Shown here piece by piece: positions 1 to 64,000 of a DNA stretch of 64,000 bases. How positions within the stretch are numbered: the stretch's first letter is position 1; each line of letters begins with the position of its first letter. Origin of the DNA: a bacterium (lineage in GTDB: Bacteria > Zhuqueibacterota > Zhuqueibacteria > Residuimicrobiales > Krinioviventaceae); assembly GCA_963693055.1 (NCBI GenBank), contig OY843751.1, positions 2,592,001 through 2,656,000 on the forward strand, read 5' to 3'. A program made the position numbers and the translations under genes. Below the pieces are notes generated by a model, which was not told the DNA's origin, made no database searches, and saw only the letters and a program-made list of their open reading frames with translations.

Positions 1-1147
1 TATTTTGGTATTGGCCTTTATTGCTGCTGCTTATTCTTTGTACGGTGGCTTGTCTGCAGTTGCATGGACCGATGTTTTACAGGTAGCATTGTTGGTTGTT
101 GGTGGTTTAATTACAACTGTTATTGCTTTGAATCATTTAACACCTGATGGTGGTCTTGCTGCTGGTATATCTCATCTTGCTAGTACAGCAGGTTCTAAAT
201 TCCACATGATTCTAAGTCGTGACAATCCCGAGTATTTCAACCTGCCAGGTATAGGTGTTTTGATAGGAGGTATGTGGGTTGCCAATTTGTATTACTGGGG
301 ATTTAACCAGTATATTATTCAACGTGCATTGGCTGCCAAGTCATTAGGTGAAGCTCAACGAGGATTAGCGTTTGCAGCTTTTCTTAAATTAATTATTCCT
401 TTGATTGTTGTTATTCCCGGTATTGTTGCATGGGTAATGTTTACGCAGCCCGAAGGTACGGCCATGATTGCCGGTGTGCAAGATGCCTTTTTAAAAGCGA
501 ATGGAGATGTAAATTTTGATAAAGCATATCCCTGGTTGATTAGTGTATTTATTCCAACAGGTTTAAAGGGATTGGTTGTAGCTGCTTTAACTGCTGCTAT
601 TGTATCATCTCTTGCATCCATGTTGAATTCCACTTCAACCATTTTTACAATGGACATTTATAAACCTTATATGAGACCAAATGCTACAGATAAGCAGATT
701 GTTACCGTTGGTCGTCTTAGCGCCGGTATTGCTTTAATTGTTGCAGTTACACTGGCACCAATTATGAAAAACATTCCGCAGATGTTTCAATATATTCAGG
801 AATATACAGGTCTTGTAAGTCCTGGTATTTTGGGTGTATTTTTAATGGGTCTGTTCTGGAAAAAAACAACAACTCGTGCAGCTATTACTGGTGTGTTGGC
901 TTCTATTGTTATCGCTTTATTGTTAAAAGCTTCATTCATTGATCTTCCTTTTATGGATCAAATGTTTTACACCCTGATATTAACAATTGTTATTATTGTA
1001 GGTGTTACTTTGACTACTTCTGATAAAGATGAAGATGAAAAAGCGATTGTTTTGACATCCAAAGTTTTTAAAACAGATTCGGTTTTCAATATTTCTTCTT
1101 ATGCTATATTGATAATTCTGGTTGTATTGTATACAGTTTTTTGGTAA
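1..1147 (+). CDS. Sodium:solute symporter (SSS family, vSGLT-like sodium/galactose or glucose cotransporter), 5'-truncated by the window edge
   Basis: Multi-TM protein with SSS motifs YSLYGGLSAVAWTD, YWGFNQYIIQRALAA and SSLASMLNSTSTIFTMDIY; directly upstream of galK. Confidence 0.9.
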   Translation, partial: ILVLAFIAAAYSLYGGLSAVAWTDVLQVALLVVGGLITTVIALNHLTPDGGLAAGISHLASTAGSKFHMILSRDNPEYFNLPGIGVLIGGMWVANLYYWGFNQYIIQRALAAKSLGEAQRGLAFAAFLKLIIPLIVVIPGIVAWVMFTQPEGTAMIAGVQDAFLKANGDVNFDKAYPWLISVFIPTGLKGLVVAALTAAIVSSLASMLNSTSTIFTMDIYKPYMRPNATDKQIVTVGRLSAGIALIVAVTLAPIMKNIPQMFQYIQEYTGLVSPGILGVFLMGLFWKKTTTRAAITGVLASIVIALLLKASFIDLPFMDQMFYTLILTIVIIVGVTLTTSDKDEDEKAIVLTSKVFKTDSVFNISSYAILIILVVLYTVFW

Positions 1148-1153
1148 TTGTAA

Positions 1154-1196
1154 AACCCGGTGTTATTTTGTTTGATTTGTACTAAAGCACCGGGTT
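1154..1196. repeat. Intergenic inverted repeat AACCCGGTG...CACCGGGTT (possible RNA hairpin or operator)
   Basis: Perfect 9-bp arms at 1154-1162 and 1188-1196, GC-rich in an AT-rich spacer, with no clean U-tract. Confidence 0.5.
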
Positions 1197-1219
1197 GTTA
1201 TATATTATATTGAGGTAAA

Positions 1220-2371
1220 ATGGATTTTATAACCATTGCAGATAAGTTTAAAGATCATTTCAAATCTATCCCCAGAATTTTCAGAGCCCCAGGTCGGGTA
1301 AATCTTATTGGTGAACATGTTGATTATAATGATGGTTTTGTATTACCAATTGCCATAAATAATTATACTGCTGTTGCTATGACTCCACGACAGGACCGAA
1401 TGCTTTGGATATGGTCTGAAAACATGAAAGAGTTGAAAAAGATTGATCTTGATGAAATATCACGCAAACAGAACCATTGGAGTGACTATATTGCAGGGCT
1501 TGCTAAATTATTAGAACTGAATGGTATAAAACTGACAGGGGCTAATCTTTTTATTGAAAGTGAAATTTCTATAGGTGCAGGATTATCATCGTCTGCGGCT
1601 TTGGAAGTATCTGCATCATTGGCATTATTAAATTCTGTTGATGTAGTTATGGATTCGGTTAAACTGGCTAAACTTGGTCAAACTGTTGAAAATCAATTTG
1701 TGGGTACAAATTCAGGTATAATGGATCCGTTTGTATCGGTACATGGTGAAAAAGATAAAGCGATTTTTCTGGATTGCCGCTCATTAGATTATGAATTGAT
1801 TTCTATACCTTCAGATGATATTAAAATTGTTATTTGCAATACTAAAGTCAAACACGAACTTGGAGAATCCGAGTATAACAATCGTCGTTCTGAATGTGAG
1901 GCCGGTGTTAAAGTATTAAAAAAATCTCTTGGTAAAATAAGAGCATTACGTGATGTTACCAAAGATCAATTTAATGAATTTCAAGATCAATTGATGCCCA
2001 ATATCAAAATGCGTTGCAGGCATGTTATAAGTGAAATTGAACGTACCCGACTTTGTGCTGATGCGTTAAAGAATAACGATCTGGTAACTTTTGGTAAATA
2101 TATGTATGAATCTCATGACAGCCTTCGAGATGATTACCAGGTCAGTTGCAGAGAATTAGATGTTATGGTTAATATTGCGTCCAAACAACCCGGAGTTTTG
2201 GGGGCCAGAATGACAGGCGGTGGTTTTGGAGGTAGTACTGTTAATTTGGTAAAAACTCAACATGTTGGTAGATTTTGTGAAGCTATTTACACAAATTTCA
2301 AGAAACAAACAGGTATTGAACCTATTATCTATATTTCTACCGCGGCAAGGGGCGCAGCCGAATTCTTTTAA
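1220..2371 (+). CDS. galK: Galactokinase
   Basis: APGRVNLIGEHVDYNDG, GAGLSSSAA and GARMTGGGFGG GHMP/GalK motifs; GAGG RBS. Confidence 0.97.
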   Translation: MDFITIADKFKDHFKSIPRIFRAPGRVNLIGEHVDYNDGFVLPIAINNYTAVAMTPRQDRMLWIWSENMKELKKIDLDEISRKQNHWSDYIAGLAKLLELNGIKLTGANLFIESEISIGAGLSSSAALEVSASLALLNSVDVVMDSVKLAKLGQTVENQFVGTNSGIMDPFVSVHGEKDKAIFLDCRSLDYELISIPSDDIKIVICNTKVKHELGESEYNNRRSECEAGVKVLKKSLGKIRALRDVTKDQFNEFQDQLMPNIKMRCRHVISEIERTRLCADALKNNDLVTFGKYMYESHDSLRDDYQVSCRELDVMVNIASKQPGVLGARMTGGGFGGSTVNLVKTQHVGRFCEAIYTNFKKQTGIEPIIYISTAARGAAEFF

Positions 2372-2510
2372 ATTTGCATCAATTTTACTTTTATCAAATC
2401 ATCGGAATAATCAATATTATTAACCCGTTTTAATTTATAGAAATTTTGATTTCTTGGGGTGTTATTTATTATAAACTAATCTGTTTTTAACAGATAAGGA
2501 GTTTTTTTTA

Positions 2511-4685
2511 ATGCAAATGATTCATATTGTATCAAACAGGTTACCTACAAGTATAAGTAAAAAAAACAACAAGCTTTCCTTTAAACCTAGTGCTGGAGGA
2601 CTTGCTACGGGCTTAGGGTCTCTTTACAAAAAATATGATAGTTTATGGTTGGGATGGCCCGGTATTATACCTACAAATGATGATGAAAAAAATGAAATCA
2701 AAAAAAACCTGGTACAAGATAGAATGTCACCGGTATTTTTAGGTAAGGATGATATTGAAAAATATTATGAAGGATTTAGTAACAATACAATTTGGCCCTT
2801 GTTCCACTATTTTACCCAATATACTCACTATCATCAGGATCAATGGGAAGCTTATGTTAAAGTTAATAATATATTCTGTGACGAGTTGATTGACAAAATA
2901 CGTCGTGATGACATTATCTGGATTCATGATTATCACTTGTTACTTTTGCCTCAAATGATCAGAGAAAGAATACCTGATGCTACCATTGGTTTCTTTTTAC
3001 ATATCCCATTTCCTTCGTTTGAAATTTTCCGTCTGCTCCCCTGGAGAAAGGAAATTTTGGCAGGCTTGCTTGGGGCTGATTTAATAGGATTCCATACTTT
3101 TGATTATGGCCGTCACTTTATGAGTGCAGTAACCCGTATTGCTGGTCATGAAGTAAAAATGAACCGCATTACTCATGAAGATAGGGTAACGCAGGTCGAT
3201 TGTTTTCCTATGGGGATTGATTTTGATAAATTTGCCGCAGCACCAAAAAAACAAGCTGTGCAGAGAGAAAAAAAGAAATTTTTAAAAAGGCTTACATCAT
3301 CAAAAATTATTATATCAATTGATCGATTAGACTATTCCAAAGGATTATTACAAAGGCTTGAAGCGTATGACATGTTTCTTCGGGAAAATCCCGAATACCT
3401 TGAAAAAATTGTTCTTATAATGGTTGTCGTTCCTTCACGTTCCCAGGTTGCAAATTATCAAGATCTAAAACATCAAATAGATGAAATGGTTGGACGAATT
3501 AATGGTGAACATGGCTCTGTAGGTTGGATTCCCATCGTCTACTTGTATCGTTCATTTTCTTTCAATGCGCTTTCCGCATTATACAGCATTGCTGATATAG
3601 CATTAATAACTCCGTTGCGTGATGGCATGAACCTTGTAGCAAAAGAGTTTATAGCCAACAAAAAGGATGACAAAGGTGTTTTGATAATGAGCGAGTTGGC
3701 TGGTTCTGCTGACGAGTTGGGAGAAGCTATTTTAATAAATCCCAATGATCAGCGAGATATTGTTGAAGCTTTGAAACATGCACTGGTAATGCCTGAAGAA
3801 GAGCAAATCAAGCGTAATCTTGAGATGCAACACAAAATCAAGCGTTACAATGTAAAGCGTTGGGCTGAAGATTTTGTTGAAAGACTTGTACAGGCTAAAG
3901 AGCTTCAAAATTCTTTGAAAATTAAACAACTGTCCGCAAATTCAACCCGTAAAATTGTCACTTCATATAAAGAGGCTGAAAAACGGTTGATTTTTCTGGA
4001 TTATGATGGCACTTTGGTACCCTTTTTTAAGAATCCACTCGATGCAAAGCCTGATAATGAGTTGTTAGAAATTTTAAAAGCGTTGGCTGCTGATTCTAGA
4101 AACAGTGTGGTAATTATAAGTGGTAGAAGTCAGGAAATTATCGAAGAATGGTTCGGAGAACTTGAGATTGATCTGGTAGCTGAGCATGGGGTGTGGTTAA
4201 GAGAGTTGGGACATACCTGGGAAATGATTGATTCTTTATCTCAGGATTGGAAAAAAGATATTAATCCGATTCTTGATTTATATGTTGAACGTACACCAGG
4301 TTCTTTTGTTGAAGAAAAAGGATATTCACTGGTATGGCATTATCGTAAAGCTGATGTTGGTTTAGGTGAACTTCGAGCCAGAGAGTTAATTGATACTTTG
4401 AATTATTTTACTGGCAATCTTGATCTTCAGATCCTTGAAGGTAACAAGGTGATTGAGATCAAAAATAGTGGTATTAATAAAGGCAGAGCTGCTATCAAAT
4501 GGATCAACCGTGAAGAATGGCCATTTATTATTGGCATAGGTGATGATTGGACAGATGAAGATTTATTTAGCGCAATGCCAGACCAGGCTTTCTCCATACG
4601 TGTTGGTTTTGTATCCACTTTGGCGAAGCATAATATAAAATCCTATATTCAGGTTAGAAAATTATTGCGCGATATGATTGATTGA
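2511..4685 (+). CDS. otsA: Bifunctional trehalose-6-phosphate synthase/phosphatase (OtsA-OtsB fusion, TPSP)
   Basis: GT20 motifs VSNRLP, WIHDYHL, FFLHIPFP, DRLDYSKG, RDGMNLVAKE; C-terminal HAD domain FLDYDGTL...GDDWTDED. Confidence 0.96.
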   Translation: MQMIHIVSNRLPTSISKKNNKLSFKPSAGGLATGLGSLYKKYDSLWLGWPGIIPTNDDEKNEIKKNLVQDRMSPVFLGKDDIEKYYEGFSNNTIWPLFHYFTQYTHYHQDQWEAYVKVNNIFCDELIDKIRRDDIIWIHDYHLLLLPQMIRERIPDATIGFFLHIPFPSFEIFRLLPWRKEILAGLLGADLIGFHTFDYGRHFMSAVTRIAGHEVKMNRITHEDRVTQVDCFPMGIDFDKFAAAPKKQAVQREKKKFLKRLTSSKIIISIDRLDYSKGLLQRLEAYDMFLRENPEYLEKIVLIMVVVPSRSQVANYQDLKHQIDEMVGRINGEHGSVGWIPIVYLYRSFSFNALSALYSIADIALITPLRDGMNLVAKEFIANKKDDKGVLIMSELAGSADELGEAILINPNDQRDIVEALKHALVMPEEEQIKRNLEMQHKIKRYNVKRWAEDFVERLVQAKELQNSLKIKQLSANSTRKIVTSYKEAEKRLIFLDYDGTLVPFFKNPLDAKPDNELLEILKALAADSRNSVVIISGRSQEIIEEWFGELEIDLVAEHGVWLRELGHTWEMIDSLSQDWKKDINPILDLYVERTPGSFVEEKGYSLVWHYRKADVGLGELRARELIDTLNYFTGNLDLQILEGNKVIEIKNSGINKGRAAIKWINREEWPFIIGIGDDWTDEDLFSAMPDQAFSIRVGFVSTLAKHNIKSYIQVRKLLRDMID

Positions 4686-4699
4686 TAAAGGAGTTCATT

Positions 4700-5944
4700 A
4701 TGAAAACATTAGACGATTATAGGTATATCATTGGAGACGAACAATTAGCTGCAATTTATCAAAATGCACGAAAGCTATATGGTAAAGAAATTATTCACAT
4801 AAATTCTACTTTTATGGGAGGTGGTGTAGCTGAGATATTAACCAGCTTGACCCCTTTGATGAACAGTGCTGGAATTTCAGCAGACTGGCGTGTTATTCAT
4901 GGAAACATTGATCTTTTTAATATTACCAAGAAATTTCATAACAGTTTGCAGGGAGATCCTATTAATCTTTCTGAAATTAAAAAGGAGCTATATATCCAGG
5001 CAAGTGAGAATTTCTCAGCATATGCAAATCTGGATTGTGATGCCGTTATTGTGCATGATCCACAACCTTTACCATTGATCCAGTTTTATCAAAAAAAGCA
5101 ACCCTGGATTTGGCGTTGTCATATAGATTTATCAAATCCTGATAAAGATCTTTGGGAATTCCTGAAAGGATTTATTCTGCGTTATGATATGACAATTCTT
5201 TCTCATGAACAATACAAAAAACAGGATCTGCCCGTAATGCAGAAAATTATTCAACCTGTTATTGATCCATTGACTTTGAAAAACAAAGATCTGGACGATG
5301 ATACCATTAATGAATATATCAGTAAATTCAATATTCCTACAGATAAACCATTGCTGACACAAATTTCACGTTTTGATAAATGGAAAGATCCTCTTGGTGT
5401 AATTGAAGTGTATAAAAAGGTCCGTGAACAGGTTGATTGTCGTTTGATTTTGTGTGGAAGTATGGCCTCTGATGATCCTGAAGGTATTGAAATCTATGAA
5501 ATGGTTAATGAGAAACACAAAGACCTTATTGATAGTGGCGATATTATACTTATGACACTTGAAAACCATATTCTTGTAAATGTATTGCAGAGAATTTCAA
5601 CCGTTGTAATTCAAAAATCTTTGCGAGAAGGATTTGGTCTTGTGGTTACAGAAGCATTGTGGAAAGAAAAGCCTGTTGTTGCTTCAAAAATTGGAGGCAT
5701 CCCGCTTCAGATTGAAGATGGTGTGCATGGTTATCTGTTAGATCCTTTAGACTTTGATGGATTTGCTGATCGTATCATATATTTAATGAAAAATCCTGAC
5801 AAGGCAAAAGATATGGGTAAAGCTGCAAAAGAGTATGTTAAAGAAAAATTCTTGATTACCCGCTTGTTAAATGATTATATGGATGTTTTAAGCCAGGAAT
5901 TAGGTAATTATACTTTGTGTTATTATACACCTAATGGCAGATAA
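4700..5944 (+). CDS. treT: TreT-like trehalose glycosyltransferring synthase (GT4)
   Basis: HINSTFMGGGVAEIL, HDPQPL, WRCHID, SRFDKWKDP, EGFGLVVTEA; start moved to ATG 4700 behind an AAGGAG RBS. Confidence 0.85.
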   Translation: MKTLDDYRYIIGDEQLAAIYQNARKLYGKEIIHINSTFMGGGVAEILTSLTPLMNSAGISADWRVIHGNIDLFNITKKFHNSLQGDPINLSEIKKELYIQASENFSAYANLDCDAVIVHDPQPLPLIQFYQKKQPWIWRCHIDLSNPDKDLWEFLKGFILRYDMTILSHEQYKKQDLPVMQKIIQPVIDPLTLKNKDLDDDTINEYISKFNIPTDKPLLTQISRFDKWKDPLGVIEVYKKVREQVDCRLILCGSMASDDPEGIEIYEMVNEKHKDLIDSGDIILMTLENHILVNVLQRISTVVIQKSLREGFGLVVTEALWKEKPVVASKIGGIPLQIEDGVHGYLLDPLDFDGFADRIIYLMKNPDKAKDMGKAAKEYVKEKFLITRLLNDYMDVLSQELGNYTLCYYTPNGR

Positions 5945-6009
5945 AAACTATTTTTTCTTAATTAAAAAAGGCTTACATTCTATTTCGTAAAAATGGATTT
6001 CCTTTTAGG

Positions 6010-6915
6010 ATGCTGATAATGAATCGATTTTTTATTTATATGTTAAGCCTTTTTTTTATTATTTCAGGCTGTCAAAAATCACAAGAAAATACTCGAGCAA
6101 AGATCCAGGTTGCTGCTTCAATCATGCCATTGGTAGATTTTACGCAGCAAATTGGAGGGGAACAAGTTGATGTTTTTCAAATCATTCCACCTGGTTCAAA
6201 TGCTCATACTTTTGAATTAACACCCCAACTTGTAAAAAATATTGCAGGTGCTGATTTGGTCGTATTAAACGGTTTAGGGCTTGAATTTTGGGCCCAAAAA
6301 CTTGATCAAATTATTGATCCTGATAACATAATAAATACCTCTGCAAATATCAAAATCCATGATCTACATGAAGGCCATCATCATGAACATGATGATGATC
6401 ATGAACTGCATGTGAATCCTCATATTTGGTTGGATCCTGTATGGGCATCTCAACAAATTATTATGATCCGGAATGCTCTAATCCATATTGATAAAGATCA
6501 TAAAATTGATTATGAGATGAGAGCGGATACTTTACTAAAATCTTTGGATAATTTAACTGTTTCTATAACAGATTCGGTAAATACATGGAGTCAAAAACAG
6601 TTCATTTGCTTTCATCCTGCATGGGAATATTTTGCAGAACGTTTTGGTTTGACCCAGGCAGCTATTATTGAACCTTCTCATGGAATGGAACCCGGACCTG
6701 CAAAAATTGCAGAGATTGTGGAAACAGCCAGAAATATTCAGGCCAGGGCAATATTTACCGAAGCTGAATTTCCAGATGTTTTGAGCAAGACAATTGCACG
6801 TGAAAGTGGAATTGTTACCGTAGCTCTTGATCCCCTGGGAAGTACTAAAGGTATAGATAATTATATTGATTTAATGCATTATAATGTAATGCAGATGTCT
6901 AAAGCATTGAAATAA
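6010..6915 (+). CDS. znuA: Zn/Mn ABC transporter substrate-binding lipoprotein
   Basis: Lipobox ISGC, NAHTFE, His/Asp-rich loop HDLHEGHHHEHDDDHELH, NPHIWLDP, FHPAW. Confidence 0.88.
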   Translation: MLIMNRFFIYMLSLFFIISGCQKSQENTRAKIQVAASIMPLVDFTQQIGGEQVDVFQIIPPGSNAHTFELTPQLVKNIAGADLVVLNGLGLEFWAQKLDQIIDPDNIINTSANIKIHDLHEGHHHEHDDDHELHVNPHIWLDPVWASQQIIMIRNALIHIDKDHKIDYEMRADTLLKSLDNLTVSITDSVNTWSQKQFICFHPAWEYFAERFGLTQAAIIEPSHGMEPGPAKIAEIVETARNIQARAIFTEAEFPDVLSKTIARESGIVTVALDPLGSTKGIDNYIDLMHYNVMQMSKALK

Positions 6916-6922
6916 GTTCACT

Positions 6923-7744
6923 ATGGAAGAAATTAATAATACTGTAATATCTACAGAACATCTTTATGTAGCATATGAAGATAAATTGATCCTGGATGAT
7001 ATTACATTTGAGATCAAAAAAGGACAGTTTTGGGGTATCCTTGGTCCCAATGGATCTGGCAAGACCACATTGCTTGGTGCGTTATTGGGATTGGTTAAGC
7101 CTTTATCAGGTAAAATACATGTATTGGGTCAATCACCTGATAAATTGGGCCCCAAACGTGATTTATTAGGGTATGTACCTCAATATACTCAGGTTGATCT
7201 TAAATTCCCCATCAAAGTCAAAGATGTAGTAATGCTTGGGCGTACGAGGAAAATGGGGATAGGTAAACGGCCTGGGAAAGAAGACTGGCAGGCTGTAGAA
7301 AAAGCTCTTGATTTGGTAAACCTAAATAATCTTAAATATAGACAAATAGGCCGGTTATCGGGTGGAGAAAGACAGCGGGTTTTAATTGCCCGTGCTTTAG
7401 CGTTAGAGCCGGAAATACTTTTTCTGGATGAACCTACCGCTTCTCTGGATGTAGGAGCCACAGAAAGTTTTTATGAATGGTTATATTCCATGTACAAGAA
7501 TTTAAATATCACCCTTGTTCTTGTTTCTCACGATGTTGGAGTCATATCGAAATATGTAGATTCGGTAGCCTGTTTGAATGGGCGATTGGTTGCGCATGGA
7601 TTACCGGAACAAATATTAAATAATCATAATCTTGAAGATATGTATGGTTGCGATGCTGTTTTCTTTCATCATGGCAAAGTTCCCCATATTGTTGTTGCTG
7701 AACCGGAATCTAAACCTTATATCAGAGGAAACGATGTTGATTGA
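6923..7744 (+). CDS. znuC: Zn/Mn ABC transporter ATP-binding protein
   Basis: Walker A GPNGSGKT, GYVPQ, LSGGERQR, LDEPT, VSHD. Confidence 0.9.
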   Translation: MEEINNTVISTEHLYVAYEDKLILDDITFEIKKGQFWGILGPNGSGKTTLLGALLGLVKPLSGKIHVLGQSPDKLGPKRDLLGYVPQYTQVDLKFPIKVKDVVMLGRTRKMGIGKRPGKEDWQAVEKALDLVNLNNLKYRQIGRLSGGERQRVLIARALALEPEILFLDEPTASLDVGATESFYEWLYSMYKNLNITLVLVSHDVGVISKYVDSVACLNGRLVAHGLPEQILNNHNLEDMYGCDAVFFHHGKVPHIVVAEPESKPYIRGNDVD

Positions 7745-8579
7745 TCTGTTTCAATATACTTTTATGCAACGGGCTTTGGCAGCATCAACCATAACCGGAA
7801 TTGTTTGCGCAGTTATTGGAGTATATGTTGTATTGCGCGGTATGGCTTTTATCGGTGCTGGTATTTCACATGCTTCGTTTGCCGGTGTTGCATTGGGTTT
7901 CGTATTGGGTATTAATCCTTTTTTTACAACAATTGTTTTCTGTATACTTACTGCATGGGGTATTGGCATTGTAAGTGATAAACAACATGTAAAAGAAGAT
8001 ACAGCAGTAGGAATCTTTTTTGCATCAACCATGGCTTTTGGTATTTTGTTGATTGGTTTTATTAAAGGATATACCATTGATTTGTTTGGTTATATCTTTG
8101 GTAATATATTAGCTGTTACACAATTTGATGTTTGGTCAGGTCTTGTTCTAGCCGTTGTAGTGGTAGGCAATATAATTTTCTTTTATAAAGAATTTTTATT
8201 TATCACATTTGATCCTGAAATGGCCAAAGTTACCGGAATTTCTGTACGGTTTTTTAATTTTTTAATGCTTACGCTAGTATCGCTTACTGTTGTCATATCA
8301 ATCAAGATTGTTGGAATTGTTCTTGTTTCTGCATTGATTGTAACACCTGCCGCATCAGCTTATCAATTGACTGATGATTTTAAAAAGATGATGATTCTTG
8401 CAATTGTGTTTGGAGTTGTATCATCATGGGCTGGTCTATTATTTTCAGCTATTTTTAATTTTCCTTCAGGAGCCACCATAGTATTGACTGCCACTTTGAT
8501 CTTTTTTATAACGTTTACATTTTCACCAAAGCGCAAAAACCTGAAACTACGCATGAAAAAACTTTTATCTGTGAACTGA
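7734..8579 (+). CDS. znuB: Zn/Mn ABC transporter permease
   Basis: FMQRAL, ISHASFAG, FGNILAV, FDPEMA, PSGATIV (ABC-3 family); start at ATG 7734 after GAGGA. Confidence 0.88.
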   Translation: MLIDLFQYTFMQRALAASTITGIVCAVIGVYVVLRGMAFIGAGISHASFAGVALGFVLGINPFFTTIVFCILTAWGIGIVSDKQHVKEDTAVGIFFASTMAFGILLIGFIKGYTIDLFGYIFGNILAVTQFDVWSGLVLAVVVVGNIIFFYKEFLFITFDPEMAKVTGISVRFFNFLMLTLVSLTVVISIKIVGIVLVSALIVTPAASAYQLTDDFKKMMILAIVFGVVSSWAGLLFSAIFNFPSGATIVLTATLIFFITFTFSPKRKNLKLRMKKLLSVN

Positions 8580-8583
8580 GAGT

Positions 8584-9318
8584 ATGAAGCTAAAGATAAC
8601 AACGATTTTTGATAATTACGCATTATCCGATGAATTTAAAACTGAATGGGGTTTTTCCTGTATTATTGAATATGGTAATGAATTTATCTTATTCGATACT
8701 GGAAATGATTCCAATATTTTGTTAGAGAATATGAAATTGTTGGGATTTGATCCTAACGACATTACCCAGATTTTTATTTCACATATGCATTGGGACCATG
8801 TAGGAGGGCTTCTTGGATTCCTCCAAATTAACTCAAAGGTGAGATTGTTTCTGGTTGCCTCTGCACTTGATGATGATATTAAATATATGAAACAATACGT
8901 GAAAAGCATTGTACTGATTGATTCCATAACTGAGATATTACCAGGCGTATTTTCTTTAGGAGATATGCCTGGATATCTTAATGAACAGTCATTGCTTGTA
9001 AAGGTGAATAGTGGTGTTGTTGTTATTACTGGCTGCGCCCATCCTGGTATTGATTATATTCTGGATACATGTCAATCCATGTTTCCTGGTGAAACGGTAA
9101 AGCTCTTGATGGGTGGTTTTCATTTATTACACGATAACCAAAACCAGGTTTCAGCTCATATTCAATATTTATTGCAATCTAATATTGGTCATATTTCACC
9201 CTCTCACTGTACAGGAGATGAAGCTATTGATGCCATAAAAAATGCGTTTGGCGATAAATATCTTCAAGGTGGTGTAGGTTTTTCAACAATTTTTGATCTA
9301 GATGAGGAGGTATTATGA
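8584..9318 (+). CDS. MBL-fold metallo-hydrolase (COG1237/MJ0301-like)
   Basis: EWGFS, LFDTG, SHMHWDHVGG, TGCAHPGI, GGFHL, PSHCTG. Confidence 0.88.
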   Translation: MKLKITTIFDNYALSDEFKTEWGFSCIIEYGNEFILFDTGNDSNILLENMKLLGFDPNDITQIFISHMHWDHVGGLLGFLQINSKVRLFLVASALDDDIKYMKQYVKSIVLIDSITEILPGVFSLGDMPGYLNEQSLLVKVNSGVVVITGCAHPGIDYILDTCQSMFPGETVKLLMGGFHLLHDNQNQVSAHIQYLLQSNIGHISPSHCTGDEAIDAIKNAFGDKYLQGGVGFSTIFDLDEEVL

Positions 9319-9674
9319 AAGTAGCACATTATACCGATATACCAGCAAAAGTATTTGGCAGCGAAGCGCCAAATACATCAATCCGTGTTTTGATCAATGA
9401 TGAAAATGATAATGCACCTGTTTATAATCTAAGAATGATTGAGATAGGTGTTGAAGGAAATACACCTGACCATTCTCATCCATATGAACATGAGAACTTT
9501 GTTGTAGAAGGCAATGGTGCAGTAATGATTGATGGTACCTGGTATGAGTTGAAACAGGGAGATGTTGTATTAGTTCCGGCTAATATTCGACATCAATATA
9601 AAAACACGGGTAACTCTGTCTTTAAATTTCTTTGTGGAATTCCTAATTCCAAAATTCAATCTGTGATTGAATAG
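9315..9674 (+). CDS. Cupin domain protein
   Basis: TPDHSHPYEHENFVVEG and GDVVLVPANIRHQY cupin metal motifs; GAGGAGG RBS. Confidence 0.88.
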   Translation: MKVAHYTDIPAKVFGSEAPNTSIRVLINDENDNAPVYNLRMIEIGVEGNTPDHSHPYEHENFVVEGNGAVMIDGTWYELKQGDVVLVPANIRHQYKNTGNSVFKFLCGIPNSKIQSVIE

Positions 9675-11055
9675 CAGATTGTGTTTTTATTTTATCTATA
9701 ATAAAAACAATTAAAGTACTAACCAATCCCGGATAGATCGGCTCAATTGAAAACAGTGGTATTGATTGACCATAAGCTGGTTTTAATATAGTCCAACCCA
9801 ATGAAAAAAACGCTCCCGCCAGAATGCATACTTTAGCCCCGGTTGTACTCATTTTCAATTTGTGAAAAAAACTGCTCACAACCGGAATTAACAATGCCGG
9901 GGTTGTAATTGAACCTAGTTGCTTCCATAGTTCAATTACAGATTGACCATACAAAGCTAATCCTATAGAAAAAATTGTTGAAATAATTAATCCGATACGA
10001 GTATAGTATTGGATGCGGTTTTCATCTTTCCCTGAAAATCTCCACAAACAATCCCTGCCAATGGTTATTGCGGCTAAAAGCGAATAACTGTCAACTGTAG
10101 ACATAATTGTTGCAAGCAAGCCCGCAAAAAATAGTCCTGTTACAACAGGAGGTAATACAGTAACTGCCAAATCAAGATAACTGGTAACCGGATTTGAAAG
10201 ATTAGGCAAAATCGCTTTAGCGTAAAGTCCTGTCATTGTTGTTAGAAAATCAAAAAATATCCAAAATATTACAGAGATTATAATTCCCTTTTTTACAACA
10301 GAGGGATGACGAGCTGCAAAGCAACGCTGATAAAAAGCCGGTTCAACCAATGTTGATAATGCAATAAAAAACCACATGATAATGTATATGGCTCCTTGTC
10401 CACCATGCCATACAAAATGGGTAGGAGGTAAGGAAGTTTTTAGAAAATGGAATCCTCCATAGTTCTGAAAACAAAATGTTAGTAAAAGAATAAATCCTGT
10501 AAACATGAGCGAAAATTGCAAATAATCCGTTTTAACAACAGATTTAAAACCACCGGCAAAAACATAGATAAAACTGAATGATGCACCTATGACAATTCCT
10601 ATCCAGAGAGGCCAATTGAAAAAGAATTGCAGCAATACACCCAGCATCAAGACATAAGCTGCTGGTGCTGTAAATATGAACACAAATACAGCACCCATTA
10701 AAGATACTGGTTTGTCATAAGTCTTTTCCAATAATTGAGGAATAGTCAACAGCTGAGATGTCTGAACTTTTTTTGCTAAAAGAAAAGCGAATAATAATGC
10801 TGCTGTATAATATGGAACACCAAATACAATCCAGTTCGAGATCCCGTACAAGTAAGAGAATTCACCTACACCTAAAATTCCCCCATACCAAGTTGACACA
10901 AGAGTTGCTACAAATGCCGGCAATGTTAATTGTCTGCCACCTAGAAGGAAATTATTTGCATCCTTATTATCTTTTGAGCGATAAAAAGTTAGACCTAAAA
11001 TAAATACGAATAAAAGATAGAGTAATATGATCAATGTATCTATTAAAGAAAGCAC
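9643..11055 (-). CDS. Sodium:solute symporter family protein (PutP/PanF-like, substrate unknown)
   Basis: FLLGGRQL, GGFKSVVKTD, YQRCFAA, ATIMSTVDS; many TM segments; GTG start. Confidence 0.88.
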   Translation of the reverse strand: MLSLIDTLIILLYLLFVFILGLTFYRSKDNKDANNFLLGGRQLTLPAFVATLVSTWYGGILGVGEFSYLYGISNWIVFGVPYYTAALLFAFLLAKKVQTSQLLTIPQLLEKTYDKPVSLMGAVFVFIFTAPAAYVLMLGVLLQFFFNWPLWIGIVIGASFSFIYVFAGGFKSVVKTDYLQFSLMFTGFILLLTFCFQNYGGFHFLKTSLPPTHFVWHGGQGAIYIIMWFFIALSTLVEPAFYQRCFAARHPSVVKKGIIISVIFWIFFDFLTTMTGLYAKAILPNLSNPVTSYLDLAVTVLPPVVTGLFFAGLLATIMSTVDSYSLLAAITIGRDCLWRFSGKDENRIQYYTRIGLIISTIFSIGLALYGQSVIELWKQLGSITTPALLIPVVSSFFHKLKMSTTGAKVCILAGAFFSLGWTILKPAYGQSIPLFSIEPIYPGLVSTLIVFIIDKIKTQSAIQSQIEFWN

Positions 11056-11137
11056 ATTATTTCCGGATTAGTTGATTGATATGTTTAAAGAATGGTAAGA
11101 GTTTTTAGCAGGGAATACGTTCCCCCCAATATGGTGC

Positions 11138-11620
11138 TTATATAAATGTTTTAACAATTTCATTTTGAATGGTCTGCAAGTCTGAATAGGCTTTGTTGAT
11201 TTCACTTATTTTGGATTGCAGCTTTTTCATCAGTTTTTGCTTCTCAAGACCATTTCTAAAAATGATCAACAGATCATCATTATCCCAGGGTTTTTCAATA
11301 TATTGAAACAAGCCTACTTCATTAATAGCTTTAATAGCATTTTCTTTATCAGCATAGCCGGTTAATATGATTCTGGGTACTTCGGGTTTTAAATCTCGAA
11401 CTTTGGCTAAAAAGGAAATTCCATCCATTTCAGGCATTAAATAATCTGAAACTACAAGATGTACATCATTTTCTTTAATGTAATCCAGTGCTTCACTTGC
11501 CAAAGTAAAGGTTTTTACCTGGTAATCTGTTTCCAACATGAGGAATGAATTCAAGCTTGAAAGTACAATCTCCTCATCATCAACAATTACTATACTTTCT
11601 TTATCTGAACTTTTCTCCAT
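11138..11620 (-). CDS. Response regulator (receiver domain plus short C-terminal coiled coil, no DNA-binding output)
   Basis: IVDDE, SDYLMPEMDG, ILTGY, EKPW; AGGAG RBS. Confidence 0.92.
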   Translation of the reverse strand: MEKSSDKESIVIVDDEEIVLSSLNSFLMLETDYQVKTFTLASEALDYIKENDVHLVVSDYLMPEMDGISFLAKVRDLKPEVPRIILTGYADKENAIKAINEVGLFQYIEKPWDNDDLLIIFRNGLEKQKLMKKLQSKISEINKAYSDLQTIQNEIVKTFI

Positions 11621-11667
11621 GATTTACTCCTGAAATATCCTTTACAAATCAACCATATTGTCAATTT

Positions 11668-11676
11668 ATTATAACA
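11668..11676 (-). promoter_or_regulatory. Extended -10 element (TGtTATAAT) upstream of the receiver gene
   Basis: Minus strand reads TGTTATAAT about 48 nt before the ATG; no properly spaced -35 seen. Confidence 0.4.
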
Positions 11677-11727
11677 TGAAAAGTAATAAATAATATTATC
11701 AATCTCAATAGTAAAATTTTGTTTTTT

Positions 11728-12186
11728 TTAATCTTGATTTGTATTTTGATTAGTGGGAATATCTATTCGAACGCGTCCAACAAGCCGACGTAATCTTTTC
11801 GACATGGTTTTAAGTACCCCTTGAGTGATACGTGTGTGATCAGATAATAAATCATAAAAATCGTCACGATCTATGCGAAGCAGGTGTGTTGGTTCCAAAG
11901 TTTTTGCAGTAGCAACTCGAGGTTCATCATCAAAAAGGGCCCATGTGCCCATAACATCTTTTTTACCTGCATCCATGATTTTCTGTTCATTGTGGCTAAC
12001 TCTCACAAGACCATCGACAACAATATACAGAGCATCTGACGGATCTCCTTCTTTATAGATCACATAATCCGTATCATAGTTGTATTCTTCTGTTATTGCT
12101 GCAATAAAAGCCAAATCACCTGTTGTTGTATTTTCAAATACATCAACCTCTTGCAGCAGTAATACTTTTTCAATGATTGTGAGCAT
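11728..12186 (-). CDS. Stand-alone cyclic nucleotide-binding domain protein
   Basis: IYKEGDPSDALYIVVDGLV...GTWALFDDEPRVATA; no HTH; N-terminus MLTIIEKVLLL resembles the cNMP module of NTT-HEAT-cNMP fusions. Confidence 0.88.
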   Translation of the reverse strand: MLTIIEKVLLLQEVDVFENTTTGDLAFIAAITEEYNYDTDYVIYKEGDPSDALYIVVDGLVRVSHNEQKIMDAGKKDVMGTWALFDDEPRVATAKTLEPTHLLRIDRDDFYDLLSDHTRITQGVLKTMSKRLRRLVGRVRIDIPTNQNTNQD

Positions 12187-12196
12187 ATAACCTCGT

Positions 12197-15001
12197 TTAA
12201 TTTGCCATCATTTGGTAATATAAACCTATTGTTTGTTTTACCAATGGATCATTATTGATATTCAAATTTTCGACAAGTGTGTTGTATTCAGATTTTTTTA
12301 ATACTGAAATATAATAAATTGTACAACTTTTTAACCAGCTATTATTAACTGTTAATAAAAACGTTAATGCATCTGTTTCATCTTTAATTACATGATGATG
12401 ATCCATTTGCAAAGGTTTATTTTCAATCTCACTTTTATCGTCTTCAAGCAAAGGGAGAATGATTTTTTTTAATCTTGAATGTAAAAGGTTATCTAAAAAT
12501 TCCACAGCATTTGCTGTGCTGTCGTTTTGTTGACTCGTTACAGCAAGATATGCATTGTAAATGTCTCCGGGGGGATAATAAAGTCCCAATAGTCTAAATG
12601 TTCTTTCTAAAATATCTTCCATATGTTCTGTTATTGATCTTGACAATAACAACTTGGCTTTAATTTGCTGTTCTGTTAAATCTTTAATATTATTAGAAAA
12701 TACCTGATGAACTGATAACAAATTATAATATTTTTCAGTTTCTGTAAATATAATATCTTCTATTATTTCTAATTCAAATTTTAACATGGGATTTCCATCC
12801 CGTAATTTATTCAATGCCTTTAACACCCTGTATCTAAAGCCGGGATCCCCGGTATTTATATGATTAATCAAAATGTTTGCAGAATCTTGTGTATTGATCG
12901 ATGATAAAACTTTGGGAATAGCATACATTAGCCTAAAATCTGTTTCTTTGTTATGTAAAATAGAATCCATTTCAGGTAATATGGCTTCACCATATAGAGC
13001 CAAGGCATTTCTTGCAAGTGTTTTGTGTGTTTTATGAGTAAGGTACTCTGTCAAAGTTGGAATGAATAAAGGATCTCGGGTATTTCCACTTTGAACAATT
13101 GCCGATTGTACAACAGCAATTGATTCATCCTTTAATAATTCAAGCATGTATGGATATAACAACTTTTCAGAACTGATGCCAATAACTTTGGTTATTGTTA
13201 TGTTTATGAAATTCCTTTGATTACTGTCTAGTTCACGTATACAACTCTGTTGAATAAATTCATGGTAAAGGTCTGATATATTTATTTTTTTACGAAACAA
13301 TGCATCGTTCTTGAATTGGATAGATGCTGCCAACATTGCCGCACTACATATTTTATAATCACTGTTGGATATTAAAGCGCCTATCAGATTCTCACTTTCT
13401 TTATCATGCCTGAGTAAAAACAAAATAGCTTCAACTTTGATGTCAAAGTGATTGTCGCTCAACATATTGCGAACTTTATCTATAAATGCATCTGGTTCGT
13501 AATTTTGAATGATTTCCAATGTTTTTAATCGTATTTGATGAGATTTATGGTTCAATAAATTATGTAGAATGGGTGCAAGTTGTGGGTTAATATTATTTTC
13601 CAGTAGATCTAGCACATATATCAACTGCCGGGTATTATCAGTTTCCAGTATTTGCTTAAAATAGGCAACCATGGTTGCATCATCAATTTTAGTGGTTTGT
13701 TGACTGGGATCAATAGATCTTTTTTCAATGGCTAGTCTGAATGAATTCAGGTATTCACTTTTTACTTTGATGATGAGATAAAGCCAAACTATGATTAACA
13801 GAATAATAACAATGCTCAAATGCGCTACAGATAAATGAAGATTTGTAACCAGTATGATTAATAAAAGTCCGCTTATACCCGTAGCAAGACTATCAATAAA
13901 AACATCAATAAATGCTTTGGTTTGGTTTTTCATTTTACCAGGTATTGGAACGGTTAACAGTTCCAGCCCTGCTTTATTTATGGATTGTTTGAAACCACCA
14001 TCCGCAACTTTGATGATTATTGCTGACCAGAGTGCCGGTTGAAGTAAAATACTTATGGCTCCGGCTAAAATACCAACAGGCAGGAAATAGAGCGACGTTG
14101 CAACGCCAAATAATTTAAATATTCTACCGGTGAGAAACATTTGTATCAATAAAGACGCCACACTGAGATTCGACAACCAAAACCCAAAAAATGCTGTAAG
14201 TTTATCTTTATCTTTAATGATATCACTTGCAATTGCATTAAACTGGTAATCGACCAGGTTGGCTACCATAACGCCTACACCCACAATTAATGCCAGATAT
14301 AACAAGTGGCGTGATTTTGATATGATTTTGATTGCGTTACCCGGTTTTTCACCTTTACGTCTTTTTTCTTCTTTTAATAATTTTTGAGTATAATTATCAC
14401 GGGTATCTTTTTGCCATATTAATGATAAAAGTACAATACATATAATTAAAAAAAGCGCACAAAGTAACAGCATATTCGACGTGCCAAGAATAGGAGCCAG
14501 CAAACGAGTCATATAGCCCCCGGCAATACCTCCGGAAATAGCTCCTGAGCCTATAAAGCCAAACAGGCGTTTGGCTTGTCTGGCATCAAATACATAATTG
14601 GCTAATAACCAGAATTGAGATGTTGTTATGACACCAAATAACGCAACCCAGATATATATAACAAAAAAAAACCAGCCTGCATTATAATTTATTTTTAATA
14701 ATCCCCAGAATATTAACAACGAGAATATAGATATTAATAAGGTACTTTTTATTAATTTATTAAAATGTACCCTTTTAGACATGCGTGTATATAATTCAAT
14801 GATGCCTGCCGCAAAGACAGCAACCAGCATAAATGCCCATGGCAGCATATGCACACCATAATGCGTCAGAAATAATGAATTTCGTACTGGTTTGGCAATT
14901 AGTAATGAAGCAATAATCAGAAAAATGTATGAGAACATTAACAGTGTTTTATGAACTTCATTTTGTTTTATGTTAAATAATGTATTAAAAATTCTGGACA
15001 T
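12197..15001 (-). CDS. Npt1/Npt2 (NTT/TLC) family nucleotide transporter fused to HEAT/ARM repeats
   Basis: N-terminal ~420 aa hydrophobic with KPVRNSLFL, SQFWLLANYVFDARQAKRLFG, VDYQFN, KAFID; C-terminal ~500 aa of HEAT-like helical repeats. Confidence 0.88.
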   Translation of the reverse strand: MSRIFNTLFNIKQNEVHKTLLMFSYIFLIIASLLIAKPVRNSLFLTHYGVHMLPWAFMLVAVFAAGIIELYTRMSKRVHFNKLIKSTLLISIFSLLIFWGLLKINYNAGWFFFVIYIWVALFGVITTSQFWLLANYVFDARQAKRLFGFIGSGAISGGIAGGYMTRLLAPILGTSNMLLLCALFLIICIVLLSLIWQKDTRDNYTQKLLKEEKRRKGEKPGNAIKIISKSRHLLYLALIVGVGVMVANLVDYQFNAIASDIIKDKDKLTAFFGFWLSNLSVASLLIQMFLTGRIFKLFGVATSLYFLPVGILAGAISILLQPALWSAIIIKVADGGFKQSINKAGLELLTVPIPGKMKNQTKAFIDVFIDSLATGISGLLLIILVTNLHLSVAHLSIVIILLIIVWLYLIIKVKSEYLNSFRLAIEKRSIDPSQQTTKIDDATMVAYFKQILETDNTRQLIYVLDLLENNINPQLAPILHNLLNHKSHQIRLKTLEIIQNYEPDAFIDKVRNMLSDNHFDIKVEAILFLLRHDKESENLIGALISNSDYKICSAAMLAASIQFKNDALFRKKINISDLYHEFIQQSCIRELDSNQRNFINITITKVIGISSEKLLYPYMLELLKDESIAVVQSAIVQSGNTRDPLFIPTLTEYLTHKTHKTLARNALALYGEAILPEMDSILHNKETDFRLMYAIPKVLSSINTQDSANILINHINTGDPGFRYRVLKALNKLRDGNPMLKFELEIIEDIIFTETEKYYNLLSVHQVFSNNIKDLTEQQIKAKLLLSRSITEHMEDILERTFRLLGLYYPPGDIYNAYLAVTSQQNDSTANAVEFLDNLLHSRLKKIILPLLEDDKSEIENKPLQMDHHHVIKDETDALTFLLTVNNSWLKSCTIYYISVLKKSEYNTLVENLNINNDPLVKQTIGLYYQMMAN

Positions 15002-15021
15002 TCAGTAATTTGCACCTGTAA

Positions 15022-16350
15022 TTATTGATTAAAGCTGGCAACTCTTTTTTTATTTTCAATACCAATTGCTATGGCAATAATTATCCAGATTGTGACTAGT
15101 GCAATGTTAAACAGCGCAAACTGTTTGGTATGAAATGCTAAAAAATTTGTACCCAGATAAACAACCAATGCCGATAAAACATCACCTGCCCTTACAAAAA
15201 ACGTATCAATTGCCTGTTTGGCATTATACTTTTCTTCACGGGTGGTTGGAAGGAACAATACTTGTCTTACTGTATTCTGTAAAGAATAATCTGTTGAATT
15301 TTCAAATATCTTGGCCCATTTTACAAACATTAAAACAGGATAAAAAGCCATAATAAAATAACCGCCCAATGCAATAAATGGGAGAACCAGTAAAGCAACT
15401 CGAATACCTATATATTTTAAGATCCTTGAAACCAGAAACAATTGTATGATTAATCCCGCAATGTTGACAATGGTAAAGAAATCAGCATAAAATTTTCCAA
15501 TGTATTCTTTAACCATATCACCCGAACCAGGATCAGTTATCATTTTTGATGCGGCTTCAGTAACTGTTCTTCCAAGAATGTATTCACCTGTTGTATTTAC
15601 CCAATTGAGAAATAATAATAAAAACGCAATCAGCAATAGATATTTGTTTTTAAGAACCAGACCAAATCCATTGCCTTTTTTTAAAGGTTCAACAATGACT
15701 TGTTTTATTTCATCATTCAACTGGACAGTGTTTTTTTGACGTTTATCTACCAGGTTTGTTAACAATAAAGAAATCAATAACAATGCTCCAGAAAGCAGCA
15801 ATAACTGATAAACTCCTAAAACACCTATTAATCTGCCTGTGATATAGCTTCCAAAAACTGCACCTGATGAAGCTCCAAAAGCAACAATAACAAAGATCCG
15901 TTTACCATCTTCCGGAGTATACAAATCATTGGCAAATGACCAGAATTGAGCAATTACCATAAGATTGAAAATTCCAACCCATAAATAAAAGACAACGCCC
16001 AGGGGTACATTAAACTGGGCCAGGATATAAAACACAACTAAACACCCTGTAAAAAACAGTGTTACAATATTTATTAGCGGCTTACGTGGAAAACGGCTTG
16101 CAAGCCAACCATATAATGGAACAACTCCCAGTAGTAATATCGCTTGTCCCGCAGCGGCATAGCTTTTTACTTCTGCACCACCACCGGCAAGAATTAGGGC
16201 TTCTCTAACCGGTTTAATGATATAATAAGAAGTTAAGAGTAGAAACAAGTTGACGAATAACAACAGCGCTGATACACCTTCACCAGCCTTAACTTCGGTA
16301 AAGATGTTTAAAAATCTTTCCAGATAACTTTTAGATCTGTTTTCCAACAT
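15022..16350 (-). CDS. Npt1/Npt2 (NTT, ATP:ADP antiporter family) transporter, stand-alone
   Basis: YYIIKPVREALIL, QFWSFANDLY..EDGKRIF, KIFENSTDYSLQNT, EEKYNAKQAIDTFFVRAGD. Confidence 0.88.
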   Translation of the reverse strand: MLENRSKSYLERFLNIFTEVKAGEGVSALLLFVNLFLLLTSYYIIKPVREALILAGGGAEVKSYAAAGQAILLLGVVPLYGWLASRFPRKPLINIVTLFFTGCLVVFYILAQFNVPLGVVFYLWVGIFNLMVIAQFWSFANDLYTPEDGKRIFVIVAFGASSGAVFGSYITGRLIGVLGVYQLLLLSGALLLISLLLTNLVDKRQKNTVQLNDEIKQVIVEPLKKGNGFGLVLKNKYLLLIAFLLLFLNWVNTTGEYILGRTVTEAASKMITDPGSGDMVKEYIGKFYADFFTIVNIAGLIIQLFLVSRILKYIGIRVALLVLPFIALGGYFIMAFYPVLMFVKWAKIFENSTDYSLQNTVRQVLFLPTTREEKYNAKQAIDTFFVRAGDVLSALVVYLGTNFLAFHTKQFALFNIALVTIWIIIAIAIGIENKKRVASFNQ

Positions 16351-16417
16351 GACAACTCCGGTAATTTTGATTCTAGTAATATATTTATTTTATGTACATT
16401 ATAAAAGTCGTTTTTTT

Positions 16418-18016
16418 CTAATGGGTTACTCCTACCAGTTTAATTTCTCCATTTTCCCTTTTAATGATATGGAATTCAGCAGGGGGCAAATAATCTTTGT
16501 TATTTAATTTAGAAATATTTACTACAAGATAATTGTCTGCTTTAGCAAACATTTCAGATGATAGGGGGATCAATATTTCATCATTATTTACCTGATATAG
16601 AGTATTGTTTGATTGGATTAAATTTGCATCGTCTTTAATATTTAATTGATAATATTGAGAATCCTGATTGTCTACAATGCCAAATGCAATATCCTTTAAC
16701 ACAAGTGTGTCGTTTTTTATTTTAATAAATTCAAGGGGGGTAACCTGATTTAAATAATATTTGAGCACTTTGGTTTTTCGTCTTTCAAGGGTTGCCAACA
16801 TGTACTTTGCTGCCGCTTTATTAGGATAATGAGCTGAATCAACCAGAGCATTTAAATGCTCCAAGGTTACATTTGAAAGAATTTTGGCCGCCCAATAATT
16901 ATCACCAGGCTGACTATATTGTATAGGATCAAAAGGATGAGATTCTTTCCATTTTTCCGGTTTGAATAGCGTTGCCTCAAATGTGCCCACAGATGGCCAG
17001 GGTGTATAGCTCGCTTTTTCCCAATCCTGCACCAGTAATCCCATGGTAAAGAAATTAAGGAAAATATCATTTAAACTGAAATTATGATTAAAGCCGGCCC
17101 ATAATTTTTTACTTCTTGTGGCAAACGTTCCAAAAGCATCATCAAAATCTATCATATAATGTTTGACGTATCCTTTATTCTGTTCGCCTACATAAATGTC
17201 AAAAAGGTTGTCACTGCCAATTTCTGACATGTTGGTAAAAGAGGCAAACACCCGTAACGCTCTCAGAATTCTTCGCTCCTCATGAGGAAAAAGATCATTG
17301 GCGTCTTCATGCCTTACACCTTTGGAAGGTGAAGGTCCCATTGGTAATCCCTCAATAATACGGCTTGCAATGGATCTAAAAGATCCATTCTCAGGCTCAA
17401 CCGTGCGGGATAAAATTTTATCAAGCCCTGTTTCATCAAGATCGCTCGTTGAATCAATCTGTAAATCTCTACGCTCAAAATAAAACAATTGATCTTCAGG
17501 AACATTATATCCAAAACCCCAAAATAGTCGATTTACAATAAATGATGTTGAGGTAGCAATAGACGGATATCCTTGTGGGTCCATTTTCAACATATAATGA
17601 TTATCATTACTGTCTTTAATAAATAAACGTGGGGTGGTATCTGCTTTGCGCACTCTGATAACAGTCAAGGGTGGGACAGGGGGACCAAATTCTGTTGGTC
17701 CTTTAGCAAGTTCTGCTGGTGTAATGTCTTGGTAACCCAATCTCGGGATATACCAGCTTGAAGCCGGAACCTGGTCCATGCTGTTTACATCTCTGGCCTG
17801 GTTATTGGGTGCAATAAAAAAACTTTCAACTACTGGCTTGGGGGCCAATACATTTGCATAATATTCGAAACGGTTGTTGAATACTGTTTTGGGTAAAGGG
17901 ATAGGGGATATATCATTATAATACATGACCGGTTCTTTATCTGCAAAACGATACGTTTGTGGCGCGCATGCACTGAATAATACCATGAATAATAATATGT
18001 GTCTGATTTTGATCAT
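16418..18016 (-). CDS. Lipoprotein with atypical protein-kinase-like fold (HipA/PI3-4K/CotH-like), catalytic motifs possibly degenerate
   Basis: Start reassigned to ATG 18016 (MIKIRHILLFMVLFSA-C lipobox); HYMLKMD, LFWGFGYNVP, NMSEIGSDN and HYMIDFDDAFG in kinase motif order. Confidence 0.65.
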   Translation of the reverse strand: MIKIRHILLFMVLFSACAPQTYRFADKEPVMYYNDISPIPLPKTVFNNRFEYYANVLAPKPVVESFFIAPNNQARDVNSMDQVPASSWYIPRLGYQDITPAELAKGPTEFGPPVPPLTVIRVRKADTTPRLFIKDSNDNHYMLKMDPQGYPSIATSTSFIVNRLFWGFGYNVPEDQLFYFERRDLQIDSTSDLDETGLDKILSRTVEPENGSFRSIASRIIEGLPMGPSPSKGVRHEDANDLFPHEERRILRALRVFASFTNMSEIGSDNLFDIYVGEQNKGYVKHYMIDFDDAFGTFATRSKKLWAGFNHNFSLNDIFLNFFTMGLLVQDWEKASYTPWPSVGTFEATLFKPEKWKESHPFDPIQYSQPGDNYWAAKILSNVTLEHLNALVDSAHYPNKAAAKYMLATLERRKTKVLKYYLNQVTPLEFIKIKNDTLVLKDIAFGIVDNQDSQYYQLNIKDDANLIQSNNTLYQVNNDEILIPLSSEMFAKADNYLVVNISKLNNKDYLPPAEFHIIKRENGEIKLVGVTH

Positions 18017-18017
18017 A

Positions 18018-19373
18018 TTAATAAAATGAAACTCCAATATCTGCGTGTAATCGTAAGCCTTCTGAACCATAAATGATTTTAATATTTGCCATTTCATCAT
18101 CTCTGCTATGTAAATCAAAAATAAAACCTGCCGCCCAAACCGAGTGAGTAAAAGATAGTTTTCTATAATCAGAACTTGCTGTAAGATAATCTGCAAAAAT
18201 ATGAGCACCAATATTTTGAGATAATGGCCAGCTATACTGAATTGATGGTATTAGCAAATGATTGTCTAACCTGAGATATGTTCTTTCATTTACACCTCTA
18301 AATTGCTCATGATGGGGATATTCTGTGAATGGAATAATCTTGTTTTTATCTAAATTGCGAATCGCATGAACCGTTAATTTAGGGGTCAAGATTCTGTTGT
18401 TATTTAATACAGCAAACCGTTTATAAACCGTAATGCCAGATTTCAGAGATAAATTGGGATTGTTACCAAATCCTCGGTTTATACCTGTATAGGCTTCAAA
18501 AATACTTCCTGTCGAAAAATATCGGGTGTTGGGTTGTGAATCAAATTTTAAGGACAGTTCATTATACCATTGATTGTAAGTTGAATTCATGCCTGGTATA
18601 GAGCTTGTTAAAAATGTATGTGAAACCCAATTATCACCTTCAAATGCATCTTTGACTATTCTCTGGTCAAATGATGTCATTAAATAAAAATTGAAATTAG
18701 GCAAAGGTTTATAACCGGAAATGAGACGGACCGCTGTATGCTCTTGAAAAAAATATCCATATTTTGACTTTGGATTTTTTACATACTGGTTTCTGGAATC
18801 ATTTCTGGGATCGGCTCCAAAACCATAATACTTTCTATCATCATCGTATTCATGTAATACTTCAAAGTTGAGTCGAATTAACCGGTCGTCATGATTTACA
18901 AAATAGGATGCTCGTGTTTCTATTTTATATTTTTCTTCGTCAGCATATTTTGCTTTGAGCGTTAATTGAACAGGAGATTTTTTCATGATAAAGTTGATGC
19001 CTATGCGGGGACGCAAACCTGATGTAAGACTGGCAGTAGGGTACCAACCCAAGGTTTTATCCTGTGTAAAGAAAATATATTCCAAATCGTTTATAAATTT
19101 GGGATTATTGACAAGCTCTATACCATAACCTGATGCGTATTTGATACCTGCGGAAAATTGTTCAGGAACAAACAATACTGTTTTTTTTAATGTATATAGT
19201 GCTCTAAACCCTGCTTTTTCATCTCGCTCAATTCCACGTATATGCATATATGCTTGTTGAGATGTTGATAAAGTCTTTTGCTTTACCTGCAATGAATCCG
19301 TGTTATTGGTGTTAGCAGCTAATGCAGAATATATGATAAATTGTAATATTGTAATATATAATAGCTTTTTCAT
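18018..19373 (-). CDS. Outer-membrane beta-barrel protein, Omp85/BamA-TamA-like barrel without POTRA domains
   Basis: Signal peptide MKKLLYITILQFIIYSALAA, amphipathic aromatic strands, FRGV resembling the (V/I)RG(F/Y) loop-6 motif, C-terminal beta-signal LHADIGVSFY. Confidence 0.65.
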   Translation of the reverse strand: MKKLLYITILQFIIYSALAANTNNTDSLQVKQKTLSTSQQAYMHIRGIERDEKAGFRALYTLKKTVLFVPEQFSAGIKYASGYGIELVNNPKFINDLEYIFFTQDKTLGWYPTASLTSGLRPRIGINFIMKKSPVQLTLKAKYADEEKYKIETRASYFVNHDDRLIRLNFEVLHEYDDDRKYYGFGADPRNDSRNQYVKNPKSKYGYFFQEHTAVRLISGYKPLPNFNFYLMTSFDQRIVKDAFEGDNWVSHTFLTSSIPGMNSTYNQWYNELSLKFDSQPNTRYFSTGSIFEAYTGINRGFGNNPNLSLKSGITVYKRFAVLNNNRILTPKLTVHAIRNLDKNKIIPFTEYPHHEQFRGVNERTYLRLDNHLLIPSIQYSWPLSQNIGAHIFADYLTASSDYRKLSFTHSVWAAGFIFDLHSRDDEMANIKIIYGSEGLRLHADIGVSFY

Positions 19374-19418
19374 TCGTAATATTTTCCGCAAGTGTGTCTT
19401 AAATATTATCGAGCATTT

Positions 19419-21506
19419 TCATAAATTGAGCAATTGATCAAGATTGGTTGGTATTGTTACTGTAAAAGTAGTTCCCACATCTTGTTTGCTTTTTACAGAT
19501 ATGGTGCCTTTATGATCTTCAATGATCTGGTAGCAAATAGATAGGCCAAGACCTGTTCCTACCCCTACACCTTTGGTAGTAAAGCCTGGATTGAAAATTT
19601 GGTCAATTTGTTCCAAAGGTATACCTTTGCCGTTATCTGTAATTTCAACAATGATTTTATTATTTTTATGTTCTGTTTTTATTTTTATTTTACCCTTGCC
19701 GGATATTGCTTGTCTTGCATTTATTAACAGATTCAAAAAAACCTGATTTAATCTACCAGGATAGCAGGATATGATAGGTAATTTCCCAAATTCTTTGATA
19801 ATGGTAATATCATGTTTTATTTCATGGTGAATGATGACAAGCGTGTCCTCAATTCCATCATGGATATTTGCTTCTTTTAATTCAGCCTCATCCAGACGTG
19901 CAAAACTTCGTAACCGTTTTACAATATTGGTGACACGTGTTGTGCCTGATTCTATAACCCGATTCGCGTCATTAATGATGCTAAGAGATTTAAAGATCTG
20001 AGAATTGTTTTCCAGTATTTCAGGATAGTTTTCAGACAACTCGTTTTGGAGCTTTGAAACCGCCCTAACCAGCGTATTATGCATACTGTTAATTGCACCC
20101 ACAGGAGTATTTATTTCATGGGCAATGCCGGCAACTAACATTCCCAATGCACCCATTTTTTCTGATTGAACCAATTGGGCTTGGGTTTTGCGTAATTTCT
20201 GGTTTGCCTGTTCAAGATTGCTCATTACGGATTTAATTTCCGTAACATCATGGGCAATACCAATTCGTTCAATTAATTCACCATCAAAATTATAAATGCC
20301 CGTTGTGTGAGAGATAAACCATCGCCAGTTGCCGTCTTTATGGCGTAATCTGTAATTATGTTCTACATGTTTATCAAGATTCTTGTTGTCTTTGAATGTG
20401 ATATTGTCGTCAGGATGTATGAGGGATTCCATGGTTTTCCCAATATAATCTCTGACCCTGTGTCCGGTTATTTCCTGGAATTGAGGTGAAATGTAGGAAA
20501 AAGTATTGTCCGGTTTCATGGAGAATATAATATCCGTTGCATTTTCAACCAAACTCCGGAAACGTGTTTCAGAAACTTTGAGCGCTTCTTCAGCATTTCT
20601 TCTTGCATTAATATTATAAAGTGAAGCAATGTATACTTTTTCACCACCAATTTCATTTTTAACAATTGACAATATCATCCAGATAAATGAACCATTTTTA
20701 TGTTTTATCTGGAGTTCGTGGTTATAAAGATGCCCCTTTTCTTTCATTATGTTTTCAATAAATATTCTATCACAGTTTTCATGATAAAATTCTAATGTGT
20801 CTTTTTCTAATAGTTCTGATTCTGAAAATCCGGTTATATCAGATAATGGTTTGTTGATGTATAAAGTTTTTCCGTCATTTACCCTGCTGATAATATAGGG
20901 AATAGGAGATACTTCAACGATTGCTCTTAATTTATCATCAACCGTTTTTATGTCTGTAATGTCAACAAATAACCATGCTCTTCCCAGTGTTTGAGTGCTT
21001 TCCTTATTCATAACAGTAATGGATGAAAATGAAAGAAAACGCTGTGAAGGTTTAATAGTCATTAAAGAACGGCTGAAAAATTCTTTGTAATTCGAATCTT
21101 TTTTGTAGGCTTTGTCCGGATTTATTTCAAGCTGTTTGATTATTCTCCGAAATTCTTCTGGTTCTTTAAAGCATTTTTTTAACTTGGGCAACAGGTCCTG
21201 AAAGGGTTTTTGGGTAATTTCGTTATCCTTGAGATCAAAATATTCGGAAACCTGCTTATTAAACGATGTAACTATACCTAGCGGATTCACCATCAACATT
21301 GCACTGTTTGAACTGTCTAATACAGCTTGTAATTCATCTCTGCTTATAGACAATTCATTAAGCAAGGATTTTAATTGCTTGTTTTTTTCTTCAAGTTGTT
21401 CCTGAACCGACAATAATGCTACATTTGCATTAGCTAACTTGATTGCCGCTTTTTCAAGATCACGTTGGTTGTTTTTAGAGTTGGTATCGCTCTTCAATAT
21501 TGTCAT
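19419..21506 (-). CDS. Cytoplasmic multi-PAS sensor histidine kinase (NtrB-like)
   Basis: N-terminal coiled coil, three PAS/PAC repeats, H-box GIAHEINTP, N-box QVFLNLLINA, DNGKGI, FTTK, GTGLGL; no TM segment. Confidence 0.93.
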   Translation of the reverse strand: MTILKSDTNSKNNQRDLEKAAIKLANANVALLSVQEQLEEKNKQLKSLLNELSISRDELQAVLDSSNSAMLMVNPLGIVTSFNKQVSEYFDLKDNEITQKPFQDLLPKLKKCFKEPEEFRRIIKQLEINPDKAYKKDSNYKEFFSRSLMTIKPSQRFLSFSSITVMNKESTQTLGRAWLFVDITDIKTVDDKLRAIVEVSPIPYIISRVNDGKTLYINKPLSDITGFSESELLEKDTLEFYHENCDRIFIENIMKEKGHLYNHELQIKHKNGSFIWMILSIVKNEIGGEKVYIASLYNINARRNAEEALKVSETRFRSLVENATDIIFSMKPDNTFSYISPQFQEITGHRVRDYIGKTMESLIHPDDNITFKDNKNLDKHVEHNYRLRHKDGNWRWFISHTTGIYNFDGELIERIGIAHDVTEIKSVMSNLEQANQKLRKTQAQLVQSEKMGALGMLVAGIAHEINTPVGAINSMHNTLVRAVSKLQNELSENYPEILENNSQIFKSLSIINDANRVIESGTTRVTNIVKRLRSFARLDEAELKEANIHDGIEDTLVIIHHEIKHDITIIKEFGKLPIISCYPGRLNQVFLNLLINARQAISGKGKIKIKTEHKNNKIIVEITDNGKGIPLEQIDQIFNPGFTTKGVGVGTGLGLSICYQIIEDHKGTISVKSKQDVGTTFTVTIPTNLDQLLNL

Positions 21507-21582
21507 CCGTTTTAATGGTATGTGGTTTATTGAAATTACTCAATACTATAGAACGTAAACTTGACCATCAGGTTTCCTTTTT

Positions 21583-22557
21583 TTAGAACGAATCCAGATT
21601 ATAGGTAATTCCAAAAATTGGTTTGTTATCAATAATAGATATACCGGGTACAATGCGGGCATTTCTGCTTTCATGCATATAGATAATTGCTTTAGACACT
21701 GCAATACCATAAACAGCCCCCATAAAAACATCTGATGGCCAATGGGATTTATAATCGATACGTTGAAAACCAACTGTGGTTGCAATACCATATGCTATTG
21801 TAGAGAATGCCCAATGATCAACATGATGTGATAATACGGTTGCCAGTTGAAAGATGTTTGATGTATGTCCTGAAGGAAACGAGCGGTCTCCATCAAATTC
21901 AAAGAAATAGGGACCCTGTTCATCATTAGGTCTTGATCTGCCAATGATTCTGTGTAAAATTTGAACACGTGTGTTACCTTCAAAAATCATAGACTCTAAC
22001 AATTGAACCGAAGCCTCTTGTAAATGTTCTTTTTTCAAGAGATATCCTGCAAAGAAACCACCTATATAGTATGGGTGGGTATTACGGGTAAGTCCCGAGG
22101 GTTCGAAAAAATTACCCACTTGTAATACCTTTTTATACACCCGATCGTTATTATGTCTGTTCAAAAAATCATATATTTCCTGGTCTTTATAATACAATAA
22201 ACCAAAAGTAGCCAGTATGGAGCCTAGTTTAATTGCCGAGTTTTTATCAATTCGGGCAGGGGAGGTAAGAATATATTTATAATCATCATAAAGGAATTTG
22301 GTATTGTGTAGAATTAAATCCAGACTTGAATTGTAGCTTTGTACAACAGGATTTAAATTTTGTCTTGATGCTTGAAAAGTGGTATGTTGATTTTGTTGGA
22401 TTTGCAGGGTGTCAGTTTTAGTGTCGTTGGTTTTGAGTGTATTTTGTTCGTCTCCAATGTCACTAGTAGGAGAATAATGCTGTATAATATCACCTTTATT
22501 CTCAAAACCCAATGCTATTGAAAATCCGAATATAAAATATAAAAGTAAAATTTTCAT
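21583..22557 (-). CDS. PAP2 family phosphatase with signal peptide
   Basis: GRSRP, SFPSGH and RIDYKSHWPSDV PAP2 motifs; N-terminal signal MKILLLYFIFGFSIALG. Confidence 0.88.
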   Translation of the reverse strand: MKILLLYFIFGFSIALGFENKGDIIQHYSPTSDIGDEQNTLKTNDTKTDTLQIQQNQHTTFQASRQNLNPVVQSYNSSLDLILHNTKFLYDDYKYILTSPARIDKNSAIKLGSILATFGLLYYKDQEIYDFLNRHNNDRVYKKVLQVGNFFEPSGLTRNTHPYYIGGFFAGYLLKKEHLQEASVQLLESMIFEGNTRVQILHRIIGRSRPNDEQGPYFFEFDGDRSFPSGHTSNIFQLATVLSHHVDHWAFSTIAYGIATTVGFQRIDYKSHWPSDVFMGAVYGIAVSKAIIYMHESRNARIVPGISIIDNKPIFGITYNLDSF

Positions 22558-22677
22558 AATAATTGATTTTTTACATGATATTGGATGAATTTGTGTTTTC
22601 TAATACAAGAATCCTAATATAAAAACAAGTATTGAATTTACAAACAATAATTGAAAAATGTTCACCATTGCTCTATT

Positions 22678-22692
22678 TGGCACAAAATTTGA
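22678..22692 (+). promoter_or_regulatory. Candidate sigma54 (-24/-12) promoter TGGCAC-N5-TTGA
   Basis: TGGCACAAAATTTGA, GG-N10-GA spacing, 57 nt upstream of ATG 22750; the -12 C is replaced by A. Confidence 0.4.
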
Positions 22693-22749
22693 AAAACAGA
22701 AAATGATTAATATATTTGCTTTCCATACTTATTATTTTGGAGGATATCT

Positions 22750-24717
22750 ATGTCTCTCGGTACTGATATAAAAATACTTTTGGTTGAAGATGCTGCGGTT
22801 ATGCGAAAAATGGAATTAAAGACATTAAAGTCGTTGGGCTTTGAAAATATTATTGAAGCCCCTGACGGTCAGGCCGCTCAAGATATCCTGGAAGCAGACA
22901 GTTCAATTCAACTTGTGATCAGTGACTGGAACATGCCCAATAAAAGTGGTTATGAACTTTTAATATGGGTGAGACAGCATGATACGTATAAAGATTTACC
23001 CTTTCTGATGGCAACAGGTCGTGGTGAGAAAAAAGAAATGGCCAAAGCAGATAGTGCCGGGGTTAGTAGCTTTATTTCAAAACCTTTTGATGCCAGTGAA
23101 TTGAGTGAAAAGATCCAGGAAGCCTTTGGTATGGGACAACCAGCCGAGAAAAAGATAAATCGGGTAATACAAACAGCTCCTTCCGGTAAAATATTGCTTC
23201 GTATTGGCCATATTCAAATAACTGACCATTTGGTTCTTGGTGTTCTTAAACATTTGATTAAAACAGGAGAATTAAAGCCCCAAACATTTGAATTGGATAC
23301 CCTTTGTTTGTCAAGTTGGAACCCTGTTGCAAAATCGCTTGAAAGCGGTGATATTGATGGCGCTTGTGTGCTTGCACCTATAGCTATGGATTTGTTTAGT
23401 TATGACGTGCCAATCCAATTAATTTTATTTGCTCACCGAAATGGAAGTATATTTGTACGTAACCGTAAGGGTGATGAATATAGAGAACCTTATGAAAATT
23501 TCTTTCGTGGTAAATCTTTTCTGTTGCCACACCTTATGTCTATACATAACATTCTTGCTCACATGTTTTTCAGCGGAATCGGTTTAAATGCAGGATTTGC
23601 AGGTGATGAAGGTGTAGATGTTAACTTTGAAGTTGTACCGCCTGTAAAAATGCCGGAAATTCTTGCCAATAATGAAAAAGCATGTGGTTACCTGGTTGCT
23701 GAACCTTTGGGTACAAAAGCGATTGCCAGTGGAATTGCAGAATTGCAGTTTATTTCAAGCGAATTGTGGGACAACCATCCTTGTTGCGTTGTTACAATGC
23801 AGCAAGATATTATTGACCAACATCCCGAAGTTGTTCAGGAATTTACCAATATGCTGGTTTACGCGGGCAAGTTGATTGAAGAAAAACCGGGAATTGCCGC
23901 TGAAATTGGTGTTGAATTTTTAGATCCTAACAAAGTTTTAGGCCTCAAACCCGCATTAATTAAAAATGTATTAACAGAACCCAAGGGTATTAAAACCGGT
24001 GATTTGTATCCATCCGTTGAAGATCTTGATCGTATTCAACATTACATGCACGATAATATTGGTTTAGGAAATATTATTGATCTGGATAAATTTGTAGATA
24101 TGCGTTTTGCTGATGTTGCCTGCAAAGATACTGATGTTAATAAACGTTCATCTGTAGTTAGGTCTGAAGATAAAGTTCAGGATATTCTTGTTAGAGATAG
24201 CGGATATCAGGCAGTTCAGTCTGAAAAATCAATGATCAATTTAGAAGGAAAATATTTATCTTTTTCAATGGGCAAGGAAGAATATGGAATTGATATTTTA
24301 AAAATCAAAGAAATTATTAAAATGCAAAATATCCGTTCCATTCCCAATTTACCACCGCATATCAAAGGCGTTATTAATTTACGTGGTAGTGTAATACCGG
24401 TAATTGATCTGCGTCTTCGTTTTGGAATGACACCCATGGATTATGATGAACGCACTGTAATTATTGTTTTGGAAATATACTACCAGGGTCGAACTGTAAT
24501 GATGGGGGTAGCAGTTGATTCTGTTTCCGAAGTTTCTGACATACACGTTGCAGATATAGATGAAACGCCATCATTTGGTGTGAATACGCAAACAGACTAC
24601 ATTCTGGCAATTGCAAAACTCAAGGGCCATGTTAAAATCCTTTTGGATATTGACAAAGTTTTAACCCGCAATGAAGCAGAGATAGTAACCGAGATGTTTC
24701 AAGACGCAGCTCAATAA
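22750..24717 (+). CDS. Fusion protein: CheY-like receiver, NrtA/CmpA/NasS-type substrate-binding fold, and CheW domain
   Basis: REC (LLVED, SDWNMP, MATG, SKPF); middle LRIGHIQITDH, HRNGS, SIHN, VAEP, WDNHPCCV; CheW YLSF..EEYGIDI, KGVINLRGSVIPVIDLR, VDSVSEV; no signal peptide. Confidence 0.88.
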   Translation: MSLGTDIKILLVEDAAVMRKMELKTLKSLGFENIIEAPDGQAAQDILEADSSIQLVISDWNMPNKSGYELLIWVRQHDTYKDLPFLMATGRGEKKEMAKADSAGVSSFISKPFDASELSEKIQEAFGMGQPAEKKINRVIQTAPSGKILLRIGHIQITDHLVLGVLKHLIKTGELKPQTFELDTLCLSSWNPVAKSLESGDIDGACVLAPIAMDLFSYDVPIQLILFAHRNGSIFVRNRKGDEYREPYENFFRGKSFLLPHLMSIHNILAHMFFSGIGLNAGFAGDEGVDVNFEVVPPVKMPEILANNEKACGYLVAEPLGTKAIASGIAELQFISSELWDNHPCCVVTMQQDIIDQHPEVVQEFTNMLVYAGKLIEEKPGIAAEIGVEFLDPNKVLGLKPALIKNVLTEPKGIKTGDLYPSVEDLDRIQHYMHDNIGLGNIIDLDKFVDMRFADVACKDTDVNKRSSVVRSEDKVQDILVRDSGYQAVQSEKSMINLEGKYLSFSMGKEEYGIDILKIKEIIKMQNIRSIPNLPPHIKGVINLRGSVIPVIDLRLRFGMTPMDYDERTVIIVLEIYYQGRTVMMGVAVDSVSEVSDIHVADIDETPSFGVNTQTDYILAIAKLKGHVKILLDIDKVLTRNEAEIVTEMFQDAAQ

Positions 24718-24733
24718 AAAAAAGGAGCTGCAC

Positions 24734-25606
24734 ATGAATAAACAATTACGAGCGCTGTACAGGGATATGATAATCGCCATGGGAGTGGAGGGTTTGACTA
24801 TCCCTGTCACAGCAGTGAAATTTTTTAAAAATGGGGATACCATCCCTGATAAAATTATGGATTATCATCCCGATGATTTGACAGTCACCAGTTGCCAGGC
24901 TACCAAGCAGGCATCCTTGGGTGATGCTGTTTGTTTGACTCGTGATAACATTGGCTGTATTGCAGCTGCAATAACCTTTGGGCTTGTTGATCAGTATGAT
25001 GACAAACCCCTGGGTAAATCAAGAGTTTATACTGATATTATGCGTCAACAGTCAGATGCTTTGAATGATTTTATACCACCTTCACCCAAAGATTTTACTT
25101 CAGGCGTTGTATATGCATGCAAGGATTCCAATAACCCAGATTTCTGTTTGTTCGGCCATGACGACAGTGGAAGATTCAAGACTGTAGAGTTGGCCCAAAA
25201 TGCGATCAGTGAGATGATGGCTATTCAACCTGCAACAATGAACGCAGTCTTTTTTTGTTCACCTGAATTTGATGAAATAGAGCTTGAACCTGATATTATA
25301 GTATTATCGGTGAGACCTGTTGAACTGGCAAGAATTATACAGGCCTATCAATTTACAACAGGTAAGCGTGTTACTGCCAATATGGGTCCGGTACGTGTAG
25401 TCAATTCGGATCTGATTGTTCGTCCGTATTTAACGCAAGAGATGAATATTTCAACTTATTGTATAGGTGCACGTCTTATTGCCCAGTATGAAGCAGACAA
25501 GATGGGAATGGGTATCCCATATCACACTTTTAAATTAATTGCAGAATCAATGAATACCTCTAAAACAGGATATCCTTTTCACTTGTACCCAGGTGCTGAT
25601 GATTAA
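24734..25606 (+). CDS. DUF169 family protein (Cys-containing)
   Basis: PVTAVKF, SCQA, IGCIAAAITFG, PDIIVL..RP, STYCIGAR pattern typical of DUF169; AAGGAG RBS. Confidence 0.72.
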   Translation: MNKQLRALYRDMIIAMGVEGLTIPVTAVKFFKNGDTIPDKIMDYHPDDLTVTSCQATKQASLGDAVCLTRDNIGCIAAAITFGLVDQYDDKPLGKSRVYTDIMRQQSDALNDFIPPSPKDFTSGVVYACKDSNNPDFCLFGHDDSGRFKTVELAQNAISEMMAIQPATMNAVFFCSPEFDEIELEPDIIVLSVRPVELARIIQAYQFTTGKRVTANMGPVRVVNSDLIVRPYLTQEMNISTYCIGARLIAQYEADKMGMGIPYHTFKLIAESMNTSKTGYPFHLYPGADD

Positions 25607-25623
25607 GACGTTACGGAATTGCT

Positions 25624-27057
25624 ATGAATAACTATGTGAAAATTTTGATTCGTAGGATGGCCCATATAACGGGTACCGAACTTACACCTGAACATTACCG
25701 CGTTCTGGAATATACCTACGATTATTATAAAAAAAATCATGTGGGTCCCATGCATTATAACATTAAAAAGAATTTGGGATTCTCGCAATCTGATCTTCAA
25801 AAGATGTTTCCATTTGGTTTAAAATCTGTTTACACATGGGTAGATATACCTATCCAGACACCTGATCAATCATGTAAACCTTTTCCCGCAATTAAGGTTA
25901 AGAATTTTAGAGAAGTTTATCTTGACCATAATGCTACTACATATGTCAGATTAAAAATTGTTACTGCTCTTGAAAAATATTATTCCGGGAAAATGGGTTT
26001 TGGGAATCCTAGCAGCAGTACAGAGCCGGGAAAAGAATCTTATGAATATATTGAAACTGCACGGGCACAGATAGCCAGATGTCTGGATGTTTTACCACAG
26101 GAAATAATTTTTACAGGTAGTGGGTCAGAGGCCAATAATCTTGCTATCAAAGGTATTGCATTTCAACATCTTGAAAACAAGGGCCATTTTATTACATCTA
26201 AAATTGAACATTCCTCAGTACTTAAAACCATGCAGTTTTTGGAATCTATTGGATTTACTGTTACCTATCTGGATGTTGATGCTAAAGGGAAAATAAATTT
26301 AGAACAGCTTGAACAATCCATTACTGAAAAAACATTGCTTGTTTCTATTATGATGGCAAATAATGAAATTGGTACTATTAGCCCGGTTAATGAGATTTCT
26401 GAAATATGTCAACGATATAATGTACCTTTAATGATGGATAGCATACAGGCATTTGGTAGAATACCAATAAAACCTAAAAATCTTGGTATTTCTATGCTAT
26501 CGCTTTCAGGACACAAAATTTATGCTCCCAAAGGAGTTGCTGCTCTTTATGTTTCAAATGATATTCCGCTGATACCTGTTATCCACGGAGGCAGTCAGGA
26601 ATTTGGATTGCGCGCAGGTACAGAAAATGTTGGACATATCATGGCATTAGGAAAAGCTACTTTATTAATTTGTCGTGACATGGATACTGAGACGAATCGG
26701 CTTTTAGAGTTGCGGCAGTTTTTTCTGGACAGTCTTTACAATATAGAACCTGATCTTATCGTTAATGGTTCATTAAAGGATCGTTTACCTCATAATCTCA
26801 GTATTGGCTTTCCAGGTGTTGACAGTGGAGCATTACTTTTAGGCCTTAATCAAATCGGTGTTTATTCGTCTTCAGGATCTGCCTGCAGTTCCGGCAATGA
26901 AAGAAACTCTCATGTTCTAAATGCCATTGGCGTTGATCCTAAAAAATATGGTACTATTCGTTTCAGCATGGGATTAAGAACAACTCGTGAAGACCTTGAA
27001 TATGTGTTGACATTGTTACCCCAGATTTTAAAGCATCTCAAATCCAATCAATCATGA
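25624..27057 (+). CDS. iscS: Cysteine desulfurase (IscS/NifS group I) with N-terminal DsrC/TusE-like domain
   Basis: YLDHNATT, FTGSGSEANN, IEHSSV, PLP site SGHKIYAPKG, catalytic SSGSACSS; N-terminal LTPEHYRVLEY..DYY..GP..MFPFG resembles DsrC/TusE. Confidence 0.88.
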   Translation: MNNYVKILIRRMAHITGTELTPEHYRVLEYTYDYYKKNHVGPMHYNIKKNLGFSQSDLQKMFPFGLKSVYTWVDIPIQTPDQSCKPFPAIKVKNFREVYLDHNATTYVRLKIVTALEKYYSGKMGFGNPSSSTEPGKESYEYIETARAQIARCLDVLPQEIIFTGSGSEANNLAIKGIAFQHLENKGHFITSKIEHSSVLKTMQFLESIGFTVTYLDVDAKGKINLEQLEQSITEKTLLVSIMMANNEIGTISPVNEISEICQRYNVPLMMDSIQAFGRIPIKPKNLGISMLSLSGHKIYAPKGVAALYVSNDIPLIPVIHGGSQEFGLRAGTENVGHIMALGKATLLICRDMDTETNRLLELRQFFLDSLYNIEPDLIVNGSLKDRLPHNLSIGFPGVDSGALLLGLNQIGVYSSSGSACSSGNERNSHVLNAIGVDPKKYGTIRFSMGLRTTREDLEYVLTLLPQILKHLKSNQS

Positions 27058-27121
27058 TAACTATATGTTTATAATATTTTTTTTTGTATATTGATTCATT
27101 AATATTTAAAACAAAATCTTG

Positions 27122-27814
27122 ATGAATATTTTTGAATTTAAGAAATTAATTTTGTATATAGACAATCATTTACTGGTTGCAAATAAACCGGCGGGTTTAC
27201 TGGTACAGGGTGATCAAACCGGTGATTCAACATTGTTGGAACTGAGTAAAGTTTTTCTTAAACATGAATTTGATAAAAAAGGTAATGTCTACCTTGGTCT
27301 TGTTCAGCGGATTGATCGTCCGGTTTCTGGAATTGTTGTATTTGCCAGAACATCCAAAGCAGCGGGACGATTGAGTGAAGCCATACGTCAAAGACAATTC
27401 CGTAAAACATATGTAGCTTTGGTGCAAGGTGTACCTGATCAACAGGACAAGTTGATTGATTATCTTGATCGTAATGGTGTTACCAGTATTATTGTTGATT
27501 CAGATACTGGAAAAAAAGCCGAGTTGTCTTATAAAAGACTTGATAGCAAAAAAAATGTTTCTTTGCTTGAAATTGATCTGCATACAGGAAGACATCATCA
27601 AATCCGTGTCCAGTTTGCAAGTCGAGGATTTCCCATTTTAGGTGATTTTCGTTATGGTTCCAAAACTCGGTTTGGTAACAAGGCCTTGGCTTTACATGCG
27701 AGTCGTCTGACATTGCAGCACCCGGTTAGTAAGGAATGGTTGACATTTAACAGTTGTCCGGATATGTCTTATTGGCCAATTGATTCAGAATGTAAGGAGA
27801 TTATATTTAAATGA
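27122..27814 (+). CDS. RluA family RNA pseudouridine synthase
   Basis: NKPAGLLVQ, QRIDRPVSG (catalytic Asp), TGRHHQIRVQ, PILGDFRYG, LHASRL. Confidence 0.93.
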   Translation: MNIFEFKKLILYIDNHLLVANKPAGLLVQGDQTGDSTLLELSKVFLKHEFDKKGNVYLGLVQRIDRPVSGIVVFARTSKAAGRLSEAIRQRQFRKTYVALVQGVPDQQDKLIDYLDRNGVTSIIVDSDTGKKAELSYKRLDSKKNVSLLEIDLHTGRHHQIRVQFASRGFPILGDFRYGSKTRFGNKALALHASRLTLQHPVSKEWLTFNSCPDMSYWPIDSECKEIIFK

Positions 27815-28824
27815 GTATATTGATTACAGGAGGGGCAGGTTATATTGGTAGTCACACCTGTCTCGAATTGTTAAATGCAAATAAAGATATTGTTGTAATA
27901 GACAATCTTGATAATAGTAAGCAAGAATCACTCGAGCGAGTGCAAAAGTTGACAGGTAAGCAATTAACATTTTATAAATATGATCTCTTGGACCTGGATG
28001 CAGTTGAGCGAATTTTTAAAAATCATGATATAACTGATGTTATACATTTTGCAGGCCTCAAAGCCGTAGGTGAATCAAACACAATTCCACTGCATTATTA
28101 TGACAATAATATTACCAGTACGCTCAATTTGTGTAAAGTGATGAAAAAGCACAAAGTCTTGAATTTGGTGTTTAGTTCTTCAGCAACAGTTTATGGTGAT
28201 CCGCACACTGTACCCATTCTTGAGGATTTTCCACTTGGACCAACAAATCCATATGGTAGAACAAAATACATGATTGAACTGATATTGCGTGATTTGTATG
28301 CATCTGATTCAAATTGGAATATTGCATTGTTGCGGTATTTTAATCCTGTAGGTGCACATAAAAGTGGACAAATAGGAGAGGACCCCAATGGAATTCCCAA
28401 CAATCTATTTCCTTATATTGCTCAGGTAGCTGTAGGAAAACTTGAAAAACTTGCTGTGTTTGGAGGAGATTATCCAACCCACGATGGTACCGGCGTAAGA
28501 GATTATATTCATGTTGTTGATCTTGCAATAGGTCATTTACGAGCTTTGGACCGGTTACAGGAAAATCCCGGACTTGTAACCTATAATTTAGGCACGGGAC
28601 AGGGATACAGCGTTTTGGATGTTGTAAAAGCATTTTCAAAAGCATCAGTAAAAGAAATTCCATATAAAATTACAGATAGACGCACGGGAGATGTTGCATC
28701 ATGTTATGCGGATCCTGCTCTTGCACAAAAAGAATTAAACTGGTGTGCTACTCAAACAATTGATGACATGTGTGCAGATAGTTGGCGCTGGCAATCTAAT
28801 AATCCTAATGGTTACGAATCATAA
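27811..28824 (+). CDS. galE: UDP-glucose 4-epimerase
   Basis: GGAGYIGSH, HFAGLKAVGES, FSSSATVYG, YGRTK, LRYFNPVGAH. Confidence 0.97.
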   Translation: MSILITGGAGYIGSHTCLELLNANKDIVVIDNLDNSKQESLERVQKLTGKQLTFYKYDLLDLDAVERIFKNHDITDVIHFAGLKAVGESNTIPLHYYDNNITSTLNLCKVMKKHKVLNLVFSSSATVYGDPHTVPILEDFPLGPTNPYGRTKYMIELILRDLYASDSNWNIALLRYFNPVGAHKSGQIGEDPNGIPNNLFPYIAQVAVGKLEKLAVFGGDYPTHDGTGVRDYIHVVDLAIGHLRALDRLQENPGLVTYNLGTGQGYSVLDVVKAFSKASVKEIPYKITDRRTGDVASCYADPALAQKELNWCATQTIDDMCADSWRWQSNNPNGYES

Positions 28825-28834
28825 GGAATTCAAT

Positions 28835-29179
28835 ATGAAAAAGATATTTGAAAAGGCTTTGTTAGATATAATCATTACGGTTGTAATTCTGTTAACGTTG
28901 TTTACAGGCCATGTTTTTATCCGATGGTTTTTGTATCTTTATACACCTGTAATATTAGCAGCCCGAATTATTGCACTTTTTAGTAAAAAAGTAAAAAGCA
29001 GCAAGGGTGTTAGTGATTGGATTTTTCATCTTTTATATGCTATTAATTTTACTGTATTGATTATAGACCGTTGGTGGGTGCTTGCTGGCATGTGGCTGTT
29101 AATCTGGATATTGGCATTTCTATTCTCACGTAAAAGATCTGTGCAACAACAGTCCGCTAAACGTATGCGTAAAAGATAA
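28835..29179 (+). CDS. Small hypothetical membrane protein
   Basis: About 4 hydrophobic segments and a basic tail; ATG 28835 after AAGGA. Confidence 0.7.
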   Translation: MKKIFEKALLDIIITVVILLTLFTGHVFIRWFLYLYTPVILAARIIALFSKKVKSSKGVSDWIFHLLYAINFTVLIIDRWWVLAGMWLLIWILAFLFSRKRSVQQQSAKRMRKR

Positions 29180-29203
29180 TTCAATCTCTACCGGTAATGC
29201 CGA

Positions 29204-30340
29204 ATGCAATCAGATAAGCCTTATATTGTTCTTGTGGGTCCAGTTAATCCCAAAACAGGGGGGATGGAAACGTATATCCGTGCGCTTTTGGATTCTCAAG
29301 AGGCTGAAGCTATTGATCTACAGCTATTTGATATTTCCAAGCCCTGGGTACGTAAAAAACAATCCCGTAAATATACGGGATATGCGGCATCTATACGACG
29401 AAATTTTTTGGTTTCCTTTACAAGCTATTTCCAATCGCTGAGTTTTCTTGTACGATTTACTTACCGTATATTCAAAAAAAAACCAGATCTGGTACACCTG
29501 CATACGGCATCATATACATCATTTTGGGAAAAAATATTTTATATTCATGTATGTAACTGGATGCGTGTTCCCGTAATATTGCATGTACATGGTGCCTTGT
29601 TTGATAATTTTTATTATAAACAAGCCTTGTTTGTGCGAAAATATATTCGACATATGTTGAATAAATGTGATCATATTTTGGTATTATCTCAGTATTGGTA
29701 TGACTTGTTGTCTCGTTTGACGGATCCTCGTAATGTTACCATCGTACCTAACGGTGTTGATACCTTAGTGTATTCTGAAATTGTTTACCCCAAATCCGAA
29801 ATCCCTTCCATGTTGTTTTTGGGCGAATTGTCTAAACGTAAAGGGATATTTGATTTATTAAAAGTGATTCAAGCCTTGGCTGTGGATTTTAAGGATTTTC
29901 TGGTATATATTGCAGGTCCGGGCGATACTTTGGAAATTAAAAAACTAGCACAAGATTACAATATTGAAAAACAGATATATTTGATGGGACCGGTCTTTGA
30001 TCGGGAAAAATTGCAATTGCTACAATCATCCTGGATTTTTATTTTACCATCATATGCAGAAGCCCAGCCCATGTCTATAATTGAGGCAATGGCTTCAGGT
30101 TCTGCCGTAATCAGTACCAAAGTAGGCGGCATACCTGAAATGGTCATTGAACCCGAAAATGGCTACCTCACCGATCCCGGGGATATTCAGCATTTAAAAA
30201 AAGTTGCCGAGTTGTTATTGAACCACAAGCAATTGTGTGAAAAAAAGGGGATAGCTAATATCAACAAGGCGAAAGAAATATTTGATATTAACATTAACAT
30301 GCAAAAGATATTAAATTGTTACTATTCGCTCTTATCCTAG
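29204..30340 (+). CDS. Glycosyltransferase family 4 protein
   Basis: GGMETY, VPNGVD, RKGIFDLL, LPSYAEAQPMSIIEAMASG. Confidence 0.92.
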   Translation: MQSDKPYIVLVGPVNPKTGGMETYIRALLDSQEAEAIDLQLFDISKPWVRKKQSRKYTGYAASIRRNFLVSFTSYFQSLSFLVRFTYRIFKKKPDLVHLHTASYTSFWEKIFYIHVCNWMRVPVILHVHGALFDNFYYKQALFVRKYIRHMLNKCDHILVLSQYWYDLLSRLTDPRNVTIVPNGVDTLVYSEIVYPKSEIPSMLFLGELSKRKGIFDLLKVIQALAVDFKDFLVYIAGPGDTLEIKKLAQDYNIEKQIYLMGPVFDREKLQLLQSSWIFILPSYAEAQPMSIIEAMASGSAVISTKVGGIPEMVIEPENGYLTDPGDIQHLKKVAELLLNHKQLCEKKGIANINKAKEIFDININMQKILNCYYSLLS

Positions 30341-30407
30341 TGTAGCATATTGTTTATATGATTTTTAACTTGCTTTTTAGTCGATTTTTTTATATAATAT
30401 AAATCGT

Positions 30408-30428
30408 TTGTCAAATTAGATTTGACAA
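30408..30428. promoter_or_regulatory. Perfect palindromic operator-like site TTGTCAAAT-N3-ATTTGACAA upstream of sppA
   Basis: 9-bp perfect inverted repeat just downstream of TATAAT (30395-30400). Confidence 0.5.
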
Positions 30429-30451
30429 TTTATTTAAATTATGGTAAATAA

Positions 30452-31339
30452 ATGGCAAAAAAACAAGATTACATTATTGGCGGTATAATTCTGACAGTAA
30501 TTGCTTTTTTCGGAATTTTGTTTATTATCGCAATTGTAGGGCTTGGCAGTCAATCGGATGTATCTATTGTTTCTGGTGGAGATAAAGTTGCTGTTATTGA
30601 ACTTGAAGGTATTATAACCAGTCCGCATGCCATTGTTCGTCAATTTAAAAAGTTTGATGAAGATGAAAGTGTAAAATCCATTGTATTCCGTATAAACAGT
30701 CCCGGTGGCGGGATTTCAGCATCACAAGAAATATATGAACATGTTCGTCGGGTGCGAGATGGAGGAAAGCCCATCGTTGCTTCTATGGGAACTGTTGCTG
30801 CTTCTGGTGGTTATTATGTTGCTTTGGGAGCGGATGCAATTATGGCAAATCCGGGTACTACTACAGGAAGTATTGGGGTTATAGCCGAATTTCCAAATTT
30901 TAAGAAATTAATGGAAAAAATTGGTATAGAGTTTACAGTAATAAAAAGTGGTAAATTTAAAGATACGGGTTCACCATATCGTGATATTCGTCCTGAAGAA
31001 CGTCAGTACTTACAAGCCTGGATTGATAACGGTTATGAGCAATTTCTTGAAACTGTAATACGTGAACGGGAATTGCCCAGAAACGATGTCCTAAAAGTTG
31101 CTGATGGCAGGATATATACTGGTGAGCAGGCAAAGAATTTTGCACTTATTGATACACTGGGTACATTTGAAGATGCAATTACACTTGCCGCTGAGCTCGG
31201 TGGAATAAAAGGTAAACCCAAATTGGTTAAAGAACGTCAGAATAAAATTACGTTATATGATATTTTAACTGAAGATATTCAAATCTTGTTATCTGAATAT
31301 GTAGGTTTGTGGCCAGAGGCTAAATATTTATTTAGATAG
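30452..31339 (+). CDS. sppA: Signal peptide peptidase SppA (36K type)
   Basis: N-terminal TM, RINSPGG, AASGGYYVA, TGSIGV, KSGKFKD, DGRIYTG. Confidence 0.95.
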   Translation: MAKKQDYIIGGIILTVIAFFGILFIIAIVGLGSQSDVSIVSGGDKVAVIELEGIITSPHAIVRQFKKFDEDESVKSIVFRINSPGGGISASQEIYEHVRRVRDGGKPIVASMGTVAASGGYYVALGADAIMANPGTTTGSIGVIAEFPNFKKLMEKIGIEFTVIKSGKFKDTGSPYRDIRPEERQYLQAWIDNGYEQFLETVIRERELPRNDVLKVADGRIYTGEQAKNFALIDTLGTFEDAITLAAELGGIKGKPKLVKERQNKITLYDILTEDIQILLSEYVGLWPEAKYLFR

Positions 31340-31375
31340 AGCATAGAGTTTACCCTGAACTGAGGTAAATCCATT

Positions 31376-31654
31376 ATGAAAAAAGCAGATATTGTTCGAA
31401 TTATTGCAGAAGGAACAGGTTTAACGCAGGTTGAAACCCAGGCTGTTGTAGACGGTTTTATTGCTACGGTCAGTTATGCTCTAAAAAATGGAGAACGAAT
31501 TGAATTACGCGGTTTTGGAAATTTTAAAGCTGTCAAGCGTAATGCCCGAATGGCCCGTAATCCGAAAACAAATGAACCTGTTGAAGTGCCTGAACATATG
31601 ACTGCAGTATTTAGGCCTTCCAGAGATTTAAAAGATTTTTTAAATAAAGAATAA
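31376..31654 (+). CDS. hup: HU/IHF family DNA-binding protein
   Basis: IELRGFGNF, ARNPKT, FRPS. Confidence 0.93.
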   Translation: MKKADIVRIIAEGTGLTQVETQAVVDGFIATVSYALKNGERIELRGFGNFKAVKRNARMARNPKTNEPVEVPEHMTAVFRPSRDLKDFLNKE

Positions 31655-31676
31655 TTTTAGTAAGGAGGTGATTACT

Positions 31677-31769
31677 TTGCCAAGCGGAAAAAAGAGAAAA
31701 AGACACAAGATTGCTACACACAAACGTAAAAAGCGCTTACGTAAAGATAGACATAAAAAGAAAAAGTAA
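31677..31769 (+). CDS. 30-aa basic peptide MPSGKKRKRHKIATHKRKKRLRKDRHKKKK, AURKAIP1/COX24 (mS38/bS22-like) small ribosomal protein; absent from the ORF track
   Basis: TTG start 5 nt after a strong SD TAAGGAGGTGA; sequence closely matches the Bacteroidota bS22/mS38-like peptide; followed by a terminator. Confidence 0.88.
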   Translation: MPSGKKRKRHKIATHKRKKRLRKDRHKKKK

Positions 31770-31778
31770 AATGATTTT

Positions 31779-31806
31779 GGGCTGAGAAATAAATCTTGGC
31801 CCTTTT
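31779..31806 (+). terminator. Intrinsic terminator after the hup/bS22-like genes
   Basis: GGGCTGAGA-AATAAA-TCTTGGCCC stem (two G-U pairs) followed by TTTT. Confidence 0.65.
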
Positions 31807-31823
31807 CGGTTTAACAGTATTCA

Positions 31824-33059
31824 ATGTTTGAGCGCTTTATGGATTTATTTGACCAGACAGATTTTGAACACATGTATTCAGTTTCTGAGATCAATTCTGA
31901 AATTAAAGAGTTGGTTGAAACTTCCCTGCCTGCTATTTGGGTACAAGGTGAAATATCCAATTTCACCCACCATTCTTCCGGTCACATGTATTTTTCACTC
32001 AAAGATTCACAATCACAAATTACCTGTGTTATGTGGAAAAGCAGAAACTATGCACTTGGTTTTGTGCCCGCTGATGGAATGAAGGTACAATTACGAGGGA
32101 ATGTACGTGTTTATGAAAAGAGGGGTTCGCTTCAATTAGATGCTGTCAAAATGGTACCTGCAGGAGTTGGCGATCTTCAGTTTGCATTTGAGGCTTTAAA
32201 AAACCGCTTGAATGAAGAAGGATTGTTTAGTCCTGAATTTAAAAAAGAATTACCCGCTTTTCCCGATACTGTAGGTATAATAACTTCACCCACCGGTGCA
32301 GCGATTCAGGATATCCAAACTGTTCTTCAACGACGTTTTCCCTCTGTCCGTATGGTTTTACGTCCTACAATCGTTCAGGGAGAATCTGCTCCGGATGATA
32401 TTGAAACTGCTTTGCATGAAATGAACCAGCAAAAGGATATTGATGTTATTATCCTTGGACGCGGTGGCGGTTCACTTGAAGATCTTTGGGCTTTTAACGA
32501 CGAAAAAGTTGCCAGAGCTATCTTTGCCTCTCATATTCCTATTGTATCAGCTGTTGGGCATGAAATAGATTTTACGATCAGTGATTTTGTTGCCGATCTA
32601 CGTGCGCCGACTCCCTCGGCTGCCGCAGAACTTGTTGTGCCGGATATCAATGAAATAAAAGATTCATTGAAAGCATTTCAATCATTTTTTCATCAACATG
32701 TAAACAGTCTGATAAATATTCATCAAAAGCATATAAAAGCAATTATTTCCAGTTATGGATTCCGCAGACCTACAGATATGCTGCATACATATTATCAGCA
32801 TATTGATGAAATTGTGAATGTAATGAGATTTTCAGCATCTAATACGATTAAAAATGTAAAGCAAAATCTTTTATATCAAAAATCCAGATTATCTGATTTA
32901 CATCCGGATTCAATTTTAAAACGAGGTTTTAGTATAACTCGCAAAGCGAATGGCACATTAATCAAGCAAGTGAGTGATGTCAAAGATCATGAAGCGTTGG
33001 TTACACAACTTGAAGATGGTTACATCTATTCAAAAACAGAATCAACTAAATCCAATTAA
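31824..33059 (+). CDS. xseA: Exodeoxyribonuclease VII large subunit
   Basis: GEISNF..HSSGHMYFSLKD, ITSPTGAAIQD, RGGGSLEDLWAFN, SAVGHEIDF, RAPTPSAAAE. Confidence 0.97.
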   Translation: MFERFMDLFDQTDFEHMYSVSEINSEIKELVETSLPAIWVQGEISNFTHHSSGHMYFSLKDSQSQITCVMWKSRNYALGFVPADGMKVQLRGNVRVYEKRGSLQLDAVKMVPAGVGDLQFAFEALKNRLNEEGLFSPEFKKELPAFPDTVGIITSPTGAAIQDIQTVLQRRFPSVRMVLRPTIVQGESAPDDIETALHEMNQQKDIDVIILGRGGGSLEDLWAFNDEKVARAIFASHIPIVSAVGHEIDFTISDFVADLRAPTPSAAAELVVPDINEIKDSLKAFQSFFHQHVNSLINIHQKHIKAIISSYGFRRPTDMLHTYYQHIDEIVNVMRFSASNTIKNVKQNLLYQKSRLSDLHPDSILKRGFSITRKANGTLIKQVSDVKDHEALVTQLEDGYIYSKTESTKSN

Positions 33060-33070
33060 CGGGAAACAAT

Positions 33071-33277
33071 ATGGCTAAACAGACGTTTGAAGAAGCAATG
33101 GAACGATTGGATGAAATTGCAGAAATCCTTCAACAGGGCGAAAGCAGCCTGGATGAAACTCTGGAATTGTTTGAAGAGGGAAATCAGCTTGTTAATTTTT
33201 GTGAGCAAAAATTGAAAAAAGCTGAAAGCAAACTTGAGATTTTATCCGGTCAGGATCCAAACAAAACAGATGAATAA
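33071..33277 (+). CDS. xseB: Exodeoxyribonuclease VII small subunit
   Basis: TFEEAMERLDEI..SLDETLELFEEG..C..KL..AE; follows xseA. Confidence 0.95.
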   Translation: MAKQTFEEAMERLDEIAEILQQGESSLDETLELFEEGNQLVNFCEQKLKKAESKLEILSGQDPNKTDE

Positions 33278-33294
33278 TAAAATAATGTGAGATT

Positions 33295-35220
33295 ATGGAA
33301 CCATTATTACCCGGTATTCAATCACCAAACGATATAAAAAATTTTGATATTCCTCAGCTTTCTCAATTGAGTAAGGAAATCAGAGAAACAATCATTTCAA
33401 CCGTATCCAATACGGGTGGTCATCTTGCACCTTCTTTAGGTGTTGTAGAGTTGACATTGGTATTACATCACCTGTTCAATACCCCTGAAGATAAAATAGT
33501 ATGGGATGTAGGGCATCAGGCTTATGCGCATAAATTAATTACAGGTAGATATGATCGTTTCCATACCATTAGACAATATAATGGTTTGTCAGGATTTCCC
33601 AAAATTTCAGAAAGTGAATACGATGCCTTTGGTGTTGGGCATGCCAGTACGGCAATTTCTGCAGCTTATGGAATGGCTTGTGCCAGAGATGTGAATGGAG
33701 ATGATTATAAAGTTATCGCTATTGTTGGTGATGGTGCATTGACCGGTGGTCTCTCTTATGAAGGCCTAAATAACGCCGGTGCAAATTTAAAAGATTTTAT
33801 ACTGATTGTTAATGATAATAGTATGTCAATTTCACCCAATGTAGGTGCATTGTCTCATTATCTTACCAATATTATTTCAAATCCCTTGTACAACCGCCTG
33901 AAAAGCGAAATATGGGATATAACCGGGCGCATGTCAACCATGGGTTCTCATATTCGCCGGGCAGTTAAGAGATTTCAAGATGGATTGAAATCTGTTTTTG
34001 TACCTGGTATGTTGTTTGAACAATTAGGTTTCAGGTATTTTGGTCCGGTTGATGGTCATAATATTGCCAGTATGGTGCGCTTGTTTAATGAGGTTAAAAA
34101 ATTAAATGGACCTATTGTGGTTCATGTTTTAACCAAAAAGGGAAAAGGATTTGCACCTGCTGAAGAAAATGCTTCTGTTTTTCATGGGCTGGGGCGTTTT
34201 GATCCCAAAACCGGTGAAATTTTAAAAAAATCTAATGTCCCAACTTTTACTCAGGTTTTTGGAAAATCATTGGTCAAACTCGCAGAATATGATAAAAGGA
34301 TTGTTTCCATTAGCGGCGCTATGGCAATTGGAACCGGTCTAAGCGAGTTTGCAAAGAAATTCCCTGATCGTTTTTTTGATGTAGGAATTGCTGAAAGTCA
34401 TGCTGTGACTTTTGCAGCAGGTCTAGCAACTCGTAATTTAAAACCTGTTGTTGCAATATATTCCAGTTTTATGCAAAGAGGTTACGACCAAATCATTCAC
34501 GATGTTGCATTGCAGAATCTACCCGTTGTCTTTGCTCTGGACAGGGCTGGTATTGTAGGTGATGATGGTCCTACCCATCATGGTGTATTTGATTTGGCCT
34601 TTTTACGCACGGTGCCTGGGTTGACGATTATGGTTCCAGCAGATGAGGAAGAGCTTCGTCATATGCTCAAGACCTCATTTGAAATTGATGGTCCTGTGGC
34701 TTTACGATATCCACGAGGCGGTGCTGAAGGTGTTGAAATGACAGAGGCATTTGAAGCAATTCCTGTGGGCAAAAGTCAGGTCCTTCAAAATGGAGCTGAT
34801 TTAGCGATAGTCGCGTTAGGCCCCATGGTATATAGAGCACTTGAGGCCGCAGAAATATTGAGAATTGAAGATAAGCTCACTGTTGAGGTCATTAATGCCC
34901 GATTCCTAAAACCCTTTGATTCCGAAATGCTTAAACGTGTTGCTTCAAATTTTAAACTCTTATTGTCCGTTGAAGAGGGGACACTCAAGGGTGGACTGGG
35001 TAGTGAAATTGCCGAGTTTATTTTGGATAATAAATTTAATCATTTGGAATTTATTCGTTGTGGAATTTCTGATGATTTTGTAGAACAGGGAGAGCGGGGC
35101 TTGCTGTTGGAAAAAACAGGACTTGATGCTTCTGGCATTGTTGATACAGTTAGATCTTCTCATTCATATAAATCATTAACTCGTATGCATTTGTTTAAAT
35201 TTCAAAAACATGTGTCATGA
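33295..35220 (+). CDS. dxs: 1-deoxy-D-xylulose-5-phosphate synthase
   Basis: GGHLAPSLG, WDVGHQAY, GDGALTGG, GPVDGH, DVGIAE, DGPTHHG, RYPRG. Confidence 0.97.
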   Translation: MEPLLPGIQSPNDIKNFDIPQLSQLSKEIRETIISTVSNTGGHLAPSLGVVELTLVLHHLFNTPEDKIVWDVGHQAYAHKLITGRYDRFHTIRQYNGLSGFPKISESEYDAFGVGHASTAISAAYGMACARDVNGDDYKVIAIVGDGALTGGLSYEGLNNAGANLKDFILIVNDNSMSISPNVGALSHYLTNIISNPLYNRLKSEIWDITGRMSTMGSHIRRAVKRFQDGLKSVFVPGMLFEQLGFRYFGPVDGHNIASMVRLFNEVKKLNGPIVVHVLTKKGKGFAPAEENASVFHGLGRFDPKTGEILKKSNVPTFTQVFGKSLVKLAEYDKRIVSISGAMAIGTGLSEFAKKFPDRFFDVGIAESHAVTFAAGLATRNLKPVVAIYSSFMQRGYDQIIHDVALQNLPVVFALDRAGIVGDDGPTHHGVFDLAFLRTVPGLTIMVPADEEELRHMLKTSFEIDGPVALRYPRGGAEGVEMTEAFEAIPVGKSQVLQNGADLAIVALGPMVYRALEAAEILRIEDKLTVEVINARFLKPFDSEMLKRVASNFKLLLSVEEGTLKGGLGSEIAEFILDNKFNHLEFIRCGISDDFVEQGERGLLLEKTGLDASGIVDTVRSSHSYKSLTRMHLFKFQKHVS

Positions 35221-36113
35221 TTTTAGGTATTATTGGAAATACAAATAAACCCAAAGTAAAACGGGTTGTTAAAGAATTTACTGATATTCTTGATCAGAAA
35301 CAGATCCAGTATGTTTATGCATCAGATCTTGTTCCGTTTTTATCTCTTGATTCAGATCAAAAAACAGTAGATCTTGATTGTATTGGTAAGGCCTGCGATA
35401 TAGTTGTGGCCTTTGGAGGCGATGGAACTATACTTTCAACCGCCAATATTGTTGGGCATTTTGGAGTTCCCATTCTGGGTGTGAATTCCGGAGGATTGGG
35501 CTTTCTTGCTGAAGTAATGGTTGATGAGATTCATCAAGCTATTGATGATCTTTTAAATAAAAACTATTCTATTATTGATAGGATGCTGCTTAGTGTAACT
35601 ATACATCAGAATGGCAATTCTTTGCAATATACTGCATTAAATGACGTTGTCGTTGACAAGGGATTAGGTCCCCGGTTAATATATGCTGATGTTACTGTTA
35701 ATAATATGTTTTTAAATACATATCGAAGTGATGGATTAATTGTTGCTTCTCCTACCGGTTCTACTGCTTATTCATTGTCAGCAGGCGGCCCGCTGCTTAT
35801 GCCTACTATGAACGCTATTATTGTAACCCCCATTTGTCCACACTCGTTAACTGAAAGACCTATTGTTTTATCAGAACATGCCGAGTTGAATATTTCAATA
35901 AAACCCGGGCAGGATTCTGTACAGGTCAGTCTTGACGGACAAAGTATAGCTAATTTACAAGAAAACGACAGTGTGGAAATTAAAAAGGCTCAATATCCGT
36001 TAAAATGGGTATCTATCGGAAAACGTGATTTTTTCAAGATCCTTCGAACAAAACTAAACTGGGGCGTTGATAATCCCGGAATTAAAAAGAACCTGCAGGA
36101 AAGAGATTCGTGA
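35217..36113 (+). CDS. nadK: NAD(+) kinase
   Basis: GGDGTIL, GLGFLA, ALND, DGLIVASPTGSTAYSLSAGGP. Confidence 0.96.
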   Translation: MILGIIGNTNKPKVKRVVKEFTDILDQKQIQYVYASDLVPFLSLDSDQKTVDLDCIGKACDIVVAFGGDGTILSTANIVGHFGVPILGVNSGGLGFLAEVMVDEIHQAIDDLLNKNYSIIDRMLLSVTIHQNGNSLQYTALNDVVVDKGLGPRLIYADVTVNNMFLNTYRSDGLIVASPTGSTAYSLSAGGPLLMPTMNAIIVTPICPHSLTERPIVLSEHAELNISIKPGQDSVQVSLDGQSIANLQENDSVEIKKAQYPLKWVSIGKRDFFKILRTKLNWGVDNPGIKKNLQERDS

Positions 36114-38731
36114 GCGAAAAAAAAGCAACAACACCTTTGATGGAGCAATACCTAAAGATCAAGGCATCACATCCTGATGATATTTTGTTATTTCGAATGG
36201 GTGATTTCTATGAAATGTTTTATGAAGATGCCAAAACAGGTTCAGAGATTTTAGGGATAACCCTTACCGCCAGAGCTCATGGAAAAGCTGCAGATGTTCC
36301 CCTTGCCGGATTTCCACATCATGCGCTTGACAATTATCTTGGCAAGTTTATCAAAGCCGGTCACCGGGTTGCTATTTGTGAGCAAGTTGAAGATCCCAAA
36401 CTTGCTAAAACCATTGTAAAGCGTAAAGTTGTTGAGGTAGTTACCCCCGGTACAGCAATTGCAGATGATTTGCTTGAGACCAAACGTAACAATTACCTGC
36501 TTGGTGTTTTTATTGGTAAAAAGAGCTGCGGACTCGCTTTTGTGGATGTATCCACTGGAGAATTTCAGGTATATGAAACGTTGGAATCTAATCTTGTTGA
36601 GCAAATTTTATCTGTTCAACCTTCAGAATTGATTATTAGTGATGCCCAGATTTCTCGTTTTCATGAGATTTTTCGAAAACCCATGTCATTTACATTGACA
36701 ACCCGTGATGACTGGACCTTTAATTATGATTATTCCTATCAAGCGCTTACTGAACATTTTTCCACCTTGTCATTAAAAGGATTTGGAATTGAATCTTTTA
36801 GTGATGGTATTAGTGCTGCAGGCGCAATTTTAGCCTATTTAAAGGAAAACCAATCAGAAAAACTTGTTCATATAAACAAGATTTCCCGCAAATCAGACAG
36901 TGAATATCTCATTATTGATACTACTACCCGTCGTAATTTAGAACTGGTTTATTCCATGACGCAAGGCGGAAAGCAGGGTACGCTGCTTTCTGTAATTGAT
37001 AAAACCAAAACACCCATGGGTGGCAGGATGCTGGTGAAATGGCTCTTGTTCCCACTTTCAAATATTGACAAAATTCAAAAACGTTTATCTGCCGTGCAGG
37101 AGCTGGTAGATAAAACTGAATTACGCAAAGATATCCGCAATACCCTTGCAGATGCAGGAGATCTGGAACGTAACCTGGCAAAGTTTTCAGCAGGTAGAGC
37201 CAATGGACGTGATGCCAACTCACTATTCGCTACACTCAAAGTAGTACACAAGATTAAAGAGTTGCTTGAATCAGCCGAGTTTGAGCTTTTAAAGCATATT
37301 CGCTCTGGTTTAGATGCCATTCCGGATATTGCTAATGAAATTGAAAAGGCGATTGAAGATAATCCCCCAATGTCTATTACAGATGGTGGAATTATTCGCA
37401 GGGGATACGATAAAGATTTAGATGAATTACGAGAAATTGCATATTCCGGGAAAGATTGGATTGCAAGGCTTCAACAAGAAGAACGTGAAAAGACAGGTAT
37501 ACCCTCACTCAAGGTAAGTTTTAATAAAGTATTTGGTTATTATATTGAAGTTACAAAAGCTAACCTTGCCAAAGTACCTGAATATTATATACGTAAACAG
37601 ACGCTTGTTAATGCAGAGCGATTTATCACCCAGGAGCTCAAGGAATACGAAGAAAAGATTTTGGGTGCTGAAGAGAAAATGTCTTCTATTGAATATAAAC
37701 TTTTTAATCAATTGAGAGAAAAGATTCTGGTCTTTACGCAACAATTTCAGTTAAACGCTCATTTTCTTTCTATTTTAGATTGTATTGCCAATTTTGCACA
37801 AATTGCGTTGGATAATGATTATGTAAAACCGGAAATGAACACCAGCAACAAGATTGAAATCAAAGACAGTCGGCATCCCGTAGTTGAAAAACTGCTTCCA
37901 CCCGGTGAGCAATTTGTTTGTAATGATCTGGTCATTGATAACACTCAAGACCAAATTCTTATTATTACGGGTCCCAATATGGCTGGTAAATCCACATATT
38001 TACGTCAGATTGGTCATATTGTAATTTTGGCGCAAATGGGATGTTTTGTTCCCGCACAAAAAGCAGAGATAGGATTAGTAGACCGCGTTTTTACACGTGT
38101 AGGCGCATCAGATAATTTAGCTGCTGGTGAAAGTACTTTTCTTACAGAAATGAATGAAACTGCCAATATTCTCAACAATGCAACAGCATCCAGTTTAATA
38201 CTTTTAGATGAAATTGGACGTGGGACAAGCACATTTGATGGATTATCAATTGCCTGGTCTGTTGTAGAGTATATACACAATACACCGCAACTTGCTGCAA
38301 AAACAATCTTTGCTACACATTTTCATGAATTGACGGAACTTGAGATTATCCTTTCGCGTGTAACCAATTATAATGTTGCAGTAAAAGAATGGGGGGACCA
38401 TGTGGTATTTTTACGCAAGATTGTTAAAGGTGGTTGCGACCATAGTTATGGAATTCATGTTGCTCAATTGGCAGGTTTACCAGCCAAGGTGATTAACAGA
38501 GCAAAAGAGGTATTAAGTAATTTAGAATCTGAATCGCTTGATCAAACAAATGAACCCAAGCTGGCAAAACACCATGAAATGAAACATACAATTGTAAAAC
38601 AAATGAGTCTTTTTTCTGAACTGGAACAATCTTTGCGTAACGAATTGAAGCAAATTGATCCTAATGAATTGACACCAATTCAGGCATTAAATAAACTTGA
38701 AGCATTACGACAGTTGGTAAATGAATCCTAA
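36110..38731 (+). CDS. mutS: DNA mismatch repair protein MutS
   Basis: TPLMEQY, FRMGDFYEMF, TGPNMAGKSTY, DEIGRGTST, SYGIHVA, C-terminal clamp-like motif QMSLF. Confidence 0.98.
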   Translation: MSEKKATTPLMEQYLKIKASHPDDILLFRMGDFYEMFYEDAKTGSEILGITLTARAHGKAADVPLAGFPHHALDNYLGKFIKAGHRVAICEQVEDPKLAKTIVKRKVVEVVTPGTAIADDLLETKRNNYLLGVFIGKKSCGLAFVDVSTGEFQVYETLESNLVEQILSVQPSELIISDAQISRFHEIFRKPMSFTLTTRDDWTFNYDYSYQALTEHFSTLSLKGFGIESFSDGISAAGAILAYLKENQSEKLVHINKISRKSDSEYLIIDTTTRRNLELVYSMTQGGKQGTLLSVIDKTKTPMGGRMLVKWLLFPLSNIDKIQKRLSAVQELVDKTELRKDIRNTLADAGDLERNLAKFSAGRANGRDANSLFATLKVVHKIKELLESAEFELLKHIRSGLDAIPDIANEIEKAIEDNPPMSITDGGIIRRGYDKDLDELREIAYSGKDWIARLQQEEREKTGIPSLKVSFNKVFGYYIEVTKANLAKVPEYYIRKQTLVNAERFITQELKEYEEKILGAEEKMSSIEYKLFNQLREKILVFTQQFQLNAHFLSILDCIANFAQIALDNDYVKPEMNTSNKIEIKDSRHPVVEKLLPPGEQFVCNDLVIDNTQDQILIITGPNMAGKSTYLRQIGHIVILAQMGCFVPAQKAEIGLVDRVFTRVGASDNLAAGESTFLTEMNETANILNNATASSLILLDEIGRGTSTFDGLSIAWSVVEYIHNTPQLAAKTIFATHFHELTELEIILSRVTNYNVAVKEWGDHVVFLRKIVKGGCDHSYGIHVAQLAGLPAKVINRAKEVLSNLESESLDQTNEPKLAKHHEMKHTIVKQMSLFSELEQSLRNELKQIDPNELTPIQALNKLEALRQLVNES

Positions 38732-38757
38732 TGTTGAATGAACTGGAAGGCTAGATC

Positions 38758-39750
38758 GTGAAATATAAAATACTGGTTGTTATTAATATATTATTTTTTG
38801 CTGTAATAGACTCGCAAGCTATTGAAATTGCAAAATATGCGGGCGATTTTATCAGTACAGGTGTTGGAGCCAGAGCGTTAGGGATGGGAGGAGCCCATGC
38901 TGCCATATCTGGAGATGTTACCCATGGCTATTGGAATCCTGCTGCACTGACTAAAATTCAATATCCTGAAATTTCTGCCATGCATTCACGCCGTTTTGGA
39001 GGCATAGTAAATTATGATTATCTGGGCTTTGCAGCTCCATTTCGTTCGTCTGAAACATTGGGATTAAATATCGTTCGCCTGGCTGTAGATGACATCCCCA
39101 TACCTGTTTTAACTAGCCCTACGGAAGAGTTGTCCGAAACAAACAGACCCACAATTGACCATTATGTATCTGATGCTGAATATGCAGTTTATTTAAGTTA
39201 TGCCAAGCAACGTACCGCCAAGTTTTCTTATGGTGCCAATGTAAAATTAATCCGCAAAGGGACAGGTGATAACTCGGCAATGGGACTGGGATTTGATATT
39301 GGTGCTTTATGGAACCCAACTGGTAAATTATTACTTGGTGCAAACTTGCAAGATATTACCACAACAATCCTGGCATGGGATACAGGTACAAAAGAATTAA
39401 TTGCTCCTACTTTTAAGCTCGGTGCTTCATACCCACTAAATATTGGATTTGGCAGTAAGTTGCTTGTTGCCTCTGATCTGGATGTGAGAATGGAGGGAAG
39501 AGACTATGCTGCGCAAGTGAATTTTGGTGCTATTAGTGTTGACCCACGTGTTGGCGCTGAACTGCTGGTGAAAAATGTTGCAGCCCTCCGAATTGGTAGA
39601 GATGATATGGGTTCATTTACAGCTGGTGCAGGAATTCGTCTGCCTCGTCTCGATCTTGATTATGCTTTCCTTAGTCACGATGATTTTGATGCCACTCATC
39701 GAGTTTCTTTCAGGTTACGCCTTGAAGAAGACCGGTTTTTTAGAAAATAG
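38758..39750 (+). CDS. PorV/PorQ (UPF0164/FadL-like) outer-membrane beta-barrel protein
   Basis: Signal peptide; GVGARALGMGGAH..YWNPAAL; C-terminal LDYAF...THRVSF. Confidence 0.8.
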   Translation: MKYKILVVINILFFAVIDSQAIEIAKYAGDFISTGVGARALGMGGAHAAISGDVTHGYWNPAALTKIQYPEISAMHSRRFGGIVNYDYLGFAAPFRSSETLGLNIVRLAVDDIPIPVLTSPTEELSETNRPTIDHYVSDAEYAVYLSYAKQRTAKFSYGANVKLIRKGTGDNSAMGLGFDIGALWNPTGKLLLGANLQDITTTILAWDTGTKELIAPTFKLGASYPLNIGFGSKLLVASDLDVRMEGRDYAAQVNFGAISVDPRVGAELLVKNVAALRIGRDDMGSFTAGAGIRLPRLDLDYAFLSHDDFDATHRVSFRLRLEEDRFFRK

Positions 39751-39819
39751 CAGTATTTTGCATGTTACTGCAAAACCCTTCCATCTTTTCTGAATTTTAT
39801 GTAAATCCAAAAATTTCAG

Positions 39820-39848
39820 TTGACTATGACTGAAAAAAATGTTAATTT
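39820..39848 (+). promoter_or_regulatory. sigma70-type promoter for the yicC-gmk-rpoZ-coaBC operon
   Basis: TTGACT-N17-TAATTT with an extended TG motif. Confidence 0.5.
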
Positions 39849-39902
39849 ATAAATCCTATTAAAATAGAATGTTAAGATGAATTTTTATTAATTGGTGCTT
39901 GA

Positions 39903-40778
39903 ATGATAAATAGCATGACAGGTTTTGGAAGAGGAATGGAAAACAACGGCGATATGGAGATAACCGTAGAAGTCCGTTCTGTAAATAACCGTTTTCTCGA
40001 TTTGATTGTCAAAACACCTCGATCGTTAACCAATTATGAACAGCAGATACGTGATATTGTTGGTAAATATGTTAAACGTGGAAGAGTCAATGTTTGGATA
40101 GGTATTACCAATGAAGCTGAAAAGTATCAGGAATTGATATTAAATAAACCATTGGTAAGTACATACCTGGATATTGTTAAAGAGTTAAAAGAACTCAATG
40201 TCCCCGGACAAGTTGATATTAACCAATTGTTAACATTACCAGAGATTTTGACTGTAGATTCCGAAAATGATGTTGAAGAAAGTACCTGGCAGTGTGCAAA
40301 ATCTGCTCTAGAGCAAGCACTTGCCGAAATGAACAAGATGCGTGTTGCTGAAGGAAATGAACTCTATAAGGATTTTGTTGCACGTGTTAATCAGCTTGAA
40401 GATGTGATTAATAAAGTACAAGTACTTGCTGAGTCTGCACCTCTTGAGCAAATGGACAAGCTTCGTAACCGCGTAAGAAGACTTGTTCCGGATACAATAG
40501 TAGATGAAGGCAGGCTCGAAATGGAGCTTGCAATAATTGCTGATAGAATAGATATTACCGAAGAATGTGTTCGATTTCATAGTCATAATAAACTCTTTTT
40601 AGAGATGTTAAAAGATGACGAATCACAAGGTCGTAAATTGAACTTTTTGCTACAGGAAATGAATCGTGAAGCCAATACAATTGGCTCTAAAACTTCAAAT
40701 CCGGAAGTTTCGCACCTGGTTGTTCAAATAAAAGATCAGGTTGAAAAAGTCAGAGAACAGATACAAAATATTGAATAG
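39903..40778 (+). CDS. yicC: YicC/YloC family endoribonuclease
   Basis: MINSMTGFGR, RSVNNRFLD, DITEE, GRKLNFLLQEMNREANTIGSK, REQIQNIE. Confidence 0.96.
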   Translation: MINSMTGFGRGMENNGDMEITVEVRSVNNRFLDLIVKTPRSLTNYEQQIRDIVGKYVKRGRVNVWIGITNEAEKYQELILNKPLVSTYLDIVKELKELNVPGQVDINQLLTLPEILTVDSENDVEESTWQCAKSALEQALAEMNKMRVAEGNELYKDFVARVNQLEDVINKVQVLAESAPLEQMDKLRNRVRRLVPDTIVDEGRLEMELAIIADRIDITEECVRFHSHNKLFLEMLKDDESQGRKLNFLLQEMNREANTIGSKTSNPEVSHLVVQIKDQVEKVREQIQNIE

Positions 40779-41362
40779 TGGCTGGATTGGTGAGTAATAA
40801 TAACGGATGTTTGGTACTGGTATCTTCACCGTCTGGCGGTGGAAAAACCACTATAATAAAAAAAATAATTGAAACAAATACTGATAAATTCAAGTATTCC
40901 ATATCGTTGACGACTCGCAAAAAACGTAACGGCGAAGTTGATGGTAGAGATTACTGGTTTGTTGACGAAGAGACATTTCAGGAAAAGATTAATTCTGATC
41001 AACTCCTGGAACATGAAAATGTTCATGGAAACTATTATGGGACCCCCAAAGGTCCTATTGTGAATTGGATAAACAATGGTAATATTGTTTTTATGGATGT
41101 TGATGTCTTAGGTGCTTTGTCAATTCGTAAAAAGTACCCTAAAGATAGTTTATTGATCTTTTTATCGCCACCAGATTTTAAAACACTTGAAGATCGATTA
41201 ATAGGACGTTCTACTGAGACAATAGAGCAGATTGAAATACGGATGGAACGTGTTAAAAAAGAAATGGAACTTGCAAAGGAATTCGATCATATTATTATAA
41301 ACAATGAAATTGATGAAACCGTTAATAGTGTTTTATCAGTTATTCAAAAAAGAATATCATAA
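40778..41362 (+). CDS. gmk: Guanylate kinase
   Basis: SPSGGGKTT, SISLTTR, GEVDGRDY, HGNYYGT. Confidence 0.96.
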   Translation: MAGLVSNNNGCLVLVSSPSGGGKTTIIKKIIETNTDKFKYSISLTTRKKRNGEVDGRDYWFVDEETFQEKINSDQLLEHENVHGNYYGTPKGPIVNWINNGNIVFMDVDVLGALSIRKKYPKDSLLIFLSPPDFKTLEDRLIGRSTETIEQIEIRMERVKKEMELAKEFDHIIINNEIDETVNSVLSVIQKRIS

Positions 41363-41387
41363 TAATCCAATTTGTTGGAGGAAATAA

Positions 41388-41672
41388 ATGGCTGAAACAT
41401 TACCTTTAGATTCACTTGAAAAACATGCAAAAAATGTATATGAAGCGATTATTCTAATTGCTAAACGCGCACGTCAAATCAATGAACTACAGAAACAGGT
41501 TCTTGATAGTGAGGCTGAAGCTTATTCTCAAGCTGAAGAATACGATGAAGAAGGTATAAATACCGATATTGTAGAACATCAATTTTTGCGTTTGCCCAAA
41601 CCTTCCACAATAGCATTGCAAGAGTTCCTTGAAGGCAAACTTGAAAAAGTAGAAGTTCAAAAAGAAGATTAA
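41388..41672 (+). CDS. rpoZ: RNA polymerase omega subunit
   Basis: NVYEAIILIAKRARQIN...PKPSTIALQE; located between gmk and coaBC. Confidence 0.92.
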   Translation: MAETLPLDSLEKHAKNVYEAIILIAKRARQINELQKQVLDSEAEAYSQAEEYDEEGINTDIVEHQFLRLPKPSTIALQEFLEGKLEKVEVQKED

Positions 41673-41683
41673 TTCGTTTTATC

Positions 41684-42883
41684 ATGTTCTTTGAAAAAAA
41701 TATATTAATTGGCATTTCAGGCGGCATAGCTGTTTATAAAATTGCCGAATTAGTAAGAGCTTTTAAGAAAAACGGAGCAAATGTTCGGATTGTTATGACA
41801 CACTCTGCAACACGTTTTGTGTCTCCGTTAACCTTTGAAACTCTATCAGAACATGATGTGTTGACTGATCTTTTTCCTGAAGGATATAGCAGGCAAACCG
41901 CACATATTGATTGGGCAAGATGGGCAGATATTTTTATTATTGCTCCGGCAACATTAAATACAATTGGTAAAATTGCATCCGGGATTGCGGATAATGCATT
42001 GACCACTACAGTTATGGCTGCAACAATTCCTGTGGTTTTTTGTCCGGCTATGAACAAAGCCATGTATGCAAATTCTTTGTATAAAGAGAATGAACAAAAA
42101 TTACTTGAACATGGTTACTCAATTGTTTCTCCGGGTGTTGGTGAATTGGCTTGCGGTGAGTTGGGTGAAGGCCGTCTTGCTGATGTTCAAAGCATTTTAG
42201 ACACTGCCAGGCTGATACTATTTGGTACAAATGAATTAAAAGGCAAAAAGGTTCTGGTTACTGCCGGTCCTACTGAAGAACCTCTGGATCCGGTTCGTTT
42301 TTTAACTAATCGTTCATCAGGTAAAATGGGTTTTGCCCTGGCAGAGCAAGCCAAAATTCGTGGTGCGGATGTTACATTGGTTTCCGGTCCTACTCAACTT
42401 TTACCTTTTAGTAATATTAATCATGTAACTGTAAGAACGGCTCAGCAAATGCATGATAGTGTATTTAACTTGTTGCCAGAGATGGATGTGCTGATTATGG
42501 CTGCTGCTGTTAGTGATTATCGTCCTGATAATATATCTGCTCAAAAGTTAAAAAAGGCTGATCAAACCCATACAATTGATTTGACATTGAATCCTGATAT
42601 TTTACACAAAGCTGGTCTTTCCAAAGGAAACAGGATTCATGTTGGTTTTTCTGTTGAGACGCAAAACGAGTTGGAGCATTCAATGAACAAGCTTCAACAT
42701 AAAAAATGTGATATTATTGTGATTAATAATCCACTTGAAAAGGATGCCGGTTTTCAGGTTGATACAAATAAAGTAACTATTTTAGATAAAAAAGGGGCAA
42801 AAGAATCATTGCCTGTAATGTCTAAAAATGATGTTGCAAATGTTGTAATAGACAAAATTATACAATTGTTTACAAAATCTTAA
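41684..42883 (+). CDS. coaBC: Phosphopantothenoylcysteine decarboxylase/ligase
   Basis: [50 protein letters not shown]. Confidence 0.97.
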
Positions 42884-42912
42884 TACTTATTCATTTTGTT
42901 TTTATTATATTT

Positions 42913-43497
42913 ATGCTTAATGTCGTTGAAACGTTTAATCAATTTCTTGAACAGCAAATAGAGCTGTATGGTGACGACCTTGTAATTGACAAGGGTCTTT
43001 TAAATTCCCAAAACGAATTGATTGAAGAAAAAATTGAACAGGATGAGCCTTTTTGGGAAACAAAGGGTGATTCTTCTCAAAAAGCCTGGATTATCATAGA
43101 CGCTATAACCAGAGATGGGAATAATTATGCGTTTGATTTGAATGATAAGGCAGGTGATTTGTTTGTGAAAATATTAAAAGCCATCCAATTAACAGTAAAT
43201 GATTTGTTTATTATATCTATCGGTGATTTACGGAATGGTGTAGATATAGCAACAAATCGTGTTAATGAGCTTTTTGAAGATTCAAAACCAAAAGCGATTT
43301 TGTGTTTTGGAGACAATGCAACAAGAATATTTTTTAATACATTTGATGTTCAAAAGAGTCGGAACCAGGTTATAGACTATAAGGATGTTAAAGTTTTAAC
43401 TACTTTTCATCCTGCTAAATTACTTGAAACACCTGCGTTGAAACATGATACCTGGAAAGATGTTCAGGTATTTCAAAAATTGATAGATGCTGTATAA
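42913..43497 (+). CDS. Uracil-DNA glycosylase (family 4)-like protein with degenerate catalytic motifs
   Basis: AGDLFVKILKAIQL, KPKAILCFG, TTFHPAKLL, KHDTWKD; lacks the GEAPG motif and Fe-S cysteines. Confidence 0.65.
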   Translation: MLNVVETFNQFLEQQIELYGDDLVIDKGLLNSQNELIEEKIEQDEPFWETKGDSSQKAWIIIDAITRDGNNYAFDLNDKAGDLFVKILKAIQLTVNDLFIISIGDLRNGVDIATNRVNELFEDSKPKAILCFGDNATRIFFNTFDVQKSRNQVIDYKDVKVLTTFHPAKLLETPALKHDTWKDVQVFQKLIDAV

Positions 43498-44877
43498 ATG
43501 AGTGATGATCATACAATAACAAGAGTTCCACCCCAGGCTGTTGAAGCAGAAATGGCAGTTTTAGGTGGAATGATGATAGATAGTCAGGCAGCGAGTACTG
43601 TAATGGAAAAACTGCAGGATGATAGTTTTTATAAAGAGTCACATAAGAAAATTTTTCAAGCCGGTTTTTCTTTATATGAACGTAATGAACCAGTTGATCT
43701 GTTGACTGTATCAAATGAGCTTGAAAAACACCAAAGCCTTGAGGCTGTTGGTGGTCATTTTTATTTAACCGAACTTGTTGAGCGGATTCCTTCTGCGGCC
43801 AATATCGATTATTATTGTAATATTGTACGTGATAAGGGATTACTTCGGAAATTAATTACAATTTCCAATGATGTTCAGCAGGAATGCTATTCCGCGACTG
43901 ATGAGGCGATGGATGTTATTGACCGTGCTGAGCAGCAGATATTTGCAATATCTGATAATCGTGGAAGAAACCAGTTTGAACACATTGGTCCTATCATGCA
44001 TGAAACCATGGAAAAGATTGAAGGTTTTCATGAACATGACGGTGGTGTAACTGGTGTAACAATTGGTTTTAAAGATATGGATGAGATGCTGTCGGGATTT
44101 CAAAATTCTGATTTGATTATTCTTGCGGCGCGACCATCTATGGGAAAAACAGCTTTTGCTTTGAATATCGCCCGGAATGCTGCCATAAAGGGCAACACAC
44201 CGGTTGGTATTTTTAGTCTTGAAATGGCTTCTTATCAGTTGGTTATGCGTATGCTTTGTTCCGAAGCCAGAGTAGATTCTCATGCTGTTCGTACCGGTAG
44301 ATTGCCGGAAAATCAATGGCAAAATCTAAGTCGGGTTGCCGGACAACTGGCTGAAGCTCCAATATACATTGATGATACGCCAGGTATAAATATTATGGAA
44401 CTTCGTTCCAAAGCCAGGCGTCTCAAAGTTGAGCACGATATAGGTTTAATTGTGGTTGACTATTTGCAATTGTTACGTGGGGTAGGCAGGGTAGAAAGTC
44501 GTCAGATAGAGATTGCGCAAATATCTCAATCTTTGAAAAACCTTGCCAAAGAATTGGATATTCCGGTACTGTCTCTTTCTCAGCTTTCTCGTGCAGTTGA
44601 ATCTCGTGGTGGAGATCACAGACCCATGTTATCAGATTTACGTGAATCTGGTGCAATTGAGCAAGATGCAGATGTTGTAATGTTTATTTACAGACCAGCC
44701 GCATATGGAGTGGTAGAACCGGAACTGGAAAATGTAGCTGAAATCATTATAGCTAAACAACGTAACGGCCCGGTTGGTACGGTTGAACTTGTATTCTTGA
44801 GGGATTTCGTTCAATTTGCTGATAAGGATGTGCATCACGCACTTGAAGTTCCAACAATCAAGAGTGATCCATTCTAA
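43498..44877 (+). CDS. dnaB: Replicative DNA helicase
   Basis: PPQAVEAE, AARPSMGKT, FSLEM, DYLQL, LSQLSRAVE, LRESGAIEQDAD, KQRNGP. Confidence 0.98.
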   Translation: MSDDHTITRVPPQAVEAEMAVLGGMMIDSQAASTVMEKLQDDSFYKESHKKIFQAGFSLYERNEPVDLLTVSNELEKHQSLEAVGGHFYLTELVERIPSAANIDYYCNIVRDKGLLRKLITISNDVQQECYSATDEAMDVIDRAEQQIFAISDNRGRNQFEHIGPIMHETMEKIEGFHEHDGGVTGVTIGFKDMDEMLSGFQNSDLIILAARPSMGKTAFALNIARNAAIKGNTPVGIFSLEMASYQLVMRMLCSEARVDSHAVRTGRLPENQWQNLSRVAGQLAEAPIYIDDTPGINIMELRSKARRLKVEHDIGLIVVDYLQLLRGVGRVESRQIEIAQISQSLKNLAKELDIPVLSLSQLSRAVESRGGDHRPMLSDLRESGAIEQDADVVMFIYRPAAYGVVEPELENVAEIIIAKQRNGPVGTVELVFLRDFVQFADKDVHHALEVPTIKSDPF

Positions 44878-44895
44878 ATATATTATAGGTGTTTA

Positions 44896-47055
44896 ATGCA
44901 GAATGTCCAAAATATAAATCATTATACAAATGTGTTTGAAGGACTGCTGCAGCGTATAAAGCGATATAATCAAACTGCAGATCTTGATTTATTGCGAAAG
45001 GCGTTTGATTACAGTTTTCAAGCTCATATAGATCAAATCCGCAAGTCGGGTGAACCTTATTTTATTCACCCTCTTGAAGTTGCCAAGATTTTAACCGGTC
45101 TCAAAATGGATTATGAAACCATTGTCGGTGGCATTCTACATGATGTGGTTGAAGATACCAATATCAGCATAACGGATCTTGAAAATGAGTTTGGAACTAA
45201 TATTGCTGTTCTGGTTGACGGTGTTACAAAAATTTCGGAATTAAAGCTGTTGGGATTTGAAACCCAACAGTCTGAAAATTTCCGTAAAATGCTGTTATCT
45301 ATGGTCAAAGATATCAGAGTGATTTTGATAAAGTTTGCCGACCGTCTTCACAATATGCGAACCATTGACCATCTGCCTGAGCATAAGCGAAAAAGAATTG
45401 CTTTGGAAACGCGTGAAGTCTATGCTCCTTTGGCGCATCGTTTAGGTCTGGCAAAAATCAAATCAGAACTTGAAGATTTGTCTTTGAAAACTTTGGAACC
45501 CGATGTATATCAGGATCTTGCGAATCGTATTCAAACGACCAAGAATCAGCGTGAAATTGCAATACAACAGGTTACCAGACCTATTCGTAAAGCATTAGCA
45601 GAAGCAAAGATCTATGCACGGTTTGAAGGAAGAGCAAAGCACTTTTACAGTATATACAACAAGATCAATATACGGGGTGTTGCCTTTGAAGAGATTTTCG
45701 ATTTATTGGCCATCCGTATTATTGTTGAAAAAATGGAAGAATGCTATCATGCTTTGGGTATTGTGCACTCTATTTTTAATCCATTGCATGAAAGATTTAA
45801 AGATTATATAGCTACACCCAAGACCAATGGCTATCAGTCTATACACACAACGGTTATTGGGCCTGAGGGTAAAAAATTTGAAATACAGTTGCGTACCGAA
45901 CAGATGCATAGAACTGCTGAAGATGGTATTGCGGCACATTGGCGTTATAAAGAAGGTAAACTTCGAGAAGACGATCTGGACAAGCACTTAGTCTGGTTAA
46001 GACAGGTTTTAGATTTTGAAGATCCTGATTCAGATAAATCATCTTTTATGGAACATTTGAAAATTAATTTGTTCCAGGATGAGGTTTTTGTTTTTACGCC
46101 AAAAGGTGATTTACATAGATTGCCTGTTAAATCTACACCTGTTGATTTTGCTTTTTCTGTTCACACAGATGTAGGTTTACATACATTGGCAGCAAAAATT
46201 AATGGAAGAATTGTTCCATTAAGTTACGAACTGAAAAATGGTGATTCAGTAGAAATTATTACTTCTACAAATCAACGTCCTAATGAAGATTGGTTAAAGT
46301 TTGTAACTACCAGCAAAGCCAAAGGTAAAATTAAAAAATGGTTGAGAGACTCCAAGTTTGAAAGTAGTATAGAGCTTGGTGGCGAAATGCTATTAAAAGC
46401 TTTACGTAAATTTTCCATAAAGCTGAAAACAATCGATCTCAATGATATTGCTCAAAAGATGAAATTAAAAGATGAAAAAGATCTTTTAGCTTCAATTGGA
46501 CGTGGAGATACAAAGGTTGATACGGTACTACGACGTATTTTACCTGAAGATACACAAAAACCAACTGATACAAATGTTTTTTCAAAATTACTTGATAAAG
46601 CCCGCAAGTCGAGCAAAGGCATTCGGGTTGCGGGTATTGATAATGTAATGATCAGCTTTGGTAAATGTTGTAATCCTGTTCCTGGTGAACCTATTACGGG
46701 TATTGTCACAAAGGGAAGAGGAATTGTTGTTCATTCAAATAATTGTAACAATCTGCACAAGTTGATGCAGGAACCTGACAGAATTGTTGAAGTATCATGG
46801 GATGTTGACAAGAATAATCGTTTTCTTGCCGGATTATACATTCTTGGTGAACGAAAAAATAATTTGTTACCCAATTTGTCAGAAACCATCACAAAAGCCG
46901 ATTGTATTATAAGCAGCATTAAAATGACTTCAGAAGATTCTTTGGTTACTTGTATCTTGAGTATTGAAGTATACAATCTGGATCATTTAAAGCATGTTGT
47001 AACCCAGATCAATAAAATTGATGGTGTGATCTCGGTGAATAGATTCAACGAATGA
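44896..47055 (+). CDS. relA: Bifunctional (p)ppGpp synthetase/hydrolase Rel (RelA/SpoT)
   Basis: RKSGEPYFIHP, intact HD (LHDVVEDT), ADRLHNMRT, KTNGYQSIHT, EIQLRT, then TGS, CC and ACT domains. Confidence 0.97.
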   Translation: MQNVQNINHYTNVFEGLLQRIKRYNQTADLDLLRKAFDYSFQAHIDQIRKSGEPYFIHPLEVAKILTGLKMDYETIVGGILHDVVEDTNISITDLENEFGTNIAVLVDGVTKISELKLLGFETQQSENFRKMLLSMVKDIRVILIKFADRLHNMRTIDHLPEHKRKRIALETREVYAPLAHRLGLAKIKSELEDLSLKTLEPDVYQDLANRIQTTKNQREIAIQQVTRPIRKALAEAKIYARFEGRAKHFYSIYNKINIRGVAFEEIFDLLAIRIIVEKMEECYHALGIVHSIFNPLHERFKDYIATPKTNGYQSIHTTVIGPEGKKFEIQLRTEQMHRTAEDGIAAHWRYKEGKLREDDLDKHLVWLRQVLDFEDPDSDKSSFMEHLKINLFQDEVFVFTPKGDLHRLPVKSTPVDFAFSVHTDVGLHTLAAKINGRIVPLSYELKNGDSVEIITSTNQRPNEDWLKFVTTSKAKGKIKKWLRDSKFESSIELGGEMLLKALRKFSIKLKTIDLNDIAQKMKLKDEKDLLASIGRGDTKVDTVLRRILPEDTQKPTDTNVFSKLLDKARKSSKGIRVAGIDNVMISFGKCCNPVPGEPITGIVTKGRGIVVHSNNCNNLHKLMQEPDRIVEVSWDVDKNNRFLAGLYILGERKNNLLPNLSETITKADCIISSIKMTSEDSLVTCILSIEVYNLDHLKHVVTQINKIDGVISVNRFNE

Positions 47056-47106
47056 TTTTCTTGAATTACGATAACTGAATTTCACATAACTTAAGGAGTC
47101 AAGTCA

Positions 47107-47442
47107 ATGACAACGCAAGTTACAAAAAGCACTATAACCAAAAAGGATGTTTCAAAACGAACAGCTAAAATTGTCAATGAAAAAATATATCTTACTGAAA
47201 AAGTAGTTGACGGTGTATTTCAAGCGCTTCGTGAATTTATGGCAGAAGCTGACCCGGAAGTTCGCATTGAAATCCGTGATTTTGGTGTTTTTGAAGTGAA
47301 AAAGACCAAACCCAAACCAAAAGCAAGAAATCCGAAAACTGGTGAAATTATTTACGTCCCCGCACGTAGAAAAACACATTTCAAAGCTGGCAAATTGTTA
47401 AAAGAAGTGTTAAAAACCCCTTTGGATGAATTGGAAGATTGA
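47107..47442 (+). CDS. HU/IHF family DNA-binding protein (second paralog)
   Basis: IEIRDFGVFEV, ARNPKTGE, HFKAGK. Confidence 0.9.
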   Translation: MTTQVTKSTITKKDVSKRTAKIVNEKIYLTEKVVDGVFQALREFMAEADPEVRIEIRDFGVFEVKKTKPKPKARNPKTGEIIYVPARRKTHFKAGKLLKEVLKTPLDELED

Positions 47443-47472
47443 TGAATTGCAAATTACGGGTTTGATTTTTTT

Positions 47473-47928
47473 ATGAATATGAATGTCCCATTGGGTCGGA
47501 TTTTAGCAATTGATTTTGGTGAAAAACGGATTGGTATTGCTGCCAGTGATCCGATGCAATCTCTGGCTTCAGCAATATGTACAATTGACAATACGCCTAA
47601 AAAGAAATTTGCAAAAATTGTTGATTTGGTACAGCAACATCAGATTGTTGCTATCGTTGTGGGAATGCCTTTCAATATGGATGGATCAATGGGGGATAAA
47701 GCTGTTTTGGTCCAACAATTTGTTGATAAACTAGAGCAAAGAGTGCCTAAAATTCCAGTATTTACCTGGGATGAAAGGATGACAACTATTAGTGCTGAAA
47801 ATATTTTGCATGATGTAGGTAAAGCTCCTTCTAAAAATAGACATATTATTGATCAGATCGCAGCTGAAGTAATATTAAAATCTTTTCTAGATAGGCTTGC
47901 TTTTATTAAACGTAATAGTTCTAGCTAG
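47473..47928 (+). CDS. ruvX: YqgF/RuvX pre-16S rRNA nuclease
   Basis: LAIDFGEKRIGIA.SD, VVGMP, WDERMTT, IDQIAA..IL. Confidence 0.95.
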   Translation: MNMNVPLGRILAIDFGEKRIGIAASDPMQSLASAICTIDNTPKKKFAKIVDLVQQHQIVAIVVGMPFNMDGSMGDKAVLVQQFVDKLEQRVPKIPVFTWDERMTTISAENILHDVGKAPSKNRHIIDQIAAEVILKSFLDRLAFIKRNSSS

Positions 47929-47986
47929 TATTATAACGATCATTTGCATACAATTGTGTTATTGGATTTTCCTCAGAAGGATGTAG

Positions 47987-49555
47987 ATGAAAAAAAAACT
48001 TTTTCTTGCTATACTTACCGGTCTCTTGTTCGCTGCTGCATTACCACCTTTTAAAACCGGTTTTCTTGCTTACCTTGCACTGGTTCCTTTTTATTTTCAA
48101 TTAAAAGATCTGGGTATTAAAGATGCTTTTCGCTGGGGATATGTTACAGGTGTTTTTGTTGATATATTTACCTTGTTTTGGATCGCTTGGGTCACAAAAG
48201 CTGGTTTTTTTGGTGCTTTGTTAATTTTACCACTATATTTTAGTATTTATGCAGTTTTGCATGTGTATATAGTAATGAATTTAAAAAAATGGGCATATAT
48301 TATTTTACCATTTTTATGGGTGTTTATTGAATATATACAATCTGTGTCAGAAATTGCTTTCCCCTGGAACTATCTTGGATATACTCAATCCTATTATTTA
48401 CATTTTATACAAATTGCAGATATAACATCAGTTTTTGGTCTAAGTTTTTGGATTGCATGCTTGAATGTTCTTATCTATTTGTCAATTCTAAATCGTGATA
48501 AATTATCAGCTATTTTTCGCTTTGCTGCTATTTTTGTGATAATTTTCATCCTGCCTTTAATGTATGGTGTTTACAAATTTAAAACTTTTCATTCAAGTAA
48601 AAATAAAATCAAGGTTGCGCTTGTACAGGGCAATATTGATCCTTTTGAAAAATGGAACAGAGATCTAGAGGAATCACACTTTAATATTTATGCGGATCAT
48701 ACCGCAAAAGCCAGCTTGAATGATGCCGACCTGGTAATATGGCCTGAAACAGCAACCGCATTTTATTTACGCTATGAAGCTAAATATTTGCAGCGTGTAA
48801 GAGACATGTTGGATACAACCAAAACTGCATTAATAACCGGTTCTATCGATTTTAGTTACGATTCTACCAATGCCTTTATTTATTTCAATTCTGCACTTGG
48901 ATTTCAGCCCAATCTTCCTTATATTCAGCGATATTCGAAAATGATTTTGGTTCCTTTTTCTGAAAAAGTGCCTTATTTGAATTATTTTCCTTTTAATTTA
49001 TTGAAACATTTGTTATTTGACATGGAATTAGGTATAGGTAATTATACCAAAGGTGACAAATACAAGTTGTTTTCTTTTTCAACTCGCTCGATTTATGAAA
49101 AAGAGCCTTATGGCTATCGTTACAAGGTTGCTGTTCCTATTTGTTTCGAGTCTGTTTTTCCAAACCATATTCGATTGCTGACTCGCAAAGGTGCTGATAT
49201 GCTGGCAATTATTACTAACGATGCCTGGTTTGGCAAAACCACGGCTCCTTATCAGCATACACAGATTGCAGTTTTTCGGGCAATTGAAAACCGGATCCCG
49301 GTTGCACGTTGTGCCAATACAGGGATTTCATGCTTTATTGATCCCTTAGGTAGAGTTTCGGATCAAACTGAAATATTCAAAGTTGCAGATGCTGAAAAGG
49401 TTATTGAATTAAATAAAGTTGATACATTGTACAAAACATTTGGCAATATATTTGCTCAAATTGCATCGAGTATTGCTTTAATTGCAGCACTGTTTTCTAT
49501 TGCTTTGCATATTAAAAGTCGGGGGAGACGAATTAATAACTTGAACGTGAATTAG
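47987..49555 (+). CDS. lnt: Apolipoprotein N-acyltransferase
   Basis: FPWNYLGY, VQGNI, WPETA, YSK..LVPFSE, ICFES, TNDAWF, RAIEN, ANTGIS. Confidence 0.96.
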   Translation: MKKKLFLAILTGLLFAAALPPFKTGFLAYLALVPFYFQLKDLGIKDAFRWGYVTGVFVDIFTLFWIAWVTKAGFFGALLILPLYFSIYAVLHVYIVMNLKKWAYIILPFLWVFIEYIQSVSEIAFPWNYLGYTQSYYLHFIQIADITSVFGLSFWIACLNVLIYLSILNRDKLSAIFRFAAIFVIIFILPLMYGVYKFKTFHSSKNKIKVALVQGNIDPFEKWNRDLEESHFNIYADHTAKASLNDADLVIWPETATAFYLRYEAKYLQRVRDMLDTTKTALITGSIDFSYDSTNAFIYFNSALGFQPNLPYIQRYSKMILVPFSEKVPYLNYFPFNLLKHLLFDMELGIGNYTKGDKYKLFSFSTRSIYEKEPYGYRYKVAVPICFESVFPNHIRLLTRKGADMLAIITNDAWFGKTTAPYQHTQIAVFRAIENRIPVARCANTGISCFIDPLGRVSDQTEIFKVADAEKVIELNKVDTLYKTFGNIFAQIASSIALIAALFSIALHIKSRGRRINNLNVN

Positions 49556-49559
49556 ACTT

Positions 49560-50576
49560 TTGAACAAGATTTTTATATTATTTTTGATTTTTTTGGCTAT
49601 TCCTGCTTTTGCAAATAGTCATCTATATAACATGACGCATACAATTAAATCGCATTCAATTGCAGTTGGTGATGCTTTTACTGCGGTAAGTGGTGGTTTA
49701 AATAGTACAATGTTTAATCCTGCAACATTGGGTTTAAATAAATTTACCAATACAGTCAAGTATAATTACTATTTAAATCCAACAGGTGCATATTCATTGA
49801 TTGATGAATATGGAGATATTTCAGATTCCAGAAATATGGAATCTATGGACTATGTACATCTGTTTGGTTCTGTTTTTAAAGGATTTACTTTTGCGCGCCC
49901 TGCATTTTCCGCTGCATTGGTATTATCTGAACCATTGATGAATTTAAACAGTTTATCAATTGAAGATAGAAACCGAATGATTTCCAGTAAATATCTGTTA
50001 GATAGTAATTATGATATTTTAACCTTAAAGTTGGAACTTGCTGAACAGATTGCAATTGGTGCGTCGGGATTTTTATTTACAACATCTGACGATAGTTCTT
50101 TTTCAAGACAGAACGGTACATCTTATGGAGTTTTTTTAAAACCCTATCCTTTCTTTGCTGTGGGTGTATGTTATTTTGATGTACCTAAAAATGTATCTGA
50201 AATTTTGTTTCAAAATAATAGATTGCTGGATGAGACAATTAATGTTGGTATTCAGTTTACTATTGAAAATCTAGCTGTAAATTTAGATGTTCGCAATGTT
50301 TCAGACGAAGAAAAACACAATATCCGTGAAGTTCATACAGGGCTGGAATACAGTATATTAAATGTAACCTCGCTTCGCTGTGGTTACTACTTTGAACAGG
50401 AAAATGATACACATGTATATTCAGCAGGATTAGGTCTTTTAAATAATAATTTTCTTCATTCAATTGAAAATTCTTTTTTAAATAATGATTTTGCCATTAA
50501 TTATGGTTTTCAATATCAAAAAGGCCCTCTGGATAATGTCTATTATCATTATCTGGGATTTTTATTGAGATTTTAG
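49560..50576 (+). CDS. Putative outer-membrane beta-barrel, divergent PorV/FadL-like
   Basis: Signal peptide; SIAVGDAFTAVSGG..MFNPATL hatch-like motif; C-terminal YLGFLLRF beta-signal. Confidence 0.65.
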   Translation: MNKIFILFLIFLAIPAFANSHLYNMTHTIKSHSIAVGDAFTAVSGGLNSTMFNPATLGLNKFTNTVKYNYYLNPTGAYSLIDEYGDISDSRNMESMDYVHLFGSVFKGFTFARPAFSAALVLSEPLMNLNSLSIEDRNRMISSKYLLDSNYDILTLKLELAEQIAIGASGFLFTTSDDSSFSRQNGTSYGVFLKPYPFFAVGVCYFDVPKNVSEILFQNNRLLDETINVGIQFTIENLAVNLDVRNVSDEEKHNIREVHTGLEYSILNVTSLRCGYYFEQENDTHVYSAGLGLLNNNFLHSIENSFLNNDFAINYGFQYQKGPLDNVYYHYLGFLLRF

Positions 50577-50602
50577 GAACTTGAATCGTTATAAAAAGTT
50601 AA

Positions 50603-51220
50603 ATGAACGTATTTGTTAAAACAAGTTTTTTAATTTTATTTTTTGTGCAACTCTTGTTTGCTCAAATTAATGATGCTGTAACTTTAAATAATCTAGCTGT
50701 ATTTAAAGAACTCGTAAATAAAAGTTTAAATAAATTTATTGAATCTATAGATCACAAAAATTCTATTATTTTAAAAGTACAGGCACCAGATGATTTTAAA
50801 TGGATTTTTGAAGAACAGATTTCACGTTTTGTAAATGAAAAATCTATAGCTGCTGTATACAATTTTCCAAAGACGGACAGTATGCAATCTGCTCTTTTAC
50901 TCGATATAAAATTGCAAAAAAGTAAGATAGAGTACAAATCATACTCTTTTTTACCAAAAGATAAAATACTTAGAAGTATCTATTTGGATTATTATATTAA
51001 TTTAACTCAATCTAATAATAAAGTTATTTTATCAGAACAATATACAAATACATTTCAAGATACCATTAAAACAGACCAGATAAATCAATTACAGGATATT
51101 AATTATCCCTTTACAGTAGGTAAAAAACAAAGTAAAATAAAAAATATATTTGAACCTTTATTGATTATGTCGGTAACCGGAACAATTGTTTATATTTTTT
51201 ATGCATTCAGGAGTAAATAG
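50603..51220 (+). CDS. Hypothetical exported protein with C-terminal hydrophobic anchor
   Basis: Signal peptide ending LLFA-Q; C-terminal EPLLIMSVTGTIVYIFYAFRSK. Confidence 0.65.
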   Translation: MNVFVKTSFLILFFVQLLFAQINDAVTLNNLAVFKELVNKSLNKFIESIDHKNSIILKVQAPDDFKWIFEEQISRFVNEKSIAAVYNFPKTDSMQSALLLDIKLQKSKIEYKSYSFLPKDKILRSIYLDYYINLTQSNNKVILSEQYTNTFQDTIKTDQINQLQDINYPFTVGKKQSKIKNIFEPLLIMSVTGTIVYIFYAFRSK

Positions 51221-51239
51221 AAACAGGGACAAACCACTT

Positions 51240-52043
51240 ATGAATTTTAAAAATTTAACTACATTACTTGTACTTTTGCTTTCAATTTTATTTTTGTCAG
51301 CATGTGGATCAAAGAAATTAAAGCCCAATCTTCCTATTGAAGAGCGGATGAAGCTTGCTATTGAAATGTTTGAAAAAGAAGATTATTACGATGCCAAAAC
51401 TCAGTTCAGAATTGTTACGTTGAGTTATAGTGGACATGCAATGGCTGATAAAGCACAGTTTTATTTAGCAGAATGTCATTTCAATGAAAAGGAATACATC
51501 CTTTCTGCGAGTGAATACGAGAGATTGATCAAAGTTTTTCCGAATTCCGAATATGTTGATGATGCCAAATATAAACTTGGCAAAAGTTACAGTATGCTTG
51601 CACCCAATCCCGCATTAGATCAAGAGTATACTGAAAAAGCAATCAAGGAATATCAGGAATTTCTTGAAGATTATTATTTCAGCCCATTGGTTGAAACTGT
51701 TGAAAAAGAACTTGCCACAGCAAAAAACAAGATGGCCAAAAAATTATATGATGCTGCAACCCAATACCGAAAAATGAGTCAATCTCGTGCAGCTATAATA
51801 TATTTTAACAAAGTTCTTGAAGGATATTATGAATCTGATTATGCACCATTAGCCCAGTATTGGATTGGTGAATGTCATAAACGTTTAAAAGAATATACCG
51901 AAGCACGCGATGCTTATAATGCATTTATTGAGAAATATCCCAAACATGATTTAATCTCAAAAGCCAGAGATCGGCTTGAAGATATTCAAAATGAAATTGT
52001 CAAACAGGAAAACGAATCTGATAAAGGAGATACAAATACTTGA
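51240..52043 (+). CDS. bamD: Outer membrane protein assembly factor BamD
   Basis: Lipobox LSAC, TPR repeats, LDQEYT.KAI..YQ.F, AA..YF..V; start at ATG 51240. Confidence 0.9.
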   Translation: MNFKNLTTLLVLLLSILFLSACGSKKLKPNLPIEERMKLAIEMFEKEDYYDAKTQFRIVTLSYSGHAMADKAQFYLAECHFNEKEYILSASEYERLIKVFPNSEYVDDAKYKLGKSYSMLAPNPALDQEYTEKAIKEYQEFLEDYYFSPLVETVEKELATAKNKMAKKLYDAATQYRKMSQSRAAIIYFNKVLEGYYESDYAPLAQYWIGECHKRLKEYTEARDAYNAFIEKYPKHDLISKARDRLEDIQNEIVKQENESDKGDTNT

Positions 52044-52615
52044 GAATTTGCCTGTATGGCGGTACCTATGATCCAATTCATAATGCTCATTTAACCATTG
52101 CAGAGTGTGCTGTTGAACAACTATTTCTTGATGAACTTGTCTTTATGCCTTCTGCAATTTCCCCACACAAAACCAGACAAACAGTTGCAAAGTCCGATGC
52201 AAGATTGTTAATGGTGCAAACAGCAATAAAATCATACCCTGCTTTTTCAGCTTCTGATTATGAGATGAAAAAACAGGGTATTTCTTTTACTGTAGAAACT
52301 GTAGAGCATCTTGCTATTTTGTATAATGTTAGCCGTGATGATTTTTTTATGCTTATTGGTGAAGACAATTACAAGGATTTTGAAAAGTGGAGGGAGCCTG
52401 AAAAAATTCTTGAATTGTGTACTCCGGTTGTTGCTGCCCGTCCTGGATTTTCCAAGTATAGCATACAAAGTAAAGAATTTTTATTTCTGGATTCCCCCTT
52501 GATGGATATCTCTTCAACGAAAATACGTAATCGTGTAAAGAAGAATCAGCCCATTGATGAGCTTGTACCCAATTCTGTAGCAGAGATTATTTATAAATAT
52601 AAACTTTATTTATAA
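52040..52615 (+). CDS. nadD: Nicotinate-nucleotide adenylyltransferase
   Basis: GGTYDPIHNAH, SPHK, LIGED, ISSTKIR. Confidence 0.96.
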   Translation: MRICLYGGTYDPIHNAHLTIAECAVEQLFLDELVFMPSAISPHKTRQTVAKSDARLLMVQTAIKSYPAFSASDYEMKKQGISFTVETVEHLAILYNVSRDDFFMLIGEDNYKDFEKWREPEKILELCTPVVAARPGFSKYSIQSKEFLFLDSPLMDISSTKIRNRVKKNQPIDELVPNSVAEIIYKYKLYL

Positions 52616-52926
52616 TCTTGGTCTTGTTTACCCATTGTGTTCAAGTGATCATTTATTTCTGTTAGTGTATTATTGAATTGGAGTGGGTGACTGCGATAAT
52701 ACTCGATCACTTTAACAAATTCTTTTTCATCCATATCGAACTTGATCAGTGATGAATCCAAGAGTTCTTCTTTGGGAGTATTCAGTGAATCCAGTTGAAT
52801 TTTTTCAAGATAATAGGTGTATACCAGCAATCCCTTTTCTATCAATTCTTCAGGCATTGTTTTATCAATAGTAGGTTTTGAGCAAAAAATAAATACAAAA
52901 AATAGTAGAATAGTATATCGTTTCAT
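52606..52926 (-). CDS. Small helical lipoprotein (DUF4296-like, tentative)
   Basis: MKRYTILLFFVFIF-C signal; F...IEYY..HP pattern; AAGGA RBS. Confidence 0.6.
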   Translation of the reverse strand: MKRYTILLFFVFIFCSKPTIDKTMPEELIEKGLLVYTYYLEKIQLDSLNTPKEELLDSSLIKFDMDEKEFVKVIEYYRSHPLQFNNTLTEINDHLNTMGKQDQDYK

Positions 52927-53040
52927 TTATTATCCTTGTTTATATCTTTATAAATTAGAAAATAAATAATAAAAATCCAATAGCATTTCTTTGCTTGATT
53001 TTTAACAATTTATTTGATAATTTTAAAACTTGATGTTAAC

Positions 53041-53064
53041 AGCGCCGATTTATCGGCGCTTTTT
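53041..53064 (+). terminator. Intrinsic terminator-like hairpin immediately upstream of radA
   Basis: AGCGCCGA-TTTA-TCGGCGCT followed by TTTT. Confidence 0.6.
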
Positions 53065-53079
53065 GTATGAAAAATCCAA

Positions 53080-54453
53080 ATGGCAAAAAACAAAAAAGAT
53101 AAAACACATTTTGTATGTCAAAACTGTGGCTACGATACTTTGCGTTGGCAAGGCAAATGTCCATCTTGTGACTCTTGGAATAGTTTTGTTGAAGAACGCG
53201 TTCAGACAGTTGCTGATGTGGTAACAATTTCTGATATAGTGGAGCACAAGGCCCCGCAGATATTAAGTAAAATCATTACAGATGATGCGCCCAGATTGAA
53301 AACCGCAAGCACTGAATTTAATCGAGTGCTGGGTGGAGGAATTGTTCCGGGTTCTGTAATTTTGCTTGGTGGTGATCCGGGAATTGGTAAATCTACATTG
53401 TTGCTGCAAGAGGCCGCCCATTTTACCAAACCAGATTTTTCTGTACTTTATATCAGCGGTGAAGAGTCAACCCGGCAGATTAAAATGCGGGCAAATCGCT
53501 TAAACATAGATTCTGAACATTTATATGTATTAGCAGAAACAGAGTTAGAAGCTTCGATAAATGCTATTGAAAAGATTAAGCCATCACTGGTGATCATAGA
53601 CTCTATTCAAACCGTTTATGCCAGTTATCTTGATAGTGCACCAGGCAGTATTAGCCAGGTTCGTGAATGTGCGTTAAAGTTTATACAGGTTGCCAAATCT
53701 AATACAATTCCCATTATATTTGTTGGCCATGTTACAAAAGAAGGCTATCTGGCAGGACCTAAAGTTTTAGAACATATGGTAGACGCTTTACTTTTATTTG
53801 AAGGTGATCGTGACCATTTTCATCGAATATTAAGATCTGCGAAAAATCGATTTGGTTCAACAAGAGAAATTGGCGTTTTTGAAATGATTGATCGGGGGTT
53901 GATGGATGTTGTAAATCCTTCTGCTGTTTTTTTATCTGAACGTCGTGCAGATACCAGTGGTTCAACTGTGATCTGTTGTATGGAAGGAACACGACCCATT
54001 TTGGTAGAAATTCAGGCTTTGATTGCACCAGCAAATTACGGGATGCCGCAACGTACAACCACCGGTTTGGATTACAAAAGAACAGGAATGCTGCTGGCAG
54101 TATTGGAAAAACGTTTAGGATATAGAATTAAAAATATGGATGTTTTTGTGAATGCGGTTGGCGGTATGAGAATTGATGAGACAGCAGCAGATTTAGGTGT
54201 GCTGGCTTGTATGGCATCAAACATTAGCAATAAAATTGTAGATTCTCAAGCTCTGTTGCTTGGTGAAGTCGGCCTGGGTGGCGAATTACGATCTGTATCT
54301 CATATTGAATCCCGTTTGGCAGAAGCTGAAAAAATGGGATTCCTTTATGCAATCATCCCGGCAAGTAACAAAAAAAGTATTTCAAAATCATTTGATATAG
54401 AAATAAGAACAGCTAAAACAGCTCAGGAAGCATTATCACAAATATTAAACTAG
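53080..54453 (+). CDS. radA: DNA repair protein RadA/Sms
   Basis: C4 zinc finger CQNCG..WQGKCPSC, GDPGIGKST, KNRFG, EGTRP. Confidence 0.98.
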   Translation: MAKNKKDKTHFVCQNCGYDTLRWQGKCPSCDSWNSFVEERVQTVADVVTISDIVEHKAPQILSKIITDDAPRLKTASTEFNRVLGGGIVPGSVILLGGDPGIGKSTLLLQEAAHFTKPDFSVLYISGEESTRQIKMRANRLNIDSEHLYVLAETELEASINAIEKIKPSLVIIDSIQTVYASYLDSAPGSISQVRECALKFIQVAKSNTIPIIFVGHVTKEGYLAGPKVLEHMVDALLLFEGDRDHFHRILRSAKNRFGSTREIGVFEMIDRGLMDVVNPSAVFLSERRADTSGSTVICCMEGTRPILVEIQALIAPANYGMPQRTTTGLDYKRTGMLLAVLEKRLGYRIKNMDVFVNAVGGMRIDETAADLGVLACMASNISNKIVDSQALLLGEVGLGGELRSVSHIESRLAEAEKMGFLYAIIPASNKKSISKSFDIEIRTAKTAQEALSQILN

Positions 54454-54454
54454 T

Positions 54455-55576
54455 ATGAAATTTACATTAGAACACACAGATCACACAACACAAGCCCGTG
54501 CCGGTATACTTGAAACCGCGCATGGCGTTATTAAAACCCCAATATTTATGCCGGTAGGTACTCAGGCATCTGTTAAAGCGATCTCTCCGCTGGATTTGAA
54601 CGAGTTAAAGGCGCAAATTATTTTAGGAAATACGTATCATTTATATTTGCGTCCCGGGACAGAGATTGTTAAAAAAGCAGGGGGGATTCAAAAGTTTAGC
54701 AGTTGGCACGGTCCTGTTTTGACAGATAGTGGTGGTTACCAGGTTTTTAGTTTAAGCGATTTGAACAAAGTCTCCAAAGAAGGCTTCAAGTTTCAATCTC
54801 ATCTTGATGGTTCTTATCATCATTTTACTCCTGAGAATGTAGTTCAGCATCAGCGTGAGTTGGGTTCTGATATTATGATGGTACTTGACGAATGTGTTCC
54901 TTATCCTGCTGAATTTCATTATGTCAAAAAGTCCAATGCCATTACAATAGATTGGGCCGCAAGAAGTATAAAAACATTCAAAGAAATGGGCCCTGTGCAC
55001 GATTTTGATCAAACCCTTTTTGCTATTGTTCAGGGTGGAACCTATACAGACCTTCGCAGGGATTGTGCAAATGCCCTGGTGGATATGGATTTCCCGGGTT
55101 ATGCAGTAGGTGGTTTATCGGTTGGTGAACCCAAAGATGATATGTACAACATGACATCTGTTTGTACAGAAATTTTACCCAAAGAAAAACCCCGTTATCT
55201 TATGGGTGTAGGAAAACCAGAAGATCTTTTAGAAGGAATTGAACGTGGAATAGACATGTTTGATTGTATATTGCCAACCAGAAATGGTAGAAATGGCATG
55301 GCATTTACAACCGAGGGACCTGTATCTATCAAAAATGCAAAGCATAAAGAATCTTTTATACCGCTGGATTCTCATTGTGATTGTTATACATGCAGGACTT
55401 TTAGTCGTGCATATTTGCGCCATTTGTATGTAGCTCAGGAATTATTGGTTTTAAAATTACTCAGTTATCACAATATTCATTTTTATTTACGTTTTGTAGA
55501 AAATATAAGAACTGCAATTTTAGAGAACCGTTTCTCTCAATTTAAAAAAGATTTTTTAACCGTTTATAACTCGTAA
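54455..55576 (+). CDS. tgt: Queuine tRNA-ribosyltransferase
   Basis: TPIFMPVGT, NTYHL, TDSGGYQVFSL, GGLSVGE, RYLMGVG, CDCYTC. Confidence 0.98.
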   Translation: MKFTLEHTDHTTQARAGILETAHGVIKTPIFMPVGTQASVKAISPLDLNELKAQIILGNTYHLYLRPGTEIVKKAGGIQKFSSWHGPVLTDSGGYQVFSLSDLNKVSKEGFKFQSHLDGSYHHFTPENVVQHQRELGSDIMMVLDECVPYPAEFHYVKKSNAITIDWAARSIKTFKEMGPVHDFDQTLFAIVQGGTYTDLRRDCANALVDMDFPGYAVGGLSVGEPKDDMYNMTSVCTEILPKEKPRYLMGVGKPEDLLEGIERGIDMFDCILPTRNGRNGMAFTTEGPVSIKNAKHKESFIPLDSHCDCYTCRTFSRAYLRHLYVAQELLVLKLLSYHNIHFYLRFVENIRTAILENRFSQFKKDFLTVYNS

Positions 55577-55597
55577 ACACATTAAAAGGAGTTCAAT

Positions 55598-55948
55598 ATG
55601 TTGTCAACAATGTTATACGTTTTTGCCATGGCAGGCGGTACAGCACCACAATCAGGCGAAGCAGCAAATCCAATAGGTATGTTTTTGCCTATTATCTTGA
55701 TTTTTGCAATCATGTACTTGTTAATATTTCGTCCCCAGGCTAAAAAACAAAAAGAGCACCAAAAGATGTTGAACACTCTTGAAAAAGGTGTTGAAGTTGT
55801 TACCGCAGGTGGTATCTATGGTACCGTGATGGGTTTAAAAAAGAATGATACCGTAGTAATTTTGAAAATTGCTGACAATGTGAAAATTGATATTACCAAA
55901 TCTTCAATTTCTCAGATTGTAATGCCAGAAGACACTCAAAAGAAATAA
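55598..55948 (+). CDS. yajC: Preprotein translocase subunit YajC
   Basis: MYLLIFRPQ.KKQKEH, VVTAGGIYG; follows tgt. Confidence 0.96.
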   Translation: MLSTMLYVFAMAGGTAPQSGEAANPIGMFLPIILIFAIMYLLIFRPQAKKQKEHQKMLNTLEKGVEVVTAGGIYGTVMGLKKNDTVVILKIADNVKIDITKSSISQIVMPEDTQKK

Positions 55949-55961
55949 TTGGTTTACTGTT

Positions 55962-56891
55962 ATGAAAATTGTGTTTATGGGAACACCAGAATTTGCTGTT
56001 CCCTGTTTTAATACGTTGTTAAATCACCATGACATTATTGGAGTTGTAACTGTTCCGGATAAACCGGCAGGAAGAGGGCGTAAGCTAAAAGCTTCTGCAA
56101 TTAAACAGGCTGCTCTAGATGCAGGCATACCTGTAGCTCAACCTGAGGATTTAAAATCCGCTGATTTTATTAATCAGTTAAAAGAGTGGAACGCTGATCT
56201 TTATGCTGTTGTTGCCTTCAGAATTTTACCTGAAATTGTGTTTACTATTCCACCAAAAGGAACGGTGAATTTACACGCATCACTCTTGCCGCAATTACGC
56301 GGTGCGGCTCCAATTAATTGGGCTTTGATCAATGGTGATAATCAATCTGGAGTTACTACTTTTTTTATTGAAAGAAAAGTTGATACCGGAAATATTTTAT
56401 TACAGCAGAGTGTGGAATTAACTCCATATACTACTGCTGGTGAATTGCATGATAAGCTGTCAGGAACCGGCGCTCAGGTGTTGTTAGATACCTGTAATGG
56501 TATTGAAGAAAATACACTAAAAGCTCAACCTCAGAAAGGTGAGGTTACTCTTGCCCCCAAGATCACCAAAGAATTGTGCAATATCGATTGGAACCAGTCT
56601 GCTGAAAATATCCATAACCTGATACGCGGATTGTCTCCTTTTCCCGGTGCTTTTTCTTATCTTGATGGCAAACAGGTGAAAATCATAAAAACAGATTTTT
56701 CTAATGATATCAAAAAGGACAGTTTTCCTGGCAGAATATCTCAAACTGGAAAAGCAGAGATACTGGTTGAGACTATTAAAGGTACTTTGATAATCAAAGA
56801 GCTCAAACCTGAAGGCAAACGTTCCATGGCTGTTGAAGAGTATTTACGAGGCAATTCTCTTGAGTCAGGCAAAATATTTGGTGAACATTAA
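55962..56891 (+). CDS. fmt: Methionyl-tRNA formyltransferase
   Basis: FMGTPEFA, PDKPAGRG, NLHASLLP.LRGAAPI, DTGNI. Confidence 0.97.
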   Translation: MKIVFMGTPEFAVPCFNTLLNHHDIIGVVTVPDKPAGRGRKLKASAIKQAALDAGIPVAQPEDLKSADFINQLKEWNADLYAVVAFRILPEIVFTIPPKGTVNLHASLLPQLRGAAPINWALINGDNQSGVTTFFIERKVDTGNILLQQSVELTPYTTAGELHDKLSGTGAQVLLDTCNGIEENTLKAQPQKGEVTLAPKITKELCNIDWNQSAENIHNLIRGLSPFPGAFSYLDGKQVKIIKTDFSNDIKKDSFPGRISQTGKAEILVETIKGTLIIKELKPEGKRSMAVEEYLRGNSLESGKIFGEH

Positions 56892-56895
56892 TCTT

Positions 56896-58239
56896 ATGGG
56901 TTCATCAATAAAAAGTACTGCCAGGTATTGGGCATTTCAAGCTATTGCAAGGGTTGAAGGTGACAATGCTTATACAGATTTGGTGTTATCATCACTTTTA
57001 GACAAAAGCCGGAATTTTACTAAAGATCAAGCTGCAATAAATGAAATTGTCAAAGGAGTTATAACGTGGAAACTTTTACTCGACTGGATTGCAAAATCAT
57101 TTTTAAACAAGCCAGAATCTATTCCTCAGGATATTATATGGCTATTGTGGCTAGGTATTTACCAGATTAAGTTTTTAAATACACCTGATTTTGCCGCTGT
57201 CAATGAAACTGTAGAACTGGCAAAGGCTTTGAGATTACACAAATGGACTCGATTAATTAATGCGGTACTAAGAAATACTATACGTAATGCAAACTCTATT
57301 CAATTACCTGATAAGGAAAAAGATCCAGTCAGATTTTTGTCTGTTTCTCAGTCTCATCCTGAATGGTTAATAGAGCATTGGTTGGATGAATTTGGATTTA
57401 AAAAGACAGAATCATTGTGCATAGCAAATAATAAAGTGCCAAATGTATCAATAAGAATTAATCCTGTAAAAACATCAGGTGAGCATGTTGAACGCATTTT
57501 GCAGGAGAATCAATTTAGTTACAAGAAATCAAAGTTACCCGGCTTTTACCGTATAGCACAAATGGATAGTGCAATATTCCGCGGGATGATTAATGATGGT
57601 TTGATTACGGTTCAAGATGAAAGTGCAGCACTTGTTTCATTACTGGTAGATCCACAACCACAATCAGTAATATTTGACCTGTGTGCTGCTCCGGGAGGTA
57701 AAACAACTCATCTTGCTGAATTGAGTAAAGATGCAGCTGTAATTGTAGCAGGTGATCTAAATCATGCACGCGCAGGTTTGGTCAGAAAAACAGCGAACCG
57801 GTTGGGGGTAAATTCTATTAACACTCTAATTTCTGATGCTCTACATTTTCCTGCAAAAGAAGCTGATTGTGTACTTGTTGACGCGCCATGTTCCGGGCTG
57901 GGAGTTTTACGAAAAAAGCCGGACTTGAGATGGAACAAAACAAATACTGATATTTCTTTATTGAATGTTATACAAAAAAATATTTTACAACATGCTGCTC
58001 AACTGGTAAAAAATGGTGGAACTCTGGTTTACAGTACGTGTACAATTGAAAAAAAGGAAAATGAAAATATAATATTTGATTTTCTTGAAAAAAATCCCAA
58101 TTTTGGTATACAAAATTTAGAAACAAATGCATTATTGAATCGTTTTTTAACTAAAGATAAAATGATACGTACCTGGCCTGACCGAGATAATATGGATGGT
58201 AGTTTTTCCGTTAAATTGAAAAAAATTAAAGGAATTTAA
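56896..58239 (+). CDS. rsmB: 16S rRNA m5C967 methyltransferase RsmB/Sun
   Basis: NusB-like N-terminus (AAVNETVE, INAVLR), SHPEWL, QDESA, DLCAAPGGKT, DAPCSG, YSTCT; ATG 56896. Confidence 0.95.
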   Translation: MGSSIKSTARYWAFQAIARVEGDNAYTDLVLSSLLDKSRNFTKDQAAINEIVKGVITWKLLLDWIAKSFLNKPESIPQDIIWLLWLGIYQIKFLNTPDFAAVNETVELAKALRLHKWTRLINAVLRNTIRNANSIQLPDKEKDPVRFLSVSQSHPEWLIEHWLDEFGFKKTESLCIANNKVPNVSIRINPVKTSGEHVERILQENQFSYKKSKLPGFYRIAQMDSAIFRGMINDGLITVQDESAALVSLLVDPQPQSVIFDLCAAPGGKTTHLAELSKDAAVIVAGDLNHARAGLVRKTANRLGVNSINTLISDALHFPAKEADCVLVDAPCSGLGVLRKKPDLRWNKTNTDISLLNVIQKNILQHAAQLVKNGGTLVYSTCTIEKKENENIIFDFLEKNPNFGIQNLETNALLNRFLTKDKMIRTWPDRDNMDGSFSVKLKKIKGI

Positions 58240-58241
58240 TT

Positions 58242-59018
58242 TTGAAAAAGATAAACTGGAAATCTTTTTTTCAATGGTTTCTATTTGGCGTTTCAACAAT
58301 TTTAATATTTCTACTCTTTTATTTTATTTTTGATAAAATTGTAATGCCATTATATACCCGACATTCACAACAAGTTGTTGTACCTGATATCACAAACAAA
58401 AGTATGCGTGTTTCTGAAAAATTGTTAAAAGATTCAAATCTGAATCTTGTAGTTTATGAAGAAAAGTTTGATAGTAATTATCCACCAGGATTTGTGCTCT
58501 TTCAAAATCCTGCTCCCGGATCAAAGGTTAAAAAGGGAAGACGTATATATTTAACTGTAGGCAAAGGTCAGCAAATTATAGAAATGCCGCAATTAATTGG
58601 CAATTCAGAACGCGATGCTAAATTTATACTTTCCCAAAACAAATTGGTATTGAAAAATATTAAATACAAAAATGATAATGAATATCTAGTTGGTGTTACC
58701 TGCAATCAGTCTGTATCACCCGGTGAAATGGTTGCCGTTGGTGAAGAAATTAATATTACAGTTAGTCTTGGAAGAGATCCTAACCGGGTAATTGTACCCG
58801 AAGTTGTTGGGAAATCACTTAAAGATGCTATTTATAGTTTAAAATCCGCAGGTCTTTTTATAACACAATACGAATATCAAAGTACCGATAAAGTTTTGCC
58901 GAACACTGTATTGGGACAATCTCTTTCTCCCGGTACACAAGTAACCAAAAATGATTCAATCCGTCTCGTACTTAGTAAACTTCCCGGCAATGTGGATGAG
59001 GAGAAATTGCAATGGTAA
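58242..59018 (+). CDS. Membrane-anchored triple-PASTA domain protein
   Basis: N-terminal TM, then three PASTA repeats (VVPDITNKS, MPQLIGNS, VPEVVGKS, each with Q.P.PG/QS.SPG). Confidence 0.9.
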   Translation: MKKINWKSFFQWFLFGVSTILIFLLFYFIFDKIVMPLYTRHSQQVVVPDITNKSMRVSEKLLKDSNLNLVVYEEKFDSNYPPGFVLFQNPAPGSKVKKGRRIYLTVGKGQQIIEMPQLIGNSERDAKFILSQNKLVLKNIKYKNDNEYLVGVTCNQSVSPGEMVAVGEEINITVSLGRDPNRVIVPEVVGKSLKDAIYSLKSAGLFITQYEYQSTDKVLPNTVLGQSLSPGTQVTKNDSIRLVLSKLPGNVDEEKLQW

Positions 59019-59662
59019 AAATAGCCCCGTCAGTTCTTAGCGCAGATTTTGCATATATGTCAGATCAGATACAGGATGCAGAAAAGGGTGGAGCAGATTG
59101 GATCCATCTGGATATTATGGATGGCCACTTTGTACCCAATATAACCTTTGGCCCATTTATCATTAAAAGTTTAAGAAAACTAACCAATCTAACTTTTGAT
59201 GCTCACTTGATGATTGAAAATGCAGATTTATATCTTGAAGATTTTAAAAATGCCGGTGTTGACCAACTTACAGTACATTATGAAGCATGCCCACATTTAT
59301 GGAGCACAATCGATAAAATCCACGCACTTGGCTTAAAAGCTGGTGTTACCCTGAATCCCGCTACACCTGTTTCCCTTATTGAATCTATTTTACATAAAGT
59401 AGAGTTGGTACTTGTAATGACTGTTGAGCCAGGATTTGGCGGACAAAAATTTATACCTGAAATGTTGGAAAAAATTCAACATTTATATCAATTCAAAGTA
59501 ATGAACGGTTTAGACTATCATATACAGGTAGACGGCGGAATTGATAAGGAAACCGCACCTCTTGTAGTAAATGCCGGTGCAGACGTTTTGGTTGCAGGAA
59601 GTGCTATTTTTAATCATAAAGATATTAAAGGTGCCATAGATAACTTAAAAGCCGTTTTGTAG
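59012..59662 (+). CDS. rpe: Ribulose-phosphate 3-epimerase
   Basis: IAPSVLSADF, HLDIMDGHFVPN, DAHLM, MTVEPGFGGQ, QVDGG, VAGSA. Confidence 0.97.
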   Translation: MVKIAPSVLSADFAYMSDQIQDAEKGGADWIHLDIMDGHFVPNITFGPFIIKSLRKLTNLTFDAHLMIENADLYLEDFKNAGVDQLTVHYEACPHLWSTIDKIHALGLKAGVTLNPATPVSLIESILHKVELVLVMTVEPGFGGQKFIPEMLEKIQHLYQFKVMNGLDYHIQVDGGIDKETAPLVVNAGADVLVAGSAIFNHKDIKGAIDNLKAVL

Positions 59663-59701
59663 ATATAAATAGAAATTTTTTTCGAATAAAATAAATTTCT
59701 C

Positions 59702-59730
59702 TTGACACTCTCCCTTTTGGTTTATATATT
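59702..59730 (+). promoter_or_regulatory. sigma70-type promoter of the cold-shock gene
   Basis: TTGACA-N17-TATATT. Confidence 0.65.
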
Positions 59731-59787
59731 ATAAAGTCAATATAATTTTTATTTTTTTAAAATTTTTGCCAAAAGCAGGAGGGAAAA

Positions 59788-59988
59788 ATGCCAATAGGCA
59801 AAGTTAAATGGTTCAATGACAGTAAGGGTTTTGGCTTTATTGAACAAGAAAATGGCGATGATGTTTTTGTTCATTATTCAGTGATAGATATGGATGGTTT
59901 TAAAACATTATCCGAAGGTCTTGATGTAGAGTTTGATGTTCGGAATAGTGATAAAGGACTGCAGGCGACACGAGTTACTAAAGCTTAA
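59788..59988 (+). CDS. cspA: Cold-shock protein
   Basis: GKVKWFN, KGFGFI (RNP1), DVFVHY (RNP2); AGGAGG RBS. Confidence 0.96.
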
Positions 59989-60010
59989 ATTACCCATAAT
60001 TTATTGACAA

Positions 60011-60043
60011 GCCCCGTATTTTTTTTATACGGGGTTTTTTTTT
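60011..60043 (+). terminator. Intrinsic terminator after csp
   Basis: GCCCCGTAT-loop-ATACGGGGT followed by a long T run. Confidence 0.85.
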
Positions 60044-60100
60044 GTTATAAAAATATTTATTTGGATTATTTAAAATTATTTTAATACATTATACTATTAG

Positions 60101-60568
60101 ATGGAAGAAAATACAAGGCTGGTAATGAAACAGGTATTTACAAAAAAAGATATAGATAAAATTGCACACGTGCTGGATGTTGAGCCCAAGCACAAGGGCA
60201 ATAATTATCGGTTTGTTCTTGTTAATCCCGATACGATGCAGCAACTGTCTTTTGAAATTTACCCTGAAATTCCTATTGGAAATAAAACCGGAAATCTGGT
60301 CTGTGTTTATGCTCCATTTGCACATTTACAGCTTCACTTCTGTACCGGATATGTAGTAAGTGAAATGCTGGGTGAGGTAACCTTTATTGGCGAAAGTGGA
60401 GATAAACTGTCTGGTTTGATCATAGAAAAGGGTGCAGGTTGTTCAATGCATTCCAATGTTGACAAGGAGATTTTATCCGGAGATTTTACCACATTAGGCC
60501 CTGAAATCATGTTGTCTGGTATTGCTTTATCTTTAGCCGAAGATATTTTGCCTGATACTAAAGAATAG
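60101..60568 (+). CDS. Hypothetical protein (155 aa, beta-rich)
   Basis: Clean ORF ending 6 nt before xerD; no motif recognised. Confidence 0.7.
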   Translation: MEENTRLVMKQVFTKKDIDKIAHVLDVEPKHKGNNYRFVLVNPDTMQQLSFEIYPEIPIGNKTGNLVCVYAPFAHLQLHFCTGYVVSEMLGEVTFIGESGDKLSGLIIEKGAGCSMHSNVDKEILSGDFTTLGPEIMLSGIALSLAEDILPDTKE

Positions 60569-60574
60569 TTGTAG

Positions 60575-61483
60575 ATGGATTTACATGATCACCTAAAGGG
60601 GTTTATTGATTATTTAAGAATTGAACGCCAGGTTTCTTTAAATACCGTTGAAGCATATGAACGGGATTTAAAGCGTTACATTGATCATCTTTTATATCTT
60701 GAATTATTGCCTCAGGAACCCATAACACCAAACCATATTGAATCCTATTTGGAAATGCTACACGAAATGCATCTTGCTTCTACATCCATATCCAGAAATT
60801 TATCTGCTGTTAGATCATTTCATCAGTTTTTACTTGGTGAAGGGATTTTTACTAAAGACCCAACCGAAAATATGAATATTCCTAAACCCTGGATGAAATT
60901 ACCCGAGGTTTTGGATGTGCAAGATATTGAGGGCTTGCTGGAACAGCCAGATATTTCGACAGGCAAAGGAATTCGTGACCGTGCAATTATTGAATACATG
61001 TATGCTACAGGTGTACGTGTAACTGAACTGGTCAACTTGAAAATGCAGGATATCCTTTGGGATGATGAATTTGTTCGTGTGTTAGGAAAAGGAAACAAGG
61101 TAAGATATATTCCGGTAAGTCAATCTGCTCTTAAATGGATTCAACAATATTATGAGACGCATCGTGCCAGACTTGCATCTTTGGGTCTATCAGGAGATCG
61201 TGTTTTTCTCAATAAATCCGGCAAAAAACTGAGCAGGCAGTCCATCTGGAAAATGTTAAAAGCATATGCTTTGCAAGGAGGAATTGATAAATTTATCAGC
61301 CCTCATTCGTTACGTCACTCTTTTGCCACACATCTGTTGGAAGGTGGTGCAGATTTAAGAGCTGTTCAGGAAATGTTGGGTCATGCCAGCATTACAACAA
61401 CGCAAATATATACACATCTTGACAGAGAGATGTTAAAAGAAGTAATTAATACGTTTCATCCTATTCAAAATAAAAATTTTTAA
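60575..61483 (+). CDS. xerD: Site-specific tyrosine recombinase XerD
   Basis: NTVEAYERDL, RDRAIIE.MYATGVRVTEL, GKGNK.R, SPHSLRHSFATHLLEGGADLRAVQEMLGH, TTQIYTH. Confidence 0.92.
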   Translation: MDLHDHLKGFIDYLRIERQVSLNTVEAYERDLKRYIDHLLYLELLPQEPITPNHIESYLEMLHEMHLASTSISRNLSAVRSFHQFLLGEGIFTKDPTENMNIPKPWMKLPEVLDVQDIEGLLEQPDISTGKGIRDRAIIEYMYATGVRVTELVNLKMQDILWDDEFVRVLGKGNKVRYIPVSQSALKWIQQYYETHRARLASLGLSGDRVFLNKSGKKLSRQSIWKMLKAYALQGGIDKFISPHSLRHSFATHLLEGGADLRAVQEMLGHASITTTQIYTHLDREMLKEVINTFHPIQNKNF

Positions 61484-61488
61484 AATCA

Positions 61489-62229
61489 ATGCAACACAAT
61501 TATATTGGAAATAATGTAATACTTTTAAATACTGTGGATTCCACCAATGCATATCTACAGCGAAATCCTGATTTACCCTGTGGTACGGTGGTTTCAACTG
61601 AATACCAGACCAAGGGTAAAGGCAGAGGGGGCAAGATCTGGATTTCAGAGCGTAACAATGGATTGCTCTTTTCATTTAAATTCAAACCCAATATTCTGGC
61701 CAAAGATTCAGTATACCTGATGTATCTAACATCTGTAGTTTTGTCAAAATACTTGAATGAAAAATATAATATTTCAGCAGGAATCAAATGGCCCAATGAT
61801 ATTTATATTGAAAATAAAAAGTTGGCAGGAATACTATTAGAAGCAAAATCCGGAAGAAAAAGTATTAAATATGTGGTTATAGGTATTGGTGTAAATATTT
61901 CTGAAAATCAGGATAAAAAAAACCTTCCTGATAATTATAGTTTTCTAGATAATTATATTGAAAAGTTTTATAAATTGGAATTTCTTTTCGGTTTTATTGA
62001 TTATTTCAATACTTATTATCACTCTGTAATTGCAAATGAAAATTTTTTCATAGTTGTTTCTGATTGGAATAAACTCTGTATTCATATAGATAAGATGATA
62101 GAGATCACTACACATTCTCAAAAAAACAGGTATATCTTTAAACGGTTAGATGAATCAGGTGCCATTTTGGTAGAATCTGAAATGGGTCATAAATTGTTGA
62201 CAAATGTAGAGGATATAATATGCTGTTAG
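61489..62229 (+). CDS. birA: Biotin--[acetyl-CoA-carboxylase] ligase (no HTH)
   Basis: VDSTN, QTKGKGRGG..W, IKWPNDI, KKLAGIL, IGIGVN. Confidence 0.93.
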   Translation: MQHNYIGNNVILLNTVDSTNAYLQRNPDLPCGTVVSTEYQTKGKGRGGKIWISERNNGLLFSFKFKPNILAKDSVYLMYLTSVVLSKYLNEKYNISAGIKWPNDIYIENKKLAGILLEAKSGRKSIKYVVIGIGVNISENQDKKNLPDNYSFLDNYIEKFYKLEFLFGFIDYFNTYYHSVIANENFFIVVSDWNKLCIHIDKMIEITTHSQKNRYIFKRLDESGAILVESEMGHKLLTNVEDIICC

Positions 62230-62984
62230 CTATTGATATTGGTAATACTCAAATTGCCGCAGGACTATTTAAAGACGACAATCTTGTTGCTCATTGGAGA
62301 CTTGCCAGTTCTATCAATCGCACTGAAGATGAAACCTGGATCACCATGAAAGCTATTGCTGATTCATTGGGATATGATATTATGAAATCTACTGGTGTTT
62401 CCATATCTTCGGTAGTACCAACAATGACTGCTACATTTGATAAATTATCAAAAAAATACCTGAATCTGGATCCGTTAATTATTAGTCATCAGACTTTGCA
62501 TAATATAGTTCTGGATTATGAAAACCCTGTCAATGTAGGTGCTGACCGAATTTGTAATGCCGAAGCTGGATATGAAAAGTATAAGGCTGCATTGATAATA
62601 GTTGATCTTGGTACTGCAACTACGTTTGATGTAATAGATTCAAAAGGTACATATTTGGGTGGAGTTATTGCACCCGGAATAGAGTCATCTTCATCAATAC
62701 TTCATGAAAAAGCAGCCAGGTTACCCAAAGTTGAGTTGGATTTTCCCGCTTCTGTTATTGGCCGCTCAACCGAAGCCAGTATGCAATCTGGTATTATGTA
62801 TGGTGCAGTTGAAATGGTGAAAGGATTTATTAGTAGAATCAACCAGGAACTGGGCCATTCTCATATTTTGTTAATAACAGGGGGGCTGGGTAAATTTATA
62901 ATGAATAAACTTGATGATGAATATATCCTTGAACCCTTTTTGACCTTAGAAGGGTTAAAGATTCTTTATAAAAATAGAAAATAA
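62220..62984 (+). CDS. coaX: Type III pantothenate kinase
   Basis: AIDIGNT, SSVVP, GADR, VDLGTATT, GGVIAPG, TGG. Confidence 0.96.
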   Translation: MLLAIDIGNTQIAAGLFKDDNLVAHWRLASSINRTEDETWITMKAIADSLGYDIMKSTGVSISSVVPTMTATFDKLSKKYLNLDPLIISHQTLHNIVLDYENPVNVGADRICNAEAGYEKYKAALIIVDLGTATTFDVIDSKGTYLGGVIAPGIESSSSILHEKAARLPKVELDFPASVIGRSTEASMQSGIMYGAVEMVKGFISRINQELGHSHILLITGGLGKFIMNKLDDEYILEPFLTLEGLKILYKNRK

Positions 62985-63080
62985 CACTTTTTTTATAAGG
63001 AAAATATTTTATATTATTAATTGAATCAGATCTGGGGTAGATTTGGTCCTATTTACTATTGTGATGATAGGGATGATGAA

Positions 63081-64000
63081 ATGGAACATAAAGAACAGAT
63101 ACTAGTTGTTGAAGATGATCAGGTTCTTGCGGATTTACTATGGCGTAATTTGCGGAAACTGCAATATGTTGTAACAGATGTTGTTTTATCTGGTGAAGAA
63201 GCTTTAAAAAAAGCAGAGTCTAAGCGCCCTGACCTGGTGCTTATGGATATACGTCTGGGTGGTCAAATGACAGGTATTGAAACTGCTGATTTAATGCGTA
63301 CCCGGTTCAATCTACCAGTTGTATATGTAACTGCCTATTCTGATAAAGAAACTCTGGATAAAGTGAAAAAGACAGAGCCCTATGGTTATATTTTAAAGCC
63401 TTTTGATTCCAAGGACTTACAAATTGCAATTGAAATGGCATTGTATAAACATAAAATTGAAAAAAAACTTCGTGAACGAGAAATCTGGTTCTCAACTACA
63501 TTAAAGAGTATTGGGGATGCAGTAATCAGTACTGATAATAATGGCAATATAACATTTATGAACCCCATTGCTCAGAAACTCACGGGTTGGTCAATAAAGG
63601 AAGCACGAGGAGTTTATATAGATGATGTTTTCAATATTATAAGCAGTGTAGGGAGACATCAACTTGCTAGTCCTGTTCAAGCCGTTATTGCCCGTAATAG
63701 CATAATTAATTATTCTGTACCCAAAATACTTTTAAGTAAAGACGGTACAGAAATTAGCATTGATGATTCCTGGGCACCCATTCATAATGATGATAATAAT
63801 CAATTGAGCGGTATAGTTCTTGTTTTTCGTGATATTACGGAAAGAAAAAAGCTTGAAGAAGATGTGCAAAAGAACCAGAAAATTGAATCTATTGGTTTAT
63901 TAGCCGGTGGTATTGCACATGATTTTAATAACAGATTGTCTGTAATTCTGGGTAATGCACAGTTGGCAAAGCTCAATTATGACAAGGGTAAAGATATCAG
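63081..64000 (+). CDS. Hybrid REC-PAS-histidine kinase, 3'-truncated by the window edge (absent from the ORF track)
   Basis: Translated by hand: [31 protein letters not shown] (REC), [16 protein letters not shown] (PAS), GGIAHDFNN (H-box). Confidence 0.92.

Follow-up and report, generated by a model that had tools for sequence, protein, structure and literature searches.

The window analyzed here, a stretch of 64,000 nucleotides of bacterial DNA, holds a set of genes in which an Omp85-type barrel is encoded directly upstream of a lipoprotein with a putative kinase fold, and this pair is linked to NTT-family carrier genes by both position and phyletic pattern. The reading that we tentatively prefer, at a probability of about 0.4, is that the NTT carriers export ATP, which would serve kinase-fold lipoproteins docked under their own POTRA-less Omp85 barrels. 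If the carriers do export ATP as we infer, this would mean ATP-driven chemistry in the periplasm of a free-living bacterium, a compartment thought to lack ATP, by means of a set of genes that recurs in many bacteria. Our literature searches found no description of a module of barrel, kinase-fold lipoprotein and NTT carriers.

An earlier note on this DNA had described eight co-oriented minus-strand genes between positions 11138 and 22557, and the list of open reading frames places all eight where that note had put them, with gaps, recomputed from the coordinates, of 76, 45, 1, 67, 20, 10 and 107 nt. They run from a PAP2-family phosphatase through a PAS kinase, the barrel, the lipoprotein, two NTT carriers and a cyclic-nucleotide-binding protein to a receiver protein. 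A ninth co-oriented gene, for a sodium:solute symporter (9643-11055), lies 82 nt past the receiver gene. A sister genome (L004) has the identical gene set, in the same order and with 88-99% protein identity; since the order is kept there and the core is found again at many loci, chance is excluded as an explanation for the gene set. The order in the window looks derived; relatives have a second, canonical pair between the window-type pair and the carrier.

The barrel (18018..19373, minus strand, 451 aa) has a signal peptide and a C-terminus ending in VSFY. It reached no model in the Pfam search, including Omp85 and Omp85_2, so it is assigned to the Omp85 family on the basis of its family profile and of the structural model. 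The profile (A2) matches barrels, namely a POTRA domain-containing protein (9ccg_A, 7.6e-11), TamA (8e-9) and BamA (3e-7), and Pfam Omp85 is matched by 17 of the 32 members of the barrel family; R359-G360 is invariant. The AlphaFold model (pLDDT 78.1) has 16 beta-strands, and no POTRA domain was found in the window barrel by Pfam or in the model. What had been called an Omp85-like barrel is, on the family profile and the model, a 16-stranded Omp85 protein of the POTRA-less (noNterm) type. This type, reportedly treated by Heinz and Lithgow in 2014, has in common with the window barrel the 16-strand barrel, the RG motif of L6, the lack of POTRA domains and the adjacent lipoprotein gene, whereas the window barrel falls below Pfam Omp85 and Omp85_2 and has its own N-terminal docking segment, with a motif ([IL]RG[IV]E) present in 16/16 clade-A barrels. 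As far as the available part of the source on the Leptospira noNterm paralogs goes (PMC11358297), the partner here also differs, being a kinase-fold lipoprotein and not a DUF1566 or Big-domain protein.

The barrel and the lipoprotein are an obligate pair. Of the 52 non-redundant loci that extend 1000 nt or more upstream, 51 have a barrel immediately upstream of the lipoprotein, the window genome has three lipoprotein copies that are each paired with a barrel, and in the window the lipoprotein starts (ATG, 18016) one base past the TAA of the barrel. Modeling of the two proteins as a complex gave ipSAE values of 0.78, 0.78 and 0.77 against 0.00 for the best control (116 of 157 solved complexes attain that mark, as do 2 of 215 mismatched pairs), with a partner pLDDT of at least 82 and at least 71% of contacts agreeing across runs. 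The predicted interface on the barrel comprises residues 36-53, 323-327, 380-392 and 424; in the 16-strand model these make up the N-terminal segment and turns on the periplasmic side. The lipoprotein is predicted to dock at the periplasmic rim of its barrel, in line with the earlier suggestion that it is docked on a barrel of its own. The alternative offered alongside that suggestion, in which barrel and lipoprotein would capture external nucleotides at the surface, is disfavored because the predicted interface uses the N-terminal segment and the periplasmic turns. In BamA-lipoprotein and RcsF-OMP complexes an outer-membrane barrel likewise has a lipoprotein on its periplasmic face or in its interior, so that in each case a lipoprotein is held by a barrel that belongs to, or is made by, the Omp85 family; here, however, the lipoprotein is enzyme-like, its dedicated barrel is encoded one base upstream, and the pair gives no indication of a role in barrel assembly.

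It is very improbable, in our view, that the barrel takes the adjacent lipoprotein to the cell surface by two-partner or Slam-like export, to act there on external substrates. Omp85-type barrels encoded beside a passenger or lipoprotein are known from TPS systems, but the window barrel is without a POTRA domain, the predicted interface lies at its periplasmic rim and N-terminal segment, and a stable complex, predicted with high confidence between two folded proteins, points to a lipoprotein that stays with its barrel and not to a passenger. Also on the side of such export is the presence of lipoproteins flanking noNterm Omp85 genes in Leptospira, according to the accessible part of PMC11358297.

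The lipoprotein (16418..18016, minus strand, 532 aa), with the lipobox LFSAC, belongs to clade A of an unnamed family and matched zero Pfam domains. Its model (pLDDT 89.2, pTM 0.90) is laid out as a kinase-like core at about 117-300, a helical region and a C-terminal beta-sandwich at 428-531. The family signature is a Lys, H-x-D-x-[KR]-x-x-N and DFG, and among 64 members K144 is conserved in 63, D265 in 56 (with Glu in 3 more), [RK]267 in 53, N270 in 62, D273 in 63 and D290-F291 in all 64. By hhalign, clade B is related to HipA_2 with a probability of 77.1 (E 2e-5), the clade of the window lipoprotein with one of just 37.5; sub-threshold HipA_2 matches in a single register occur in 13 of 30 family members, and no member reached the cut-off of the Pfam kinase models. 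Foldseek with the lipoprotein model returned CtkA (probability 1.00, TMt 0.52), PI4KIIalpha and Fam20C/A, with weak E-values for the kinases (1.5e-3 to 1e-2) and large rmsd; the top two matches are FN3-type monobody fusions and not kinases. The nearest named Atlas cluster is Fam20C, with a score of 0.79.

Of the kinase-fold lipoprotein put forward earlier, the kinase-like core holds up for the family, through its motifs and the HipA_2 and Foldseek relations, but the window copy does not have the canonical catalytic residues. Its loop reads N-M-S-E-I-G-S-D-N followed by DFD, such that Glu, Gly and Met replace the catalytic Asp, Lys/Arg and His, while the ATP/Mg-binding residues K144, N270 and D290 are retained. 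With these replacements, the window lipoprotein may not be the main enzyme but a kinase of weak activity, or else a partner that binds ATP in the manner of a pseudokinase. The two other copies in the window genome have canonical motifs, and three loci (L010, L012 and L025) encode both degenerate and canonical copies.

HipA-like kinases (HipA_2/HipA_C) give the best profile-profile relation and the Helicobacter pylori kinase CtkA (PDB 3akk) is the best-superposing kinase, although the window family is twice as long, is lipidated, has extra N-terminal, helical and beta-sandwich parts, and carries a catalytic loop resembling that of eukaryote-type kinases. The kinases of the secretory pathway (Fam20C, the Golgi casein kinase, and the pseudokinase Fam20A) are supplied by a lumenal ATP/ADP exchanger, and resemble the proposed system in the Foldseek matches, in the joint occurrence of degenerate and canonical copies, and in pairing an extracytosolic kinase with an adenine-nucleotide carrier dedicated to it. 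The window family differs in having no sequence-level membership in that group, in its carriers, which come from a different transporter family, and in its setting, a bacterial periplasm in which the lipoprotein is predicted to be bound to an Omp85 barrel.

Judged by sequence, both carriers are true TLC/NTT homologs, as the earlier note had held: the short form NTT1 (15022..16350, minus strand, 442 aa; also MFS_1) and the NTT-HEAT fusion (12197..15001, minus strand, 934 aa; also HEAT_2) pass the Pfam TLC cut-off of 21 with 45.1 and 57.4 bits, and are 29% identical over the carrier domain. The NTT1 family profile (A4) matches solved ADP,ATP carriers only (9j3n_A, 4.4e-32; 9j3j_A, 3.8e-25), over nearly their full length. 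These are the only TLC genes in the 6.5 Mb window genome, and 0/14 control genomes match.

Linkage of lipoprotein and barrel homologs to NTT genes elsewhere, on which the earlier proposal had been staked, is indeed observed. Of the 53 loci with 500 nt or more of downstream sequence, 25 have an NTT match within 10 kb of the lipoprotein, and in 17 the NTT follows the lipoprotein directly on the same strand. In a survey of lipoprotein and NTT content in 167 genomes of the window's phylum, the lipoprotein is found in 42, an NTT in 55 and both in 40, with an NTT no more than 5 kb from the lipoprotein gene in 28 of the 42. The pair could still function on its own in the outer membrane, for instance with the lipoprotein as a kinase or pseudokinase that uses a different phosphate donor and targets a lipid or protein of the envelope, or as a partner that supports the barrel structurally; it would then sit beside NTT genes through shared regulation or inheritance and not substrate hand-over. 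We regard this as unlikely, given that 40 of the 42 lipoprotein-positive genomes have an NTT, that the lipoprotein is found in 34 of the 35 genomes carrying the short NTT form, that the family is otherwise very rare (absent from the control genomes), and that adjacency persists where the lipoproteins are just 26-33% identical and the loci differ widely in composition. What speaks for it is that no NTT is nearby at 9/13 clade-A and 13/30 clade-B loci with enough flank (22/43 overall), that 15 surveyed genomes have NTT-HEAT and no lipoprotein, and that pairs 2 and 3 of the window genome sit in unrelated neighborhoods away from NTT genes (a rhamnosidase and a thioesterase, and a GT4 glycosyltransferase and a sigma-54 activator, respectively).

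Under the preferred reading of ATP export, the two NTT carriers would likely move ATP from cytoplasm to periplasm in exchange for ADP, the periplasmic ATP would serve kinase-fold lipoproteins each predicted to be docked under its own barrel, at the periplasmic rim, and these would phosphorylate an envelope substrate. Since the genome has one NTT pair and three barrel-lipoprotein pairs, all of these pairs would be served in trans by the same carriers. Exported phosphoesterases may reverse or recycle the modification, and the cytoplasmic HEAT domain, the cyclic-nucleotide-binding protein, the receiver protein and the PAS kinase may be regulatory. Compared with NTT/TLC carriers (PF03219), the likeness is in the Pfam TLC cut-off and the profile match to solved ADP,ATP carriers; the differences are that the short form here has nearly the same distribution across genomes as the lipoprotein family and that export is proposed, not import. 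The export itself is pure inference on our part. Against it count that, to our knowledge, all characterized NTTs import or exchange nucleotides for parasites or plastids, and that periplasmic ATP could escape via porins. The incomplete NTT linkage, the lack of canonical catalytic residues in the window lipoprotein and the weak structural evidence were also counted against it, as was a 2026 preprint, the available part of which calls the mitochondrial AAC the sole known ATP exporter.

Nucleotides could also move the other way, with the barrel admitting external nucleotides, the lipoprotein acting as a periplasmic receptor, the NTTs importing and the phosphoesterases trimming substrates, but such salvage seems to us doubtful. 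A binder fits the window lipoprotein, in which ATP/Mg-binding residues are kept and catalytic ones are not, yet the full catalytic signature in the family (D265 in 56/64, [RK]267 in 53/64) would be needless for mere binding. Exported Metallophos and PAP2 enzymes recur, but such phosphoesterases would destroy an importer's cargo, and we know of no Omp85 barrels that serve as solute channels. The window genome makes its own purines and ATP; with purH and the ATP synthase gamma subunit present, the organism is, on its gene content, not an energy parasite. In favor of salvage, characterized NTTs all bring nucleotides into the compartment bearing them, according to the accessible part of Major et al. 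(2017, PMC5381601).

The PAP2 protein (21583..22557, minus strand, 324 aa; Pfam PAP2 5.2e-17, 62.2 bits, cut-off 27.2) is predicted to be exported: a hydrophobic N-terminal segment is followed by a linker rich in Q, N and T, and the PAP2 domain bears PSGH and R-x5-H-x3-D motifs. The best PDB sequence match of the protein is LpxE (6ebu_A, 3.6e-8). The idea of PAP2 as a fixed eraser did not survive comparison, as among the loci compared PAP2 is linked to the module only in the window, the sister genome and one further locus (L084), and is lineage-specific. Other loci carry exported phosphoesterases of the Metallophos, PhoD-like (L021) or DSPc (L086) type, and the Metallophos ortholog group occurs in 8 loci with N-termini bearing a signal or a lipobox.

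In the PAS sensor histidine kinase (19419..21506, minus strand, 695 aa; Pfam PAS_9, HisKA, HATPase_c) no hydrophobic segment was found, so it is cytoplasmic; homologs occur in 6 other non-redundant loci in addition to the sister genome. The stand-alone cyclic-nucleotide-binding protein (11728..12186, minus strand, 152 aa; Pfam cNMP_binding 1.4e-18) is encoded 10 nt past the NTT-HEAT gene, an arrangement that exactly matches the NTT-HEAT(+cNBD) clade of free-living bacteria (Major, Embley and Williams, 2017; PMC5381601). The available part of that source assigns no function to the free-living NTT forms and does not connect them with Omp85 barrels or kinase-like lipoproteins. The adjacency of NTT-HEAT and cNBD is found in five further loci (L025, L026, L036, L058 and L071), and homologs of the stand-alone receiver-domain response regulator (11138..11620, minus strand, 160 aa; Pfam Response_reg 2.9e-26), 51-76% identical, lie near the module in L026, L051, L058 and L071.

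Recomputing the layout of the cluster gave eight co-oriented genes on the minus strand, with the same coordinates and gaps (76, 45, 1, 67, 20, 10 and 107 nt) that the earlier note had reported. These encode a PAP2-family phosphatase (21583-22557; Pfam PAP2), a PAS sensor kinase (19419-21506; Pfam PAS, HisKA and HATPase_c), a barrel with a signal peptide and a C-terminal aromatic residue (18018-19373), a lipoprotein with the lipobox LFSAC (16418-18016), the short carrier NTT1 (15022-16350; Pfam MFS_1 and TLC), the long carrier NTT-HEAT (12197-15001; Pfam TLC and HEAT_2), a cNMP protein (11728-12186; Pfam cNMP_binding) and a receiver protein (11138-11620; Pfam Response_reg). The barrel and the lipoprotein are named by neither Pfam nor NCBIfam, and the lipoprotein start codon lies one base past the barrel stop codon. 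The host genome is complete at 6.5 Mb, and a sister genome (locus L004) carries all eight genes in matching order. A scan for promoters and terminators was uninformative: there are no terminator-like sites between the genes of the cluster, and promoter-like sites are at chance level (67 found vs. 67.1 expected). The minus strand carries a ninth co-oriented gene, for a sodium:solute symporter (9643-11055), 82 nt past the receiver gene; it may share a transcript with the cluster and is also present in the sister locus.

The presence of two NTT-type nucleotide carriers, which had been proposed from the sequence alone, is borne out by profile searches. Both proteins pass the Pfam TLC cut-off (PF03219, cut-off 21), NTT1 with 45.1 bits and NTT-HEAT with 57.4 bits, and the only PDB matches of the NTT1-family profile are solved ADP,ATP carriers (9j3n_A, 4.4e-32; 9j3j_A, 3.8e-25), while NTT1 as a single sequence gives an E-value of only 0.005 against the PDB. 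The NTT1 family and the solved carriers share the motifs FWxFAN...KR and KxKxAID, with homology along the whole carrier domain. A crude hydropathy scan shows 12-13 partly overlapping peaks per carrier domain, where about 12 transmembrane helices are expected of the family. In NTT-HEAT the TLC domain spans residues 108-417 and HEAT_2 is C-terminal, with the cNMP_binding gene following 10 nt downstream, which is the arrangement described in the available part of Major et al. (2017; PMC5381601). That part mentions neither barrel nor kinase-like lipoprotein partners. Our literature searches, supplementary files aside, turned up no paper that connects such carriers with either an Omp85 barrel or a kinase-like lipoprotein. 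TLC genes are rare: the window's genome has only the two in the cluster, and none of 14 control genomes is positive.

The earlier note had staked its proposal, in advance, on a linkage of lipoprotein homologs to NTT genes in other genomes, and such a linkage was found. A metagenome scan with the profile of the window's lipoprotein clade found 270 relatives; the best 80 of these, together with two genome loci and after removal of 10 near-duplicates, make up 72 non-redundant loci. Within this set (best 80 of 270 relatives plus two), 53 loci have 500 nt or more of downstream sequence; 25 of these have an NTT gene within 10 kb of the lipoprotein gene, and in 17 it follows directly on the same strand. 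Under a stricter flank requirement of 1500 nt, 20 of 42 loci have one. A survey covered 167 genomes of the window's phylum (including one unpublished genome, G162, on which no conclusion depends), with the lipoprotein family in 42, NTT-type genes in 55 and both in 40; the two lipoprotein-only genomes are fragmented and about 90% complete. Of the 35 genomes with the short NTT form, 34 also have the lipoprotein, the exception being cut at a contig start. In 28 of the 42 genomes that have the lipoprotein, a gene for it has an NTT gene no more than 5 kb away. NTT-HEAT is more independent of the lipoprotein, being found in 51 genomes of which 15 lack it.

A tree of 64 lipoproteins resolves into two clades, A and B, with 100/100 support. 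Clade A (19 members, including the window copy and the genome's own copy 2) has an NTT gene directly next to the lipoprotein in 2 cases, nearby in 2 and absent in 9, with the flank too short in 6; the corresponding numbers for clade B (45 members, including the genome's own copy 3) are 15, 2, 13 and 15. One could read the barrel and lipoprotein as an independent outer-membrane module whose NTT adjacency is simply inherited, an account that can point to the members of both clades with no NTT gene beside them and that has to be set against the near-complete co-occurrence of the short NTT form with the lipoprotein; we consider it rather unlikely. A clade-A pair followed by a clade-B pair is found in L010 and L012, the window's closest relatives with enough sequence, and in L025, and the NTT genes of L010 and L025 come after the B pair. 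In the window's genome, the B-type pair is 460 kb from the cluster, beside a glycosyltransferase and a sigma-54 activator. Judged by these comparisons of gene order, the order in the window is derived. Given the distance of 460 kb, the carriers must act in trans if they serve the lipoproteins.

Several further features of these loci can be recorded. The tandem barrel and lipoprotein pairs, clade A then clade B, occupy L010:8492-17346 and L025:8396-14965, and L010 has a third Omp85 gene (11580-12830) between the pairs as well as an exported Metallophos gene before NTT1. The barrel of the genome's clade-B pair (L007, G000:C1:2139000-2158900) matches Pfam Omp85 at 2.6e-22, and the neighbours of this pair are genes for a GT4 glycosyltransferase, the sigma-54 activator, an rve integrase and a neutral-ceramidase-like protein. 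Near the genome's second barrel and lipoprotein pair lies a gene for a curlin-repeat protein (L006:15410-15958). Patatin-Omp85 fusions resembling PlpD are encoded shortly downstream of clade-A pairs at L005:12401-14581, past an intervening DUF4136 gene, and at L017:11671-13857, directly after the pair.

The lipoprotein had been described as having a kinase fold, and here the outcome is mixed. A word-based search found all 163 relatives to be unnamed, their named sources being KSB1, Calditrichia, Fibrobacteria and similar metagenome-assembled genomes. Pfam gave no consistent family on 38 relatives, and the lipoprotein profile returned only noise against PDB sequences (E-values of 0.41 and 1). 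The nearest Pfam-bearing ESM Atlas clusters are all atypical kinases (Fam20C, HipA_2, LepB_N and CotH), with scores of only 0.77-0.79. The family carries a kinase signature throughout its 64 aligned members: the beta-3 lysine K144 is present in 63, the catalytic loop follows the ePK-like pattern H-x-D-x-[KR]-x-x-N (D265 in 56, [RK]267 in 53 and N270 in 62), and D290-F291 of the DFG motif occur in all 64. HipA_2 (PF20613, cut-off 27 bits) matches 13 of 30 divergent, mostly clade-B members below its cut-off, at 11-21.6 bits and in one register, and none of 38 clade-A-rich members above it. In profile-profile comparison with 18 HipA_2 proteins, clade B reaches a probability of 77.1 (E-value 2e-5) and the window's clade 37.5. 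By these profile comparisons, the family is a remote relative of HipA_2 and not a member of it.

The AlphaFold model of the lipoprotein is confident (pLDDT 89.2, pTM 0.90) and comprises an N-lobe-like sheet (117-145) and a helix (153-168), together with a C-lobe, a further helical region and, at the C-terminus, a beta-sandwich (428-531), but its Foldseek matches in the PDB have weak E-values. Only two have an E-value under 0.001; both are monobody fusions, matches that we attribute to the modelled beta-sandwich. The kinase matches are PI4KIIalpha (4hne_B, E-value 1.5e-3), H. pylori CtkA (3akk_D, 2.8e-3, probability 1.00, TMt 0.52), Fam20C (4kqa_D, 7.1e-3), Fam20A (5wrr_A, 7.5e-3, probability 0.95), PI3Kdelta (7lq1_A, 1.1e-2, probability 0.63) and SMG1 (7pw6, 1.1e-2, probability 0.63). 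Thus the family is kinase-like by its sequence signature, with weaker support from the predicted fold. The copy in the window departs from this pattern and, in the alignment of 64 members, lacks the full kinase catalytic set. Its loop reads N-M-S-E-I-G-S-D-N followed by DFD (the sister copy has the same residues), so that the catalytic-loop His is replaced by Met, the Asp by Glu and the Lys/Arg by Gly, with K144, N270 and D290 kept. The genome's two other copies are canonical (NHSDIRIDN with DFG and KHFDTKAGN with DFG). The genes of these two copies are at G000:5700478-5702046 and G000:2148860-2150080.

The description of the neighbouring protein as an Omp85-like barrel agrees with both profile and model. 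In an alignment of 32 barrels, each encoded directly upstream of a lipoprotein gene, 17 match Pfam Omp85, the window's own barrel matching no Pfam model, and the family profile finds in the PDB a POTRA domain-containing protein (9ccg_A, 7.6e-11), TamA (8e-9) and BamA (3e-7). The loop-6 RG motif (R359-G360; FRGV in the window) is invariant in all 32, with F393 and D395 also conserved on the up-strand that follows; the name of this (V/I)RG(F/Y) motif of Omp85 loop 6, the lid-lock, is taken from the available part of PMC11358297. The AlphaFold model (pLDDT 78.1, pTM 0.70) has 16 strands, the first at residue 108, with residues 21-89 helical at low confidence, and neither Pfam nor the model shows a POTRA or other periplasmic domain. 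By sequence and predicted structure, the window's barrel is of the "noNterm" class of the Omp85 superfamily. It resembles the noNterm Omp85 proteins of Leptospira, for which flanking lipoprotein genes are noted in the available part of the same paper (PMC11358297), in lacking POTRA and having an adjacent lipoprotein gene. No TpsB-type POTRA or Slam DUF560 was matched by Pfam in the window's barrel or its relatives; membership in two-partner secretion or Slam systems was rejected on the lack of such matches and on a docking predicted at the periplasmic side.

The proposal that the lipoprotein docks on its own barrel gains support from gene order and from a predicted complex. Of the 52 loci in which 1000 nt or more precede the lipoprotein gene (from the best 80 of 270 relatives plus two), 51 have the barrel gene directly upstream of it, the exception being L050; the window's genome has three such pairs. 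Modelling of barrel residues 25-451 with lipoprotein residues 18-532 gave ipSAE values of 0.78, 0.78 and 0.77 against 0.00 for the best control; 116 of 157 solved complexes attain this mark, as do 2 of 215 mismatched pairs. The pLDDT of the partners is 82 or higher, and at least 71% of contacts are common to the runs. The predicted interface on the barrel (residues 36-53, 323-327, 380-392 and 424) lies in the N-terminal segment and in the turns that follow strands 10, 12 and 14, which form the periplasmic rim in the 16-strand model. An [IL]RG[IV]E motif marks the docking segment in 16 of 16 clade-A barrels, and interface residues R327 (30/32), Y380 (32/32) and W382 (27/32) are conserved. The model supports, short of proof, binding of the lipoprotein to the barrel from the periplasmic side. 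The lipoprotein might instead be a cargo that its adjacent barrel exports to the cell surface, which the periplasmic position of the predicted interface makes less likely, and we regard this as very improbable.

The PAP2 protein scores 62.2 bits against a Pfam cut-off of 27.2 (PF01569) and has a hydrophobic stretch at its N-terminus and a linker rich in Q, N and T; its PSGH and R-x5-H-x3-D motifs are intact (FPSGH and QRIDYKSHWPSD), the Lys of the first motif not being evident. A reading of it as a fixed part of the system fails on conservation. Among loci from the best 80 of 270 relatives, PAP2 adjoins the module outside the window only in the sister locus and in L084, and we do not count it as a core component. 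Other exported phosphoesterases, of different folds, recur, namely one Metallophos ortholog group found in 8 loci, its members having signal or lipobox N-termini, a PhoD-like protein in L021 and a DSPc protein in L086. The PAS kinase has no hydrophobic segment and is therefore cytoplasmic; related kinases are found in 6 other non-redundant loci and the sister locus. The cNMP and receiver proteins travel with NTT-HEAT, the receiver at up to 76% identity.

In the textbook view the periplasm has no ATP, and energy relayed from the inner membrane accounts for envelope processes. A gene set that is both conserved and widespread, and that couples ATP/ADP-carrier homologs with an outer-membrane-anchored kinase-like family, makes the opposite view directly testable. 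The best-supported reading of the observed linkage, homologies and motif conservation and of the predicted fold and docking, to which we give a probability of about 0.4 taken as a whole, is one in which direction, cargo, activity and substrate are inferred as follows. The carriers would move ATP into the periplasm in exchange for ADP, Omp85-docked kinase-fold lipoproteins would spend it on an envelope substrate, exported phosphoesterases would reverse or recycle the products, and flux would be set by the cytoplasmic HEAT domain, cNMP protein, receiver protein and PAS kinase. The opposite direction, import, seems improbable for energy parasitism, since the genome of 6.5 Mb encodes purH and ATP synthase, and that reading was rejected. 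Import for salvage draws on the same carrier homologies and has the kinase signature of the linked lipoproteins to accommodate; it is a reading to which we would give only a small share.

The export of ATP to envelope kinases would be the first function for the NTT and NTT-HEAT proteins of free-living bacteria, for POTRA-less Omp85 proteins and for a large unnamed lipoprotein family. If this is false, the tight co-occurrence still calls for explanation, for example by a new nucleotide uptake route. In a wider and more doubtful form, free-living diderms would export ATP deliberately, a dedicated short NTT, flanked by a regulated NTT-HEAT/cNMP/receiver unit, feeding kinases under their own POTRA-less Omp85 barrels as a bacterial counterpart of eukaryotic secretory-pathway kinases; in the window's genome one carrier pair would serve three kinase-barrel pairs, and the degenerate window copy, binding ATP, would regulate the canonical copies in the manner of Fam20A. 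The available part of a 2026 preprint gives the mitochondrial AAC as the only known ATP exporter.

Divergent from the cluster lies a plus-strand gene (22750-24717) for a fusion of REC, NMT1_2 (periplasmic-binding-protein-like) and CheW domains. In L053, L055 and L068 the module is followed by stand-alone CheW genes, with an HDOD gene after them in L055 and L068. Further along the window, a DUF169 gene (24734-25606) precedes a plus-strand gene (25624-27057) for a class-V, cysteine desulfurase-like aminotransferase with an N-terminal DsrC-like domain.
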